Shown in pieces: positions 1 through 64,000 of a stretch of 64,000 bases of DNA. Numbering within the stretch: position 1 is the stretch's first letter; each line of letters starts with the position of its first letter. A program made the translations under genes and the position numbers. Source of the stretch: a virus. Under the pieces are notes generated by a model, which did no database searches, was not told where the DNA came from, and saw only the letters and a list, made by a program, of their open reading frames with translations. The DNA is taken from positions 1-64,000 of the IMG/VR virus record IMGVR_UViG_3300045120_000483; one strand, given 5' to 3'.

Positions 1-275
1 AAATTGATAAGGAAATTGAGGAAGATCAGGCCAATCCGCAGTATCAGACCCCACCCGGAATGCCACCCGAAGACGGGGGAGATGATCAGGGAGAGGACGG
101 TGGCTCTTCGGTAATGGTAGACCCCAATAACATGGGGAACGTACCACAAGAGCCTATGAACGGGCCGAAAGACGACAAGAAAAATGACAAAAAAGGCGGA
201 AAAGACGCCAAATCTAAGAAGAAAAGTGACAAATCATTCAAATCCGTGGCTCAGCTACTTTCCAAAAATAGTTAA
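1..275 (+). CDS. gp20: Portal protein C-terminus (5' partial)
   Basis: Frame open from base 3: IDKEIEEDQANPQY..., a typical acidic T4 portal tail; lies directly upstream of a gp67-like gene and gp21-22-23. Confidence 0.75.
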   Translation, partial: IDKEIEEDQANPQYQTPPGMPPEDGGDDQGEDGGSSVMVDPNNMGNVPQEPMNGPKDDKKNDKKGGKDAKSKKKSDKSFKSVAQLLSKNS

Positions 276-286
276 GTCAGGCTATT

Positions 287-294
287 GATAAATA
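287..294 (+). promoter_or_regulatory. T4-type late promoter (GATAAATA)
   Basis: Variant of T4 TATAAATA, intergenic, before a head gene; NATAAATA recurs at 5306, 5317, 9475, 10182, 11376, 28348, 32011. Confidence 0.7.
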
Positions 295-315
295 TAGAAA
301 AATAAAGAGGAACCC

Positions 316-1269
316 ATGACACTCCTAGAAGCTAAAAAATCTGAATTTCCTATTGGTTCTAAAGTTGTCACAACTATGGGTGTTCGACGTAAAGGTACAA
401 TTACAAAACCTTTCCATTGGAAACAATCCGATGACGGTACCTATAAAGAACCTGGAAAGGGATATCATCCAGTTCAATGGAGTGATGGAACTAAAGGTTA
501 TCATCACAAACACCACATGAAAATTGAGGAAAACACCGATATGACCCTATTAGAAACCTTCGAAGAATTCCTATCTAACAAAGAATTTGAAACCCTTCAA
601 GAGGCATTTGACACCTTTGTCTCCGAAAATGAGATTTCTGAAGAAGATGCTGAAGCCCTTCAAGATGAGCTTGGAGACCTTGAGGACGAAGATGAGGAAG
701 TATCAGAACCGGAAGAAAATGACGATCCCATGGGCTCCCTTGTGGACCTAGCGGCTACTGAGAAGCCTTCGGAGTTTGCCGGTCTCTTTGCCGAATTGAT
801 GAAGAATAGAGTTGCAGATGCCGTCGCCGATGCCAAATCAGAAATCGCGGACGGTATCATGGAAGGTAAGTCCTGGAAGGGAGAGGAAGGGGCGCGCAAG
901 TCCTGGAAAGATAAGGACAGAGATAGCAAGCGGGCCGGTAAGAAGAAAGACCCGGAAGATGAAGCCAATGAGGAAGTCATTGGCGAAGCTATGACCCGCA
1001 AGCATTTCCAGATGGCGGCTGATACCATCAAGCAGATTGAAGACCCCAAGAAGCGCAAAGAACATGCGGAAATGCACGCAATCACCTTTGCAAAATCCAA
1101 TCCCCGTTTCGATCATCATCGCTTCTATAAGGCTTGTGGAGTAAAGGGCCTTAATGAAGGTAAGTCCGGAGACTCCGAAGATAACAAGAACAAGTTGAAT
1201 GTCTGGAGAACCCGTCAGAACAAGCGGCGGGAGAAGGAAGAAAAGAACGCAGAGAGCGGAGAAGCGTAA
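316..1269 (+). CDS. gp67: gp67-like prohead core protein carrying extra modules
   Basis: LVDLAATEKPSEFAGLFAELMKNRVADAVADAKSEIADGI resembles T4 gp67; follows portal; several [ILM]xE sites. Confidence 0.65.
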   Translation: MTLLEAKKSEFPIGSKVVTTMGVRRKGTITKPFHWKQSDDGTYKEPGKGYHPVQWSDGTKGYHHKHHMKIEENTDMTLLETFEEFLSNKEFETLQEAFDTFVSENEISEEDAEALQDELGDLEDEDEEVSEPEENDDPMGSLVDLAATEKPSEFAGLFAELMKNRVADAVADAKSEIADGIMEGKSWKGEEGARKSWKDKDRDSKRAGKKKDPEDEANEEVIGEAMTRKHFQMAADTIKQIEDPKKRKEHAEMHAITFAKSNPRFDHHRFYKACGVKGLNEGKSGDSEDNKNKLNVWRTRQNKRREKEEKNAESGEA

Positions 1270-1688
1270 TGGGAAAGTTCAAGCAGCTTCTTTCCGACAA
1301 TAAGCTATCCGAAGAAGCTTTAGAGGAAGGCCATCATCCTAATATTGAGCGTAGTAAGTTTGCCGGAAGATCAAGTCACATAACACATATAGGTTATGGT
1401 CATAATGATGTCTTTCATATCACTAAGACCAACGGTCCTAAATCCAATTGGTATCAAGCCGTAGGTCAAAAGACCAAGAAGGTTTTTACTGGTAAAGGTC
1501 TAGGAGAAATCTCAAAGAAGCTTAGGGAAGAAGTCAACGAAGCCAAGGTAAAAATTCATCCCGAATTCATGTCTGATCTACTAAAAAGGGGATGGAAAAC
1601 AGACACCATCAAAAAAGCCGACAAAGAGCGAAAACAGTTTGCGGCCGGTAAAAGAGAAATCAATCGTCTAAAGAAACAAGGTAAGTAA
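1269..1688 (+). CDS. Putative internal head protein with capsid-targeting-like leader
   Basis: N-term MGKFKQLLSD..LSEEALEEG resembles the T4 internal-protein leader MKT(F/Y)xEF..E; basic, His-rich modules. Confidence 0.55.
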   Translation: MGKFKQLLSDNKLSEEALEEGHHPNIERSKFAGRSSHITHIGYGHNDVFHITKTNGPKSNWYQAVGQKTKKVFTGKGLGEISKKLREEVNEAKVKIHPEFMSDLLKRGWKTDTIKKADKERKQFAAGKREINRLKKQGK

Positions 1689-1692
1689 AGAA

Positions 1693-2775
1693 ATGGCAAA
1701 GTCCCTGAAGGCAATCACCAAGAGCGATGAGTACGATGATGAAAGCTATTCGGGCTATAAGTCTAACTCCAAGAAATTCGCTGATCTTCATACGGTCGTA
1801 GTCCATCAGATTCCGGGACGGTCCACAGATGCTGGATTTAAGCCGGATATCAAGAAAGCTACTTATCCCCGCGCCGATGAAGATACCATTAATGAAATCA
1901 ATGACTCAGTCAAAGCCCACGAAATCCTGAAGTCCCTGGGTATCAAGAGAGGGGAGAATGTTCATAAACTTCCTCTTTCTCAACTAGGTGCTTTGGCCGA
2001 TGCTGCCCGTAAGCACGGTTATAAGAAGCCCAAGAATGCTAATGGTTCGACCGGAAGGTATTTCCATGACCATCTTCAGAAGGTTGCGGCCAAAAGCCGT
2101 CTAAACGATGAAACTGATCTAAATGAAGGTCATGAAATGTCCCATGAGGCCCATGAACTGGTGCTTTATGCAGACAATGACCATCATCTTCACCGTACCT
2201 CCGAAGAACCTATTGTCAAGAACCTTCGACGTAAACACGCCAAGGGTGTCTATGACTCTGAAAAGGCCAAAAAGCTTTGGGGTTATCATGCGGACAGAGC
2301 CGCCCAAAAGTATGCCAAAGACCATGGTTCAAAGGATCATCCTTGGCATAAGATGTTTCCTCCGTCTGCCCGCAAGCAAGCCGCTGCCCATTGGGAATCT
2401 CAGAAGCGGCATGTGAATGAAGAAGTTCAGATTGATGAACTTAAAGGTATAAATCAGGCAGTTGATCGTCTGACTAAGGAAAATTTCGATCATCCCCAGA
2501 CTGCAATATGTCACCATATTGACGTAAATGATCACAAGGCTGCGGCCAACTGGCATCAAGCCCAGGCTCTACATCATTACTCCGAACATGGTAATTTTCA
2601 GAACTATGCGGATGATACTAAATCCGCCGGGGAAAAAGATTTATTTAATGAATATCAAGGGGCGGCGAATGATCATTTAAGTCTTCATATCAAACATACC
2701 AAATTGGCAAAATTACATAATGAAAAACATCTTAGTAAGGTTCTGGGAGAAGGAAGAATAAAGAATGGCCGATAA
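1693..2775 (+). CDS. Modular His-rich prohead core/internal protein
   Basis: INE, LNE, VNE, IDE, TKE linkers separate basic modules; 33 His in 360 aa (hand count). Confidence 0.6.
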   Translation: MAKSLKAITKSDEYDDESYSGYKSNSKKFADLHTVVVHQIPGRSTDAGFKPDIKKATYPRADEDTINEINDSVKAHEILKSLGIKRGENVHKLPLSQLGALADAARKHGYKKPKNANGSTGRYFHDHLQKVAAKSRLNDETDLNEGHEMSHEAHELVLYADNDHHLHRTSEEPIVKNLRRKHAKGVYDSEKAKKLWGYHADRAAQKYAKDHGSKDHPWHKMFPPSARKQAAAHWESQKRHVNEEVQIDELKGINQAVDRLTKENFDHPQTAICHHIDVNDHKAAANWHQAQALHHYSEHGNFQNYADDTKSAGEKDLFNEYQGAANDHLSLHIKHTKLAKLHNEKHLSKVLGEGRIKNGR

Positions 2776-3511
2776 TGCAAGCGCAACAGCAGGCGATGGT
2801 TCTGTTATTGTCGGCACCGATAAAATTGGGGGTGTTGACTATCAAAGAATTAAAGCCAACTGGGGTCCGGATGGAACAATCAACGATACCGACGTTGCAT
2901 CGGGGATGTCCTTTCCGGTTCAGGTTCGTTCTGCAACCGGATTAATCCCGGTCGGAGAACCCACTGATGCCGCCAATACATCAACAGACACCACTTCCGT
3001 ATCTTTAATTAGCGTCAACAAACAAATCTCATCATCTATTCAGTCCCTGGCGGCTTCAGGAGCGGCGATTAAAACCATTGCAATGACTACCGATACGTCT
3101 CCCTATGCATCAGGTGATTTGGTTGCTGATACCCAACAGCTTGATGCGGCTTTTCGAAAGACCAATGGAACAGGCGTCCTGAACACTCTGACTATTATCG
3201 ATCAAGATGCCCAGGGTGTCGCTCTTTATGTCATGTTTCATTATTCAACAACATCAATGGGTACCGAAAATAATGCTCCCAGTATCTCTGATGCCAACCT
3301 CATCGCCGGACTTCAGGGTATCGTCGCAGTGGCTACAACCGATTATGTCACGATATCAGGCTCTAAAGTTGCTTGTATTCGAAACATTGGCCTGCCTTTG
3401 AAATCCGTCTCAGGAACAGACGATCTTTATATATCTATTGTGAATGGTACCGGGACCCCAACCTTTACGGCAACCGGTCTTTATCTTACTCTAGGTATCT
3501 TGCAGGATTAA
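2765..3511 (+). CDS. Virion structural protein (fibre/decoration-like)
   Basis: Ala/Thr/Ser/Gly-rich beta composition within late head operon. Confidence 0.5.
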   Translation: MADNASATAGDGSVIVGTDKIGGVDYQRIKANWGPDGTINDTDVASGMSFPVQVRSATGLIPVGEPTDAANTSTDTTSVSLISVNKQISSSIQSLAASGAAIKTIAMTTDTSPYASGDLVADTQQLDAAFRKTNGTGVLNTLTIIDQDAQGVALYVMFHYSTTSMGTENNAPSISDANLIAGLQGIVAVATTDYVTISGSKVACIRNIGLPLKSVSGTDDLYISIVNGTGTPTFTATGLYLTLGILQD

Positions 3512-5310
3512 TGCCTAATTTTATGCATATGCGGATGCGGCCGGTGTTTTTTCGAACAACGACACACGGCAGCGCGATTTATGATGGGTTTGCATCCACA
3601 CGCGGGAATATACCCACAAATCTAAGTGGTATCACTCATGCAAACGTTCGGGCCGGACATTATGCCCGAACTGATATCACTCAATTAAAAATTGTCCTTT
3701 TCAACTATTATGGTATTGGGGAACTAGCTCCGGGAGCGACAATGGGCGTCACCGCCAGCGTCGAATATCCCCGGGGTACATTTACTCAAATCTTATTCAG
3801 TGGGTCTTCGTCTGGAACTGTTCCGGACGGCGGAACATTGTTTTCTGATTATGTCACAATCTCAATTCCAAACGGAGAAAGGTTTTGGATCAGACTACAT
3901 CAGACATGTAGTGCTGGTTTGGTCTATATATCAACTCCTACTTATGTTGATGCCAAAGATTGGATGATGGGAGACGCCTATCAAAATTCTGCAACTGATT
4001 TGACTATGACAGGGGAGATAACCCCTGATGAAGGAACATTAGCATATTATGCAGGGGTTATAGCCCCAATGACCGCTGATTCAGTTCTTGTTCTGGGGGA
4101 TAGCAACGGCATGGGTGTTACCGATGTCCTTGATACAACAGGTAATTTAGGTAGCATCGCCCGATCAATTGGTCCGCAGTTCGGTTATTTCAACGCCTCA
4201 ATGCCGGGGGACACTGCTTCCAACTTTGTCTCTAATCATACTCAAAGAGCCCTTTTAATTCCTTATTGTACCACAGTATATGTCATTTATGGTACCAATG
4301 ATATCTTTGCTTCCGATTCCGCCGCAACTATTGAAGGTCACCTAACTTCGATTTATAGTCTTTGTAGTGGCAAAAGAGTAAAACAAACAACAATCGTTCC
4401 CCGAACAACTGACGTAGTGGATGCCTGGACTACTACGGGAAACCAGACTGTTCTGGCGGGAGAAAGTGTTCGGGCCACTCTGAACAGCGATCTCCGTTCT
4501 ACCTTCGGTCCTCCCGGAGGAATATGTGATATTGCCGCCGCCGTTGAAATTTCAACCAAATGGATTGTATCTCCTGTTATATCAACGACAGATGGCATCC
4601 ATACCAATGCTAATGGTGTGCAGCTTGTTTTAACTAGTAACGCCGTCGATCCATCCCTTACGGGGACCCCCGCAACACCAACCACTGAAACCGGTAGTGC
4701 CTGGGGTGATCACGGAACTAAAATAGATATTGCTACATTGCGGCGGGCCAATGATCTGGCTTATGCCAATACAGCCGGAAACCCCGTAACATCGGTAAGA
4801 GGGGCGACCGGTAATAGTTCTGGTTTGAGGCGGTTCGAAATAGAACTAATGGGTACCCAGCCATCAGGAATGATCCTTGGGATAATGACCGGAACCGCCG
4901 GAAACGGCGCGCCCCTTGATGATTATCCGGGGAATATATCCGATAGTTTTGCTATCATCAGTGGTGATCATTATACATTCGTATCGGGAACTATGTTCAC
5001 TGCTGTCAATTCAACAACCCTAACTTATCTTTGTGGGGATGTATTCGGATGGTATCTAGATTTTACAAATAGGTTTGCATATTTGAGTCGTAATGGTGTT
5101 TTCTGCGTTGGAGCCGGGGGTGTAACTGGCGACCCAACCTCCGGAGCAACGGGCACCGGACATGTTGCTACATGGACTAACGTAACCCCCACCCTGTATC
5201 CCGTAGTAACATTATTTGGTTACCAAACCGGTTTACCGGTCCTTCCCGTCCGACTCCGAACAGCATCATTCTTAATACCGACTGTAGGTAGTTATACGCC
5301 GTGGGGATAA
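3511..5310 (+). CDS. SGNH/GDSL hydrolase with C-terminal SPRY/lectin-like domain
   Basis: VLGDS (block I), YGTND (block III), DGIH (block V); ATG at 3511 overlaps the upstream TAA. Confidence 0.75.
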   Translation: MPNFMHMRMRPVFFRTTTHGSAIYDGFASTRGNIPTNLSGITHANVRAGHYARTDITQLKIVLFNYYGIGELAPGATMGVTASVEYPRGTFTQILFSGSSSGTVPDGGTLFSDYVTISIPNGERFWIRLHQTCSAGLVYISTPTYVDAKDWMMGDAYQNSATDLTMTGEITPDEGTLAYYAGVIAPMTADSVLVLGDSNGMGVTDVLDTTGNLGSIARSIGPQFGYFNASMPGDTASNFVSNHTQRALLIPYCTTVYVIYGTNDIFASDSAATIEGHLTSIYSLCSGKRVKQTTIVPRTTDVVDAWTTTGNQTVLAGESVRATLNSDLRSTFGPPGGICDIAAAVEISTKWIVSPVISTTDGIHTNANGVQLVLTSNAVDPSLTGTPATPTTETGSAWGDHGTKIDIATLRRANDLAYANTAGNPVTSVRGATGNSSGLRRFEIELMGTQPSGMILGIMTGTAGNGAPLDDYPGNISDSFAIISGDHYTFVSGTMFTAVNSTTLTYLCGDVFGWYLDFTNRFAYLSRNGVFCVGAGGVTGDPTSGATGTGHVATWTNVTPTLYPVVTLFGYQTGLPVLPVRLRTASFLIPTVGSYTPWG

Positions 5311-5354
5311 ATAAGTGATAAATATCAAAAAGTTAACTTTTAGGACAAATTTAC

Positions 5355-5618
5355 ATGGAATCCATTAAACCCCTTTCAAACGTCGTTACCCTGGGAGCAT
5401 CCGCCAATAACATCTACCTTTCAAAGGTAATTCGGGTGAATAATGCCAATTCTACAGTCGCGGCATTATTAACGATTACTGATGTGGATAATGGTAATGC
5501 CAACACTCAGTGTATTGTCGGACCCCTGGATAAGATCGCCGTCCTCAAAACAGCTAATTCCACCCTGATCAGTAACCTAACCTCTCTAGTTTTTGCATCT
5601 GCTGTCGGCCTAGGTTAG
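5355..5618 (+). CDS. Small virion structural protein
   Basis: Two late promoters immediately upstream (5306, 5317); beta-rich. Confidence 0.5.
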   Translation: MESIKPLSNVVTLGASANNIYLSKVIRVNNANSTVAALLTITDVDNGNANTQCIVGPLDKIAVLKTANSTLISNLTSLVFASAVGLG

Positions 5619-5624
5619 GATTGA

Positions 5625-6968
5625 ATGACTAATATCCCATTTCCAACTTATGCCTTTAAGGCTCTAGGGACAAACACCGCCCGGACTATGCCAGAACGGT
5701 TGGCAGAAGAAAAAAACGTCCTGGATTATGGGGCTGATCCTTCCAGCGCAAACGATTCCACCGTTGCAATTCAAACAGCCATGAATGATGCCGTTTCCTC
5801 CGGGGCGGGAGTATATCTTCCGGTCGGGACATATAAAGTAACGAATACCGTTGGATCAAACTCTGCCCTTCATCTTAATCCCGACGCCGATTTTGGTTTC
5901 TATATGAGAGGCGCGGGCGGTTCAGCCTCTACTATTCTCTCTCAGACATGTACGGGATTTCTTATTGATAGGTCATTGGCCACCCCCAATAATAGTATTG
6001 GTCCCCGGGTATTTGAAAATATGTGTTTTCTAAATTCGGTTGGAGGGGGATTACGTATTGGTTCAAGTAAAGGGGTGGTGGTCCGTAATTGTAGATTTTC
6101 TTGTGCGGGAACCGGCTTGACTACTGAAGATTCCCCCGGAAATTCATCGGAAAACATCGTAATAGACACCTGTAATTTTGCGGCATCTCCCGCTTACCTT
6201 ACATCTACCGGCCTTATAATGGGCGGCAGTGGATCAGTAGTCTGTTCGGATTTTAATGGTATGGGCATCGGAGTGATCCTTTACGGGAAGGGTATCTCCC
6301 TAAATGGTAATCGTTGTGAAAGATGTGATGTGGCCTTTAAACTTGGTGTTGATTCGGCAAACACCGATCAAGGATTACATGGTTTTCTTCTTACTGCCCA
6401 AGAAATGGAAGGTCTTGTCACTTTTGTTGATATTATCGGTACAATGACAGGCTTCACCATTGGACCTCTGGGTTGTACCGGTCATGATATAGGTAACTCC
6501 GGTTTGGGTGGTTTCGAAGAAAATAGTCAATATGGAGTTAGAATCAGAGCAAATAAAGCCTACTATGGTGAATTTGTAGCTACGGGCTCAACCCAATTTA
6601 TGGATATTGGGGGTATCTATATGGAGGATTATGCAGCCACCGGTCTTGGAAAGCGATCATACATAACATTCAGTTCTTGTAATCCTAGTGTTGGGTTCGG
6701 GGGAGGAGTTCCCTGGCGTATTCCAACGGCTTCGGGTTGGCCCCGTCTCATTGAATGTAGTGCTATCGATTCGTCACAAATGGCCCCTTATGGTACCCGT
6801 TATACTTATAGCGGATTGCCGACCGGAGGTGATGTATTAGAAGGAGATGAATTCGATATATCCGATGGAAATAATGGAACAATTGGAGGTACCGTTACGG
6901 CGGGAGGGGGGTCCAATCGAATTAGAGTACGATGGAACGGTACTAACTGGATTTGTCTCCCGGGATAA
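5625..6968 (+). CDS. Right-handed beta-helix (pectate-lyase-3-like) spike/depolymerase
   Basis: NVLDYGADP..NDSTVAIQTA and VYLPVGTYKV cap motifs followed by beta-helix repeats. Confidence 0.75.
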   Translation: MTNIPFPTYAFKALGTNTARTMPERLAEEKNVLDYGADPSSANDSTVAIQTAMNDAVSSGAGVYLPVGTYKVTNTVGSNSALHLNPDADFGFYMRGAGGSASTILSQTCTGFLIDRSLATPNNSIGPRVFENMCFLNSVGGGLRIGSSKGVVVRNCRFSCAGTGLTTEDSPGNSSENIVIDTCNFAASPAYLTSTGLIMGGSGSVVCSDFNGMGIGVILYGKGISLNGNRCERCDVAFKLGVDSANTDQGLHGFLLTAQEMEGLVTFVDIIGTMTGFTIGPLGCTGHDIGNSGLGGFEENSQYGVRIRANKAYYGEFVATGSTQFMDIGGIYMEDYAATGLGKRSYITFSSCNPSVGFGGGVPWRIPTASGWPRLIECSAIDSSQMAPYGTRYTYSGLPTGGDVLEGDEFDISDGNNGTIGGTVTAGGGSNRIRVRWNGTNWICLPG

Positions 6969-6971
6969 TAG

Positions 6972-9467
6972 ATGACAAATCCCTTTTCCTCTTATGCTTT
7001 TCCTTCGGCCACCGGGTTAGCTAATCGCAAAATGCCCTACCGTCTGCTTGATACTATCAACGTCAAGGATTTTGGAGCGGTTGGAGATGGGGTGACTGAT
7101 GATTGGGCCGCCATTATGGATGCCCTAAACTGGAATTCTATTTTAGTAACAGCCGCGCAAAAGGCCTATTCCGGAACTGTTCGAATTACTGCTTTGTCGT
7201 GGAACGCGGGGGCAGCAACCGCAACAACAGGCATTCCCCATGGCCTGACGACCGGTGATGAAATAATCCATTTCTTTACATTTTCAACGAACGCTGATTG
7301 GACCGGGGACTTCGTTGTAACTGTTATTGATTCTACAACCTTTACCTATCCCCTACCTACAAATCCAGGTCCCGCCAGCGCGGATATAGGATGCTTTACC
7401 GCTAAAATTCTAAGCGCCACATGGTCGGGAGATGTTGTAACAGTAAACTTTGGGGCTCCCCATCGATTGATCAGCGGGCTCTCCGTCAATATGTTTGGCT
7501 TCTCCTTCGGTGATCTCACTGGTAAAGTCATTACTGTCACAGGTCCCAGACAATTGACATTTCCACTTACGGGCTCCGGAGCCGTCACTCTTCACCCCTT
7601 TTCATGGTTAGCTCCTCCTGCCAAGCTCACAGTCGTGAATTGGCCGGGATTTCCCCCCACCTTCCCATACGCAATATATGGTATGTTTATGGGAGAATAT
7701 TATCCGCCGTGTCTTGCCGGTAGTTATTTTCACAGCGGGGCTGATGTAACCGGGAATGTTATAACTTTCAACTCCCCCTTTCACTGGAATGAAATTGAGG
7801 CAGGAGATAATATTCGACTAGTTACAGCCCTAACTGGTAAGGTTTTTTTTCCGGCCGGTACTTACTATGTCAGTAAGCAGATTCAATTACCAATGGTAGG
7901 GTCTTCCGGTGTTTTCTATGGTACCGGTAACTCCATCATACGCGGCTCATTCCCTGATTTTATCTTCTCAATCAATCAAAAAGCGGCCGGGGCCGGGCCC
8001 GTTCGATTTGATAATCTAACTTTTATCAATGACGATATCAATGGGGGAGGGATGCGATTTGTTAACAACAGCGGATTTTTCTCTGGATGTAAATTTACGG
8101 CCGGACATATCTGTCTTACCCTAGCAAGCACAGATACCCGAAATTCGGCGGCGTTTGACGTTGTAGTAACGGGATGTATGTTCTTTGCCACCCCCGGTTC
8201 GACCGGCTCTTGTGGATTGGCGGCTACGGCCAATAATGGGGAGTATAATGGAAATTATTTTGAAGGATTATACTCTGGCATCCGATGTCAAAATTTCTGT
8301 CAAAATATAGATGGTAGTAAATTTGTTAATTGTGGCACCGGTATAGCATTTGGATATGATCCTGAAGGGATACGTAGCTTCATGAGTTCGTTTTCTACTA
8401 GAGGAAATTATTTCCAAAATTGCGGGGCCGCTATAGATGGTTATAATTATGGGTCATCACGCGCCGAAGGTAATTATATCGTAGGGGGAGCCAACTCAGT
8501 TTATGGATTTTTTGGACAAAACTTCGCGTCTTCACTATTGCGGGGGTTGCATGTTACCGGACAATTTTCTAACACAGCCGTCTTTCCAGCCCCTACTCTA
8601 AGATATGATAGTAGTTTGTTGATATTTCGATCTGTCGGGGGCGAAAATTCCGGTTCCGGAACAGTATGGACAATGCCGATAAGTCAATCCTCAGTCTATA
8701 TGGATAATTGTAATTCACCTTTTATTATAACTTATGATAGGTTAAATGGAAGACGAATAACAAGCGCAACCTATGATTCTGGAACAGGTGTTGCTACCAT
8801 AACAACAGATTCAGACCATCACTTCGAAAATCATAGTCAAAATATCTCAGTAACAAATGTCCTAGTTGGGGGTTCAGCAAATAATAGCTATAATGGTATA
8901 TATGAGCCCATAACCCGTTCAGGAAATACTTTTTCCTATCATGTAAACTTTGCCCCCGGGACTGCTACCGCAAACACTGGAGCTATGTGTGGCGCTCTTC
9001 GGATAGGAACAGGGGGACCAATTAAAACTATGTCCTGGAATACCGGGACTGTGACAGTAGAAACATGGGCCCCCCACGGTATAGCTGATTATGGGACGGC
9101 CACTATTATTGCACAAGTGGGAGGTAATACCAGTAACGGTTATAACGGCACTTTTGGAGTAAGGGTGACCGATCTTACCCATTTTACTTATTCTGTTGTC
9201 TCTGACCCCGGCACAGTGGACCCTTTAAGCTTGACTACTAGTATGCCATCCTTTCAACATAGCCCCTCAACTTATTATCTTAACACATTCGATACAAGAG
9301 GAACAACATTTGATTCCCGGGAAGGTCATTCCAGGATCAATATTAGTGACGGACAAAAGTACACGGGGGGCTTCGCCTCTATTGGGGATTCGATAAAAGG
9401 CGGGGGAAGTCCAGGTCAGCATATGAGTGTCGTCTGGACCAAAAATGGCTTTATTCGAAGAGGATAG
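6972..9467 (+). CDS. Beta-helix spike protein with repeated beta-barrel inserts
   Basis: INVKDFGAVGDGVTDDWAAI and VFFPAGTYYV motifs; four T..PH(G/R/H)-type repeats. Confidence 0.75.
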   Translation: MTNPFSSYAFPSATGLANRKMPYRLLDTINVKDFGAVGDGVTDDWAAIMDALNWNSILVTAAQKAYSGTVRITALSWNAGAATATTGIPHGLTTGDEIIHFFTFSTNADWTGDFVVTVIDSTTFTYPLPTNPGPASADIGCFTAKILSATWSGDVVTVNFGAPHRLISGLSVNMFGFSFGDLTGKVITVTGPRQLTFPLTGSGAVTLHPFSWLAPPAKLTVVNWPGFPPTFPYAIYGMFMGEYYPPCLAGSYFHSGADVTGNVITFNSPFHWNEIEAGDNIRLVTALTGKVFFPAGTYYVSKQIQLPMVGSSGVFYGTGNSIIRGSFPDFIFSINQKAAGAGPVRFDNLTFINDDINGGGMRFVNNSGFFSGCKFTAGHICLTLASTDTRNSAAFDVVVTGCMFFATPGSTGSCGLAATANNGEYNGNYFEGLYSGIRCQNFCQNIDGSKFVNCGTGIAFGYDPEGIRSFMSSFSTRGNYFQNCGAAIDGYNYGSSRAEGNYIVGGANSVYGFFGQNFASSLLRGLHVTGQFSNTAVFPAPTLRYDSSLLIFRSVGGENSGSGTVWTMPISQSSVYMDNCNSPFIITYDRLNGRRITSATYDSGTGVATITTDSDHHFENHSQNISVTNVLVGGSANNSYNGIYEPITRSGNTFSYHVNFAPGTATANTGAMCGALRIGTGGPIKTMSWNTGTVTVETWAPHGIADYGTATIIAQVGGNTSNGYNGTFGVRVTDLTHFTYSVVSDPGTVDPLSLTTSMPSFQHSPSTYYLNTFDTRGTTFDSREGHSRINISDGQKYTGGFASIGDSIKGGGSPGQHMSVVWTKNGFIRRG

Positions 9468-9514
9468 AAGAAAAGATAAATAAGATACAATCATTAGGGC
9501 ATAAAAATTAAAAA

Positions 9515-10186
9515 ATGAAACTTTTAACAGAACTTACCCATGAAGTTGAATACCTGAAAGAAGGTAAGGAAGGCTCCCCCCAAAAGCTTTATATCCGGGG
9601 ACCTTTTGCAGAAGCTGAAGTCGGTAACCGCAACAAGCGTTGGTATCCTCTTCCTATTCTGGAACGGGAATTTAATCGTTATCAGACCGAAAACATCAGT
9701 AAAAACAACGCTTTGGGCGAACTGAATCATCCGGCCGGTCCCAATATCAACCTGGATAGGGTTGCCATCAAGATCACTGAGGCCAAACGGGATGGTAACA
9801 AGTTCATTGGCAAGGCCTTAGTCACTGAAACCCCCATGGGGGATATCGTGAAAGGTTTGATTAACTCCGGTGTTCAGTTGGGGGTTTCTACCCGGGCCCT
9901 GGGTTCTTTAAAATACAATTCCCGGACTGAACTGAATGAGGTCCAGGACGATCTTAAACTTCTGGCCGTTGATGTCGTCTCCGATCCCTCCTGCCCATCA
10001 GCTTATGTGAGCGGGCTCCATGAAGGGGCTGAATGGATTTTCAATCCTGCCCTGGGGTCCTGGGTCATTAATACAGTCGAAACCCACAAAAAGGTCATAA
10101 AAGAGGTTTCCCGAAAGAAAATTACCCAGATTCAGACCCGATTATTTGAAGAATTCCTCTCCTCTCTCAAAAATCCTAAATCATAA
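9515..10186 (+). CDS. gp21: Prohead protease
   Basis: ALGELNHP, GVSTRALGSL, DVVSDPS motifs of T4 gp21. Confidence 0.95.
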   Translation: MKLLTELTHEVEYLKEGKEGSPQKLYIRGPFAEAEVGNRNKRWYPLPILEREFNRYQTENISKNNALGELNHPAGPNINLDRVAIKITEAKRDGNKFIGKALVTETPMGDIVKGLINSGVQLGVSTRALGSLKYNSRTELNEVQDDLKLLAVDVVSDPSCPSAYVSGLHEGAEWIFNPALGSWVINTVETHKKVIKEVSRKKITQIQTRLFEEFLSSLKNPKS

Positions 10187-10219
10187 ATACATTCAACTAT
10201 CTAGAAGGACAGAAACTTA

Positions 10220-11368
10220 ATGGATAAAGAACTAATCAAGAAATTCGACAAGTTCATTGCTGAAAACGAACACGATTCCCTGGAAAACGCCGTTTCAGCG
10301 TTCGTTCAGACAGAGAAGTTGGATGAAACTGTCAAAGACGCTTTGATCGATCATATCAACACTTCCCTTGAAGAGGATGAAGTTGATGAATCAGCAGGCT
10401 CTGAGACCCTTCATGCCGGTTCGAAAGCCTATGACGATCCCAAGACCAAATTTGAGGTCATTACCGCCGCTATCGGGGCCATGGCCGCCGCAAAAGGCGA
10501 AGATTTGCCATTTTGGCAGGAAGCCCTAAAGCAGTCCATGGAAAACGGTAAAGGTCAGGGTATTCCGGACGGAGCAGCAGAGAAGAATAAGGCTACTATC
10601 AAGCCTCATGCTTCCGCCGCCGTAAAGGAAGCCACAAAGGAAGACCTGGGTAAGATTCTAGCGGAAGCAGAAGGTTTGACCCCCGAATTCAAGGCCAGGG
10701 CATCCACGCTCTTTGAAGCGGCTCTGGAAGCCCGAATTGTCCTGGAATCCACCCGTCTGGAAAGCGAATTTATTCAAAAGCTGGAAGAGGCCTCAGAGGG
10801 TATCCGGGCTGAATTGGTAGAAGGTCTGGATAAGTATCTGGATTGGGCCAAGGACGAATGGATGAAGGAAAATGAAGTCGCCATTCAATCTTCCCTAAAG
10901 TCTGAAATTGCGGAAGACGTAATCAACGGCCTTCGGGACCTTTTGACTGAAAATAACATTCATTTGAATGAGGAAGAAGTCGAAGTAGTCGATGCCATGG
11001 CGGCGAAGATCGATGAACTAGAATCCGCCCTGAATGATGCTATTTCTGCCAATGCAGAACTTCAAGAAGCTGTTGAAAACACTAAGAAAACTGAAGTAGT
11101 TAAGAAATTATCAGAGGGTTTAACCCAAATTGAAGCCGAAAAGCTTCAGACCCTTTCCGAAAACGTGGATTATGAAACTCTGGAAGACTTTTCTACCAAG
11201 GTTAAGACAATCAAGGAATCTCAGTTTGTGAAGGCCGCCAAGACTTCAAAGGTCGGGGAAGCTCTAGAACAGATTGACGAAGAGCGTCTTCCAACCAATC
11301 CAGAGACCTTTGTATCACCAGAAATGAAAGCTTACACACAAGCGATCAGTCGCAACATTGTAAAGTAA
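10220..11368 (+). CDS. gp22: Prohead scaffold/core protein
   Basis: LTPEFKARASTLFEAA and LDKYLDWAKDEWMKENEVAI; lies between gp21 and gp23. Confidence 0.93.
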   Translation: MDKELIKKFDKFIAENEHDSLENAVSAFVQTEKLDETVKDALIDHINTSLEEDEVDESAGSETLHAGSKAYDDPKTKFEVITAAIGAMAAAKGEDLPFWQEALKQSMENGKGQGIPDGAAEKNKATIKPHASAAVKEATKEDLGKILAEAEGLTPEFKARASTLFEAALEARIVLESTRLESEFIQKLEEASEGIRAELVEGLDKYLDWAKDEWMKENEVAIQSSLKSEIAEDVINGLRDLLTENNIHLNEEEVEVVDAMAAKIDELESALNDAISANAELQEAVENTKKTEVVKKLSEGLTQIEAEKLQTLSENVDYETLEDFSTKVKTIKESQFVKAAKTSKVGEALEQIDEERLPTNPETFVSPEMKAYTQAISRNIVK

Positions 11369-11375
11369 TACTTTC

Positions 11376-11383
11376 TATAAATA
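11376..11383 (+). promoter_or_regulatory. Late promoter TATAAATA
   Basis: Perfect T4 late consensus before gp23. Confidence 0.85.
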
Positions 11384-11424
11384 AGAAAAACAAGTCGTTG
11401 TAAAAACGGGAGAATTAAGATACC

Positions 11425-12837
11425 ATGACGAACAAGAAATATACTAATGACGAATTGATCACAAAGTGGATGCCGGTTCTAGAACATGCCGACCTTCCAC
11501 CGATTAAAGATTATCATCGTCGGGTGATTACAGCGACGTTGTTGGAAAACACCAGAGATGCCCTGGAAGTTACCAATCGCTATCAGCGTTTGACCCTTTT
11601 GGGAGAAGCGGCTCCGACCAACTCCATGGGAGCATCCTCTTCAACAGCCGGGGACGGTTCTCTTGATACGTTTGATCCGATCCTGATCTCCCTAATCCGA
11701 AGAGCCATGCCGAACCTTGTGGCTTACGATATCTGCGGCGTTCAGCAAATGAACGGTCCCACCGGACTAATCTTTGCTCTCCGCACCCGTTATGCAACTC
11801 AGTCTGGAGCGGAAGCTTATTATCTGGAAGCTAATTCCGGTCACTCCGCCAGAGGGGGTGCCAACGCCACCGCTGTGCAGGCTGGTTATTCCGCAGCTAA
11901 CGTTGTGGGTGGTCAGGCCGTAAACATCAATGCCAACTCCACGATTACAGGTATTCCGGGCGTTTCCAACAACGTCGGCGGAAACACCTATAACTTTGCG
12001 GGTGGTATGAGCCGAACTATTTCTGAAGGTTTGGGTGGTAATACCACTGCGATCTTCCCAGAAATGGCATTCTCCATTGAGAAGGTTTCCGTCACTGCGA
12101 TGGAAAGAGCTTTGAAGGCCGAATGGTCCATGGAAATGGCTCAGGACCTTAAGGCAATTCATGGTCTTGATGCCGAATCCCTTCTGTCCAATCTTCTTCA
12201 GACAGAATTGCTTGCGGAAATCAACAGAGAAGTTGTTCGAACCGTTAACGTAACGGCCGTCTCAGGTTCTCAGGTTGACGTTACCTCCGCCGGTACTTTC
12301 GACCTTGACGTTGATGCCAACGGTCGATGGATGATTGAAAAGTTCAAGGGCTTGCATTTCCAGCTTCAGCGTGAAGCCAACCAGATTGCAAAGGACACCC
12401 GTCGCGGGCGGGGCAACCTGATCATCTGTAGTTCTGACGTAGCTTCGGCTCTTCAGCAGACCGGTCAGTTGGACTACAAGACTGCCCTTACTGGTAACAG
12501 CCTGGAAGTCGATGATACTGGCAATACCTTTGTCGGTGTTTTGAACGGCCAATTTAAAGTTTTCATTGACCCTTACGCGATTGGTGCAAACTATATGACG
12601 GTCGGTTATAAGGGTAAGGACGCAATGGACGCCGGACTATTCTATTGTCCATACGTTCCGCTTCAGTTGTTGAAGGGTCAGAACCCCGATACGTTCCAAC
12701 CCAAACTGGGCTTTAAGACAAGATACGGTATGGTAGCGAATCCATTCTCTGATGGTTCAACTGCGGCCGGTACCGGTGCTCTTACTCAGGACTCTAACGT
12801 TTATTATCGGAGAACCATTGTAACACACATCGGCTAA
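11425..12837 (+). CDS. gp23: Major capsid protein
   Basis: DICGVQQMNGPTGLIFALR, AQDLKAIHGLDAE, FQPKLGFKTRYG. Confidence 0.98.
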   Translation: MTNKKYTNDELITKWMPVLEHADLPPIKDYHRRVITATLLENTRDALEVTNRYQRLTLLGEAAPTNSMGASSSTAGDGSLDTFDPILISLIRRAMPNLVAYDICGVQQMNGPTGLIFALRTRYATQSGAEAYYLEANSGHSARGGANATAVQAGYSAANVVGGQAVNINANSTITGIPGVSNNVGGNTYNFAGGMSRTISEGLGGNTTAIFPEMAFSIEKVSVTAMERALKAEWSMEMAQDLKAIHGLDAESLLSNLLQTELLAEINREVVRTVNVTAVSGSQVDVTSAGTFDLDVDANGRWMIEKFKGLHFQLQREANQIAKDTRRGRGNLIICSSDVASALQQTGQLDYKTALTGNSLEVDDTGNTFVGVLNGQFKVFIDPYAIGANYMTVGYKGKDAMDAGLFYCPYVPLQLLKGQNPDTFQPKLGFKTRYGMVANPFSDGSTAAGTGALTQDSNVYYRRTIVTHIG

Positions 12838-12888
12838 AAATGCTATTTTTTAGCTCTTGACAAGATAAGTCTTTTCATATAGACTTAG

Positions 12889-12920
12889 AATTTAGGGGAT
12901 CAAACTCCCCTAAATTTTTT
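12889..12920 (+). terminator. Rho-independent terminator after gp23
   Basis: AATTTAGGGGA-tcaaac-TCCCCTAAATT followed by T run. Confidence 0.8.
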
Positions 12921-12953
12921 GCCCAACATTTCAACCCAAGTTAGGATTTAAGA

Positions 12954-14321
12954 ATGACATTAAATGAAGTACGATCATTGATTCATGAAGGAAAATCTAT
13001 CTCCGAAATTGAAAAAATCATCAATGTCTCTAGATACCATATTGAACAACACATCAAACAACACAAAATCCCCTATCAAAAACAATCTACAACGGTCTCA
13101 GTTCTTTGCCCCGATCTCCCACACCTCAGGCAACTTATTGAGGTTGAAGGTAAACGATATCAAGACTGTGCAGAAATCTTTGGTGTTTCCCATTACAAAA
13201 TATGGAGATGGTGTGAAGCCAATAACATAAAAACCACTCACCAACCCCATATCAAGAAAGAAGCTCCTCCCATCGATACTCTCAAATCAGAGTATGAATC
13301 TGGTCTGACCTTTTTAGACCTGGGAAAAAAATATAATGTTTCAAATGTCACCGTTCGAAAATGGTTCAAGGAACATAACATTCCAATCCGCACTCATTCG
13401 GAAACTCAGAAAATTGGAAGAGTAAAGCTGGTCGAACGAACTGGTCAGACCTATTTTCCACCTGTTGATGGTTTCCAGCCTAAATGGACAAGTGCTGGGG
13501 AAACAGAAGTAAAAACCTTTCTGAATAATTTAGGGTTTGATTTCAAGAAAAGACGACTGAATAATGGTAAAATGGAAGTCGATCTTCTAGATGAAAATCT
13601 TAAGATTGGAGTGGAGTTTTGTGGTCTTCAATACCATCATGAAGGGCCCCCAAACTTTCGTACCCGAACCTACCATTATGAAAAGTGGAAAAATTGTCAG
13701 GATCAGGGAATCCGTCTGTTCACAATCTTTGATCATGAATGGGAAAAGAGAAAACCACAAATTCAAAATTTCCTGAAGTCCTCTTTAGGGAAATTCGAAC
13801 GTCGGTTCTATGCCAAAGACCTAGAAGTACGGACTTGTGAAGACACCAGCTTTCTTACAAATTATCACATCCAAGGTGCTCCGAATGTCCAAGAAATGTT
13901 CGGACTCTATACCAAGGAAGAAGAGTTAATGGGCGTAGTTGCCTTTGGTAGACACCCCCGTATTTCCACAATGACTGTGCTAAACAGGCTTTGCTTCAAA
14001 CCAGAAGTTCAAATTGTAGGGGGAGCCTCTAAACTAATTCAAAACGCCCTTACCCGAATGAACACACCCGAAATAATCACTTGGTCGGATAATCGCTGGT
14101 CAACCGGTGGAGTATATCAAAACTGTGGTTTTACCAAAGAGAAAGACCTAGGACCCGACTACTTCTATGTCAAAAACGGGGACAAAGTAAAATCCAAACA
14201 ATCCATGAAAAAGGGATTGATTGGATGTCCTCCAGATATCACTGAAAGGGAGTTTCTATTCAATCAAGGTTGGTACAGAGTTTGGGATTGTGGAAAAATT
14301 CGGTGGCGTTTGATCAAGTAA
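12954..14321 (+). mobile_element. Hef-like homing endonuclease
   Basis: N-terminal HTH repeats; EVD..IGVEFCGLQYH nuclease motif; GGASKL, WSDNRWSTG, VWDCG C-terminal motifs. Confidence 0.8.
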
Positions 14322-14334
14322 TCGCCCTGGAAGA

Positions 14335-14571
14335 TTACTGCTTCAGAATAACTTCCACTCCGGTCGGAACATCCCAACCGGCTATTAAATCTCTCACATA
14401 TGCCTCATCGGTCGCCAAATTACTCCGACTATAGCTATCCCCACCATCCTCTAGAACGATAACAGAATACCTCCCAACCAGACACAGACGATCCTTTCTG
14501 TCTACTATCAGAAAGGGATATTTCGACCGATCAGGTTTCTTTTCGGCATGTAAATTGATCTTAATTTCCAT
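14335..14571 (-). CDS. Hypothetical, paralog of 15079-15330
   Basis: Shared KYP(F/Y)L..DR..LCLVG(R/K)Y; start set at MEIKIN. Confidence 0.65.
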   Translation of the reverse strand: MEIKINLHAEKKPDRSKYPFLIVDRKDRLCLVGRYSVIVLEDGGDSYSRSNLATDEAYVRDLIAGWDVPTGVEVILKQ

Positions 14572-14885
14572 CACAGTTCCTCCCATTTCTCTTCAATGAT
14601 ATCTGCTATTTCGTCAAATGTGAAGCCATTATCATTCAGGGATACTAAAGCATCATCATCAAATCTACCGGTACGATTTTTAGGTTTCATTCCGGCTAGT
14701 TCAACGGCCTCCGAAGAAAGATACTTCCGTCTTGTATTATTCTTATTATCAACTGGTAACCCCAGGACGACGTGTAACCGTCCCAGGCAACAATAACCCC
14801 CCTCCATATCCTGTAGGTAACCTCTTCCCTGCTTGGGGCCGCTTCGAAGGTCTGCAATCCACTTGTCTGCTATTTCTTTCTTCAT
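14571..14885 (-). CDS. MKKEIAD-family protein, copy 1
   Basis: MKKEIADKWIADLRSGPKQ..GYCCLGRL..ND.G.TF.EIAD.IE..WEEL. Confidence 0.75.
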   Translation of the reverse strand: MKKEIADKWIADLRSGPKQGRGYLQDMEGGYCCLGRLHVVLGLPVDNKNNTRRKYLSSEAVELAGMKPKNRTGRFDDDALVSLNDNGFTFDEIADIIEEKWEEL

Positions 14886-15082
14886 GTAAAAGCGTGCCAT
14901 CCCATTCCATCTTCAAAGGCCCAACCTAGCTCTTCCAGCCGCCGACAGTCCTTCTCCGACATTTCCCCTTTCTCAACGGGACCGCACCAGAACTCATCAT
15001 GAGCCGCCGAAGTACAATAATCATCTTCATCCAGATATTTGCCTAGGATCGACAAACCCTCTGAAAATGCTCCGAAATTCAT
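14882..15082 (-). CDS. Conserved phage hypothetical
   Basis: Overlap-coupled to neighbours; SAAHDEFW..RLEELGW. Confidence 0.65.
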   Translation of the reverse strand: MNFGAFSEGLSILGKYLDEDDYCTSAAHDEFWCGPVEKGEMSEKDCRRLEELGWAFEDGMGWHAFT

Positions 15083-15330
15083 TGACTTAACCTCACCGTT
15101 ATGCCGACCGGAACCCTCCAGAATCGCGCTACATTCTGGACAAAATCCTCCCTAGCAACAGAGGGGTAGCCTGCCATAGAGTACCCGTTCCCATTTGCCT
15201 TCTCATCCAGAATAATGATAGCATACTTCCCGACCAGACAAAGCTGATTAGAACGATCATAGGCCAGATAGGGATACTTCCGGGGGGCGTCTACAGATGG
15301 GTTTTGTTCAATTTCTATCTTCATGGTCAT
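15079..15330 (-). CDS. Hypothetical, paralog of 14335-14571
   Basis: Shared KYP.L..DR..LCLVG.Y motif. Confidence 0.65.
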   Translation of the reverse strand: MTMKIEIEQNPSVDAPRKYPYLAYDRSNQLCLVGKYAIIILDEKANGNGYSMAGYPSVAREDFVQNVARFWRVPVGITVRLSQ

Positions 15331-15663
15331 TTCTCCTTCTTTTGAGATTTAATCTTTTTCAGCACATCACTATAAGTCCAAGCGATCTCTGGTTCTAAGT
15401 GATAAGACTCCCTTGAAATTTCATTCAGAATCGGAGGATACTCAAACCACCAATTTATCCACCAATTACCCCTTACAATGTAATGATTAGTTACCCATGA
15501 AAACGGAATATCATGGGCCTTCAGGAACCGGGCCAGAAGACAATCCCTTCGGAGAAGCATACTTATACTCCGAAGGCGGACAACTTCGAACCCACGTTTC
15601 TAGGTTCTCCACAGTCATCAATTTTTCAAGCTTTTTTACCCAGATTTTCTTCCACCATCCCAT
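15327..15663 (-). pseudogene. Frameshifted paralog of the repeat domain of 16052-16723
   Basis: ATG at 15663 gives KLEKLMTVENLETWV..YKYASPK; the continuation DCLLARFLKAH is in the +1 frame (one extra G in AAGGGATTG near 15545). Confidence 0.7.
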
Positions 15664-16055
15664 CACAGGACCTCCCATTTCTCCCGAATGACTTGAGCAA
15701 TCTCCCTCAGGGGCATTCCGACATCATTCAGGGCCGCCAAAGACATCCAATATTCTCCCTTATAAAGAACCTCCGTTTTGTCCTGAAATAGCCCGATATC
15801 TGATTTCATCCCCAACAAATCCCGGGTTTCATGATCAAGCCACCGGGTCTGAAGACTGAACTCCTTTGTCACCGGATCATAGGGGGTAAGTTCATGAAGG
15901 CTGTTTTTCCTTTTGAATTTATTACCCAGCATGGCGTGGGCATGGCCCAGACAACACCGCGCCCTTCCATCGGGGGCACACAACATCCCCTTGGCTTGCC
16001 TCAGATTCGGATTCTCCAGATAAGTAGCCCATCGCATCGCCCATTGCTTATTCAT
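15663..16055 (-). CDS. Diverged MKKEIAD-family protein
   Basis: W...L....Q, CCLG, LAALND.G....EIA..I..KWEVL. Confidence 0.7.
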   Translation of the reverse strand: MNKQWAMRWATYLENPNLRQAKGMLCAPDGRARCCLGHAHAMLGNKFKRKNSLHELTPYDPVTKEFSLQTRWLDHETRDLLGMKSDIGLFQDKTEVLYKGEYWMSLAALNDVGMPLREIAQVIREKWEVL

Positions 16056-16723
16056 GAATATTTCTCCCTGAGTTGTGGATAAGTTAGTAGCAAAAGAGCA
16101 TTTCCATATGTGTGACCCAACGCATTATTTGATATCTTGTCCAAAATTTTCGGATACGTGAAATTTTCTTTATGCATAGGGGCATTGACTACCGTTCGAA
16201 CCGTCTGAGAATCAACATAAAATTTATGACCATGAGCCATCAGAAACCGGGATAAAAGACAACTCCGACCATCGATATAGCTATAATCTGTCCGGGGGTT
16301 CTGGGTCAGCAGCCATGCCTTCAGGTTCTCCACCGTCATGAGCTTTTCCAGCTTGTCATGAAGAGTTTCTTCCTTGATCTGTCTAATATGGCCCCGATAA
16401 TGCCTCTCAATGTACTTGATGGCATTACCATATGTTCTATGGGAAGCTCTTTCATGAGCATTTTGATGAGTTGTTCCTATTTCCCAACACCTATTACTAA
16501 TCCTATCCAACTCCCGGGGTATCGAAAAATAAACCCCCTCAGTTGTGTACCCAAAAGCAGGCCCCACATTGCTAATATTAACGCCGTTGGTCTTCAGGTA
16601 TCGGGTCAACAAACAACATCCACAAACACAACTATATCTCCGATTGGGAGACTTCTGCCTCTTCAGCCACGCATAAAGATTTGGAATGGTCAGAAGGGCT
16701 TCAATTTCTTGGGTATTCATCAC
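16052..16723 (-). CDS. Hypothetical with internal two-domain duplication
   Basis: L.T..NL.AWL..Q..CLL.R.L..TYGNA occurs twice. Confidence 0.7.
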   Translation of the reverse strand: MMNTQEIEALLTIPNLYAWLKRQKSPNRRYSCVCGCCLLTRYLKTNGVNISNVGPAFGYTTEGVYFSIPRELDRISNRCWEIGTTHQNAHERASHRTYGNAIKYIERHYRGHIRQIKEETLHDKLEKLMTVENLKAWLLTQNPRTDYSYIDGRSCLLSRFLMAHGHKFYVDSQTVRTVVNAPMHKENFTYPKILDKISNNALGHTYGNALLLLTYPQLREKYS

Positions 16724-17025
16724 AATCTCTCCCAGTTCTCTTCGATGATATCTGCTATTTCTTCGAAGGTCAGACCTTCATCGTTGAATTGAGACAGACA
16801 AAACCCCCCATTACTATCACCAAAATAACCGGTGGAAGTTTTCACCCCGCTCAATTCCATGGCTTCAGCGGACAAATATCGATATCCATATGTCGAAAGT
16901 CCCAGGACGACATGCAACCGCCCCAGACAACAGTATCCTTTTTCATCGTCCCCCAAACGACCCGTTCTCTGCTTGGGGCCGCTTCGAAGGTCTGCGATCC
17001 ACATATCTGCTATTTCTTTTTTCAT
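16720..17025 (-). CDS. MKKEIAD-family protein, copy 2
   Basis: Same motifs as copy 1. Confidence 0.75.
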   Translation of the reverse strand: MKKEIADMWIADLRSGPKQRTGRLGDDEKGYCCLGRLHVVLGLSTYGYRYLSAEAMELSGVKTSTGYFGDSNGGFCLSQFNDEGLTFEEIADIIEENWERL

Positions 17026-17028
17026 TTC

Positions 17029-17265
17029 TCACCCTTTCCATAATACTGCGTTTGATACCCACCGCTCCCGGGCGACATCACTTACTTCCCAGGCAACTCT
17101 TGTCTTGTCCTTATCCAGATCAAAATCCACTACCAGCAACCGGATTCCTTCCCAACCCTTCATTTTAACAATGTCCCCAATCTGGAATTTATTGCGGCGG
17201 GGCGGAGGAGTGTTTAGGGAAACCGGGGGATTCGGAGGAGGTGTTTTGTTATCAGATGCCAACAT
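17029..17265 (-). CDS. Small SH3/KOW-like protein
   Basis: KFQIGDIVKMK motif. Confidence 0.55.
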   Translation of the reverse strand: MLASDNKTPPPNPPVSLNTPPPRRNKFQIGDIVKMKGWEGIRLLVVDFDLDKDKTRVAWEVSDVARERWVSNAVLWKG

Positions 17266-17268
17266 GTT

Positions 17269-17577
17269 TCATCCCCAGGTAACTACACCCGTCTCCGCAA
17301 TCTTCCGAAGGGTTCGAACGGCCATCTCTCTGGTAATGTCCGATAAACGAAGTCCATTATCAGGAGCTAAAAAAAGAATGTCCCCTTGATAAGTGTCAAA
17401 ATCTAGCAATGGGTTAATATCCCTGGAATAAACGAAACCCTTGTTTTCTTCATATGCCGGAAGAAACAGGCGGGCGGCATAATCCAATAGACACGTTTCA
17501 TGTCGTGCCATATTAAATGGATAATCAGTTCGGGCCTCAACGAAATCCGCAAAACGAAGAAGACGTTCCTTGTTCAT
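17269..17577 (-). CDS. Hypothetical
   Basis: Start MNKERLL coupled to the upstream stop; ends T..MAV.TLR..AETG.V.W. Confidence 0.65.
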   Translation of the reverse strand: MNKERLLRFADFVEARTDYPFNMARHETCLLDYAARLFLPAYEENKGFVYSRDINPLLDFDTYQGDILFLAPDNGLRLSDITREMAVRTLRKIAETGVVTWG

Positions 17578-17888
17578 AGTTCCTCCCAAAAATATTCGAT
17601 CAGGTCCGCAATTTGGTCGAAAGTCAGGCCCGAATCATTAACGGACGCCAAATGATCCTGATACAAATCAAACGGGGACCCGAAGTTTCCCATCGTTGAA
17701 CTCATACCAGCCGCGATCATATGTTCTTCCGAAAGAAAAGCAGAAACCGGCATGAAATCCATATTCAAGACAACACAGAGTCGTCCCAAACAACAATATC
17801 CTTTTTCATCGTCTCCCAAAGCATTTTTTCCCTGCTTGGGGCCGCTTCGAAGGTCTGCAACCCACTTATCTGCTATTTCTTTCTTCAT
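17574..17888 (-). CDS. MKKEIAD-family protein, copy 3
   Basis: Same motifs as copy 1. Confidence 0.75.
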   Translation of the reverse strand: MKKEIADKWVADLRSGPKQGKNALGDDEKGYCCLGRLCVVLNMDFMPVSAFLSEEHMIAAGMSSTMGNFGSPFDLYQDHLASVNDSGLTFDQIADLIEYFWEEL

Positions 17889-17897
17889 AAGAAATCC

Positions 17898-18368
17898 TCA
17901 AAAGTCGTATTGTTTGTTCATCGTCTTTTTGAAGGCCACAAATTCCCGAATTCGTCGGGCCGCGTATCTTTCCGACTTGGCACCTTTGCGATATTTGTGC
18001 GGATAAAACAGGGGAAGAAACAAATAATCTGCTTCCTCTTCCGTCAGACCAAAAAACTCCTTGGCGGCTTCAAAACCATCAAACGTATCCCAACCGTTGT
18101 CATAGACGATTTCAAACACATTATCAAAATCCTCATTCTTTTTGATCTTAACTCCTTCCTTTTCGAAGATACCGGAGAGAACCATGGACCCCCAGGCACA
18201 AGCCGTCGTACCGCATGAGTTTTCGGGTTCCTCTTCCTTAGAGAGAATCCAATTATGCATATCAAATTTATTGCTCTTAGGATTTTTAGAATTCTTGATC
18301 AAGAGAGCCGCCCCCTTCAGAAGCCGGGGACCATGAAGATAAACATCGAACGTATAGTTAGCCATCAT
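17898..18368 (-). CDS. Phage hypothetical (FDM..W..CGTTAC..G type)
   Basis: Strong SD AAGGAGG; first gene after the sigma70-type promoter. Confidence 0.7.
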   Translation of the reverse strand: MMANYTFDVYLHGPRLLKGAALLIKNSKNPKSNKFDMHNWILSKEEEPENSCGTTACAWGSMVLSGIFEKEGVKIKKNEDFDNVFEIVYDNGWDTFDGFEAAKEFFGLTEEEADYLFLPLFYPHKYRKGAKSERYAARRIREFVAFKKTMNKQYDF

Positions 18369-18397
18369 AAACCTCCTTCATTTCGTTCATAAATCAG

Positions 18398-18426
18398 ACT
18401 GTAAGTGATAAGAGAGAACATGTCAA
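18398..18426 (-). promoter_or_regulatory. Sigma70-type early promoter
   Basis: TTGACA-17-TACAGT. Confidence 0.7.
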
Positions 18427-18460
18427 GACGTATTTTCGAAATAAAAATGACAGAATGGGG

Positions 18461-18486
18461 GAAGAGGGGGAGTTACCCCCTCTTTC
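18461..18486. terminator. Hairpin after DUF932-like gene
   Basis: GAAGAGGGGG-agtta-CCCCCTCTTT. Confidence 0.55.
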
Positions 18487-18492
18487 GGTCCT

Positions 18493-19608
18493 TTACCGGG
18501 GCCGCAAGGGCTGCTTAAGTAGGTCATTGATGTACTTGCTATCCTGGGTCTTTTCGCTGACGGCCTTCAGCAATTCACCATCCGTCATGGCATAAAGAAC
18601 CTGAACAGCTTCCGCCTTCATTTTCGCCCCGGTGCCGAACTGAGTGGCGTAGAGGCGGGCCTCTTGCTCTCCATAACCGGTATCCCGGGTACCCCGGTCA
18701 TGATCGACATAGCGGGTCGCGGCATTCAACGCCGTCCAGACCGTTCCGGTCTCCGTCCCTTCCACGACGGTCGCCTTGTAAGCTGCATTAAGCATTTCAA
18801 ACTGGTTCACCTTCCGGGTGCCGACCTCCGAAGCGGGCGTGTCAAAGGGAATATCCAGGAGGGTCTTGAAGAACTTGGAGACCTGATCCTTGGAGAAATG
18901 GGTTTGCGACATGGCGTCCCCCATCGCTTTGAAGTTGGCGAAACCTTTAATGATTTCAGCCAGTTCCTTACCAACAGCTTCGGCGTTGAAGTTGGTGTTG
19001 TGACGGGTCTTGACGATGCCACCCTTACCGGCCAGAGCGGCAGAGAGGGTATTTCGGCAAACCACCCGAACCACCGTCGCCATATTGACGGTAGCGGCCG
19101 TCTGATCGAAAGAGGTCGTCATCAACAAACGGGCCCGGTGGGCATCTCCCCCGACCGTATAATCCGTCCCGTCATCAAAAACAGCCGTCGCCCAAATCTG
19201 CTTACCGCCCCGGAGATTTCCGGCAACATCAAGCTTGAAGCGGGAATCGACGCTGATATAATCATCAAAAAATTCCAGCGTCTCAATGGGCTGGACCGGC
19301 TTATAGGAGTCGGTGGCATATCCCAGGCAAAAACCGGTATCGCCCCGGACGATATGCTTCTGACCGTCCACAAGAAGCAGACCGTCCGCCAGCTTGTTGG
19401 CCAGAGTGGTTTCCAACTGCGTACCGCGAAGGTCCGCATAGGCCGGGACCAGAAGAGCCGTCCAATCCAGACCAGAGGCCCGGGCCCAATCCTCAATGGA
19501 CATGCCCTCTTGCATTTGCTGGCCCAGCTTGTGCCAGATGTCCTTGCGATCTCCCAGGAAAGCGATTGCGTTCCGGCCGTCCGCCGTCGTTGCGATATTG
19601 TGCGACAT
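18493..19608 (-). CDS. DUF932/DUF945 (TIGR03299-like) protein
   Basis: WHKLG, SGLDW, YKPVQ, VRVVCRNTL, TVWTALNAATRYVDH; start set after SD GGAGG; visibly GC-richer; TTGACA at 19667-19672. Confidence 0.8.
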   Translation of the reverse strand: MSHNIATTADGRNAIAFLGDRKDIWHKLGQQMQEGMSIEDWARASGLDWTALLVPAYADLRGTQLETTLANKLADGLLLVDGQKHIVRGDTGFCLGYATDSYKPVQPIETLEFFDDYISVDSRFKLDVAGNLRGGKQIWATAVFDDGTDYTVGGDAHRARLLMTTSFDQTAATVNMATVVRVVCRNTLSAALAGKGGIVKTRHNTNFNAEAVGKELAEIIKGFANFKAMGDAMSQTHFSKDQVSKFFKTLLDIPFDTPASEVGTRKVNQFEMLNAAYKATVVEGTETGTVWTALNAATRYVDHDRGTRDTGYGEQEARLYATQFGTGAKMKAEAVQVLYAMTDGELLKAVSEKTQDSKYINDLLKQPLRPR

Positions 19609-19668
19609 TTCATAATCCTCCGTTTCTGTGGAACTGATGATTATGTATCGCACTTTAGGACTAAGATG

Positions 19669-19956
19669 TCAAGTCTTAGTTTCCTTCAAAACGATTTTTA
19701 GCTCCGTTTTGCAAACTCCTTCCCTAACGGCATCCTCCGACATAATGTTGTCGGTACGGATCAGCGCCTCTGACCAGAACATCAGCTTGTCGGCATCGTC
19801 CTGACAAAGGGAGAAGATCATGCGGTGGGCCTCAACATAGGCGATGCGCACGTTGGCGAAATTGATCAACACATCCTGGGGGGTCAAAGAAGTCTGTTCG
19901 ACTTCATCAATAAAAACCTTGTTTTTGTGAAAATCAACCTCAATAACTTGTCCCAT
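19669..19956 (-). CDS. Hypothetical
   Basis: ORF with SD-like AAGGGG. Confidence 0.55.
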   Translation of the reverse strand: MGQVIEVDFHKNKVFIDEVEQTSLTPQDVLINFANVRIAYVEAHRMIFSLCQDDADKLMFWSEALIRTDNIMSEDAVREGVCKTELKIVLKETKT

Positions 19957-20086
19957 CCCTTTTATGCCTCCCTGAAATGTGAGCTATATTGACCAACTTC
20001 GGAACCGGTACCATAGTCCCGGGACAACCACAAGCTTTATTAATGCCATTTTTACCCCATTTCTACCGGAGGGGGTGATTTTCCAT

Positions 20087-20117
20087 AAAAAAAGGACCGG
20101 AAAATCCGGTCCCTTTC
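20087..20117. terminator. Bidirectional terminator
   Basis: A7-GGACCGGA-aaa-TCCGGTCC-ctttc. Confidence 0.75.
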
Positions 20118-20139
20118 TCAAATCCCCAAAAACTTAAGA

Positions 20140-20409
20140 TTAAGCCACCTTGCGGAGGCGTCCCGGTCCATTCTTTACGGCCTTTGTCGTATTGAATGGG
20201 ATTGAGTCAGCAGAGGGTTGAACAGGGACTAGTCCCTCCGACCCCATTTGAGACAGGGCCTTCTTGACAGTCTCAACACCGTAGCGTTTAACTAGGTTCT
20301 TGGACTGTTCCAGTTCAGCAGCAAGTTGCTGAAGGTGAGGATTCAAAATACCGGCTTGCAACCTCTTGGTTGTCAACTTGAAGCCCGTCTTTGCAATACC
20401 TTTAGGCAT
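20140..20409 (-). CDS. Small basic protein
   Basis: SD AAGGAG; TTGACA promoter at 20491-20496. Confidence 0.65.
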   Translation of the reverse strand: MPKGIAKTGFKLTTKRLQAGILNPHLQQLAAELEQSKNLVKRYGVETVKKALSQMGSEGLVPVQPSADSIPFNTTKAVKNGPGRLRKVA

Positions 20410-20511
20410 GGTCCTTCACTCCTTCTCTCTGTCGATGACACTCATCCGTTGAACCTCCCTACAACATGTGTATAGATGAAAGGTTCCTATTGTCAAGAGA
20501 AAAAATGTAAA

Positions 20512-20751
20512 TTAGAGATATCCCTGAACCAATTGGTAAATTGCCGCCCAGGTGTGATCGTCAATTGAATCCAGGTCCGCCTTTGTCAGGACTAACTCCG
20601 AATGACTTTCGGCGGCATTATACATCGTCCATTTTACCGAATTCGGTAATGGGTCCCATAACTTAGCTTCCTGAAGCTTGCCTGGAACAAAGCCTGCATA
20701 AAAACCAGAAATATGAACGGGGACCTCAAAATTGTAATGTCTTGAACTCAT
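20512..20751 (-). CDS. Hypothetical
   Basis: ORF in operon. Confidence 0.6.
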   Translation of the reverse strand: MSSRHYNFEVPVHISGFYAGFVPGKLQEAKLWDPLPNSVKWTMYNAAESHSELVLTKADLDSIDDHTWAAIYQLVQGYL

Positions 20752-21388
20752 GAAAGATTTTCCTTACTTGGTCACGATATGTTGATGCCCGGGTGATATC
20801 AACCTGGGGCTTTTCCAGAGTATTTAGCACAATCACCATGTTGTAAGGAACCTCTATCTGGTAGAGTTCTTCAATCATCATACCATATGTAGTGGCTTGC
20901 AGTCTGTATTTGAGCCATCTATCATCCCCCGGCTTAAGTTTGGCCCGGGCCGTCTTGTAGTCCGTCACGGCATTAAATTTGGAGTTCCAGCGGGCAAAAA
21001 GATCGGCAGTTCCGGCCGTTTCCAGAGTTGCAGAATACAGGGGTAGCTCTATTCCATAAACCGTCAGATCAGCCCTTTCAAAAATCGGTTTGGCCTTATG
21101 GAATAAAGCATAATTGATGGCATCGACTTTTTTAAGGGACTGTCCTTCTAGGTAGTCCTCAAACATTTTATGGACGGCCGTACCTCTGGTTCGGGCGGAT
21201 TGTGATATTTGACCGGCCTCATCCTCCCCAATGTCAGCAATCCATTGATCTAGCTTCTTACTGGATAGCATCCGACCCAGAACAGTTGTGACAGACGGGA
21301 ACTTTCCGGATGGAGTATCATAGACCCGACCCCCCTTAGTCAGGACAGCCGGAAGAGGAACGAACGGCAATCGTTCATGAGTGATCAC
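20726..21388 (-). CDS. PD-(D/E)XK exonuclease
   Basis: PSVTTVL, RGTAVH, AGTAD..DYKT, Q..Y motifs. Confidence 0.85.
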   Translation of the reverse strand: MITHERLPFVPLPAVLTKGGRVYDTPSGKFPSVTTVLGRMLSSKKLDQWIADIGEDEAGQISQSARTRGTAVHKMFEDYLEGQSLKKVDAINYALFHKAKPIFERADLTVYGIELPLYSATLETAGTADLFARWNSKFNAVTDYKTARAKLKPGDDRWLKYRLQATTYGMMIEELYQIEVPYNMVIVLNTLEKPQVDITRASTYRDQVRKIFHEFKTLQF

Positions 21389-21627
21389 ACTTCCCCCAGG
21401 CCGGGTATATTCATGCCACTTCCCGGGTTGGCCTTCTTGATGGATTTTAGTTTGTTAACAAAATGATTATCAGGCTTGATCGAATAAACATTGTATCCCG
21501 GGATGGGCGCGCCGCACGCAATCTCCCATGCCGGGTTATCCTTTTCCCATTGGATCGATTCAGAGATAGACATTGTTAGGGTCTTCTCTTTCTTGGTTTT
21601 CAAATTTCGTACTGTATATGTTGGCAT
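21385..21627 (-). CDS. FmdB-like small protein (Cys ligands largely lost)
   Basis: MPTYTVRN..KPD..F..KL..IKK..PGS. Confidence 0.6.
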   Translation of the reverse strand: MPTYTVRNLKTKKEKTLTMSISESIQWEKDNPAWEIACGAPIPGYNVYSIKPDNHFVNKLKSIKKANPGSGMNIPGLGEV

Positions 21628-21759
21628 TAGAATATTGTTACCTCTATCTCTTCTACTTCCGGCCATTCGTTCGCAATCATTTCTTTAATTGCAATCTTGG
21701 TCAGGCTTTCTTCTAAATCGGTGAAATTTTCCACCATCAACGAATTAAACAACTCCCGA

Positions 21760-21924
21760 CTAAACCGCATTTCCAGGCTCTTCATCGGGCTCCTTTTTCT
21801 TTTCCTCTAGGACGGCATGTTTGACGTGAATCTTCTCATGTCGCTTGCGACGAAGTTCCCCCAGGCGGCGGCGTTCCGCCACGTCATCAATATCGTCATC
21901 CCGGTGTTTAAAGCTTTTGCTCAT
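21760..21924 (-). CDS. Small charged protein (54 aa, not in ORF track)
   Basis: Hand translation MSKSFKHRDDDIDD..; fills gap in operon. Confidence 0.5.
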   Translation of the reverse strand: MSKSFKHRDDDIDDVAERRRLGELRRKRHEKIHVKHAVLEEKKKEPDEEPGNAV

Positions 21925-22711
21925 TTGCTATTTTTCTGGCTGATTTCTCTAACAGCTTTTTCTCTTTTCGGGCCCTTGCCTTGGCGGCATTCGTCTCCCG
22001 TCCCTTTGCCAAAGCCGCCAAAGATGCAGCGGAGACAGGTTTCTTTTCCTTAGGTACCTTAAGGACCGGGGCGACATTTTTCGGGGTATCGAAGGGTATA
22101 TCCGGAATATTATAATTTTTTTCAGTCATAATATCTTTAACGGGAGCCGGTTTGTCATCATTTGTCATCGGAGGGGGATTTAAAGGATGAACAACCTCCG
22201 AAGGAACGACTGTTGATACCTTCTTTTTATACTTATCCAGAGCCCCTACGGAAGGCACTGAGGCCTTTTGGGGCCGGGGAGCTATCGGAACCTCTATTAG
22301 GCCCGGAAACGCTTCCTGGACAATCTCTAGGGTCAGGCCGTAGTCCTTTTCTAGCCTCTGGTCCTTAACAGAAATGACAAATTTAGCATCTTCCCCATCC
22401 AGGGACTCCAAAAATTGCACAAATTTAATCTCACGCCGAAGCTGGTCCATCTCCGGGGCATTCTGGCCCTCCAGGAAAATATACAAAAGACGGGCATTGC
22501 TATATAGCATTCCCTCAACATTGGCATTGGTAGGAGCGGGCTTATAGGGAATGAAAACATCCCGGGGAAGCAACCACTGAGGGCGGGCGTCGAATGCCAA
22601 CTGTAGCAACTTGACTAAGGGAATGCTGTGATGCTTTTGAAGATAAGGGACCCGTTCCGGACCCGGTAGTCTCATGGCATTACGAACGATTTCAGATATT
22701 CCTAATTGCAT
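21908..22711 (-). CDS. Conserved T4-like phage protein with basic tail
   Basis: LLP..PYKP..LY.F..G..RREIKFVQFLESL...DA.....KD pattern. Confidence 0.65.
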   Translation of the reverse strand: MQLGISEIVRNAMRLPGPERVPYLQKHHSIPLVKLLQLAFDARPQWLLPRDVFIPYKPAPTNANVEGMLYSNARLLYIFLEGQNAPEMDQLRREIKFVQFLESLDGEDAKFVISVKDQRLEKDYGLTLEIVQEAFPGLIEVPIAPRPQKASVPSVGALDKYKKKVSTVVPSEVVHPLNPPPMTNDDKPAPVKDIMTEKNYNIPDIPFDTPKNVAPVLKVPKEKKPVSAASLAALAKGRETNAAKARARKEKKLLEKSARKIANEQKL

Positions 22712-23070
22712 TATTCTTCAACTTTCTTGAATGTAATTTTACCATTTTCCCCTTCTTCGAAAAACTCAGAGGCTAACTGTTGAAAGGGATGTTTCATTTC
22801 AAACCGTTTCATAATCATAGACTTTAAAGCTTCCCCGTAGAAGCTCTCTTCTTTGTTGATCGCCGGACACCGAACATGATGCCGCTCCAATATTTCAACA
22901 GCAGAAGTCAGAACCTCTGTCAGAATGTTATCGACCCGGGCCCCTTTATCCAATTCAATCTTGGGACTTAGGTCTGATAGCTTTGGAAGTTTTCCGACCC
23001 TCTTGGGGTATTTAATGCGGGCTTTCGGAAAAATGATAACATTTCCAACTTTTTCAACTCTATTTGTCAT
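22711..23070 (-). CDS. Hypothetical
   Basis: Coupled ORF with NVIIFP motif. Confidence 0.6.
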   Translation of the reverse strand: MTNRVEKVGNVIIFPKARIKYPKRVGKLPKLSDLSPKIELDKGARVDNILTEVLTSAVEILERHHVRCPAINKEESFYGEALKSMIMKRFEMKHPFQQLASEFFEEGENGKITFKKVEE

Positions 23071-24071
23071 TAGTAATTATACACGAATTCTGAGTTCGGT
23101 ATACCCTTGCTTTCATTAGAGGACAGGACGGAACGGAGGAAGGCTTCCCACTGCATGGCCCGGGAATTCCAATTGTACATCGAATCAGCATAATTTTTTT
23201 GGACTTGGATTTTAGCCTTCAAAGCATCATTGGTTGATAAATTGGTAATGATGTCCTTTAGGATTATATACAACATTTTCGCATGTTCATTCAGGTCTTC
23301 ATGAAAATGATACATATGGGTCCAATTAGATGCCGTCTCAAAAAGGGCCCCATAATTGGGATGAATACAAACCAGACCGGCGCTCATCGCTTCCATTAGA
23401 CAAAGACAAGACGTTTCTGGCCAAATGGAGGGGTAAGCAAAGATATGAGATTGCGAAAGAGCATTTCGAACCAGGGCCTGATCGACAGAACCATGATTAG
23501 TGATTTTGGGATTTTTGGCTGCTTGATCAAACAATTCCTTAAAATGGGCATCCCGCTCTTCCCATCCATACAAACGGAAAGACGAAAATATATCAAGAGT
23601 GATATTATCAAATTCTTGGGATAAGCGATCAAACACCGGCACAAGAAGATTTAGCCCCCTATGCGGAGTCGTATGATAGATGATCCGGATAGGACCGCTA
23701 TCGAACCTGTTGATATCAGAGGTCAGGGGCTCAATGGAATTAAGAATGACAACTACCCTAGACCAAGGAATATCATATTTCTCAATGAATCTTTGAGCTT
23801 GCCAGTTACTCACAAAGACAATTCTGTGAAAATTACGCCACCCCCGGTGAGCAAGATGCTGAACGGCGGGGTCCTCTGGCAAATCATGACAGTATAGGAT
23901 TCTATACTTATCCGGCTTAAGCTCCCCTACTCTAGTCGGGATAATCTGAAATTGTTCCAGAATGTCCCGGGGCACTTTACCATCGTAAAGCCGCCGCATA
24001 AGAAGCTCTGTACCCCCCATCGCATTCTTGGCAATTTCGGGGGTTTCGATCAAATCGTAATTATCTGTCAT
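23070..24071 (-). CDS. GT-B (GT4-like) glycosyltransferase
   Basis: GGTE, YPSIWPETSCLCLMEAMSAG (E-x7-E). Confidence 0.85.
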   Translation of the reverse strand: MTDNYDLIETPEIAKNAMGGTELLMRRLYDGKVPRDILEQFQIIPTRVGELKPDKYRILYCHDLPEDPAVQHLAHRGWRNFHRIVFVSNWQAQRFIEKYDIPWSRVVVILNSIEPLTSDINRFDSGPIRIIYHTTPHRGLNLLVPVFDRLSQEFDNITLDIFSSFRLYGWEERDAHFKELFDQAAKNPKITNHGSVDQALVRNALSQSHIFAYPSIWPETSCLCLMEAMSAGLVCIHPNYGALFETASNWTHMYHFHEDLNEHAKMLYIILKDIITNLSTNDALKAKIQVQKNYADSMYNWNSRAMQWEAFLRSVLSSNESKGIPNSEFVYNY

Positions 24072-24247
24072 ATAACATATTCCTTACCCTTATCAGTTAA
24101 GTGCCACGTCCATGGATATTCTGTCTCACGATATACCAAACCTTTATGTTTCAGCCTCACACGTTGTTTCTCTGAAGTCATATCATAAGGAGGAAGCCCC
24201 GCCTGAATCTCATTCAATTCAGAAATTTCAGAAAGGGTTGGTTTCAT
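24068..24247 (-). CDS. Small winged-helix-like protein (59 aa, not in ORF track)
   Basis: Hand translation ..LKHKGLV..WHLTDKGKEYV; overlap-coupled at both ends. Confidence 0.55.
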   Translation of the reverse strand: MKPTLSEISELNEIQAGLPPYDMTSEKQRVRLKHKGLVYRETEYPWTWHLTDKGKEYVI

Positions 24248-24429
24248 ATCGGATAGCCCAGAGCATAGTTTTCCGCTACATTCTCAGCGGCAAATTCATT
24301 GTTATAAGGTCCAGACATATCCCATTCTTCCAGACCATCAACGTAGCATTCAACATAGTATTGTTTCTTGACTTCATCAAATAGGACGCGGGACTTCTCC
24401 AGGTCCTGAAATTCACTCAGGATTTTCAT
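24244..24429 (-). CDS. Hypothetical
   Basis: Coupled ORF. Confidence 0.6.
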   Translation of the reverse strand: MKILSEFQDLEKSRVLFDEVKKQYYVECYVDGLEEWDMSGPYNNEFAAENVAENYALGYPI

Positions 24430-24683
24430 GATATCTCCGTAATGTAATAGCCGCTAGGATCGTAAGCCTCACTTCCGGCTTTAGCAAACCGTTTAGACAA
24501 TTGTCCTTTGGTAATGTCATCCACTCCGGAAATTCGCTCATCCGACTTTTGGTATTCCAAAGGAGGACACATCTTTTTGGATGAGATCAGGTCTTGTGCT
24601 CTCCCATTCGGGGGTCCTTCACTCTGGACGACATAGATTCGACGTTCGACCACAATGGTTTCAACCAGATAGAATTTCTTCAT
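24426..24683 (-). CDS. Hypothetical
   Basis: Coupled ORF. Confidence 0.6.
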   Translation of the reverse strand: MKKFYLVETIVVERRIYVVQSEGPPNGRAQDLISSKKMCPPLEYQKSDERISGVDDITKGQLSKRFAKAGSEAYDPSGYYITEIS

Positions 24684-24919
24684 GGAGTGTACATCGCCTG
24701 TACTGATGTGATTTCTTCAAGTTTGATATCAAGAAAACGTTGGGCATCCATATCCCAGATATTCAACATCGTTTGATCTTCAATTGGAGCCCACTTTTCC
24801 CTGAGATATCCCTGTGCCAAAGTCGCTCTTATTCTCCAATGTTTACCTTCGTGAAGCACAATAATTTCAGCCACACAAGATTTCAGGTCTGTGATCAATT
24901 GGCGGCGATCTACCATCAT
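24680..24919 (-). CDS. SH3/WYL_2-like small protein
   Basis: R.RATL....IWD.D....I....I.SV pattern. Confidence 0.5.
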   Translation of the reverse strand: MMVDRRQLITDLKSCVAEIIVLHEGKHWRIRATLAQGYLREKWAPIEDQTMLNIWDMDAQRFLDIKLEEITSVQAMYTP

Positions 24920-24956
24920 CGGAGGACTCCTGGCACCATCATTGCAATCGTCATAA

Positions 24957-25184
24957 TCAGGCCTTTTCGGTTAGGATTTGAATTTCAAGAGGGGAGCGAA
25001 CTTGACGACCGTCCACTAGGACAACCGGAAAGGTCCGGGCCGTTGGAAACTTCGCCTTCATATCTTCCAGAGATATATCCTCCGGACATCGGATTTCCAT
25101 AAATGTCAGTTGTCGTTCGTTCAGTTGTCGCTTCGCTACGTCACAAGCCCCACAACCATTTTTTGTATAAACCTGGATCAGCAT
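24957..25184 (-). CDS. nrdC: Glutaredoxin
   Basis: YTKNGCGAC (CxxC), RTFPVVLVDG. Confidence 0.88.
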   Translation of the reverse strand: MLIQVYTKNGCGACDVAKRQLNERQLTFMEIRCPEDISLEDMKAKFPTARTFPVVLVDGRQVRSPLEIQILTEKA

Positions 25185-25512
25185 GATTTTCCTTTATTTC
25201 ATTCCCATTCCGGTACGTAGAGCCCGGGAAAGGGATTCCAAGATGTCGGCGGCCATTAGCAGATGGGGTCTTCTATTTAGAGCGGAAGTTTTAGCTTCCG
25301 TCCGTTTGGCCTTGGCTTCTTCATTTAATTTTAAGGCGACTTTATACCAGTTCATTTCTTACTCTTTCTAGGACAATCCTCATGAGGACAATCGGGTCCT
25401 TCACACCCAAGACCATAAGAACAAGCATAAGTGTTGATTATCTTTTTAGGTTCTGTAGGACCACCGCCATATCTCCAGATAATATCATTTGCAGTTAATT
25501 TTTCTGTAGGTC

Positions 25513-26280
25513 TCATTTTGTAAAAATCTCCGGTTGATCATCTGTCACCCCTATCGTTTCTTCCCATTGTGCTGAATACGAACCATCTTGGCTCATCACC
25601 GCCCATCCGTCTTCAAACAAGAAAGATTCTTTTTTACCTAAAGTCAGCATCGGCTCCACAGTAAATGTCATTCCGGGTTCTAATACAACATCAGGTACCC
25701 TTGGATCAAAATAATGAGGGACCTGTGGTTCCTGATGCATGACCCGCCCGATACCATGCCCGGTATATTCCTCTACAACCGACATTCCCTGAGAATGGAC
25801 ATAAGTCTCAATAGCCCGGGAAATATCACTAACTCTGTTTCCCGGAAGGGCGTAGGCAATGCCCCTCATCATAGCTTCATGAGTTACTGACATCAGTTGG
25901 TGGGCCCTATGATCCTTAAGGTCGAAACCAGAACAATCCTCTGAACCAACATAGAATGTCCGGCAGGCGTCCCCATGCCAACCCGCTTTATTAAAGGTCA
26001 CATCGACTTTAACAATATCCCCCTCTTCCAGAATAGCATTATGACAGGGGATACCATGACAAATCACTTCATTAACGGATGTACAACACCATCCGGGAAA
26101 CCCTCTATAACCATGCTGGGAATTTTTTAACTGATGATCGGCCTGAAATCCCCGAACCAGATATTCAATATCCTTGGTAGTAATCCCGGGTTTGATAATA
26201 GCCTCAACCCTTCTCAGGCACTCCGCGACTAATCCCCCGATCAGACGCATTCCCTCAAATTTATGATCCCATTCGTTCAT
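25513..26280 (-). CDS. map: Methionine aminopeptidase type I
   Basis: CTSVNEVICHGIP, KVDV, HGD, TGHGIG..HQEP, TVEP, QWE metal-ligand motifs. Confidence 0.93.
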   Translation of the reverse strand: MNEWDHKFEGMRLIGGLVAECLRRVEAIIKPGITTKDIEYLVRGFQADHQLKNSQHGYRGFPGWCCTSVNEVICHGIPCHNAILEEGDIVKVDVTFNKAGWHGDACRTFYVGSEDCSGFDLKDHRAHQLMSVTHEAMMRGIAYALPGNRVSDISRAIETYVHSQGMSVVEEYTGHGIGRVMHQEPQVPHYFDPRVPDVVLEPGMTFTVEPMLTLGKKESFLFEDGWAVMSQDGSYSAQWEETIGVTDDQPEIFTK

Positions 26281-26657
26281 TTATTAGTCTCAAAAACCAC
26301 TACAGGAGAAGAGACTTCGGAACCCGGACAATAGGGAAATGTAATTGGGGGGCGACCTTCTACATCAATATCATAGGCTGGTCCATCTTTTGTCGCCTTA
26401 AAAACCGTACTGCAACGCAGATTTTGAGCATACATCCCGTCGCAGTCATGAATGAACCATTCAGAATCTTCCCCCGTAAGAGGACCCAACGGCTTTCCCG
26501 CTATCAGCCTTTGTAAGGCCGGGGCAACAAAAGACACCGCCCCTCCACTGTCCCATTGATCAAAAAACTTCTCCAAAATCTCAATCATGACCCGAACATC
26601 TTCTTCTTCCCATTTAGACGCAGCTAGTTCCGCCTTTGCTTGATCAATAATACTCAC
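26277..26657 (-). CDS. Conserved phage hypothetical
   Basis: SGG..PLTGEDSEW..QN.RCSTVFK. Confidence 0.65.
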   Translation of the reverse strand: MSIIDQAKAELAASKWEEEDVRVMIEILEKFFDQWDSGGAVSFVAPALQRLIAGKPLGPLTGEDSEWFIHDCDGMYAQNLRCSTVFKATKDGPAYDIDVEGRPPITFPYCPGSEVSSPVVVFETNK

Positions 26658-26987
26658 TTAAACCGCCCTCCATTTCTTTTTCTTAAACCGCTTCATCCTT
26701 TGACGACTCCGGTCAAACCATTTATCCAGAAAGAGCTTACCTTCCTCTGAGATAAGGAAACCGTCTCCCACCGGCCGCACCAGACGTAAGGGAGCTAGTT
26801 TTGCCATGGAGAGGGGAGAACCCTTATCCACCATTCCCTTGCGGCCCGACGCCTCACAATAGAAGAGGTTCAATAGGTCCATCTCTGATACCGGACAATT
26901 TTCGACGGGTGTCGTGTCCAGTTCATCTTCATCATCGACGGCATTCTGATGCATTTCCAACATTTCCTTCAAGACAGTTCTAGACAT
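26658..26987 (-). CDS. Winged-helix-like hypothetical
   Basis: L..LV....F.ISEEG. Confidence 0.5.
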   Translation of the reverse strand: MSRTVLKEMLEMHQNAVDDEDELDTTPVENCPVSEMDLLNLFYCEASGRKGMVDKGSPLSMAKLAPLRLVRPVGDGFLISEEGKLFLDKWFDRSRQRMKRFKKKKWRAV

Positions 26988-27604
26988 ACTCTTTTTCCTT
27001 CACAGGTGTAGGATTTAGTAATTTAGTGAAAACATCAATATTGGTGGGTTTGACTGGTTTGAATCTTGTAGAAAAGAATGAGACTTCCCCAAACCCATCA
27101 GTATACTGTCTTTGTTCATTAACAATTTCTTCTAGTAAGAAGGAACATCTGTTTTCTGAATGATGTATTTTGATACGACGAATAGTATAAACACCATCTA
27201 TAACAGGTTGAATCTCATTTTCGAAAGGTAACCGTTCGGGACCCTCAATACAGACAACCTGCTTTTTAACTGCAAATTCAATGCTCATATTCCAGTTCCT
27301 TTTTCTTCTCTTTCTCTTTCGTTGGGGAGGGATTCAGAATTTCGGTGAAAACATCGATATTGGTGAGTTTGACTGGTTTAAATCTTGAAGCATTAAATGA
27401 AATTTCACCAAAGGAGTCACAATACTGATAAGGTTTATTGACAATTTCTTCAAGGAAGAGACCGATCTCTCCATCCGGATGGACCTCTATTGAACGAATC
27501 GTATAGATAGTATTTAAGATGGGAAGGATTTCCCAAGGAAATCTTTTTCCATGTTCAGCATTAATGCAAACAACCTGCTTTTTAACCTCAAATTCAATGC
27601 TCAT
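26980..27604 (-). repeat. Tandem gene duplication (CDS 26980-27288 and 27278-27604)
   Basis: MSIEF.VKKQVVCI..LEEIVN..FGE.SF..RFKPVK.TNIDVFT in both. Confidence 0.85.
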
Positions 27605-28311
27605 AGCTCTATCACCTTTACTTCATAATCAGAATCACACCAATAAATTTCTTCGGGGTAACCTAATTGGTTGGCGATCACCCGACAGTCCCCAATCATG
27701 TAATCCACCGGATTATGTGTGTGCCCATGAAACCAGTATTTGATATTCGGATTGGCCCGAATGAAATTATCTTCATTAGAGACAAAACTGTAATTAATCA
27801 TCCCGGCTGCTTTATATTGCTCCGCTACCGACAGAAAAGAAGGAGCATGATGGGTCACAACGATATCAGGCTTTTCCTTCGAAATTACATCCAGATTGGC
27901 CTTATGAATTTCTTTCATTCGCTCTACTAAGGCAACTGACCCCGGCTTGATTTGAAAATTATCCACTATCTGATGCCGAAAAGCCATTTCAGCGGCGGGG
28001 TCTCCGGAGTTGAAGTCCGTCCAAAAGGTACACCCCAACAGCTTCATCCCATTGGGGAGGACCATGATTTGGATACCGTCCTGGATCATTTGACCCCCAT
28101 AGAAATCATGGTTTCCCAGAACCTCAAAATAGAATTGTTTTCCTTCTCTTAACTGGGAAGAGAAGTAACCCCGCATCGACAGATTGGGGTGTGTATCCCC
28201 GGCATTGATCAGTAAATCACATTCCGTCTTTTGAATCTTCTCTAGAACCGAAACGGCAGCTTCGGCCTTCCTAAATTCCATATGTAAATCGCTGCAAATT
28301 CCAATTTTCAT
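27601..28311 (-). CDS. Calcineurin-like metallophosphoesterase
   Basis: SDLH, AGD, GNHD, THHAP, HGHTH. Confidence 0.9.
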   Translation of the reverse strand: MKIGICSDLHMEFRKAEAAVSVLEKIQKTECDLLINAGDTHPNLSMRGYFSSQLREGKQFYFEVLGNHDFYGGQMIQDGIQIMVLPNGMKLLGCTFWTDFNSGDPAAEMAFRHQIVDNFQIKPGSVALVERMKEIHKANLDVISKEKPDIVVTHHAPSFLSVAEQYKAAGMINYSFVSNEDNFIRANPNIKYWFHGHTHNPVDYMIGDCRVIANQLGYPEEIYWCDSDYEVKVIEL

Positions 28312-28316
28312 AATAA

Positions 28317-28355
28317 ATATTACCCGTTTTCCTAAATGTTGTCAAGAGATAAATA
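28317..28355. promoter_or_regulatory. Back-to-back sigma70 (-) and late (+) promoters
   Basis: (-) TTGACA-17-TAATAT; (+) GATAAATA at 28348-28355. Confidence 0.65.
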
Positions 28356-28390
28356 GTAGCAAAAGTCGGTAAAAAAATAGGATTTTAGCC

Positions 28391-29305
28391 ATGGCACAGT
28401 ATAAATTTGAGACTCTTGAAAAGGACTACAATAAAAAGTGGGGGTCTATGGTCGTAACCAAGACCAAGGCCGCCAGGGCTCAAGCCGAAAAGATTATTTA
28501 TTACAAGGCCCGGTACAAGAAAGTCGAAAAAGCGACCGGAGTACCCTGGTTTGTAGTGGGTTGTATGCACCAAAGGGAATCCAGTGGAAACTTCAACACA
28601 TGGCTACATAATGGGGACCCAATGCAACGGGGTGGGGTTCCGGTTCGAACTGTCCAGGTCCCGAAGGGACGGCCGCCAAATCCCGACTGTACCTGGGAAG
28701 AGGGGGCCTATGATGCCCTGGTATCTGTAGAGCATCTTAATTCTGTTAAAGTGTGGAACGCCGCCAGAGTTGCCTATGCTCTGGAGCTATTCAATGGTTT
28801 TGGTTATCGTCATCCTTCCCGGGATATTCCATCGCCTTATCTTTGGGGTGGTACCAACATCCAAGAACTGGGTAAATTTGTAAAAGACGGCGTTTACGAC
28901 GCCAATACAATGGACACCCAGATTGGTGGTATGGCAGTTCTTAAACTGATTATGGACCTGGATTCTGATGCCCGATTTGAAGTTGAAAATGCCCCTCCTA
29001 TTGAGGTTCCGGTAGACCCTCCTGTTCCTACCCTTCCTAAGCCGGATGTCATAATCCCTGACAAACCTTCTCCGAAGGCCGAAGATACCGAAAAGAACAT
29101 CCCCCCTCTTACTCATTCCAAGTCTATCTGGGGTGGTATTCTAACGGCCTTTACGGCTGTTGCGGGAGCTATCGGGCAGGCCAATCCATGGGTTGTTCTG
29201 ATCCTTGTTGTCGCAGCGGGAGCCGGTCTATTCTTTGTACTAAAGGGCCGAAAGGATGCTCAAGATATTATCAAGCATCTAAGCGACGACGATAGCGGAG
29301 AATAA
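28391..29305 (+). CDS. Endolysin (lysozyme-like) with Pro linker and C-terminal TM helices
   Basis: HQRESS, LHNGDP, FNGFGY, SPYLWGGT, GKFVKDG; late promoter upstream. Confidence 0.8.
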   Translation: MAQYKFETLEKDYNKKWGSMVVTKTKAARAQAEKIIYYKARYKKVEKATGVPWFVVGCMHQRESSGNFNTWLHNGDPMQRGGVPVRTVQVPKGRPPNPDCTWEEGAYDALVSVEHLNSVKVWNAARVAYALELFNGFGYRHPSRDIPSPYLWGGTNIQELGKFVKDGVYDANTMDTQIGGMAVLKLIMDLDSDARFEVENAPPIEVPVDPPVPTLPKPDVIIPDKPSPKAEDTEKNIPPLTHSKSIWGGILTAFTAVAGAIGQANPWVVLILVVAAGAGLFFVLKGRKDAQDIIKHLSDDDSGE

Positions 29306-29325
29306 AGGTTTTAATGTTCACTCTC

Positions 29326-29356
29326 ATGGACACTATTGACCCTAGTGTCCATTTTT
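29326..29356 (+). terminator. Terminator after endolysin
   Basis: ATGGACACTA-ttgaccc-TAGTGTCCAT followed by T run. Confidence 0.7.
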
Positions 29357-29370
29357 ATGGGCATTAATCC

Positions 29371-29901
29371 TTAAACGCCGCCGGTCGGCTCATAACAGTA
29401 CACATCCCCTCCGGAATTTAGAAAAATCACACCATGACCGGTCGGATTTCCAATTGGATTTCCGTCCTTGTCTTTGGGAAGTCCAAGAGTGTCTTTTCGA
29501 AGTTTGTAATTCGGAACAATAAACTTTGAACCAACCTCCCGGTGTTGTCTTCCCAGGGGTTTATCGTCCCGCTTATCAGTGATAATAGCTACATAACAAA
29601 CTTGCTTTTCCGGAAAAGGGTCCTCTTCACTTGCAGTATAAGAACAATCAACGGTTTCATATGAATCAGCCCAATAAGCATCGGCCTCTCCACAACAGGA
29701 GACCCGGGGTTGATCCGGCATTTTCAATTCTCTGATCCACATCTTTTCTTCCAGACTAAGTTCTATATCAGACCATTGAATTCGGCTACCATCAATCACA
29801 GAAAACTCTCTGGCCTGTGACTGTTTGACGCAGTATAATCCGGCCGCAAATAGCAAAGCTGCTGCTACCAGACCAGTGACTAATTTTCTCTTGTTACTCA
29901 T
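29371..29901 (-). CDS. Secreted Cys-containing protein
   Basis: N-terminal signal/TM; SCCGEADAYWAD, GNPTGHGVIF, YCY. Confidence 0.7.
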   Translation of the reverse strand: MSNKRKLVTGLVAAALLFAAGLYCVKQSQAREFSVIDGSRIQWSDIELSLEEKMWIRELKMPDQPRVSCCGEADAYWADSYETVDCSYTASEEDPFPEKQVCYVAIITDKRDDKPLGRQHREVGSKFIVPNYKLRKDTLGLPKDKDGNPIGNPTGHGVIFLNSGGDVYCYEPTGGV

Positions 29902-29996
29902 CGCTTGTTTGCCCTTCTCTTACGCGCCGCTTTGCGCTTACCTGATCCAATTTTACGTCTGCCGGTTCTTGGCCGATTTTTATGGGGATGTGGAAT
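29898..29996 (-). CDS. Arg/Lys-rich 32-aa peptide with ATT start
   Basis: (I)PHPHKNRPRTGRRKIGSGKRKAARKRRANKR; GGAGG 5 nt upstream; stop overlaps next ATG. Confidence 0.5.
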   Translation of the reverse strand: MPHPHKNRPRTGRRKIGSGKRKAARKRRANKR

Positions 29997-30218
29997 TTAA
30001 TCCTCCTCTGGTTGGTACCCAACTAAGTTACATACCTGTTCAATAAAGCCATAAGCATTTTCGATTACCTTATCAGTTTGATATACCGCTTCCTCACAAG
30101 AAATGCGATTGTCTTTAATAAACTTTTGACAGAGGGTAAAAAGCGCCTCTTTTCGTTCATAAAGAGAAAGAGTTTCAAACTGATAAGACATTATGCATCC
30201 TGACCCGAAGGAATACAC
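29997..30218 (-). CDS. Hypothetical
   Basis: ORF in operon. Confidence 0.6.
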   Translation of the reverse strand: MYSFGSGCIMSYQFETLSLYERKEALFTLCQKFIKDNRISCEEAVYQTDKVIENAYGFIEQVCNLVGYQPEED

Positions 30219-30704
30219 TGAATGGCGATCTCAACACGGTTCGCATCGGGATGGTACTCAAGCTCTTCCTTCAGAATTTCATTAGCCTCTTCAGTGACCT
30301 TTTTTTCATTCTGAATATAGAAAGTAGCACAGGCCGCTTCAGTATCAAACTTCTTACCGGGGACAGTCTCTGTCTCAGACACCATCCCCCCAACGATAAC
30401 AGAAATAACCAGGGCAATCATCCACATGGTTTTAATCCTTTCTTTCGGTACATTCCTTGCGGACCTTTTCCGGTAGAATAGTAGCTCCGGGATGCTCTTC
30501 CTTCTCTTGTTCAACAATAATAAGAACATCAGCATCAATTGCACTTTTATTGACCTCAAGCCACTTGAGACATTCGGCTTGTGTATCAAAACGGGCTGAA
30601 TGTGTTAGGATTTCTTCAACCCCGGTTACTTGTCGTCCGGGGAGGGTAGTTTCTTGCATGGTAATAACCAGTACAAGAATGGGAGCCCAACTAAAAAGTC
30701 TCAT
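30191..30704 (-). CDS. Two paralogous small exported proteins (30191-30427 and 30432-30704)
   Basis: Hydrophobic N-termini; FDT(E/Q)A(A/E)C motif and a second C-terminal Cys. Confidence 0.6.
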
Positions 30705-30716
30705 TTGTTTAATCCT

Positions 30717-31223
30717 CTATATTTTGGGTGATCTTCTAGGAATGATACGGACATTGATCTCCATATCTTCCGTCACAACGGGTTCAAGTTTGGCTAATCT
30801 TTTTTCTTCCTTTTTCTGAAGGTGTGCCAAAGCCACCCCCCGGAAGTATTCTTCGGCTCTTATCTTCCAATCCTGGAAGCGAAACTGCAATTCAGTAATA
30901 TCACCTTCCCCATATCTCATAGCCAAGTCTTCGACCCGCCGCCAGCGAATTTTCTTGGTGGTGTTTCGCTCAATATTCTTGTATTCATGACCTCTCAAAA
31001 ATCCATAGGCGATATTGGTCACCCGGGCTTCATTGCGAACATCCCAAATACGATGCCACTGAAGACCCTTGAAAATGGCCTCTTGTTTTTCCGCAATCTT
31101 ACTCTTGCCTTTGGCGGCAGATTCCATTGAAGCCTTCAGCATCTTAATCTCATCCTTTCGGATCAGTTTAGCTTCGGCAGTAAGGCTTACCGCCTTTATT
31201 TTAAGGTATTGCTTGTAGGGCAT
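30717..31223 (-). CDS. Conserved phage hypothetical
   Basis: LKIK..SL.AEA..IR..HR..VR.EAR...AYGFLRG. Confidence 0.65.
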   Translation of the reverse strand: MPYKQYLKIKAVSLTAEAKLIRKDEIKMLKASMESAAKGKSKIAEKQEAIFKGLQWHRIWDVRNEARVTNIAYGFLRGHEYKNIERNTTKKIRWRRVEDLAMRYGEGDITELQFRFQDWKIRAEEYFRGVALAHLQKKEEKRLAKLEPVVTEDMEINVRIIPRRSPKI

Positions 31224-31226
31224 AAA

Positions 31227-31580
31227 TCAAATCTCCATCGCAATTCCATAAATCGCACTCAAATAGTTAAAAAGCTCCATCCGGGGTTCAGGTCCCGTGA
31301 CCTTTTCTTCAGATTTAGATGTTCGTTTATGGGTCAGGGTAAAAATCTGTTCATTGATCTTCTCCCGCCAAAATAGAATATGGTCAGGATGCCTTATGTT
31401 GGAGTAATCCAACAAACAAGCCGCATGAACACAGAAGCTTTCGACCAAACAATTCAATTGAGCCTGTGTCGTTCCAAGCGGCTGAGGTTGATTAAGCCAG
31501 TAATACAACTGAAGTAGCATGGTCTTTTCATAATCTAGGTGCTCTTTAATCTTCGCCTCATAATCCAGATAATCAATCAT
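31227..31580 (-). CDS. Hypothetical (possibly HEPN-like)
   Basis: ESFCVH..L.DY pattern; TTGACA-17-TATATT promoter upstream at 31925-31953. Confidence 0.45.
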   Translation of the reverse strand: MIDYLDYEAKIKEHLDYEKTMLLQLYYWLNQPQPLGTTQAQLNCLVESFCVHAACLLDYSNIRHPDHILFWREKINEQIFTLTHKRTSKSEEKVTGPEPRMELFNYLSAIYGIAMEI

Positions 31581-31581
31581 T

Positions 31582-31996
31582 TCAAACCTTTCCTAAAACA
31601 TGCTTTCGGTGAATTCGGGCTCCGACATAATTGTTATAATACAGGGCCGGGTTTAGCAGAACATCGGCTTCCATCTGAGCCTTAAGTTCATAGTATGTTG
31701 CGACGGCGGGTGTCTCACAAAAACGCAGGATTTCCCGCTTGAAATGCTCTTTTCCCAGGCTAGCAATATCCTTGGCTAACTCCTTTGAAGAGCCATAATA
31801 ATCTTCCCAGTCAGATTTCTTCACTATAGTTCGTTTATATCGGCTGTTTTTTACAGGTTTTTTTCTAGTAAAGAATAGCTTTTTTTTTTCCTACGTACTT
31901 CTTCCCGTTTATTGTATTTGTAATAATATACACGAAAGCCTTATAATTGTCAAGCCCGTTTTCACCTAAAGGAAGACCTTTATAAGTCCAAGTCAT
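31582..31996 (-). pseudogene. denA: GIY-YIG endonuclease II (DenA-like), split at an A10 run
   Basis: FVYIITN..KYVGKK then SDWEDYYGSS..FKREIL..YYN; removing one A at 31880-31889 restores one ORF. Confidence 0.75.
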
Positions 31997-32086
31997 AAAA
32001 TCCTCTCCGCTATAAATACCCTTATCAGTCGCGGTGTTCAGACCCACTGATTCTAGTTTAACCGCTTTTAAGGGAAAACCAGCTAC

Positions 32087-32734
32087 ATGGATATTTATTG
32101 CGTCTATCTTACGATCTACTCCGGAAACCTCCTACCCCCATTTTACATAGGATTTTCAAAACTTGAAAATATAGCCAAAGGATATCATGGTTCAGTAGTA
32201 TCAAAACGTTATCGGGACATCTGGGAAAAGGAACTAATCAAACACCCAGAACATTTCAAAAGTATCATTTTAACAACTCATCCAACCCGTAGAGCAGCCA
32301 ATGAAAGGGAATCTAGTTTTCAAAAATCCCTCAACGCTGCCAGGAACCCTCTTTACACAAATAGAGCCCATGGAGCACGCTTCTTTAATACTAAAGGTTA
32401 TAAAATGTCTGAAGAGACACGAAAAGTTTATCGAAAACCTAAATCAGCCGACCATAGAGCCAACATTAGTAAAGGGAGGATGGGGATCAAATTTTCCAAA
32501 AAACAAATTGAAAAAATTAGAGAAGCGGTTCGACATCAAGTTCATACAGATGAATCCAGACGAAAGCGTCGTCAAATCATGTCACAATTAAAATGGTGGA
32601 ACAACGGTTCAATATGTAAAAGGGCACAACAACCCCCAGATGATACTTGGCAAACAGGTAGGATAAAATGGAAAAAACCCAAAACATCTAACTATCTCAC
32701 ACCTTCATTTCTCCAATATCTCCCTAAAAACTAA
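32087..32734 (+). mobile_element. Seg-like GIY-YIG homing endonuclease
   Basis: YCVYLT..FYIG, GYHGS, NUMOD3-like repeats, KWWNNG; own TATAAATA at 32011. Confidence 0.8.
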
Positions 32735-32943
32735 TCCAACAGTTTATCATCCATGAACATGGCGGCGATATAACCAAAGACCCAAATAAGAGCCAATAGA
32801 ATAAGAACCGTCTGTAGGATATGAGTAGCAGTGCTATCGGCTCTTGTCAGAAATTCAATAATCTCAGTCATAGTTTCCAAACTTTCCAAAAAACGAAACC
32901 GACAAAAAACAAAAATGGTACAGAGAATATAAGACCGGCGGCG

Positions 32944-33126
32944 TCACCCATTACCCCACTCTCCATTATCTAGAACCAAAATGATCGACAGAAACAACAC
33001 CCGAAGGTACCAGATGTGTAAATAGGGGTCTGTTTCAGTCGGCTTTTGGTGGTGCCCCCGAAACCCCCACGCAAACGGGTTCAGGTCCACACTTAGCTTC
33101 AGATTGCTGTACCTGAGATATCTCAT
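32944..33126 (-). CDS. Small membrane protein
   Basis: Hydrophobic C-terminus. Confidence 0.5.
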   Translation of the reverse strand: MRYLRYSNLKLSVDLNPFAWGFRGHHQKPTETDPYLHIWYLRVLFLSIILVLDNGEWGNG

Positions 33127-33332
33127 TAATAACCGCCGCCACTATCCTTGCATCTTCTTCTTCAAGAAATTTCTCATTGAATTCATCTATCAACTTATCA
33201 CACGTAGCAGCATTAGTAGCATTAGTAGCATTGAAACAAATCTCCTCTATCAAAGCCTTACTGATTTCCTCAATAATGTCTTGAGATATCTCATTCAATT
33301 CTCTCTTACGTTTCGTACTCTTTTTCATTTGA

Positions 33333-33737
33333 TCACCACTTGGTGTGCATCCAGCAATCTACCCAAAACGGTAGTTTCTGGTTTCGGGCGAAGGCCACAA
33401 ACCCCCTGATATTAGCGGCGCGGGGGTCATGTTTATCAATTGCATCTTTCATTGATTTACCGGTTGTCCAAACATCATCAACGAAGAGAACTGTAGTCGA
33501 AAAGGGAGTTTTATATTTCTCAAAAGCTCTAGCTAATTTCTCCCCTCCGGTCGGAACACCATAAACTGAATTGAATGGCACTAGCTGAGGACCACAAATA
33601 TCAGCAATGGTTTGCCAATCTTCATCAGTCATGGCATCACATTCAATCTTCCAAGTCAGATAGATACCAGCCGCCGAAACAAATGATTTCTTTTTAAAAA
33701 GCGCCAAATCCGGAGCCGGGTAATCATTATTAAACAT
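33333..33737 (-). CDS. Type I phosphoribosyltransferase-like
   Basis: GVPTGG and LFVDDVWTTGKSM PRPP loop; start uncertain (frame open to 33800). Confidence 0.8.
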   Translation of the reverse strand: MFNNDYPAPDLALFKKKSFVSAAGIYLTWKIECDAMTDEDWQTIADICGPQLVPFNSVYGVPTGGEKLARAFEKYKTPFSTTVLFVDDVWTTGKSMKDAIDKHDPRAANIRGFVAFARNQKLPFWVDCWMHTKW

Positions 33738-33766
33738 CTTCAATACACGCTTTCCATAATCACTGG

Positions 33767-35731
33767 TCAAAGAATTTCGCAGCCGCCTGAGGCGGAACAA
33801 GCCAATTCCTGGCTACCCACAGTCATATCGTTTTTCTCATATTCAGAGAGACGGCTCCAGTCAATTTGGGGGGTCTTCGCACACCATTTTTCATAATCTT
33901 CTTCACTAACCTCCTGGAACGGGGCCTGTTGATAAACATGATCCGAATAGGGGAGGAAGGAGACCCCACTCATCCATTCGAAATGATCATAAACCCAGGC
34001 ACCTACAGTAAACCACTCATCTTCCTTAACTGAGACAGTAATGGAGGGCTTATGATCGGTCCAATACTTCTGATACATCAACCACAAATTAAGTTGATCT
34101 AGGGCGGTGGCATCCGCCCGGATTAATGCATCCTTCGGGCTCTTAAGCGGAAACGAAAATACGTCCACATCATTGGGCCTCATCACATCCGTTTCATGGT
34201 AAAGACCCTGATCCTTTAGCATCTGCCCCAGAGGGTCTTTTTTGTCTGATCGGGCCGTTCGAATATAGTATGGTGAATGTCTCCGATGCAAGCCACTGGC
34301 TGAGTTGACCAGGGCTGAAACGGTGCCGCTAGGCTTGACACACGTCGAAGCTGTTGAAACTGGAATGCCAAGAATATTGGCCATTTCCATATTAGTTATG
34401 ATAACTTTTTTCCGAATTGTTGTCAAGGCATTTTTTAGAGGTTCTTCCCCCATTTGACCGGATAAAAGAGCATTATCACAAGGCCCGGTTAGAGAGACGC
34501 CCAGAAGTCTTTCATCTTCGGTATTATTTTTCCATTTCTTGGAAAGAAATTTGAAGTCAGTCAGGGTCGATTGGAAAGTCCCCAAAATAGCAGCAAGTCG
34601 GGCTTTTCGAATAAGATCATCAACGGTGTCCGTCGAACGCACCACAATTTCTGTCAGATTACAGACTTGATCCTTCCTGAGAATAATCTCTGAACAGGGA
34701 TTACACCCCCACTCATAATCAACCTCCCGGTATCGAACGTCCGGATGATCCCCAAAATGTGTCTTTCGAAAAGCATTAGAATTATCAATAACATGCTTAC
34801 AAGCGGCTCTAGAGAAAATCCCTCTTTCTCCCGACTTGGATTCATATAAAGAATGCCACTCCGCCATGAACGTGCCCATGGCGGGCTTCTTATCAGTATA
34901 GACCGCAGAATTATTTGAATTTGACAAATACGGCTTTAATAGCCACCACTGGCCGTTTTTGGCCCCCCTCATTCGATCATCCGACAAATTACTTAGAGAG
35001 ATCAAGGCACTACGGCGAACGCCCCCGACGACAACACATTCCCCGATGAAACAAGCAATCTCATGACAATCCAGGGATGATAATTTCTGACCCTTATTGG
35101 CCTCAAAAACCGAAACAATAAACTTGAAAAGACGGTTCAGGGGTTCGGGACCGGCGGACCTTCCCCCAAAGGTCTTCAGGATCGCTCCGGAAGGCCGTAG
35201 CTTGCTCAAATCCCACTTGGGTATCAAACCAGTGTAGAGCAGGGAAATCAACTCATTGAGCCCCGCTGCCCATCCCAACTTAGAATCCTTTACAACGATT
35301 GTAGTATCAGTAGGATGCAACTCATCCGGGACCTCCGGAAGCTTGTTGGTATATTGTCGCTCCACCGAAAATCCCACCCCGGTGCCATTCATGAGAATAT
35401 AAAGTTCTTCCCCAAAAGCCTTGGGGTTATCGATGGCCAAATAAGAGCAGTTGAAACCCGCCATGTTCTCCTTAGCCAGGGCAGGACCGGCCGTCATGAC
35501 CGCTCTCATCGATGGCATTACTTCCAGATTGAGAACTGCGGTCTCTAGCTCCTTTCGCAATTCCTTCGGAAGTTTATAATTACATTTTTCCTTCAAATGG
35601 GTAGTGAAAAAATCAAAATATCGGGCGACTGTTTCGGGCCACAACTCCCTTCGATTTTCTTCCGGTAGAAACCGGCTATAACGGGAAATATAGATATATT
35701 GTTGAAATTGTGTTGAATTACTAGGTAGCAT
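33767..35731 (-). CDS. nrdJ: Class II (B12-dependent) ribonucleotide reductase
   Basis: FNCS, GTGVGF, VRRSALISL, NPCSEI, CNLTE, TCVKPSGT, C-terminal C....C. Confidence 0.93.
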   Translation of the reverse strand: MLPSNSTQFQQYIYISRYSRFLPEENRRELWPETVARYFDFFTTHLKEKCNYKLPKELRKELETAVLNLEVMPSMRAVMTAGPALAKENMAGFNCSYLAIDNPKAFGEELYILMNGTGVGFSVERQYTNKLPEVPDELHPTDTTIVVKDSKLGWAAGLNELISLLYTGLIPKWDLSKLRPSGAILKTFGGRSAGPEPLNRLFKFIVSVFEANKGQKLSSLDCHEIACFIGECVVVGGVRRSALISLSNLSDDRMRGAKNGQWWLLKPYLSNSNNSAVYTDKKPAMGTFMAEWHSLYESKSGERGIFSRAACKHVIDNSNAFRKTHFGDHPDVRYREVDYEWGCNPCSEIILRKDQVCNLTEIVVRSTDTVDDLIRKARLAAILGTFQSTLTDFKFLSKKWKNNTEDERLLGVSLTGPCDNALLSGQMGEEPLKNALTTIRKKVIITNMEMANILGIPVSTASTCVKPSGTVSALVNSASGLHRRHSPYYIRTARSDKKDPLGQMLKDQGLYHETDVMRPNDVDVFSFPLKSPKDALIRADATALDQLNLWLMYQKYWTDHKPSITVSVKEDEWFTVGAWVYDHFEWMSGVSFLPYSDHVYQQAPFQEVSEEDYEKWCAKTPQIDWSRLSEYEKNDMTVGSQELACSASGGCEIL

Positions 35732-35740
35732 TTTTACTCC

Positions 35741-35769
35741 AAAAAATAAGGGAAGCCCGATGGCTCCCC
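35741..35769 (-). terminator. Hairpin plus U-run directly before the nrdJ SD
   Basis: (-) GGGGAGCC-atcg-GGCTTCCC-TTATTTTTT-GGAG; CTAAATA upstream at 35800-35806. Confidence 0.55.
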
Positions 35770-35988
35770 GGAACTGTTTAAACTGATTTGTTGTGAGGAT
35801 ATTTAGTTAAATCGCTATTCAGTTCTCTCCCGCCATGAACACTGTTCCGATGCTAAGAAAATATAAAAACATTGTCCCGGCCATCCAGGGTTTTCCATCA
35901 AAAAAGAAAGATATGGCCGAACCCAGATAACCAATGGACGCCCAAGTCATGAAGAATTGGGTGGGGGAAATTTGAAATCCCAGAATTA

Positions 35989-36588
35989 TCATCCATCCGC
36001 CCATCTTTGTCCGGTAACTTCATAAGGATCAGTCACCAAGTCTTTACCAACAGTTGAATCATTTCCAAAGAATTCAGGTTTCTTTCCTTCCCGAATCTCA
36101 TTGGGCATTGGTAGCATTGATAGACCCGGAAGCATCCAATCATATCTGACAAGTGTCGGAACCGACACCTCAAAATAACCATCAATGAATTTAAAAGCTT
36201 CCGACCAACTATCAAAAATCTTCGTAGAATGATACTTCAGCCAGGGTGATAAATGAGAACTAGGAATATCAGAATTATTCACAATGACAACAAGCTTCCC
36301 CATTTGATGACCCAACATTGCTTCCATGGGGGTGCCGTTGGAATTCTTGAAATAATTCAGAAGAATAAAGTCACTTCGGGCAATATCTACCTTATCCAGT
36401 TCAACAATCTCTTTCCAGCGGGGGTCGGCATCGGCATAATACCGTCGAACTGGATCAAGGTAGTCATATTCTGTAAAAGAACCCTTGATATAGGTTCTCC
36501 AATTGCTCATTTCCTCTTTGGAACATTGGGCTATGGGACCGCTCAGATAGCCAACATATCTTTTCATAGTGCTATTTCCTTTTGTCAT
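35989..36588 (-). CDS. Nucleoside 2-deoxyribosyltransferase-like (Rcl/DNPH1-type)
   Basis: YLSGPI, D..DI..SD, S.GT.ME, SPWL. Confidence 0.8.
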   Translation of the reverse strand: MTKGNSTMKRYVGYLSGPIAQCSKEEMSNWRTYIKGSFTEYDYLDPVRRYYADADPRWKEIVELDKVDIARSDFILLNYFKNSNGTPMEAMLGHQMGKLVVIVNNSDIPSSHLSPWLKYHSTKIFDSWSEAFKFIDGYFEVSVPTLVRYDWMLPGLSMLPMPNEIREGKKPEFFGNDSTVGKDLVTDPYEVTGQRWADG

Positions 36589-36784
36589 AACGTTTCACAT
36601 TACCACTTGAATCAACACAAAACCAACCCGCCTGGATACGATAGACATCCAAGCCATAACTTTGACAAATCTCTTCTTGTTCTTTTTGTACCTTATTGTA
36701 ATAATAATATGATGCTATTAACACCCCCGCCACTATGGAGACAAGGAAAACAACAAAAACCCCAATTAACCACTCAATTTTCAT
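36572..36784 (-). CDS. Small membrane-anchored protein
   Basis: N-terminal TM, two Cys. Confidence 0.55.
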   Translation of the reverse strand: MKIEWLIGVFVVFLVSIVAGVLIASYYYYNKVQKEQEEICQSYGLDVYRIQAGWFCVDSSGNVKRYDKRK

Positions 36785-37827
36785 AGCCCGATCATCTTTC
36801 TGTGTTGACGCCAGCCGATAAAGTTACCATGGTCTCTAAGGTTCATCCATTTTCCTACATTCATAGAAAATCCTTTACCTTTAAAATCAGGAGTAGCCTG
36901 ATGTTCACAAGGAGATGCATGGGCTGGTTTCGAAACAATCAATTTATCATATAGATCAATGTCTTTCGCAATGACCGGGGGCTTTGCATCATGAGTTAAG
37001 TAGGAAACTCTTGCACACCTAGCCACTGAGCACTTGATTGCTTTCTTAACATATTCCCTTTCAATTATAACACCCCTATCATCAACTTTCGTTATAACCT
37101 TTCCATCATCAAAACAAGGAAACGGGATTGTCATTAGAATATCTTTTCGATCTTGTTCAGAAATATATGGTAGATGCCATTCCCCATCCTTCAAAAGATT
37201 AGGCGTGCTTTCCGCCATGGCTTTCTTCATCGCTTGAGCCAGGACCATAATCTCCGGTTGGGCATCGGAATGATCTCTAAGCTCAAAAAAGTTAGACCAC
37301 TCCGTTGCAGTCACCACCACATTTATGTGGCAAAACGGTTCCAATAACCGATTGACAATCTGCTTATGATATCCCGCTTCATAAAAACGCTTAGCCCATT
37401 TAACAGCTTCATCCCTAGCTTTCTTCCAAGCCTCTTCTCTTGATATATTAAACGGAAGTGAATAAGCGCCATGATAGTTTTGATAAGGATTATAACCACC
37501 CAACACCCCGGCGTCACACTCTTCCCGGGCCTGCATACCGGGTTGGTTCTTACCCCAAAATAGGGGCATAGCAGTATCTTCCATAACATCCTTGATCAGA
37601 CGTTCCACCGGTATCGCCCTTGAAGAAGATGCATTTCTTGATAGATTTCGATCATACATCACCCCATCAGCAATTTGTTGGACCACAATCTCTTCCGGTG
37701 TGCTACTAAGGATACGATGAGTAAGTTCCTCCGCATGAATAAAACGGGGGTACCTAAGCTGCATAGTAGTTAATCGTACACCAGCTTCAGAGATAGAATC
37801 ACAAATGATTTTAGCTGTTATTGTCAT
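36781..37827 (-). CDS. thyX: Flavin-dependent thymidylate synthase (phage type)
   Basis: YPRFIHAE..THR, SRNASSSRAIP, HKQIVNRLLEPF, LRDHSDAQPEI, SVARCARVSY. Confidence 0.85.
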   Translation of the reverse strand: MTITAKIICDSISEAGVRLTTMQLRYPRFIHAEELTHRILSSTPEEIVVQQIADGVMYDRNLSRNASSSRAIPVERLIKDVMEDTAMPLFWGKNQPGMQAREECDAGVLGGYNPYQNYHGAYSLPFNISREEAWKKARDEAVKWAKRFYEAGYHKQIVNRLLEPFCHINVVVTATEWSNFFELRDHSDAQPEIMVLAQAMKKAMAESTPNLLKDGEWHLPYISEQDRKDILMTIPFPCFDDGKVITKVDDRGVIIEREYVKKAIKCSVARCARVSYLTHDAKPPVIAKDIDLYDKLIVSKPAHASPCEHQATPDFKGKGFSMNVGKWMNLRDHGNFIGWRQHRKMIGL

Positions 37828-38024
37828 GATTTATACCATGGTTGATCTGGACAAATACTCTGGTGAGCTACATGTTCTGGAACGAAGGTTGTTGTTATAA
37901 GAGGATAATAAAAAACTCTATATAACCATCCATTCGGAACCTTTAAACGCTTTGTTTCAAAATACTTTTCTCCGGTATAAACCGATTCCCATTTTTCCGG
38001 CTTATCTACGCTTCCGACCGTCAT
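37824..38024 (-). CDS. Hypothetical
   Basis: T.RLKVPNGWLY motif. Confidence 0.6.
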   Translation of the reverse strand: MTVGSVDKPEKWESVYTGEKYFETKRLKVPNGWLYRVFYYPLITTTFVPEHVAHQSICPDQPWYKS

Positions 38025-38572
38025 ATTCCTAGGTCCTTTATGATGTCTTCATAACTGTTGATTTGCTTATAGGGGAGCCCGTACCACTCCAGAAAATACA
38101 GACAGGAAACGTCAATGGCTTCCGCTTCAACTTTATTCTGAATCCGCCCCTTCTGAATATACTCTCTATCCCCTCTATGAAGATAATAGTTGATGTTATC
38201 GTATTGAATGAAGGTTCGATAGCAGAAATCCTCAAAAGCGGAATTCCAGCGTTCCCGATCAACCTTAAAATGCTTCGAAGCAGTCCGGAGATATACTGCC
38301 GTCAATAGGATTGGGGAATCCGTTACAATGTAATCCAAACCTTTATCAATCATGGAGTAAAGACGACGGTTTTGTTCGGAAAATATCTTAACCTGATCAT
38401 CCAGGGGGTCTTTGGGGTCCAGAGGAGGGTAGGACTGCCAATTCAACTCATCAGCTACCTCCGGAGTAAGTTTAACATTCATCCTCTTGGATTTCATGTG
38501 ACCATAAAGCTGAATGGAATTGGTCGTTTTTCCGGCGGACGGACCCGCAAAGATATTAATTACTTTCGTCAT
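38021..38572 (-). CDS. P-loop kinase (NadR/AAA_28-like)
   Basis: GPSAGKTT, IVTDSP, GR.Q..EA. Confidence 0.8.
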   Translation of the reverse strand: MTKVINIFAGPSAGKTTNSIQLYGHMKSKRMNVKLTPEVADELNWQSYPPLDPKDPLDDQVKIFSEQNRRLYSMIDKGLDYIVTDSPILLTAVYLRTASKHFKVDRERWNSAFEDFCYRTFIQYDNINYYLHRGDREYIQKGRIQNKVEAEAIDVSCLYFLEWYGLPYKQINSYEDIIKDLGI

Positions 38573-38580
38573 AAATTTTT

Positions 38581-39243
38581 CTAACCATCATGTTTCTCCC
38601 GGGGAATAAACAAAGTGTCTGACACGTTACGACCCACTTCCTTATAATTCAATTCCTCAAAAAGCTCCTGAAGGGGAAGATGTAGAGTTTCAACAGAAAT
38701 AGCTGGTCGGTACTTCTTAATCGTCTCCAGACCCCCCGAAATGATTTGGTATTCCGCCCCCTCCGTATCCAATTGAATGGCATCCAGACCATGAGCCCAC
38801 GCAAAATCATCGATAGCAACGGTCGGAACCGGAACCTCCGTTTCCTTCTTTTCATGAACAAGGGAATGCTCCCCCGAATTCAGATAAGAGGTACGTCTTA
38901 ATATAGCCATTCCGACTTTATCAAAAAGAGCCTTGTTGTGAGGAAAGATATTTCGCCCAAAACAATTCTGTTGAAGACAATAGAAATTCAGGGCTTCCGG
39001 CTCATAGGTAATCACTTCGGAAAACACTTCCGACCACAACCTGGGATACATCCCACATCCTCCCCCGGCCTGGAGGAGGACGCCCTTCGGCATCTTTGTC
39101 ATGTTGTTTAAAAAAAGCTTCTTTAGGCCCGGAAATTCGTTGGAGGGACCATCCCAAAGCCCATTATCTTCCTTAATCCAGGTCCAGGGGCCGACCCCCT
39201 CAATTTGTTGTTCTCTTACCGTCACTAAATCTCTAAAATTCAT
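38581..39243 (-). CDS. FkbM-family methyltransferase
   Basis: QAGGGCGMY, YEP, N.G, QLDTEGAE..I.KYRP. Confidence 0.85.
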   Translation of the reverse strand: MNFRDLVTVREQQIEGVGPWTWIKEDNGLWDGPSNEFPGLKKLFLNNMTKMPKGVLLQAGGGCGMYPRLWSEVFSEVITYEPEALNFYCLQQNCFGRNIFPHNKALFDKVGMAILRRTSYLNSGEHSLVHEKKETEVPVPTVAIDDFAWAHGLDAIQLDTEGAEYQIISGGLETIKKYRPAISVETLHLPLQELFEELNYKEVGRNVSDTLFIPREKHDG

Positions 39244-39381
39244 ATCTTAATATCTTCCTCCAAATAGTATACCTGTCCTTCTTTTATCATCATAGGCTTT
39301 TCCACCATCGGATATATCCTTATCCCCGTCCCATTGCTTATTATGATTTCTTGTTTACCCGGAGATATGTAAACCACATCT

Positions 39382-40410
39382 TTACTTTCGCTCTTGAACA
39401 TTTACTTTACTCCAAAAAGCTAATTTAGCTTGAGCCATCATACCTGAGTAGGTATTTTCCAAAAGAATAGTCTCAATCTGAGACGGAGAATGCCCGTCCA
39501 GAACCATCGCATTGATATCTTTGGGTTTTAGGCCGGGGGGCCAAATGACCACCGAAAATCCCGTCGAAATAGCCTTAAGGATTTTTTCCTTAAGGTGAGG
39601 ACTTCGGGGTTCATTATCATAACAAACAACAAGTTTAACAGAGGGAAGATGCTTTGTCAAGGAAGAAAAGTTAGCTCCCGCAATTGCTACTGAGTTAGAA
39701 AGAAAGGCACAATCTAGAGGTCCTTCCAGGGCGTAGATCGTCTGAGAGAAATCAACCTTTTCCAGGTTGTAAATCATCGCATGAGAATCATCCAGATTGA
39801 TGGAAATGTAGCGAACTCCATCCGGCTCTAGGCTTCGGCCCTGATAAGCAAAAAGTTTCTTTTCCCGGGAAAAGAACGGAATGATAACCCGACCATGCTC
39901 ATATCCCATTGATTCCGGAGAGAATTTACCCGGCATCAAATTATTCGTCCAGGCCTGAAAATTAGGAACCCACCGAAATTCCTCCAGATAATCCGCAGGA
40001 ATCTTTCGGCCTCTCAGGTATTTAACTGCTTCATGGTTCGGCGGCAAATGGGTGATTTTCTTCGCTCTAGAATAGGCTTCAAATGCTCTCTCCAAATCGT
40101 TCTTAACAGCAATCTCCTCCGGGGTCTTGATCTCTGCTTGCCGGGGTCCATACTTTTCGAACTTCAATTGAGACCAAAGCACGGGATCAATCCGGTATAA
40201 AAAGACCTCAAAAGGAAGGTCAACGGAACAGTTGAAGCACCGGAAGCGATAGTCTCCTTCCTTTTCATAGATATACCCCCGCTTCTTTCGTTTATTCGCA
40301 GAATCACCACATAGCGGGCAAGAAAAATTGACTAGCTTCGGGGACTTACGCTTGAACCCCTCTAACCGTACAGCTACCAGATTGATATATTTTTGGTGAA
40401 AAAACGACAT
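39382..40410 (-). CDS. gp61: DNA primase
   Basis: CPLCGDS..CFNC Zn finger, QGRSL, EGPLD, YDNEPR, KDIN. Confidence 0.95.
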   Translation of the reverse strand: MSFFHQKYINLVAVRLEGFKRKSPKLVNFSCPLCGDSANKRKKRGYIYEKEGDYRFRCFNCSVDLPFEVFLYRIDPVLWSQLKFEKYGPRQAEIKTPEEIAVKNDLERAFEAYSRAKKITHLPPNHEAVKYLRGRKIPADYLEEFRWVPNFQAWTNNLMPGKFSPESMGYEHGRVIIPFFSREKKLFAYQGRSLEPDGVRYISINLDDSHAMIYNLEKVDFSQTIYALEGPLDCAFLSNSVAIAGANFSSLTKHLPSVKLVVCYDNEPRSPHLKEKILKAISTGFSVVIWPPGLKPKDINAMVLDGHSPSQIETILLENTYSGMMAQAKLAFWSKVNVQERK

Positions 40411-40418
40411 TCGGTTTC

Positions 40419-40500
40419 AGAATACACCCAACTCCCTGAGTTGTCAACGAAAAAGAAATAGCATTTTCCTGTTGACAGAATCAAAACAAAATGCGATAAC
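40419..40500. promoter_or_regulatory. Divergent sigma70-type promoters
   Basis: (-) TTGACA-17-TATTCT; (+) TTGACA-17-GATAAC. Confidence 0.75.
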
Positions 40501-40524
40501 TAATCATCGAAACAGGAGGACCCC

Positions 40525-40857
40525 ATGGCCAAGACGAAGGAAAAGGTTCCGGAACTGAGGATCACTGAGGCAAATCAGTCGGAAATGATCAACCGCTTTG
40601 CGGAGATCAAGGCCTTCAAGGCCAGCATCGAAGCCGAAGAAAAGCTGATTCGGGACGCCTTTGTGAAGCTGGGAGGTCAGACCCTAATCGACAACGATGA
40701 GTTCGAAGTCTCTAATGAACTCTTTGTGGTCCGGGCCATTATCACCGATACCGATCGATTCGACACCAAACGCTTCAAGGAAGAGCACCCGGACCAGTAC
40801 AAAGCTTATCTGAAGGCCGGGACGACCACTACCGTCACCTGTTGCAACCGCAAGTAA
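40525..40857 (+). CDS. Early protein resembling YqaJ-family C-terminus
   Basis: SD AGGAGG; RFDTKRFKEEHPDQY. Confidence 0.65.
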   Translation: MAKTKEKVPELRITEANQSEMINRFAEIKAFKASIEAEEKLIRDAFVKLGGQTLIDNDEFEVSNELFVVRAIITDTDRFDTKRFKEEHPDQYKAYLKAGTTTTVTCCNRK

Positions 40858-40870
40858 GGGAGGAAATATC

Positions 40871-41083
40871 ATGAGCGAACAAGAATATCTCCCCTATGCC
40901 GTTCGAACAATTGATCATATCAACGGCCCCCTGATAGCCCGATTTCATTCAATGTCAGTAGCCGAAGATTTTGCGTTAGAGAGGTCTAGGCGCTATCGAA
41001 ATCACACATATTTTGTCATCGATACCAACTATAAAGACCCCCATATAACAACGATATTCCGAAATGGAGAAAGCATAACTTAA
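40871..41083 (+). CDS. Hypothetical
   Basis: SD GGAGG. Confidence 0.6.
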   Translation: MSEQEYLPYAVRTIDHINGPLIARFHSMSVAEDFALERSRRYRNHTYFVIDTNYKDPHITTIFRNGESIT

Positions 41084-41159
41084 AATAACACTTGACTTAA
41101 GATGCCGAATTTTGTATTCTCTCATTATCGGAAACGGGATGCAACGGAGGAACAAAATC

Positions 41160-41495
41160 ATGGCAAATCATCTGGTTACCCGCGACACGATGCAGACCCT
41201 GGTGAACAACCCGGCTCTTCGGGATCAGGTCATCGGGCGGGCCTTGGTTGTGATCTTCAAAAACCAGACTGCCTCAGAGCGGATGGTCAATACCACTGAG
41301 GTAGACAACGGGGTGGGTTTCACCGGAGCGGACGCCAAGTCGGGCTCTATCACCGCCAAGTATTTCATCAAGCATGGAACTTTGTTGGAGTGGCAGGTTG
41401 AAAGGTGGATGAAGCCCGGAAAGTCCGGCTTTGCGCGGATCACCAAATACTGGGCCCAATTGGATGAGGCCGCCAAGGCTAAAGCGGCGGCTTAA
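41160..41495 (+). CDS. Conserved early phage protein
   Basis: Promoter TTGACT-17-TATTCT at 41092-41120; SD GGAGG; RALV..QT..E..NGVGF..DA. Confidence 0.7.
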   Translation: MANHLVTRDTMQTLVNNPALRDQVIGRALVVIFKNQTASERMVNTTEVDNGVGFTGADAKSGSITAKYFIKHGTLLEWQVERWMKPGKSGFARITKYWAQLDEAAKAKAAA

Positions 41496-41508
41496 AAAAG
41501 GAACCGGG

Positions 41509-42009
41509 TCAGGGAGAACTTACCCCCACCCGGTTCACTTCTGGCCCTAATATTGTAATCGAAACATTGATATCCTCTTCCTGGATAGGCCAGATGTACT
41601 GTTGGAAAACATTACACCAGCGGGTCACTTTCGACCTGTAAATGGCCTGTCCAGGTTCGGCATCCTTCGGAATTGAAAACTTAGTTTGAAAAGATTGTGG
41701 AGTGTGCTGCATCGCATAATGATAGGTCGTTGGAGCTTGTTCAAATTGTTGAACGATTGGCAGCATTCCAGGTTTATTCACATTAGTAATTAAAAAGCGA
41801 CGAACGATTCCATCACAATTACGATGTTCTGTGGCCAACCATTTGAAGGTTACTTCTGACCCGGGATAAATCTCCTTGGGAAAAATATCAACAGAATGAA
41901 TTGTAATGGCGGGATGTCGATCCGCCAACATGAGAATAGGAGCGGCGATTACACTAATCGAAAATAATGCCGCCAAAATATGACACATGATATAACGGGG
42001 AATCTTCAT
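41509..42009 (-). CDS. Membrane-anchored periplasmic Ig-like protein
   Basis: N-terminal TM, two periplasmic Cys; coupled to the holin-like gene. Confidence 0.55.
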   Translation of the reverse strand: MKIPRYIMCHILAALFSISVIAAPILMLADRHPAITIHSVDIFPKEIYPGSEVTFKWLATEHRNCDGIVRRFLITNVNKPGMLPIVQQFEQAPTTYHYAMQHTPQSFQTKFSIPKDAEPGQAIYRSKVTRWCNVFQQYIWPIQEEDINVSITILGPEVNRVGVSSP

Positions 42010-42257
42010 TTTCCTACCCCCATAAAATGCTGAAGGGCCTCCCATGCTGCATAAAGAGCAACAGGAGCGCCAACAATCCAACCAGCCCAGATTCTAACTG
42101 AGGCCCATAACCACTCCATTCTTGCATCCGACTCCATAATCTTTCGAAGCTGTTCAACCTCTTTATGGGTAAGTGGCCGGTGATCATCGGGGTCTCCCTC
42201 ATATTTGTAGAATGGCCGATGAATTTCCGGATCGATACCCTTCTGTTCCTCAGTCAT
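42006..42257 (-). CDS. Holin-like single-TM protein
   Basis: Soluble N-terminus and Trp-rich C-terminal TM; in late block. Confidence 0.4.
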   Translation of the reverse strand: MTEEQKGIDPEIHRPFYKYEGDPDDHRPLTHKEVEQLRKIMESDARMEWLWASVRIWAGWIVGAPVALYAAWEALQHFMGVGK

Positions 42258-42456
42258 CCTGCGCATCCCCCTTAACAAAGGAAATGCCATTTTGTTCCAT
42301 AACTTTCTTTCTTTTTAAAAGAAAAGATGAAAACTTTCTACGCTTACCCAAAGCAGGATCATACATAGTCACCGGACCAGATGTGGAGGAACTAGCCCCG
42401 GCACTACAAGTTGGGGCGTCTTCGTTGATTTCTTTAGATTCGTCTAAGTGCATCAA
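42250..42456 (-). CDS. Small head protein mimicking the gp23 N-arm
   Basis: INEDAPTCSAGASSST..YDPAL versus gp23 LGEAAPTNSMGASSST..FDPIL. Confidence 0.6.
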   Translation of the reverse strand: MMHLDESKEINEDAPTCSAGASSSTSGPVTMYDPALGKRRKFSSFLLKRKKVMEQNGISFVKGDAQDD

Positions 42457-42826
42457 TGATCCCCTGATCCATCCCGATTTCGTCGGTCCTTATTATTCCC
42501 TCTTCCGAAACATTCCTAATAAGCTCCACCATGATCCCCAAATAGACTAAGAAGGGTTTCAGAAGAGACATATGCTGAACCATTTTTAGGTAGAGAATTC
42601 TACATAATACCTCCGGAGAGAAGACATTATGTAGAACAATCAAATGGTTCAGTATCAGCCTATCTTTCAGTTCTCCTCTTTCTTGCCACCGGGTTAATAG
42701 TTTTTTAATGTACTTTATTCGGTTAACGTCTTCTAAAAATTCCTCCGTTGAGTGACACTGAGGATTGGAGTAGTTCTTGGCACAGTATAAAAGAAAATTA
42801 CGATCATTAAGGACTTCCATAATCAT
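42434..42826 (-). CDS. Conserved T4-like phage protein
   Basis: Y.NPQC..EEF.ED..RIKYIK.L..RLILNH....NVF. Confidence 0.7.
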   Translation of the reverse strand: MIMEVLNDRNFLLYCAKNYSNPQCHSTEEFLEDVNRIKYIKKLLTRWQERGELKDRLILNHLIVLHNVFSPEVLCRILYLKMVQHMSLLKPFLVYLGIMVELIRNVSEEGIIRTDEIGMDQGIIDALRRI

Positions 42827-43476
42827 GTAACTTTAATATGTAAAAGATCAACTCTATTAGAATATTCAGCTTTTGAGACTCTCAAAAAATTACCATTAAG
42901 GTCATGACAAGGTACTTTACCTTTGTATTTCAAACTATTTCCAGGTTTTAATTTTCCTTTATTACTATTACTAAGCTTAATCCGAAGTTCATCAGGACAA
43001 GCTTTCCCTTTTAAGGCTTTCGAAAGGTTTAAACAATGTATAATCGACCTCTCTTTTCCTTTCAGTTTATTTGCATATTTGTTAACCCTTTCGTCTTTTT
43101 CTTTTGTCAATCCTTTATTCCAAGGAATTTTTCCTTTATTCACCACCCCTTTGCTTGAAGCACTAATTTTTCTTTTTGTACTTTCATCACATTTTGCAAA
43201 ATTTCCACCACCAGCTAATCGTGTTAAATTATAGTATTTTTTTCCAAGTTCATTCGGATGTATCAGATTAAGCCATTTTTGTTCAATCTCTCTTATAGTA
43301 TCTTTTGTTTCAACGTATAATACTATCTTTCTCCTAAAGTCACTGGGTCTTCTTCTATATGAATTTAACATCCATTTTGAACTACATACATAACCATCAT
43401 TTTCCTCCCCCCAATGAGAACCTACATAATACATTCTTCGCTTCTTATCAAACCAAATATACACAAACCCGGACAT
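42823..43476 (-). mobile_element. Seg-like GIY-YIG homing endonuclease
   Basis: GFVYIW..YYVGSH, GYVCSS, PWNKG, NUMOD3-like repeats; visibly AT-rich. Confidence 0.85.
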
Positions 43477-43794
43477 TTAAAAATCACTTAATGCTACACG
43501 CTTAAGAACGTTATTTCCAGTAGCAAAATAAAGATAGGCATCACTGAATAACAAAGTCCCGGCCCCCACATTTAAAGCCGTGGAATTAGCCGGGTCTGAA
43601 ATGGTGTTGGTAAAACCTAGATTGGCCGCTCTGATTTGAAGATTAGGGGTATTTGCCAGAAGATTGGCTAAGGTGATAATAGCCGTCTGAGCGGTAACAG
43701 AGTTGGCCGCATTATAGACAAAAAGGATTTTATCGGAAGTGTTTGCCGATGTCTTAACCGGCAACTCACTTGTTTTCTTGGTTGAGTCGGCCAC
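43477..43794 (-). CDS. Small virion structural protein (GTG start)
   Basis: MAD..KTSELP and YLY.A..N..KRVALS.F fibre-type motifs. Confidence 0.6.
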   Translation of the reverse strand: MADSTKKTSELPVKTSANTSDKILFVYNAANSVTAQTAIITLANLLANTPNLQIRAANLGFTNTISDPANSTALNVGAGTLLFSDAYLYFATGNNVLKRVALSDF

Positions 43795-43797
43795 GTA

Positions 43798-44652
43798 TTA
43801 TGCCTCAGGCAAAATAGAATTTGCCGACGATGCGGTGTTGTTGCTCTGCAATGAAGACATTTCTACTAGGCATTCGTAATGAACTCTACCCGCACGTCCT
43901 CCCAGGACAGAGACGTTTGCAGCCCCGCCAGTGGACGCCTGAAGATTAGCTAGCAAAGTAGCCGATGAACCGTTGGAAGCACCACCGTTGGCCGCCAGAA
44001 CCGCAATAACAACATCCGTATTCGCTTTGGTATTTGCGAAAAGTCCGACGTTGGTCAGAGTAATATCGACATTACCAAAGCCCCCAATGGAGTTAGTCAC
44101 CAAGGTGGCAGTGGCATTCACCGTTGCGTTACTTACTCTGATAGTATCGGTATTGTCATAACCCGAACCCCCAGTGACAGTCAGGTTCTTTAGAAGCTTC
44201 TCCCGCTGAAAAGCATAAACCAAACTGGAGTTGTTTGAAAAGATACCGGCCGCTCCGGTATTAACTGCCGCAGAGACAAGATTTCCGGTTGCATTGGTTG
44301 TTAGAACCACCGTTGCATCAGAAGTGCCGCCACTAATCTTAAGAGTGCTACCATTCGCAAAAAGAGCGCCGTTGGCGACCACTACCGTAACAATCGGGCC
44401 CTGACCTACCCGCCGAAGGTTCCAGCCCGGAGCGGTCACTTTTGACCCTTCTCCCGTAGTATTTGCCATTTTTGTCGGTGTTGCCGCCATCACCCCAATT
44501 GTCTGGGTATTAACAAAAGCATTAATGGTTGAATTAGCATACAATGCATCGTTATTGGCGCTTTGGTTTGTACGGCCCGAACCCTTATTCAGGCTCATTG
44601 CGACGAACTTTGGGGCGTTATTAACTAAATCTACACCTTTATAAATTGGCAT
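43798..44652 (-). CDS. Virion structural protein, Asn/Ala/Thr-rich
   Basis: PGW..R..G, GRAGRV.YE.LV.M, GGSGY; late promoter at 44681-44688. Confidence 0.65.
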   Translation of the reverse strand: MPIYKGVDLVNNAPKFVAMSLNKGSGRTNQSANNDALYANSTINAFVNTQTIGVMAATPTKMANTTGEGSKVTAPGWNLRRVGQGPIVTVVVANGALFANGSTLKISGGTSDATVVLTTNATGNLVSAAVNTGAAGIFSNNSSLVYAFQREKLLKNLTVTGGSGYDNTDTIRVSNATVNATATLVTNSIGGFGNVDITLTNVGLFANTKANTDVVIAVLAANGGASNGSSATLLANLQASTGGAANVSVLGGRAGRVHYECLVEMSSLQSNNTASSANSILPEA

Positions 44653-44657
44653 TTTTC

Positions 44658-46403
44658 TTAAACTCCTGATTTCTTTTGTGTATTTATCATTTTGGATTCT
44701 ACATTTAGGGTACTAGCCGACTTCCCCGTCTTATGGACATGGGCAATGGCATCATCCTGATTCTTAAAGACTTTGACCGGTCCCCCTCCGCCCGGAACGG
44801 CATGATACTTACCCTTCCGAAGATGAACATGACCAATCAGAAGACGACCCTTTCGGATACCTAGCTCATTGAGAGTTTCTTCCTTAGTCAGAAGGGGATG
44901 ATGAAGACCATAGGTTCCATCGCGGCCTTTGGTAAGCTTTCCCCCTGATACCGGTTTGGGGCGGGCTCTTTTGACAATCGGCCCATGACCTTTCAACTTA
45001 TCCCGGGCATCCTTATAGGTCTTGTACTGTTGGGCGTGATCTTTCATCTCCGCTTCAGCATCTCTTTTTTCCTTGGCGGCGTCCGCATAACGACCCAGAT
45101 GATAGGCCCTCTGAGCCTGATTATGATGATAATCAGCAACTTTCTTTAGCTTATGATATTCATTTCCAGCCCTTCCGGTTGCCGCCCGGGCCTTATCACT
45201 AGCAGCTTCATACTTGTCTTCATGATGATTTTCGATATCACTTAATCGGCCCTTGCCGGTTAACTCCGAAAGGACATCCTCCTTCACATACTTCATTGCT
45301 TTTTCGTCCCATCTCTTACCCGGGAGTTTAGGCATAGCAAACGGGGGCTTGTCTTCTTTCTTATCATCTAACCGTTGGTTTTTGAAAGCATTATGAGCGG
45401 GCGTTACCTTCAGAAATAATCTCCGACCTTCTTCTAGCTCTTCCTTATTCAACCTCATGACATTCTGAGAATTCTGCTTCTGATGAGCCATCAACTTCAT
45501 CAGTTTCTTACTGATAACCGGAGGCTTCTTTGGGGTGATCCAGGAAGGCTTCTTCAGAAGACTTTCATCCACTGCTTCATCAAAATATCTTTTCTCCAGG
45601 TACTTCTTAATCACCGGTAGATGTTCCTTTAGTTTTTTAACTTCATGGTCGGGTGCTTTGTGAATATAATTGGCAAGATGTTTTTGAGCAAAAGTATGGT
45701 GTAAGGATGCAGCTTCCAAAGCCGCCTTATGCTCTGACTCCTTTTTCTGACGGGCCCTATCACTCATTTTTTTAGTATTAAGTTCATGGTGAATATACTT
45801 GGCAAGACCATGCATCTCTTCGGATTGGGTGTTATGTTTCTCAAATTCTTTGACATGTTCATCGGACGTATAGCTACCCATCTTCTTGGAGTTTAGAGCG
45901 GACTCCGAAAGCCGGTAGTGTTCCATGACCCGCTCAACGACGGTTTTCTTTTTGTCAAGAAGGACTTCCGAATCCTTTGCGGTCGGGTCAAGGATCACCG
46001 GGGTCTTACCTCCCAACTTAACCTTATCATCCTTTTTGGCTTCTTCTTCTTTCATCGTATTCTTTGTCATCTTTCGTAAGGCTAAGTTCATGGAATTCTT
46101 TCGTTTATTTAGCTTTTGGGCGGCATATTCCGGGTTGTCCTTCAGGTTCTTATTCCGCAGACCGGCATGAACGATATAGGGACCCAACCGCTGATTTGAC
46201 ATTTCATTGATATTTTCGGCTGTTTTATGAGTTTTCACCAACCATTCAACGGCATCTTTTTTGGATGGATGATCCCTTTTTAAATTCCAATGAATAGACC
46301 GGGCATCCCAACCTTTTTTTCTAGGTTCAAAAATATTTCCTATATGCTTTCCATTGTATCTGACATTATGGACCGACCCGTCTTGTACTATCTTTACACT
46401 CAT
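44658..46403 (-). CDS. Modular His/Lys-rich internal head polyprotein
   Basis: INE, MKE, LSE, VDE, LEE, VKE, LSE, LNE linkers between basic modules. Confidence 0.6.
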   Translation of the reverse strand: MSVKIVQDGSVHNVRYNGKHIGNIFEPRKKGWDARSIHWNLKRDHPSKKDAVEWLVKTHKTAENINEMSNQRLGPYIVHAGLRNKNLKDNPEYAAQKLNKRKNSMNLALRKMTKNTMKEEEAKKDDKVKLGGKTPVILDPTAKDSEVLLDKKKTVVERVMEHYRLSESALNSKKMGSYTSDEHVKEFEKHNTQSEEMHGLAKYIHHELNTKKMSDRARQKKESEHKAALEAASLHHTFAQKHLANYIHKAPDHEVKKLKEHLPVIKKYLEKRYFDEAVDESLLKKPSWITPKKPPVISKKLMKLMAHQKQNSQNVMRLNKEELEEGRRLFLKVTPAHNAFKNQRLDDKKEDKPPFAMPKLPGKRWDEKAMKYVKEDVLSELTGKGRLSDIENHHEDKYEAASDKARAATGRAGNEYHKLKKVADYHHNQAQRAYHLGRYADAAKEKRDAEAEMKDHAQQYKTYKDARDKLKGHGPIVKRARPKPVSGGKLTKGRDGTYGLHHPLLTKEETLNELGIRKGRLLIGHVHLRKGKYHAVPGGGGPVKVFKNQDDAIAHVHKTGKSASTLNVESKMINTQKKSGV

Positions 46404-46939
46404 TGTTTCTTAATCAACTTTCGTATTGTTTTCAAGGTCTTAGAGCCTTGTCCGGGGGTGTCGTTTCGGTAATTCTTTAGAAGTTCGGGACTACCGGTCA
46501 TGCGACGGGAGGACATCATTTCCATCTCTGTTAAGTCCCGATCAATATCCGCCCCGGCCAAAAAGCTATTGACCCGGTTGAATGCCACATTTTCAGGTGT
46601 TAAATGGGAGGGACAATCTTGATTCAGACCCCTATTATAAACTTCCATAATGATTTCAAGAGGATAACCATGCTTATCCGCCTTGGCTTTTAGATTATCC
46701 AGGGCTTCCCGACGCATGTTATCCGCAAGCAAATCAACCCGCAGTCGCGAATACAACTGAGGGTCCTTCAGGACATATTTTACAAGAGTTTCAAGGACCT
46801 CCGCCGCAAGGTCCCGGGTATAGGAATTGTTAAAAGATGAGCGGGGGTTGGTCAGAACTTGCCGATAATAGGCAATTCGGGAAATATTTTTTGCAAGTCC
46901 AGCCTGAAGTAATGCCGTTATTTTACCGTCTTGTGCCAT
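46400..46939 (-). CDS. Putative head protein with DUF5824-like module
   Basis: LKAKA...IMEVYNRG..AFNRVNSF; YRNDTPGQ; late promoter CATAAATA at 46984-46991. Confidence 0.55.
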   Translation of the reverse strand: MAQDGKITALLQAGLAKNISRIAYYRQVLTNPRSSFNNSYTRDLAAEVLETLVKYVLKDPQLYSRLRVDLLADNMRREALDNLKAKADKHGYPLEIIMEVYNRGLNQDCPSHLTPENVAFNRVNSFLAGADIDRDLTEMEMMSSRRMTGSPELLKNYRNDTPGQGSKTLKTIRKLIKKQ

Positions 46940-47008
46940 CTCTAGGGTTGCCGTAGCCTTATCTAGGGGGTCAAATTTCCTATTATTTATGAAATCTAGC
47001 CTTTTCAG

Positions 47009-47104
47009 CTAGATACCATGGATAACTAAGAAAATTACGACAACCCAAAGAGCTACTATTGCTAGTTGCAAAGCCCACTGAGGATCATTTGGACGTGTAC
47101 TCAT
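47009..47104 (-). CDS. 31-aa single-TM late peptide (not in ORF track)
   Basis: MSTRPNDPQWALQLAIVALWVVVIFLVIHGI; late promoter at 47127-47134. Confidence 0.5.
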   Translation of the reverse strand: MSTRPNDPQWALQLAIVALWVVVIFLVIHGI

Positions 47105-47203
47105 TTCACCCTATCCCTTTTTTAATTATTTATGGCATTTTGCTATTGACAGGGAAATGGCATTTCTGTATAGTCGGGAAATCGGAAACAGGAGGAACAC
47201 CCC

Positions 47204-47479
47204 ATGGCTCTCAAGGTACCGACCATTCACCTCAATGGCACTTCCAAGAAAGACCTGTTGGATGGCTATAAGGCGGCCTATCTGGCAGTCGGGGAAGCCC
47301 TTGATAAGCTTCAACAAACGGTCCCGCATGGTCGGGATTACTACGTCCAGGGTTCAGCAAGTTCTATCCAAGAGGCAATTGCTGAACATGTGGTCCGTTG
47401 GACCAAGCTGGATGATGTTCGGAAGGAGTTACTGGAGATCGCCATCGCCATTCAAGACCAGGGAAAGGACCGGTCATGA
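47204..47479 (+). CDS. Conserved early phage protein
   Basis: TTGACA-17-TATAGT at 47146-47174; PTIHLNGT..PHGRDYY.QG. Confidence 0.7.
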   Translation: MALKVPTIHLNGTSKKDLLDGYKAAYLAVGEALDKLQQTVPHGRDYYVQGSASSIQEAIAEHVVRWTKLDDVRKELLEIAIAIQDQGKDRS

Positions 47480-47742
47480 ACAAGTTCCCGATGAAGCTCA
47501 AGGTCACAGAACTGAAGCTGGGAGATGTTGTTGCCCTGGAATTCAATGGGGGGCCCTGGAACCATGCCATCGTGAGAAACATAACCAAAACTGATGTGGT
47601 CCTTTGGCGGCCCTACGGGACTACCACCAATTTCTCCTATACGGGAGGGGTCATCTGCCTTATCGGGGTGGAGGATAATATCGACTATTCTCTGACAACT
47701 GACCAAATCTTTGAAGTTGTCCAGCGGACGGAGTTGAAATAA
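47476..47742 (+). CDS. Small SH3-like protein
   Basis: ELKLGDVV; coupled start. Confidence 0.6.
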   Translation: MNKFPMKLKVTELKLGDVVALEFNGGPWNHAIVRNITKTDVVLWRPYGTTTNFSYTGGVICLIGVEDNIDYSLTTDQIFEVVQRTELK

Positions 47743-48008
47743 TGATCGTGATTCTCAATAAAGAAAATTTATTGAAAGAACTACAAAAGCCCTATCGGGT
47801 CTTCGTAGAGGTCAAGAATGTGTGGATGGAAAGTAGATTTACTGGGTTAGGGGCGAAATATCCGCTAGGGTTTCAGGTTCCGAAAGGAGCAACAATTGAG
47901 CTAATTAAAACACACGTCCTTGACGATGCTCTATTCCGGGTCTGCATCGAAAATAATATCTATGTTCGCGTACCCAAAGATACCCTTACGTTCCTGGGAC
48001 ACATCTAG
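47742..48008 (+). CDS. Hypothetical
   Basis: Coupled ORF. Confidence 0.5.
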   Translation: MIVILNKENLLKELQKPYRVFVEVKNVWMESRFTGLGAKYPLGFQVPKGATIELIKTHVLDDALFRVCIENNIYVRVPKDTLTFLGHI

Positions 48009-48394
48009 ACACCCGCTTCCGAAATTCAAAAATGGAGTTCCGGAGGGCCCGGAAGGCATCATTAAGACTGTCCCGGTCCCCATCATCAAGGTCCAGGACC
48101 TCTTCGTGAGTCCGCAGGACAGTATCAAAAACCTTCATCAGGTGTTCGGCATCAATTGCCAGATATTCAGCAAATTCAAGGGCATAGTCTTTGTTGTCTC
48201 TTGACATAATTTAATTTTTTCCTAATCTCTTTTCGGTCAATTTCCCAGGAGGAAACAGCCTCTTCAACCTCTGAATTATCGGGGTACTTTTCTCTCAGGT
48301 CTATGATTGCTTCATCAATCTCTCTAAGAGTTTGTTCGGCCCGGACAATCCGTTGTTTCCGGGTCAGGACATAATCATCAAGACAGACCACCAT
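47986..48394 (-). CDS. Two small helical hypotheticals (47986-48207 and 48176-48394)
   Basis: Consecutive ORFs after 48395. Confidence 0.55.
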
Positions 48395-50227
48395 TTACTT
48401 CTTTCCTTTGGCCTGTTTCAGAGCAGTTCGCATTGTGACAAACATCCTCTTGGCCTTATTGTCATCTAGGTTAGCCGGGGCATTCTTTCGGAAAGCTGGG
48501 AAGTCATTAGCCGCTACGGCCCGACGCTGTTTACTGGCGGACACTCCCCCAATTTCCTTGCTAGCCGGGTCTCTGTCCCCTCCGGAGACAATATTAATCT
48601 TTGAAAAATGGAACAATTTACCGGGCTCCGGTCCATTATATTTCGCCACAAGCTTCTTATAGTCCGCAACCCGGTCGGAACCCGCCATAATCGTCAAATG
48701 TTTAACCCCCGAATGATGCATATGCTTCAACTGGGCGACAAGAGTGGCTTTATCGGGACCTGCGACCGCAACATCAGCCTTCGGAAACATACTTTTAAGC
48801 CATTTCAGTTTATCGGCCGGGGACAAGGGGTTTTTCTTATCTCCCTGAGAGCCTGAGGCGACCACTGATAACTTTCCGCCGGTTTTGGTAGCTATCCTAC
48901 CCCCCTGATCAATTAATTGCCTGTGGCCCTCTGTGGGCGGATTAAAACGGCCCCAAACCAGGACGGTCGGGTTATCGGATGGATTGACCTTCGCATTCCA
49001 GTCAAAATTAGCCGCAGAGAAATGATTTCGATCCACCAGCTTGACGGGCTCATGATTTAGAGAAGCAACAAACCCCTCTGGTTTTGACTTGTTTCCTAGG
49101 ATAGTCTCATCGTAAGGAGACTTGTGAGATAAAGTATCCACAAGCACGTTTTTAGCATTTTGAAGGTGTTTATGAGCCATAAACAGAGATTTGAAAGTAT
49201 CTTCATTCCCCAAAACATTCTTAATCTCCGTATTCAAGTTAGATTTCAAGTTAGATTTACCTGAATCGGTCTTCAGGTCCTCCATTTTACTATTCATTTG
49301 CTTTCGAAGGAAGCTGATATAGCCTGAAACTGTATTTTCTTTCCGATTCTTTACCGCATCATTGATATAGGCCAGAAGGGTCTTTTCATGGTTCCGAACC
49401 GGCTCATGATCCGGAATTTTAGAAAAGACCTTTCGGGCCTTGGTCAGAGCATCACTGAACTTCTTCTGATCCCCGGGCGGATAGTAAAAATTCCCCCCCA
49501 CCTTGGTATTGAACAAATGGACATCTGGAGAATCCTTAAAAGCCCCATGATCAAATTTATATTTGGCTTTTAGAGTTCCATCCATTTCGGGTTCATAAGT
49601 GGTATGGGGGGCAATCCCGATCTTCGAATCAGCTATTTTCCTGCCCTCCGCTGAGCCCTTCGGAACATGATAGGAAAGGGTATTGGGAGAGAATGAATAA
49701 TGGGAATTGTTAGCAACACCAACATCCTCCGCCGTGTACATCAGATCACCCTGATAAACGCCTTCCTTGGGGGTTATCCCCTTCAGGTGCTTCAGAGCAT
49801 TCTTGAGCTTCTTAACCAGACCCGGGCTCTTTCCATGATTGGCCTCAATATCCTTATCCGAAAAGTTGATTTTTGGGCTCTTGTTGAAAAAAGCCTTGGT
49901 GCCTACAAAGAACTTTTTAGTTTCGGGGTGATGTCCCCAGACCAAAGAAGGGCTTCCGTCCATCTTTGTCGTCAAATTAAACTTATCGTTCTTCTTGCCG
50001 GTCAGAAAATTATGAGTATGGGTCAGAAATTCTGAAGCCTTACTCAGACCATCGGGGTGACGGATTAGCAGGTCTTCAGCATGATCTAAGTGCTGGTTTT
50101 TGGAAGATTTCTTCTCTTCCCTGGCTCCTTCGGTGAGAAGTTCGGCATCCTCAAAGATAGCCGAAAAATCCGGATCGACTAGAACGCCCTCCGGGAATAA
50201 ATGGGTGATTTCATGTAATAATTTCAT
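48395..50227 (-). CDS. Fusion of ligase-like (DUF6267-type) domain and HIGH-motif cytidylyltransferase-like domain
   Basis: TKMDGS, QGDL, PEGFV, VKLVD; then GRFNPPTEGH, KNPLS, AGSDR, SASK; late promoter at 50232-50239. Confidence 0.75.
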   Translation of the reverse strand: MKLLHEITHLFPEGVLVDPDFSAIFEDAELLTEGAREEKKSSKNQHLDHAEDLLIRHPDGLSKASEFLTHTHNFLTGKKNDKFNLTTKMDGSPSLVWGHHPETKKFFVGTKAFFNKSPKINFSDKDIEANHGKSPGLVKKLKNALKHLKGITPKEGVYQGDLMYTAEDVGVANNSHYSFSPNTLSYHVPKGSAEGRKIADSKIGIAPHTTYEPEMDGTLKAKYKFDHGAFKDSPDVHLFNTKVGGNFYYPPGDQKKFSDALTKARKVFSKIPDHEPVRNHEKTLLAYINDAVKNRKENTVSGYISFLRKQMNSKMEDLKTDSGKSNLKSNLNTEIKNVLGNEDTFKSLFMAHKHLQNAKNVLVDTLSHKSPYDETILGNKSKPEGFVASLNHEPVKLVDRNHFSAANFDWNAKVNPSDNPTVLVWGRFNPPTEGHRQLIDQGGRIATKTGGKLSVVASGSQGDKKNPLSPADKLKWLKSMFPKADVAVAGPDKATLVAQLKHMHHSGVKHLTIMAGSDRVADYKKLVAKYNGPEPGKLFHFSKINIVSGGDRDPASKEIGGVSASKQRRAVAANDFPAFRKNAPANLDDNKAKRMFVTMRTALKQAKGKK

Positions 50228-50239
50228 CAAATATTTATC

Positions 50240-51601
50240 TCATTTGATCCCGGCAAATAACCCTTTCAGGACTTCCTTCCCGGCATCCATTACCGGGACA
50301 CTATCCTTTTCGGGTTTAATGTCGGCAGAAACATCAAAAAGTCGCATCTTATCCAGGTCCAAACCCAGATGAAACCTCAAATAGTAGTCCTTACGATTGT
50401 AGCGATTCTTAATTTGTTTGATAAAAACCTGTTTCAGAGCATCAAGCTCTTCCGTTCGAACAATTGCCAGAATAATATCAGCGGCGGCGGCAAGACCAAA
50501 GGATTCAGAGATATGATGCATCTCCGGTTCAGAACTCTTAAACCCCTCCCTATTGAACTGAGTGGCAGAAACAATGGGAACGTTAAACTCCTTGGCCAAC
50601 CCCCTGATCTCTTGAGCAATGGCCTGAACATATTCATAGAGACCGACGTTACCAGAAAGTTTAATTCGGGAGGACTTGCAGATATTTAGATAGTCGATGT
50701 AGATGATATCCGGAACAAACTTCTTCTTCAACTTCAATTCATTGAGAAGATGACGAAAATTATCGGCCCCCGCCGTTGCTTCATTGTACTCCTGAATAAT
50801 CAGCTTACCGGGAGTCTTGTCCCACACCTTCTTGATCTTATTATGAAAAGCCGCCTTATCCAGCTTAACAAGATCATTCAGGGCAACATCCATCAGATTG
50901 GCATCGATACGCTCCGCAATAAGCTGTTCGGCCATCTCCATAGTAATGTAGAGGACATTAAATCCCCTGACCAAATTAGCAGCCGCCATATGACACATGA
51001 ACAGCGACTTACCGAAACCAACACCCCCCATAAGAATATTAAGGGTCTTTCGAATCAGACCCCCCTTGGTAATCTTGTTCATAATCTCTAAATCAAAGGG
51101 GATACGAACATGCTTTTCATGAAAAAATGAGTGTCGATCTTCCCAATCTTCAAAATAGTCATGACCAATATGAGAATCAAAAGAAACAGCTAGAGCATCC
51201 GACAAGATTTGGGGGATAGCTCCCCGCCCCAGCGTGTTACCCTTTTTGTTCTCCATAATCGACATGGCCTTGTACAGACCATTCTCAATCGCCTTATCCT
51301 GACAGAACTTCTCTGAGGCATTGACCAACCAATCCAACTCAAGCTTCTTACCGTCATAGGTGTCAACAATAACCTGACAACCCTTGGCGGTTTCTTCCGT
51401 CAGGTCCCGTCGATTATCAATTTCAATCTTGACGGCCTGAAGCTCCGGAGACTTATTATACTTATTGACATAATCCCGGATGACCTCAAAGGCTATCCGT
51501 TCGGAACGATCATGAAAATATTCCGGTTGAATATGAGGAAGAACTTTTCGGGAGAAATCTTCATTCGAAATCAGATTGTGAAGTATAGTTTGTTCGATCA
51601 A
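50240..51601 (-). CDS. gp41: Replicative helicase
   Basis: GGVGFGKS, YITMEM, IDYLNI, SATQ, SESFGL, KNRY. Confidence 0.95.
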   Translation of the reverse strand: MIEQTILHNLISNEDFSRKVLPHIQPEYFHDRSERIAFEVIRDYVNKYNKSPELQAVKIEIDNRRDLTEETAKGCQVIVDTYDGKKLELDWLVNASEKFCQDKAIENGLYKAMSIMENKKGNTLGRGAIPQILSDALAVSFDSHIGHDYFEDWEDRHSFFHEKHVRIPFDLEIMNKITKGGLIRKTLNILMGGVGFGKSLFMCHMAAANLVRGFNVLYITMEMAEQLIAERIDANLMDVALNDLVKLDKAAFHNKIKKVWDKTPGKLIIQEYNEATAGADNFRHLLNELKLKKKFVPDIIYIDYLNICKSSRIKLSGNVGLYEYVQAIAQEIRGLAKEFNVPIVSATQFNREGFKSSEPEMHHISESFGLAAAADIILAIVRTEELDALKQVFIKQIKNRYNRKDYYLRFHLGLDLDKMRLFDVSADIKPEKDSVPVMDAGKEVLKGLFAGIK

Positions 51602-52095
51602 TTTTGGGGAATTTCCTCTCTAGAAAGAACATAAACAACCGGTTCGGCATGAAACATCGACTCCTGAATGATCTCTGAAATGATCTTCCAATCGCCGCCC
51701 CCTAGACCGGCCCCGATCTTTGGCATTGCCACGGCCGTAAAAGCGGGACCTCCAAAGTTTCCATCATAACAGAACGTGTTCAAACGCCTCATACATTCCC
51801 GAATGGCATTGTAATCAACATACTGTTTGTTTTGACGACCATAGAATTCTTGTGTGATGCAGTTCGCAATTGCCTTACCGCCCGAATAAGCAAAGATGAT
51901 ATCCCCCGGAACGAAAGGAGTTGTATCTTTAAATTCCATTATTTTTTGGGCGTAAGTTCTATAGGCAGATGGAAAAGCTTGTTTGATAGCTAAGGCGACT
52001 CCGGCCCCCATCACACCTTGAGCATTACAGCCATGAGCTATTATCGGCTCCGGAGCTTTTGTCAAATTCCCCACAACATATCGAATATTTGTCAT
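51598..52095 (-). CDS. Macro-domain (ADP-ribose hydrolase-like) protein
   Basis: IAHGCNAQGVMGAGVA, PKIGAGLGGGDW. Confidence 0.9.
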   Translation of the reverse strand: MTNIRYVVGNLTKAPEPIIAHGCNAQGVMGAGVALAIKQAFPSAYRTYAQKIMEFKDTTPFVPGDIIFAYSGGKAIANCITQEFYGRQNKQYVDYNAIRECMRRLNTFCYDGNFGGPAFTAVAMPKIGAGLGGGDWKIISEIIQESMFHAEPVVYVLSREEIPQN

Positions 52096-52122
52096 ACACT
52101 TCTCCAAAACGACAAGTGTAGA

Positions 52123-53145
52123 TCACTCTACTGGGGTTGTCAAGTTTCCCTCCAAACAATATTTCTTCCGAATATGTTCCTTGAATTTCTCATTTTTGAT
52201 TAGAACCTCCCAAAAGGAATCATCCTCTTCCAGAGTCTTGCGTTGAGACTTCTTCTCCATTCCTTCACATTGATACCAAGCCCCCGATTGAGTAATCAGC
52301 CCGGACTCTACCCCCTCTTCCAACAAACCCGACCACTTGAAGATGCCAGATTCAAATGAAACTGTAATCGGAATTTTGCTCTTTTCGCGAACCGTTCGGG
52401 ATTTATCGATATTAATAATAAACTCATATCCAGACAATTCCTTGCCATCCTTATCCTGTTTACGTCCAATGACCCAAATATCATTGCCGTTGTAGTAGCC
52501 GCCCCGGCCGCCGCTCACTACTTCTTTGGAATAGGTTTCCTGGGTCTGATAAGTGTGATTGACACAAATCAGAGGAATACCCTTGAGGGTCAATGACGGC
52601 CCAATAATTCGAAACACCGATTTAATTTGTTTTGCCCGGGTCATATCAGCCGCATCATTACCCTTCAGGGCATCGTCAACCTCTTTCTTTGAGGCGATAT
52701 TTCCCAGAGAATCCACAAAGATAAAGACCTCATCCCCCTTTTTCATACTCTCAAGCTGAACAGCAATATCATGCTTGAACATTTCGATATTAGTAATCGG
52801 GGTGTGAATAACCTTATCCATATTGATCTGAAGGGAATTGAAATACCCCTCCGGAGAACCAAACTCCGAATCATAAAACAAGCAGACCCCTTCGGGATAC
52901 TTCCGTTGAAACGACTGTAGCATCAAAAGAGCAAAAATCGTTTTGAAATGTTTTGGGGGGCCCGCAATAATGGTCACCCCCGGTAGCAACCCGCCATCAA
53001 GTTCTCCACACAAGGCGACGTTGACCATGGGGACGACCGTTGATATTCGTTCCCGATCAGCAAAGACCGTTGATTCCGATAGAACGGAGGTCAGTTCGAT
53101 AGTGGATGCTTTTAAAATACGATCCCGCAGGGTTGTATTAATCAT
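52123..53145 (-). CDS. uvsX: RecA-like recombinase
   Basis: GPPKHFKT, YDSEFG, DSLGN.ASKKE, DMTRAK. Confidence 0.95.
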   Translation of the reverse strand: MINTTLRDRILKASTIELTSVLSESTVFADRERISTVVPMVNVALCGELDGGLLPGVTIIAGPPKHFKTIFALLMLQSFQRKYPEGVCLFYDSEFGSPEGYFNSLQINMDKVIHTPITNIEMFKHDIAVQLESMKKGDEVFIFVDSLGNIASKKEVDDALKGNDAADMTRAKQIKSVFRIIGPSLTLKGIPLICVNHTYQTQETYSKEVVSGGRGGYYNGNDIWVIGRKQDKDGKELSGYEFIINIDKSRTVREKSKIPITVSFESGIFKWSGLLEEGVESGLITQSGAWYQCEGMEKKSQRKTLEEDDSFWEVLIKNEKFKEHIRKKYCLEGNLTTPVE

Positions 53146-53344
53146 GATTTTTTTCCTTGTATATCTCTATGTCTGTTTGTGTTTTTTTGAGTTGAATGAA
53201 AAGTAAACTTTCTAGCTGTTGAAGGGTCACCTTCAGGGCTTCCGACCCTTTACATTCGGAATATAATGATTGCCAAAGTTGACTTTGTAAGTCCAGAGCC
53301 GTTTGAAGCCGTTTTTCTTTCTTTACCAAAATATCATATATCAC
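53138..53344 (-). CDS. Small coiled-coil hypothetical
   Basis: ORF between gp43 and uvsX. Confidence 0.5.
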   Translation of the reverse strand: MIYDILVKKEKRLQTALDLQSQLWQSLYSECKGSEALKVTLQQLESLLFIQLKKTQTDIEIYKEKNHD

Positions 53345-53413
53345 AGTATGACTACTCCTGTTAGGACTCCTGTTAAAATGAATACAACTGCTATCATTAG
53401 CAGTAATTTGAGA

Positions 53414-55933
53414 TTATCCAAGAGCCGCGCCCAGTGTTGCTTTCTTCTCCGTATTCCAACCAATAACGCTGGTAATTGACTGGACCGGGTTTAGAAAAGT
53501 CTTCTCCCATTGGGTCACTCTGTCTACATACTTATCGACATTGATTTGCTTGGGAAGAAAGCCCTCATCCGGGAGGGTAAGAACGTGCGACCGAAAAATG
53601 TTGGGCTCTTTCAAATAGACAAACCGTATCTTGTCCCGGGACTTGATCTTGTTGAATTTGTTTTTCAGTTCATACTTATCGATTTGTTCGTTATAGACAA
53701 TTGCCCCTCTGACATGAATGGGGCAATGCGGTTTGAACCGAAACACCGGGTCAAAATAATCCTCAATCCCGTTGACGGTCTTGGGAAGAGCAATGTCCAT
53801 AACGGACAATCTCATAAACTCCAGTTTAAACTTCTTCACAAGATCGTGAAGGGCTTTTTCATCCTTGAACATAATGATATTCAGGGCTTCTTTCATATGG
53901 TCCCGACAGGCCTTGGGTTTATCGGAACGGGCAACTTCAATACCCTTATAAAGGAGCTTGGGAGGATCATACCTAACCCCCTCCTTATCCAGAACGGACA
54001 TCACATACATCTTCTTGCCGCGCCAAATCGCTTTGGCCGCGATCACTTCCCTCTTCATCTTTACAACATTATTGTAGCTGTTTAGCATTCGGGCCAAATC
54101 AGCACACTGTTTATCGATAAAGGGTTCTAGCTTTTTCTTACAAAGAGCATCAATAAAATCCAATTTCTTTTCCGGAGCAATCTCCAGGGCCTTGGTAATA
54201 GCTTCGACTTTGATATACAAGCTATCCGTATCCCCCGCGACAATAAAATCCTGTCCCTCTGTCTTCAGAACCTTATTCAGATAGATATTGATATTTCGCA
54301 TTACCCACTTGATATACAACTGACCGGTCAAAGTCACCGACTCAGCCAAATTGATATCAAACCACCGGCAATATTCATTGCTCAAAGCGCCGTACAAACC
54401 ATTAGTCAAAATTTTCAATGCATTCTGATAACTATCCAATTGTCCAATTTTGTTCTTGTCGGGATTATCAGACTTTTGCATTTCCAGCATTTCTTGTTTA
54501 ACCACATCTCTATCAGAGATAAACTGATCAACGATGGCCGGGATGAAGCCCCGAATATCTCTCCGATAGACACACTTATTTGCACATAATGTGAGGTTTT
54601 TGTCTTGGAGATATTCGGTAGCTCCATCCCAATTCTCTACGTCGAACTTAGTAAACTCCGGTATTCGATTGAAACCCGCCGTCAGAAACGTTTCCGGAGA
54701 AATGTTATGCTGAGAAATAAGAGAAGGATACAGGGACCTAAAGTCAAAAGAAATCACGTCATGGGAAAGACCAATCTGGGGGTCCAGAACGAAACCCCCA
54801 CTAAAGTCCCGAACAGTCTGGGGTTTGTTCTGAGGGATAACAATTCCCCGCTCCAAAAGATAATTGTGAAGGATCACGTCCCAAGGTTTCACCGTCACAA
54901 AGGCATCATTCAAATTGACCTTGGCCTTGTAAGCCATGGCAAAAATCTGTCGAAGAAACCCCAACTTCTCTTCTAATTTTTGAACCAACACCGCATCATG
55001 AATATTGTAGTCATAGTAGCGTTCGGGGTCCTTCTCATACAAGTCATTCAGACTTTCAAACTCTGAATAATCCAGCTTGCGTTCCCCTAACTCCAGAAAG
55101 GCGATGTTGTCTAGTCGATAGGAATCCCGGGAAGAAGACGTGAATTTCTTGTAAAGCTGAATATAGTCAAGCTGACTGATCCCGGCAATCTCATAGATTT
55201 TATCCGTTCGATTCTCAATATTCTTCGAAGAATTAGACGTTGATTTGCCTCTAACCACATCCTTTTCATCTACAATCCGCCAGGGACTGAGCCGTAACAT
55301 GGCATCCGTCCCAAGAATTCGTTCAATTCTATTAATAAGATAGGGCATGTCAAAACGGTCGGAATACCAACCGCTTACCACATCACAAACCCATTCATCC
55401 GACTCCCAGACATTTAGGAAATCATTCAACATCCTCCTTTCATCCTCATAGAGGACATAGACCACCTTAGGATTCTTCGGGAGATAATATTTGGTTCCGA
55501 AGGTAATAATCTTATCCCCCCGGACTAGAGTGATGGCCGTTACCTCATCCTCCCCTTTCATGGGGTTCGGCATTCCGTTCTTGGAATCGACCTCAATATC
55601 GATAAAATTAATTCGGATCAACCGGGGGTCATAATCCACCTTTCCCGGAAAATGATCGTTGATGAAGGGGTATTTAAAGTTCGTCATTCCATAGAATGGG
55701 ATGTTCGAAACCCCTTCGTAATGCTTAATAAAGTCGCGGGCGGCTCCCAGACTATCGAATTCAACCTTTTGAGCGGAGGTCCCTTCAAGGGTCTTGAATG
55801 GCCCGGGGCCCGGTAAGAAGAGGTAGGGCTTATAATCAATTGTCTCTACAATACGCTTGTCCCCAAGGTATCCGATGAGACAGATTTTATCACGTTTCTG
55901 ATAAACGTTGGTATAAAAATACTTACTTGTCAT
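53414..55933 (-). CDS. gp43: Family B DNA polymerase
   Basis: DIEVD, YNIHD, SFDFRSLYPS, K..NGLYG, GDTDS; no intein or intron apparent. Confidence 0.97.
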   Translation of the reverse strand: MTSKYFYTNVYQKRDKICLIGYLGDKRIVETIDYKPYLFLPGPGPFKTLEGTSAQKVEFDSLGAARDFIKHYEGVSNIPFYGMTNFKYPFINDHFPGKVDYDPRLIRINFIDIEVDSKNGMPNPMKGEDEVTAITLVRGDKIITFGTKYYLPKNPKVVYVLYEDERRMLNDFLNVWESDEWVCDVVSGWYSDRFDMPYLINRIERILGTDAMLRLSPWRIVDEKDVVRGKSTSNSSKNIENRTDKIYEIAGISQLDYIQLYKKFTSSSRDSYRLDNIAFLELGERKLDYSEFESLNDLYEKDPERYYDYNIHDAVLVQKLEEKLGFLRQIFAMAYKAKVNLNDAFVTVKPWDVILHNYLLERGIVIPQNKPQTVRDFSGGFVLDPQIGLSHDVISFDFRSLYPSLISQHNISPETFLTAGFNRIPEFTKFDVENWDGATEYLQDKNLTLCANKCVYRRDIRGFIPAIVDQFISDRDVVKQEMLEMQKSDNPDKNKIGQLDSYQNALKILTNGLYGALSNEYCRWFDINLAESVTLTGQLYIKWVMRNINIYLNKVLKTEGQDFIVAGDTDSLYIKVEAITKALEIAPEKKLDFIDALCKKKLEPFIDKQCADLARMLNSYNNVVKMKREVIAAKAIWRGKKMYVMSVLDKEGVRYDPPKLLYKGIEVARSDKPKACRDHMKEALNIIMFKDEKALHDLVKKFKLEFMRLSVMDIALPKTVNGIEDYFDPVFRFKPHCPIHVRGAIVYNEQIDKYELKNKFNKIKSRDKIRFVYLKEPNIFRSHVLTLPDEGFLPKQINVDKYVDRVTQWEKTFLNPVQSITSVIGWNTEKKATLGAALG

Positions 55934-55940
55934 TCATTCC

Positions 55941-55969
55941 ATGATATCTGAAAACGTCTTCTCTGTCAA
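55941..55969 (-). promoter_or_regulatory. Sigma70-type promoter of gp43
   Basis: TTGACA-17-TATCAT, 7 nt before ATG. Confidence 0.75.
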
Positions 55970-55972
55970 GAC

Positions 55973-56194
55973 CTAATGTAACTTTCTCTCATTAGAAGTT
56001 TCGGCGGACGATACCACAAACCGATAACCATCCGGAGAGACCATATAAACCGGTTCCAGACCCGCCTTCTTGAAAATCTCCCCCCGAATCAGGAGGTTCT
56101 TGACATTCAACTCACATGTATAAATGTCCATCTTGGACTTCAACCAATCCTCCGTAACGATATCGTAAGTCGTAAAAACTTCGTAGGGTATCAT
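55973..56194 (-). CDS. Hypothetical
   Basis: Start reset to MIPYE behind SD GAGGGAG. Confidence 0.55.
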   Translation of the reverse strand: MIPYEVFTTYDIVTEDWLKSKMDIYTCELNVKNLLIRGEIFKKAGLEPVYMVSPDGYRFVVSSAETSNERKLH

Positions 56195-56217
56195 TGCTAC
56201 TCCCTCATTCTCACTTC

Positions 56218-56235
56218 TGTATTTAGCTAAATACA
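56218..56235. promoter_or_regulatory. Palindromic bidirectional late promoter
   Basis: TGTATTTAGCTAAATACA is a perfect 18-bp palindrome with CTAAATA on both strands. Confidence 0.6.
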
Positions 56236-56238
56236 TGT

Positions 56239-56607
56239 ATGTTCGGTCTAAGCATCGGTACCAAGCTCATCATCATCTTAGGTCTTGTCCTTTCCCTTCT
56301 GGGAGCGGCGGGAGGAGGCTATCTGTTCATTCAGCATCAGGCCGCCCAAACTCAACTCTTGAAAGACCAAAAAGCTCAATTGGAACAAATCGTTGCCCAA
56401 CAAAACAAAGTCATCGAACAAAATAATGCCATCATGGAACTGGGGGACGCCTCCACCAAGAAATTCTCCGAAGTCATTGATACTCTTAGCTTAAATCATG
56501 AAGCCCTGAAGGAATTTCTATCCTCCCCCGAAGCCAACAAAATGGATAGAGGGTCATCCGACCTACTTAAGAAAACCATAGAAGAATTATCTAAAAAGGG
56601 AAAATAA
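56239..56607 (+). CDS. i-spanin (Rz-like)
   Basis: N-terminal TM plus coiled coil, followed by a lipoprotein gene. Confidence 0.8.
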   Translation: MFGLSIGTKLIIILGLVLSLLGAAGGGYLFIQHQAAQTQLLKDQKAQLEQIVAQQNKVIEQNNAIMELGDASTKKFSEVIDTLSLNHEALKEFLSSPEANKMDRGSSDLLKKTIEELSKKGK

Positions 56608-56912
56608 TGAGAAAAACTATTCTAGCATCTATTTTGGGAACTTCCCTGCTACTTGCCGGTTGTAACGAAAATGACATGGTTCAACTTCAGACCCAATACA
56701 AGGTCGTAATCGCCCCCAACTCCTTGTATAATTGTCCTCAGGTCACTAAATGGCCAAAGGTAAAGACCCTGACAGACTTGCAGGTCGCCCGGGTCATGGT
56801 GCAATTGGCCGAAAGCAATAAGATTTGCGCGGCTAGCCTAAATGCCGTCAAGCAGTTCTATGCTGATGCCAAGGTTCGAATTGAGGGTTCCAACCCTACT
56901 AAACGAAAGTAG
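56607..56912 (+). CDS. o-spanin (Rz1-like)
   Basis: Lipobox LLAG-C, Pro/Cys pattern. Confidence 0.8.
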   Translation: MRKTILASILGTSLLLAGCNENDMVQLQTQYKVVIAPNSLYNCPQVTKWPKVKTLTDLQVARVMVQLAESNKICAASLNAVKQFYADAKVRIEGSNPTKRK

Positions 56913-57057
56913 CCTCTTCGATGAGGGGTTTGTCTGCTAGCTGCATTCCCCGTAGGGACTTCAGAAAGTCGATCACTTCCTTCATGGAGGTAAAGAGCTT
57001 GGACTGATTAATCAGTTGCTTTTGCTCATTTCGATATTGATACGATACCTGAATCAT
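56899..57057 (-). CDS. 52-aa hypothetical (not in ORF track)
   Basis: MIQVSYQYRNE..; promoter TTGACA-17-TACAAT at 57093-57121. Confidence 0.5.
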   Translation of the reverse strand: MIQVSYQYRNEQKQLINQSKLFTSMKEVIDFLKSLRGMQLADKPLIEEATFV

Positions 57058-57238
57058 CCAAATCCCCTATTTCTCTCTCATTTAATGCTAAAATTGTACA
57101 GCATCTTCAATGAGTTGTCAAGGGGATTAATTTAACACAAATTCTACCAAAAATGGCATTGACATCCTCCCAGAAATGAACTATTATTTGCAATACTGAG
57201 GGCGACCGCCTTTCAGAGACAACAACCAGGGAGATATC

Positions 57239-57625
57239 ATGACTACATCAAGATTGGCCAAAAAGGCCGGAATTTCCGTGCAGAACGGAGAGGTTATCAA
57301 GCTGAACGTGATCACCACCGGACGCGATAAAGGGGGTGTTCCCATGCAACTTTCCGAAGTGGCGGGAGAAACGACCACTTGTTTCTACACCTTCACGCAT
57401 CTTCCCAAGCCAATGAATAAGCTGGATGCCGCGAAGTACCTTCTGACCCTGCGGGAATATCAGGACCCCGCTACCGTTGCGTACCTACAGGCTGAAATTG
57501 CCAAACGGTCCAAGACGGAAATTACGATAAGAGTGGCGACCGACCCGGATACTACTTCTTCCGGTATTGATGCCATCAAGCAAGCCGTCAAGCAAGTTGT
57601 GAGAGAAGCCGCCCGAAAGGATTAA
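57239..57625 (+). CDS. Early hypothetical
   Basis: TTGACA-17-TATTAT at 57159-57187; SD GGGAG. Confidence 0.7.
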   Translation: MTTSRLAKKAGISVQNGEVIKLNVITTGRDKGGVPMQLSEVAGETTTCFYTFTHLPKPMNKLDAAKYLLTLREYQDPATVAYLQAEIAKRSKTEITIRVATDPDTTSSGIDAIKQAVKQVVREAARKD

Positions 57626-57662
57626 TCCTTATGGCAAATTTGCCCTTCGGGAGCCAAAATGT

Positions 57663-57686
57663 AAGGGGGTCTAATCGGCCCCCTTC
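57663..57686. terminator. Hairpin between convergent genes
   Basis: AAGGGGGTC-taatc-GGCCCCCTT. Confidence 0.6.
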
Positions 57687-57697
57687 ATCATTCATTT

Positions 57698-58123
57698 TTA
57701 CTTCTTTCCGCCAATGTTATATTTCGCTACAAGAGTATATTCCGACTTTTGGCTGTAGGGGAGAACCTTAATTTGATTGAGGGGAAGCTTATCCTTCACA
57801 AGCTCCGGATTGATAATCTTCAAAAGCCCCCAATCCTCCAGAAGAGAAACAACCAGATTGCGGCGTAACCGGTCCTCTTCGGAAAAATTGGTAGGCTTTC
57901 CATCAATACCAAACAATTCCTTAAAGTGCAGAATAGCATACTTCCCCTTCTTATGAAGGATATGACAGGACTGACATAGGGTCTTACTCTGAGTGGAGGG
58001 AATACCTACTCTTGTCAATGTTTCTCTGATTTTGAGAAAGGCGTCTCTTAGTTGGTCTTCAGCGGCGGCGTTTTGTGGTAGGGAAACCGGTACCCCATAT
58101 CCCCGAAAAGTATCATTTTCCAT
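57698..58123 (-). CDS. regA: Translational repressor
   Basis: FLKIRETLTRVGI, QSCHILHK.G.Y..HFKELF. Confidence 0.95.
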   Translation of the reverse strand: MENDTFRGYGVPVSLPQNAAAEDQLRDAFLKIRETLTRVGIPSTQSKTLCQSCHILHKKGKYAILHFKELFGIDGKPTNFSEEDRLRRNLVVSLLEDWGLLKIINPELVKDKLPLNQIKVLPYSQKSEYTLVAKYNIGGKK

Positions 58124-58145
58124 GATGTATTTCCTTTTATTGTTT

Positions 58146-58535
58146 TTATCCGCCCAACTCCATTGAGGTCTTGATTTGGGCCAGATCGTTCTTACTCAGT
58201 ATATTTAGATACTCTTCGGCCTTCTTTCGGTTGACCTGATAATAAGTCATAAGCATTTCAGCCTGTTCAGTTTTTGGCTTCTTGGGCCATTTGGGATAGC
58301 CCCTCTTCATCCTTCGAATGGAATGCCAAAAGTAATCATATTCTTGCTTACCCGGGAGGGGAGCATAGAGGTTCATTTCATTGGCGTAGAAGATAGCATC
58401 TAGATGCTGGGATAGCCCCCGTCTAGTCAGGAAGGCCATTTTCTCATAATCGGCGGCGTCCTGAGGGGTTTGAACCAGATGCTCTTTCTTATCGAAAATG
58501 GAGTTCAGGAACCGAAAGGGTTTATCATCTGTCAT
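58146..58535 (-). CDS. gp62: Clamp loader small subunit
   Basis: R.LSQ..D.I.YANEMN; upstream of regA. Confidence 0.88.
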   Translation of the reverse strand: MTDDKPFRFLNSIFDKKEHLVQTPQDAADYEKMAFLTRRGLSQHLDAIFYANEMNLYAPLPGKQEYDYFWHSIRRMKRGYPKWPKKPKTEQAEMLMTYYQVNRKKAEEYLNILSKNDLAQIKTSMELGG

Positions 58536-59008
58536 GAGGGGGGGTGCTTGGTCTGAACTATTGCATCATAGACGGCATCTCTCATTTCATGAGAAAGTCC
58601 GAAATCCCATACTTCTTTAGATACTAGAGCAAATCGGTTTATCTCTAGATAATAAAAATCCCTACCATCCAGAGCATCACTACCCGGATTGGTGACATCC
58701 AGTTTAGTTACACCTATGATATCTGACCAATTTATAGGTCCGGGCCCTCTTCCAACATAATCGTATGGGGCCCTTACAATATATCCCGGTACAAGATATT
58801 GTGAAACATGATCTGTCATTTAACCCTCTTTCACAATCTCTCTCTTTTCAAGATCAACAACATGCCACCAGCGTTCTCTCCGGGAGAATTTCTTTACTAT
58901 AATAGGATCAAGCATCGCTTCTTCAAGACTATCATAATCTTGATGGAGGTTATCCCATCCTCCCATACTTGATTCATAGACACCCACAAAAAGCAAATAT
59001 CTCTTCAT
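58532..59008 (-). CDS. Two small genes inserted between gp44 and gp62 (58532-58819 and 58820-59008)
   Basis: Coupled ORFs; MKRYLLF..GGW. Confidence 0.6.
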
Positions 59009-59010
59009 TT

Positions 59011-59946
59011 CTACCTCCATGAGGATTGTATCATTATTTCGACTAGACAAGATGCAAGATTGATCTCTTGATCGACCACAAAAACCGCCATGTGTTGGTA
59101 TTTAGCCAGAATTGTCACAAGCTCTGCCACAAAAGACGGGGCGAAATGCTCCGCAGCCGTATCATAGAACTCCCGAAAGATTGTTTGAGCATCATTCTGA
59201 ACATTCTCTCCGACCCATTTCCGGACATTAGTGAAATCCTTATCCTTGAGGAAAGGAATAAGGGCGGTAATACTAGCTCCCTTCAGATTATTCAGAATGC
59301 CGCTGTCAATAGTCCCCGACATAGAATACTTCTGAAGTTCATTCAGGATACGTCGAAAATCAGGAAAGTGTTTATTGATAACCCCAATTACCGCTTCCTT
59401 TTGGAAGGGAATATTCTCCAGAGTAAGGATTTCACAAACCCGCTTGAAAAAACGGGCGGCGATCTTTGGGCGATCCACTTTACGATTGGTAAACTCAACG
59501 ACAGAACATCGACTCTGAAGGGGAAGAATGATCTTGTTCTGAAAATTAGCTGTTAGGATGAAACCACAATTCTTGGCATACCGCTCCATGAAGTTTCGAA
59601 GAGCACCTTGAGCCACATACGTAATGGAATCGGCCTCATCCAAGATGACGTATTTTCGTTTTCCTTTAAAAGAAACAGAAGAGGCAAACTGAGTGATTTG
59701 ATTTCGGATGGTGTCAATATTGCCATCCAGACCACACGGCACAAAGATGTAATCACAATCCAGTTCCTCCAGAAGGGCTCTGGCGACTGTGGTCTTCCCC
59801 AATCCCGGAGGCCCCACTAAAAGCAGATTGGGGATATTTCCCTGAACAACCATCTGCTTGAAAATCTGGGTAAGGTCTACCGGTAGAATACACTCTTCAA
59901 TTGTATGTGGTCTGTATTTTTCCGGCCAGACGAACTGTTCTCTCAT
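59011..59946 (-). CDS. gp44: Clamp loader large subunit
   Basis: W.EKYRP, GPPGLGKT, DEAD, SRC. Confidence 0.95.
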   Translation of the reverse strand: MREQFVWPEKYRPHTIEECILPVDLTQIFKQMVVQGNIPNLLLVGPPGLGKTTVARALLEELDCDYIFVPCGLDGNIDTIRNQITQFASSVSFKGKRKYVILDEADSITYVAQGALRNFMERYAKNCGFILTANFQNKIILPLQSRCSVVEFTNRKVDRPKIAARFFKRVCEILTLENIPFQKEAVIGVINKHFPDFRRILNELQKYSMSGTIDSGILNNLKGASITALIPFLKDKDFTNVRKWVGENVQNDAQTIFREFYDTAAEHFAPSFVAELVTILAKYQHMAVFVVDQEINLASCLVEIMIQSSWR

Positions 59947-59952
59947 AATCTA

Positions 59953-60326
59953 TCACTTTCCTATATCACCAACTTCTAGATATACTCCCGAAGCCTTAAC
60001 ATCAATCGGAAGAATAAAATCTACATGAGGACTAATACCAAAATCAGATACTATATTAGCACAAGGCCCGACCACCCTAACATCAATAATTTGTAGGCTG
60101 TGTTTATCGATTGTCAAACTCAAATACTGTTTACTCATTATCAATCTCCAAGGGTAACAATTCCATTTACCAATTCAACAGATTTCAAAATCTTTAAATT
60201 TGACGAATATCCCATATTTGGATGGGTATTGGAAACAGGTAAATCAGATAGAAGACGAACAGACGAAAAACCACCACAAGTATTACTAATCCTAGGAATC
60301 GTAAATTCCAAATATTGTTTACTCAT
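59953..60326 (-). CDS. Two small MSKQYL-start genes between gp45 and gp44 (59953-60138 and 60141-60326)
   Basis: Shared start ATGAGTAAACA(A/G)TATTTG. Confidence 0.55.
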
Positions 60327-61005
60327 AGACGCTAGTATCCTCCGTCGCAATGAAATACTTCACATCCTGGGTAGTGAAGACCCCAATTCCGACATCCACC
60401 CCCTTGATCGGGCCGTAGGTGATATCAATCTGATACTCCCCGGGAATGAGCTTCAGAAACTTATCGGCATTAATAAAGACATTAAATTCCTTCTCAGAGG
60501 TTCCAACCTGACAAGTATAAGAGTCCCCCGTAGGATTTTCCGGATTGATACCCTCCACATTAACCTTCCCGTCATTAGCTCTGAGGGAGATTGTTGGAAC
60601 TTTTAGAAAATTGGCCGCCTTGTTTAAGGCCGTGAAATCCTTTTCAAACAGCTTGAAAGAAGTAATAACCGGGGGTAGCGTTAGAGTATTTTCCGGATAG
60701 GCCGTCACTGCTTCCATATCGGCATAGACAAAGTTCAGCTTACGGGTTTCTTCATAGATCGTCAACATTGTATCAAAGAACTCTACCCGGGGGTTCTTAA
60801 ACAATGATAGCGCCCCCAATAGCCGGGAAAGCTCCCCCACCGCAAATTCCTGCGGAATGGTTTCTACAATAGAGGCTTCCGCAATAATATCCTGATGATC
60901 GGTTATAGTCTTCAGAAGGTTACCCGGCTTAAAGTGTAGAGACGGGTTGATTGCGGAGAAATTCGAAATGATATCCTTGGTTCTAGAAGAAAATTCAAAT
61001 GTCAT
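60319..61005 (-). CDS. gp45: Sliding clamp
   Basis: NFSAINPS..G..L.T, F...L...LG.LSLF, LIPG.Y. Confidence 0.9.
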   Translation of the reverse strand: MTFEFSSRTKDIISNFSAINPSLHFKPGNLLKTITDHQDIIAEASIVETIPQEFAVGELSRLLGALSLFKNPRVEFFDTMLTIYEETRKLNFVYADMEAVTAYPENTLTLPPVITSFKLFEKDFTALNKAANFLKVPTISLRANDGKVNVEGINPENPTGDSYTCQVGTSEKEFNVFINADKFLKLIPGEYQIDITYGPIKGVDVGIGVFTTQDVKYFIATEDTSVYE

Positions 61006-61007
61006 AA

Positions 61008-61397
61008 TTATGTCCTCACATGTTCAATGGCTTTATCAATCGGTTGAGTTCGCCAATCCGGCCACTCCCGATTTTCATTCTTGGTCTGTTTGTATTGTAG
61101 CTTTGCTACAATCTCTTCCGGAGAATGTCCGCTTCTCCAGGCAGCATCACAAGCCAGGATGATGACATCAATCCATTCTTCCAGGTCTTGGCCGTTGACA
61201 TCCTCAATCTCTTTCAATTCTTTTCGGATATGATCAAGAATTCCCTTGGTTCTATCTCCGGGTCCAAAGGTCTTCTCCGAATGAGCTTTCTGACGGTAAA
61301 GATGGGCAACCAAATCAAAAACTGGCCTCACAGGATTAAATCCCCCACAATAATAAGTATCTAATACATCAGGGCTTATAGCAAACGACATAATCAA
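61008..61397 (-). CDS. DUF550-like dNTP pyrophosphohydrolase (MazG-like)
   Basis: SEKTFGPG.R..GILDHIRKEL.E, EEWIDV.IL..D, KN..R.WPDWR. Confidence 0.85.
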   Translation of the reverse strand: MIMSFAISPDVLDTYYCGGFNPVRPVFDLVAHLYRQKAHSEKTFGPGDRTKGILDHIRKELKEIEDVNGQDLEEWIDVIILACDAAWRSGHSPEEIVAKLQYKQTKNENREWPDWRTQPIDKAIEHVRT

Positions 61398-61411
61398 ACC
61401 TTTCTTTTCCT

Positions 61412-61627
61412 CTAATACGTATAATTGTTAAATCTCTCAAAGAACGGATCATTCTTTCCTTGAATAGAGACTTCCATTAAGACAGTATAATCCTCTCCAA
61501 ATAGAGTAAAACTCAATTGAGGTTGGCATAATTCATGACAAACCCCTCTCCTAAAGTCCTTAATATCTTCAGGATTTGCATCTTTCAATATCTCTTTAAA
61601 ATGGTCTATCGTTTCAATTTTTGTCAT
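61412..61627 (-). CDS. Hypothetical
   Basis: Coupled ORF. Confidence 0.55.
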   Translation of the reverse strand: MTKIETIDHFKEILKDANPEDIKDFRRGVCHELCQPQLSFTLFGEDYTVLMEVSIQGKNDPFFERFNNYTY

Positions 61628-62487
61628 TTTTTACTCTTGTTCACTTCTTCGGGATCAGCAGTGGGATTCGCTCCCGCCGCCGCTAGATCAGCCAAAGACC
61701 CACTGAAAATATAGGTCCCGGTGTGTTGAAGCTTCATCCAGGGACAAAGCCATGTCTTCAATCCAATTTCATGGGCTTTCTGAGAAAACCAATAATCTTC
61801 ACTCAGATAACGTTCCGTAGCAGGATCAACTTCCGCCTGAAAATACTGCATAATATAACGGGAACCATCGAAAGCCGCCGTCCGAATATGATCGGGCCGA
61901 TATTTGTACCGTTCAAAATAAGCATCATGAAACTTATCCATGGTACGGCGGGGCACCATCATAAATCCCGTACCAATCTCCCGAACCTCCGCAGGCTCAT
62001 TAATATTGATCGTCTGTTGTCCCGCCGCTGGATTGAATACAAAGTCTCCCACATACTTCTCTAGGTCATTGGGAGTACCTTTGGGAGGTTCCGCCAACCC
62101 CTTATTGACCGCTTGGACGACCTTCTCCCAGGCAATACATTTTTTGGGATAGGCCGCTCCAATAATATCGTAGTTGGGATTACGATCAGTCAGGACCATC
62201 AAGGCCAAAATATCTCTGGGATTGAAGGTAATGTCCGCATCAATCCACATCAGATGTGTGGCGTCTGACCTCATAAACTCATCGGCAATATAATTGCGGG
62301 CCCGGGTGATCAACGATTCATTGAACAAAAAATACAATGAAAGGGGGATGCTATATGCCGTACAAATCGCTGTTAGGTCAGCGGTTGACTTAGTAAATGT
62401 CCCGGTACACATACCCCCGAACATCGGGGTTCCAACAAATAACTTGAATTTCTTCAGTTCATCTGCATCAATCTGAATTTGCGCCAT
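61624..62487 (-). CDS. GT-A fold glycosyltransferase-like protein
   Basis: TP.FGG, ESLITRARN, IDAD, GTGFM, YLSEDY.F; promoter TTGACA-17-TATTCT at 62508-62536. Confidence 0.8.
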   Translation of the reverse strand: MAQIQIDADELKKFKLFVGTPMFGGMCTGTFTKSTADLTAICTAYSIPLSLYFLFNESLITRARNYIADEFMRSDATHLMWIDADITFNPRDILALMVLTDRNPNYDIIGAAYPKKCIAWEKVVQAVNKGLAEPPKGTPNDLEKYVGDFVFNPAAGQQTININEPAEVREIGTGFMMVPRRTMDKFHDAYFERYKYRPDHIRTAAFDGSRYIMQYFQAEVDPATERYLSEDYWFSQKAHEIGLKTWLCPWMKLQHTGTYIFSGSLADLAAAGANPTADPEEVNKSKK

Positions 62488-62519
62488 TTGTCTCCATTAA
62501 AAGGTAAAGAATATCAGAA

Positions 62520-62840
62520 TTAGTTCTTATTGTCAAGCTCAATTTGTTGTTTTTCGTTAATTTCTTTTTTGTAAAGATAGAGCAGAAGAAGACCATAATG
62601 GAGAACCTTCATGATGTCCCCATACTCTTCGCCCTTTTTCTGCTTCCACCGGGAAGCATATTTCAACATGTTTCCAATTGTGAAACCTTCCCCATGGCCG
62701 GTAGCAAAAATCAGGTCAAGAGTCTGAATATTGTCCTTTCCAACATAATGCTTGCCATAGGTTCCGGCAATGTAATTATGTAATTCCTTGATGAGGTTTG
62801 GCTCATCGTACTTGGCAGGAAAATCCTTGAATTCTGTCAT
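62520..62840 (-). CDS. DUF3310/SaV-like protein (possible nucleotide kinase)
   Basis: TY..HY, Q..D.I, GF.IGN.LKY..R..K.G, D..K..HY. Confidence 0.65.
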   Translation of the reverse strand: MTEFKDFPAKYDEPNLIKELHNYIAGTYGKHYVGKDNIQTLDLIFATGHGEGFTIGNMLKYASRWKQKKGEEYGDIMKVLHYGLLLLYLYKKEINEKQQIELDNKN

Positions 62841-62841
62841 T

Positions 62842-63183
62842 TTATCCACCCGCTCCATTGTTGTCGCCATAAGTAATAACCACCGGGACTTCTTGTCCAA
62901 AAGGTCCGGGATTAGTAATGGTAATGCTAGTAATCCGATTATTCAGAAGTCCAATATAATCGGCCTTATTGGGCTCACAGGGACACCCAATCTTATCTTC
63001 CATTTCCTTGATCTCTTTCAGAAGATCACGATACTCCTTCAACTGTTCCAGGGTCCATTTAGGATGAGGGCCGGGTGTAACTGGTTGGGGAATAGTGGGA
63101 TAAACCGTTGGGTCTACATAAAAGGGGGGATTATGACGGAACGCCCAATCTCCCATACTACAATATGCACAAATAATTTTCAC
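62842..63183 (-). CDS. Hypothetical
   Basis: ORF in operon. Confidence 0.5.
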   Translation of the reverse strand: MKIICAYCSMGDWAFRHNPPFYVDPTVYPTIPQPVTPGPHPKWTLEQLKEYRDLLKEIKEMEDKIGCPCEPNKADYIGLLNNRITSITITNPGPFGQEVPVVITYGDNNGAGG

Positions 63184-63722
63184 TCCCTATATAAATCAGT
63201 TATAGCTTGAATTGCCTCTGGGGATAAATTCTTGGGACGACTGCCAATTCCGGTGTACTTCCCCTGAGGCCTTGTTGGTTTATTTATCTCCCAAATCAGC
63301 CGATTCTTATCCAAATGAGAAAATTTCTTCCAAACCGTATCGAAGACGTATATTTCGGGCACAGATAGCTGTATAGCCATTACAACGGCCCAGGCCGTGC
63401 CTCCCTTGGGTCTCCCCTTCTCATCCAACTCAGTGGCGGCATAAACCCGTTCTGTGTCATAGACCTGATAATAATTCCGACGAAGTAGGTTATTCACATC
63501 AGAGGTCTTGGTCGGAAACGTTCGCTGTAGGAGCTTATTAGCATCCTGAAGGTAGGTATCTGCCACCAACAGGTTTCGAATGCTGAGAGGAAAACGATTT
63601 TCTATACCTTCATGATGTCCTTCAAAGGAAAAATGAACAACCTTATGACCGGCAGCTTTAGCTAGTTTTCCAAAAAGCTGATCGGCCCCCGGGGCTCCTC
63701 CTGAAAATAGAATATCAGTCAT
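63180..63722 (-). CDS. SLOG/DprA-like protein
   Basis: SGGAPGAD, RN..V, GGTAWAV, GIGSR. Confidence 0.7.
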   Translation of the reverse strand: MTDILFSGGAPGADQLFGKLAKAAGHKVVHFSFEGHHEGIENRFPLSIRNLLVADTYLQDANKLLQRTFPTKTSDVNNLLRRNYYQVYDTERVYAATELDEKGRPKGGTAWAVVMAIQLSVPEIYVFDTVWKKFSHLDKNRLIWEINKPTRPQGKYTGIGSRPKNLSPEAIQAITDLYRE

Positions 63723-64000
63723 CCCAATCATCCTTTTTCCTAAAAACATTCATAATAATAGCCCCCGTAGCTACCAAAATTGGAAACACCACAAAAATCA
63801 CCAATATTAGTGCCCCTAAATTAAGCCAGCCCATAATAATCCTCTCCTACTGAATAAGATGGGAACCCGAAGACGTGGGTTCCGGGAGCCTTTCTTCCTC
63901 TTCGGGTTTGAAAGGAATTGAAAGATCAAACCCCCCAATAATCTGCTTATCCGCCGCCTGAACAGTCACCATGTTACTCACATTATGAAACAACTTACCA

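Follow-up and report, generated by a model that had tools for sequence, protein, structure and literature searches.

Predicted prohead-protease-processed polyproteins made of small basic modules in a T4-superfamily phage

Introduction

The textbook example of protein delivery alongside phage DNA is the system of phage T4, which combines capsid targeting with gp21 processing. The T4 prohead protease gp21 cleaves after (I/L)-x-E, the internal proteins retained in the T4 head are basic, and IPI* is a known anti-restriction cargo of this phage. The T4 internal proteins are encoded by separate genes, carry a capsid-targeting sequence and are processed by gp21 (PMC9026906, PMC5694885); each cargo has its own gene and is cut once, behind an N-terminal targeting sequence of 10-20 residues. 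Replacing the P1 Glu by Asp is reported to block T4 processing (PMC9026906). In the giant phages phiKZ, 201phi2-1 and SPN3US, inner-body and ejection proteins are processed by gp175 or gp245 (PMC5694885, PMC10052503); this prohead protease may make several cuts in one head-internal protein, the mature parts of which stay in the head until they are ejected along with the DNA. Phages and conjugative elements also encode polyvalent proteins (Iyer, Burroughs, Anand, de Souza and Aravind 2017; PMC5512222), which carry recognisable enzymatic or anti-defence domains and process themselves through a zincin-like peptidase (MPTase) within the chain.

Here, we analyse three adjacent genes, named A, B and C, in a 64,000-nucleotide stretch of DNA (the window) that forms the first part of a 105-kb IMG/VR contig from a phage of the T4 superfamily. 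The locus resembles the system of T4 IPI, IPII, IPIII, Alt, gp67 and gp68 in its Peptidase_S77 head module, in the gene 67/68 slot and in the (L/I)-x-E motif at gp23. In addition, the predicted products are small, basic and expected to stay with the DNA, and the content differs between related phages, as for the T4 internal proteins. Unlike in T4, several unrelated modules are strung on each chain, with a site at every joint. The giant phages, for their part, have long propeptides on large proteins and a (S/A/G)-x-E motif, whereas here we find chains of shuffled 50-100-aa modules with no enrichment of [AGST]xE at the joints; no sequence relationship to phiKZ-type inner-body proteins was found. 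Like polyvalent proteins, the chains combine many unrelated domains in one polypeptide, lie near virion genes and are predicted to be packaged, delivered with the DNA and separated by proteolysis. Unlike in those proteins, processing would occur in trans, by the prohead protease acting at linker motifs, and a Pfam search found no LPD or MPTase domain in A, B, C or ten relatives of 450-947 aa.

Results

The window opens with the C-terminal tail of a gp20-like portal gene (positions 3-275, plus strand) cut by the contig end. This tail matches the end of the portal ORF of contig L005 (46% identity, E 1.6e-16), and L069 also matches; the 90-aa piece alone gave no PHROG or Pfam match. A, B and C lie directly 3' of it as tightly packed, co-directional ORFs, in the slot that holds genes 67 and 68 in T4, and share their orientation with the genes for gp21, gp22 and gp23 (9515-12837). 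All three of these head proteins are identified by Pfam and PHROGs: a gp21-like prohead protease, the presumed processing enzyme (9515-10186, plus strand; PF03420 Peptidase_S77, 124.8 bits for a cut-off of 27; phrog_207, E 2.3e-64), a gp22-like scaffold (10220-11368, plus strand; PF25623 T4_CASP, E 4.7e-56) and a gp23-like major capsid protein (11425-12837, plus strand; PF07068, 454.6 bits). An earlier note, made from the letters of the window, had placed A-C between portal and gp21; they do follow the portal, but the protease starts 6.7 kb downstream of C and is preceded by five further genes (2765-9467), so that this placing is only loosely true.

The same note had credited gp23 with an [ILVM]xE-type site. 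Indeed, LGE/A (the slash marks the predicted cut) at residues 59-62 (nt 11599-11610) aligns with LGE/A of Stenotrophomonas phage DLP6 and with LTE/A, the maturation site of T4 gp23. This conservation suggests that the (L/I)-x-E rule is kept at gp23, where a cut is predicted. A late-promoter search returned an exact TATAAATA at 11376-11383, before gp23, and upstream of A a 7/8 match only, GATAAATA, at 287-294.

Gene A (316-1269, plus strand; 317 aa) encodes a putative gp67-like prohead-core protein with added modules. From N to C terminus, it is composed of MTLLE, a basic 67-aa module (residues 6-72), a second MTLLE, an acidic helical stretch, the gp67-like segment, the MTRKHF module and a basic tail. 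The gp67-like segment (residues 157-220; 784-975, plus strand) is a lead only: residues 156-216 match phrog_1064 ('prohead') weakly (E 9.5e-4), and pairwise BLASTP of residues 157-220 against residues 19-75 of T4 gp67 gives an equally tentative E of 0.002, with IME/G of A aligned to LIE/G of gp67. No similarity to T4 gp68 was detected, and a likeness of A to the N terminus of gp22 was rejected (E 0.17). The MTRKHF..NPRFD..ACG module (residues 225-281; 988-1158, plus strand) is preceded by IGE/ and followed by LNE/. It is the only part common to the 13 metagenome homologues of A, across which the modules are shuffled, and the MTRKHF block is invariant in 14 proteins, each time 1-2 residues past [LIM]xE. 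The module is fused to M4, a module of gene C described below, in P0050, L059 and P0127, and occurs in tandem within leader-tagged genes of L015 and L025.

Gene B (1269-1688, plus strand; 139 aa, pI 10) consists of a short leader with LSE and LEE, a basic His-containing module (residues 21-88) and a basic C-terminal module (residues 92-139). No homologue of the same size was found among 5.8 billion proteins. Residues 20-88 match a leader-tagged gene of 134 aa (L079:11392-11796, E 2.4e-13), and the C-terminal GKREINRLK motif also occurs in L015 and L025. As regards N termini, A begins with MTLLE/ (5 residues) and the LSE and LEE of B are at residues 13-20, while C has no site before residue 66 and therefore no T4-like capsid-targeting sequence; no resemblance to such a 10-20-residue sequence was seen in A, B or C.

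Gene C (1693-2775, plus strand; 360 aa) contains 33 His (9.2%), the highest share among the 47 ORFs of at least 150 aa (median 2.0%) and exactly the hand count of the earlier note. In the AlphaFold2 model, a low-confidence N-terminal part is followed by modules M3 and M4 and by a His-rich helical hairpin, with confident domains at residues 63-135, 148-242 and 279-352. Four of the five sites (143-145, 241-243, 247-249 and 351-353) fall in or at low-pLDDT linkers, the fifth, INE at 66-68, being at the start of a predicted helix. The model thus pictures C as beads on a string. The hairpin (residues 250-353; 2440-2751, plus strand) is antiparallel, carries 13 His and ends at LGE/; it is common to C and P0016 and is partly present in L059, P0086, P0118 and P0131. 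When the whole C model was compared with PDB representatives, generic coiled-coil matches confined to this hairpin were obtained and discarded.

M3 (residues 69-145; 1897-2127, plus strand) carries the YKKPKNANGSTGRYF motif and is found on one side or the other of M4 in 21 proteins. It exists as a 71-aa gene, GURKE_04640 of Brevundimonas phage Gurke, stands alone in L090 and is C-terminal in a 159-aa ORF of L091. The neighbours of the stand-alone M3 genes are small unknown genes away from head clusters, and M3 is the only module with stand-alone copies outside such clusters.

M4 (residues 146-243; 2128-2421, plus strand; ELVLYADND...KLWGYHADRAAQ...PWHKMF) is predicted to be a basic helical bundle (pLDDT 94.7). 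It is represented by 2318 clusters at 50% identity (E<=1e-3) and occurs at any position in proteins of 89-947 aa. It belongs to no Pfam family and matches no PDB fold; the best candidate of a wide search for fold relatives (Foldseek against PDB, VIA-align) reached Z 5.5, a value that is meaningless for a helical bundle, and BFVD returned uncharacterised proteins only (TM 0.82-0.87).

All [ILVM]xE sites listed in the earlier note for A, B and C are present. In silico cutting at these sites yields six basic fragments of 48-98 aa (pI 9.4-10.5) and acidic spacers, in agreement with its description of basic modules and acidic linkers, plus one near-neutral, His-rich fragment of 104 aa. Relative to shuffled sequences, the motif is found 10 times in A (6.8 expected, P 0.11), 5 times in B (2.1 expected, P 0.035) and 5 times in C (3.7 expected, P 0.31). 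The count in A-C alone is not clearly above chance, and the claim therefore cannot rest on it; significance is reached only across homologues.

Across these homologues, [ILVM]xE is enriched about 6-fold at both edges of M4: in 147 instances, sites per residue amount to 0.13 just upstream and 0.08 just downstream, for a background of 0.02. A site is present upstream in 103/119 and downstream in 90/105, with L, I or V at P3 and S, E, G or A at P1'. Against composition-preserving shuffles of the flanks, the enrichment corresponds to z = 8.8 upstream and 7.9 downstream, whereas the control motifs [ILVM]xD, [ILVM]E and [AGST]xE are not enriched at the M4 joints ([AGST]xE, z -1.5 and -4.0). The homologues being related, these counts are not independent events, and the site-free interior of M4 is one observation. 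M4 has an upstream site in 22 of 22 T4-type loci and a downstream one in 20 of 22, compared with 5/28 and 4/29 for the small stand-alone M4 genes of non-T4 contigs. In addition, two polyprotein-bearing contigs without nearby head genes encode phrog_207 all the same. Sequence comparison thus supports the view that the motif tracks the T4-type, gp21-containing context, not the module itself.

Module order varies among relatives, contrary to what an invariant architecture would predict: M4-M3 is found in 9 proteins, M3-M4 in 8, M4-M4 in 5 and MTRKHF-M4 in 2, besides others. Alignment with the nearest homologue, P0016 (64% identical), reveals two whole-module indels located exactly at VNE/...ITE/ and after LGE/; viral and metagenome scans for the P0016 locus gave M4-level relatives only. 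These comparisons support a description of A-C as strings of independently mobile modules whose joints bear a motif of the T4-type prohead protease.

The genomic contexts fall into several types. About 20 divergent T4-like contigs carry one to three such genes (229-762 aa) in the gap between portal and gp21. Another lineage has M4, MTRKHF-type and B-type modules as separate small genes with one N-terminal leader in common, MKDAKGHGS...AHQxGVxQVG, in an array just upstream of terS, terL and portal; this arrangement mirrors the capsid-targeting sequence on T4 internal proteins (PMC9026906). Podovirus-like contigs that lack a T4-type protease have M4 as a conserved gene located between the portal and scaffold genes. 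A search of these contigs and of those with leader arrays, the majority being incomplete, revealed no HK97-type protease (PF04586).

The earlier note had likened several modules to small stand-alone phage genes. This proved right for M3 (YKKPKNANGS..RYF) and M4 (ELVLYADND..), which do have independent homologues, while the MTRKHF module was met only in larger or leader-tagged proteins and the B module (NIERS..IGY) has a single homologue, itself leader-tagged. The proposed capture of early-effector domains is not borne out, as M4 genes that stand alone are found immediately behind the portal, within the head-gene cluster, and not in early regions. Nor could the modules be identified as effectors: they match no known effector, anti-defence or enzyme family. 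Pfam gave no family for A, B and C at E<=0.01, and Pfam, PHROGs and the ESM Atlas gave no named family for the modules and the ten long relatives, the latter showing two sub-threshold Pfam hits only (DUF2018 and DUF3715). Megablast and tblastn searches of 50,697 phage records revealed no close relative; A and B had no match, and the Gurke gene was the sole match of C.

Discussion

Our analysis makes it moderately probable that the products of A, B and C are precursor polyproteins located within the head of a T4-superfamily phage and processed by gp21, and the A-C system is best read, from its sequence, as a variant of the T4 internal-protein system. According to this model, the three proteins would be made late, along with the head genes, and would co-assemble into the prohead core, A through its gp67-like segment and B and C maybe through N-terminal leaders. 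The Peptidase_S77 prohead protease would then cut the linkers after the Glu of [L/I/V]-x-E, freeing some 7-9 small helical domains of 48-104 aa, mostly basic and rich in His, together with short acidic spacer peptides. As internal proteins, the folded basic domains would remain with the packaged DNA and probably exit with it at infection. The anatomy of A-C, the mobility of the modules, the site grammar and its link to gp21-type phages are observed in the sequences; incorporation, cleavage, retention, ejection and any action in the host are inferred. Most likely, the modules would either bind DNA or neutralise charge in the head, or shield the incoming DNA from host defences. The presence of M4 between portal and scaffold in phages without a T4-type protease is explained by an assembly or structural function no less well than by delivery as an effector.

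The strongest competitor, to which we give a minor but real share of probability, is that A-C are disposable core filler, that is, additional core or scaffold proteins of the prohead, comparable to gp22, gp67 and gp68, that give it its shape and are diced at [LIV]xE only to leave the head before DNA entry, with nothing functional delivered. T4 gp22, gp67 and gp68 are indeed chopped to short fragments that exit the capsid (PMC5694885). The gene 67/68 slot and the weak gp67-like segment would suit such a role, as would the location of M4 between portal and scaffold in other phages, and the gp22-like scaffold of the window is itself rich in the motif (21 [ILVM]xE, 13.2 expected). However, the sites cluster between well-folded, conserved domains of 60-100 aa instead of dicing them, and these domains are basic like the internal proteins that T4 retains. 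Fast shuffling, gain and loss of modules among relatives would also be unusual for an essential, shape-determining core, and M3 occurs as a stand-alone gene away from head genes.

It appears improbable that the proteins enter the head whole, as unprocessed multidomain internal or DNA-condensing proteins in which the acidic [LIV]xE stretches are flexible linkers and the likeness to sites is incidental. The linkers are Glu-rich, so that some [LIV]xE are expected, the motif count in A-C alone is near chance, and a basic, His-rich composition suits DNA binding. Shuffled linkers nevertheless give far fewer [ILVM]xE (z 8-9) with no enrichment of control motifs, M4 lacks the motif where there is no T4-type protease or polyprotein context, and the module indels fall exactly at sites. 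That A-C are non-virion proteins, cytoplasmic regulators or host-takeover factors beside head genes by chance, is very improbable: no module matches a structural family and stand-alone M3 lies among small unknown genes outside head clusters, but about 20 divergent T4-like contigs keep the portal-protease position, M4 as a stand-alone gene is located between portal and scaffold, the leader-tagged array is just upstream of terS, terL and portal, and the protease-motif grammar would be left unaccounted for.

Beyond the T4 type, we consider as a tentative and rather doubtful extension that environmental tailed phages share a large pool of unnamed small basic helical domains, M4 alone accounting for 2318 clusters, delivered from the capsid as a combinatorial cocktail that acts in the host, for example against defence. 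Depending on the assembly machinery of the phage, the pool would come in three formats: T4-type polyproteins with protease joints, leader-sharing gene arrays and, in podovirus-like phages, single genes behind the portal. If the modules do act in the host, joints and leaders would together amount to a general grammar by which capsid cargo is loaded and released.

Should the chaining of many small modules at protease sites be routine in uncultured T4-type phages, cultured models would greatly underestimate the size and combinatorial range of the proteome that environmental phages deliver from the capsid. Candidate cargo units could then be read from sequence by cutting at [LIV]xE, and the joints would offer a rule taken from nature for designing T4-type capsids loaded with several cargoes. 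M4 in particular is abundant and folds confidently in prediction, and has no name, Pfam model or solved relative.

A candidate second polyprotein is encoded at 44658-46403 (minus strand; 581 aa, 6.2% His, 21% Lys+Arg). Neither Pfam nor PHROGs assigns it to a family, the fetched loci contain no homologue, and its 13 [ILVM]xE sites are marginally above expectation (8.8, P 0.075). Phage DLP6, a cultured relative, encodes a basic 261-aa protein with 6.5% His in the same slot as A-C.

Head-gene neighbourhood of genes A, B and C

The window, the first 64 kb of an IMG/VR virus record of 104,881 bp that is about 59% complete, comes from a T4-superfamily myovirus. It carries the C-terminal tail of the portal as an open frame (3–275), a T4-type prohead protease (gp21) of the Peptidase_S77 family (9515–10186; PF03420, 124.8 bits; phrog_207, E = 2.3e-64), a T4-type scaffold (10220–11368, PF25623) and the major capsid protein gp23 (11425–12837, PF07068). 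The nearest cultured capsid protein, that of Stenotrophomonas phage DLP6, is 59.7% identical, and no DNA-level relative was found by megablast among 50,697 phage records. Directly 3' of the portal, in the gene 67/68 slot, lie three tightly packed, co-directional genes: A (316–1269, 317 aa), B (1269–1688, 139 aa) and C (1693–2775, 360 aa).

Five more genes (2765–9467) separate gp21 from A–C: an acidic 248-aa protein almost devoid of Lys and Arg, a GDSL/SGNH esterase (phrog_8480, E = 1e-43), an 87-aa ORF and two pectate-lyase-like β-helix proteins of tailspike type, an uncommon location for receptor-binding/depolymerase genes. A 455-aa HNH/homing-endonuclease-like gene (12954–14321; phrog_3339, E = 4.8e-67) immediately follows the major capsid gene. 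Beyond the window, a short stretch inside an open frame of 81 aa (G000:C1:67650–67844) resembles gp23, with 40% identity over residues 373–439, and may be part of a gp24-like vertex protein or the remains of a capsid gene. The portal–gp21 gap of DLP6 holds a 261-aa basic hypothetical protein with 6.5% His (AAY80_014, L001:11130–11915); its neighbours are an acidic ORF of 53 aa that is gp67-like and one of 85 aa that carries the annotation 'holin'.

Modular composition and predicted fold

The count of 33 His in the 360 residues of C, made by eye in the earlier note, is exact (9.2%), and C is the most His-rich of the 47 window ORFs of at least 150 aa (median 2.0%); the triplets of the T4-type prohead-protease motif [ILVM]xE listed there were likewise all found. 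Cutting at this motif yields six basic fragments of pI 9.4–10.5 (A6–72, A225–281, B21–80, B92–139, C69–145 and C146–243), an acidic centre of A (residues 73–183) and two near-neutral pieces, C1–68 and the His-rich C250–353. We refer to C69–145 as M3, to C146–243 as M4 and to A225–281 as the MTRKHF module. The AlphaFold2 model of C has three confident helical domains (63–135, 148–242 and 279–352), with linking segments of low confidence that contain or border four of the five sites; INE 66–68 sits at the first turn of M3. Folded alone, M4 reaches a pLDDT of 94.7.

The pentapeptide MTLLE is present twice in A (316–330 and 541–555, with different codons), each copy preceded at about 8–12 nt by GAGGAA. 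The downstream copy may serve as an internal start, or mark an ancestral start upstream of which a module was added; no homologue was found for the basic 67-aa module between the copies.

The presumed cleavage motif marks module joints in relatives

Shuffled versions of A, B and C would be expected to contain 6.8, 2.1 and 3.7 [ILVM]xE sites; the real proteins have 10, 5 and 5 (P = 0.11, 0.035 and 0.31), an excess that by itself is barely above chance; the case for a non-random motif comes from the relatives. At E ≤ 1e-3, 2318 proteins match C (HMMER, 1.84 billion cluster representatives), and among 150 matches listed M4 alone accounts for nearly all. In 147 instances of M4, the five positions upstream of the domain show the motif at a rate of 0.13 per residue and the stretch just downstream at 0.08, against a background of 0.02 and a rate near zero within the domain; the motif is found upstream in 103/119 cases and downstream in 90/105. 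The joint consensus comprises acidic residues, Leu, Ile or Val at P3, often Asn at P2, Glu at P1 and Ser, Glu, Gly or Ala at P1'. When every 20-residue flank was shuffled as a composition control, the enrichment amounted to z = 8.8 upstream and 7.9 downstream, and the control motifs [ILVM]xD, [ILVM]E and [AGST]xE showed none in the same flanks.

We sorted 80 viral loci with M4 by gene context. In the 25 with a T4 portal, gp21 or gp23 nearby, the motif stands upstream of M4 in 22/22 and downstream in 20/22, whereas in 34 small stand-alone genes from non-T4 contigs it does so in 5/28 and 4/29. The sequences compared are related throughout, those of the small-ORF class mostly belonging to one clade, and the counts are not independent. 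The motif thus belongs to the polyprotein/gp21 context and not to the domain. Two polyprotein contigs without head genes nearby encode a phrog_207 protease elsewhere.

Modules vary as whole units among relatives

M4 occurs at any position of proteins of 89–947 aa (HMMER scan). Thirteen metagenome homologues of A have only the MTRKHF..NPRFD module in common, which always starts 1–2 residues after [LIM]xE; the remaining modules of these proteins differ in order, each behind a joint of the E-x-[LI]-D-E type. Module order, which the earlier note took as a point for comparison among relatives, indeed varies: proteins with at least two window modules read M4-M3 (nine), M3-M4 (eight) or M4-M4 (five), more rarely MTRKHF-M4 (two), MTRKHF-M4-M3 (one) or M3-M3-M3-M4 (one). 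The nearest homologue of C (P0016, 64% identity) is set apart by two whole-module indels, an insert of about 75 residues between VNE↓ and ITE↓G (the arrow marks the presumed cut after Glu) and an extra C-terminal module after VLGE↓. About 20 divergent T4-like contigs, whose gp23 is 43–59% identical to that of the window, carry one to three such genes (229–762 aa) within the portal–gp21 gap.

Stand-alone modules and leader arrays

The earlier suggestion that the modules also exist as small stand-alone genes holds for M3 and M4, while MTRKHF-like and B-type modules occur as small genes bearing a leader. M3 is a 71-aa gene amid small hypothetical genes near a primase in the Brevundimonas jumbo phage Gurke and a small ORF in locus L090, and it makes up the C-terminal part of a 159-aa protein in L091; all three lie outside head clusters. 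Stand-alone M4 accounts for at least 50 clusters of 68–172 aa. At L034:9899–10312 and some 30 similar loci it is a protein of 134–137 aa with a conserved N-terminus (MPLVTSKNKAEHD..), whose start overlaps the portal stop and which is followed by scaffold and major capsid genes, on a podovirus-like contig (35 kb, 98% complete) in which no T4-type protease was found. The proposal that the modules are captured early effectors finds no support here, and M4, where it stands alone, is a gene of the head cluster.

Four high-GC contigs (L079:9335–13534, L025:9310–14843, L015:2439–7972 and L075:9519–13660) contain at least 10 consecutive small genes (56–205 aa) with a shared leader M(A)KDAKGHGS(D/E/N)xRGG, often followed 15–40 residues later by AHQ(S/T)GV(D/Q)QVG(Q/K) and then by unrelated domains, among them M4, a tandem MTRKHF-like module and a homologue of the B module (E = 2.4e-13). 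In L079, about 3 kb separate the array from the downstream genes terS, terL and portal. A search for an HK97-type protease in these contigs, most of them incomplete, found none. The arrays look like a capsid-targeting leader system of a non-T4 lineage, comparable to the capsid-targeting sequence on diverse T4 internal proteins (PMC9026906), here on window-type modules.

Candidate head-internal polyproteins

A segment of A is weakly gp67-like (phrog_1064, E = 9.5e-4; T4 gp67, E = 0.002), its IME↓G matching T4 LIE↓G in the alignment; together with the gene 67/68 slot, this points to incorporation into the prohead core. The LGE↓A of gp23 aligns with T4 LTE↓A, the maturation cleavage site in T4, suggesting the same protease rule. 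From these sequence features, A–C are probably head-internal precursor polyproteins, loaded into the head and cut: the gp21-type protease would cleave at the linker [LIV]xE sites and release small basic helical domains, which would remain with the DNA and probably exit with it. Delivery, and any role of the modules in the host, we propose more tentatively. That A–C are instead disposable core filler is the main rival and appears unlikely: the scaffold is itself motif-rich and M4 is located between portal and scaffold, but the sites spare folded domains, the modules are basic and their turnover is fast.

As head-internal precursors, A–C would work like the internal proteins of phage T4 and its Alt protein, with targeting and a gp21 cut (PMC9026906), but have many modules per chain and a site at each joint. 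They resemble the ejection proteins of phiKZ and SPN3US, processed at multiple sites (PMC5694885), but would follow an L/I/V-x-E and not an S/A/G-x-E rule; they are akin in concept to the polyvalent proteins described by Iyer et al. (PMC5512222), but without an embedded peptidase or a recognisable domain. A full-text literature search found no description of this polyprotein format.

At L020:5897–8781, phrog_455 and cytidyltransferase genes like those at 48395–50230 in the window recur directly 5' of a 604-aa M4-bearing polyprotein, so that in some relatives the polyprotein gene adjoins nucleotide-sugar-type genes and not the head cluster. On the minus strand of the window, at 44658–46939, a gene of 179 aa is followed by one for a basic protein of 581 aa (Lys+Arg 21%, His 6.2%) that has no family match and no homologue in the related loci compared; its 13 [ILVM]xE sites are a marginal count (P = 0.075), and the region is a possible second polyprotein locus.
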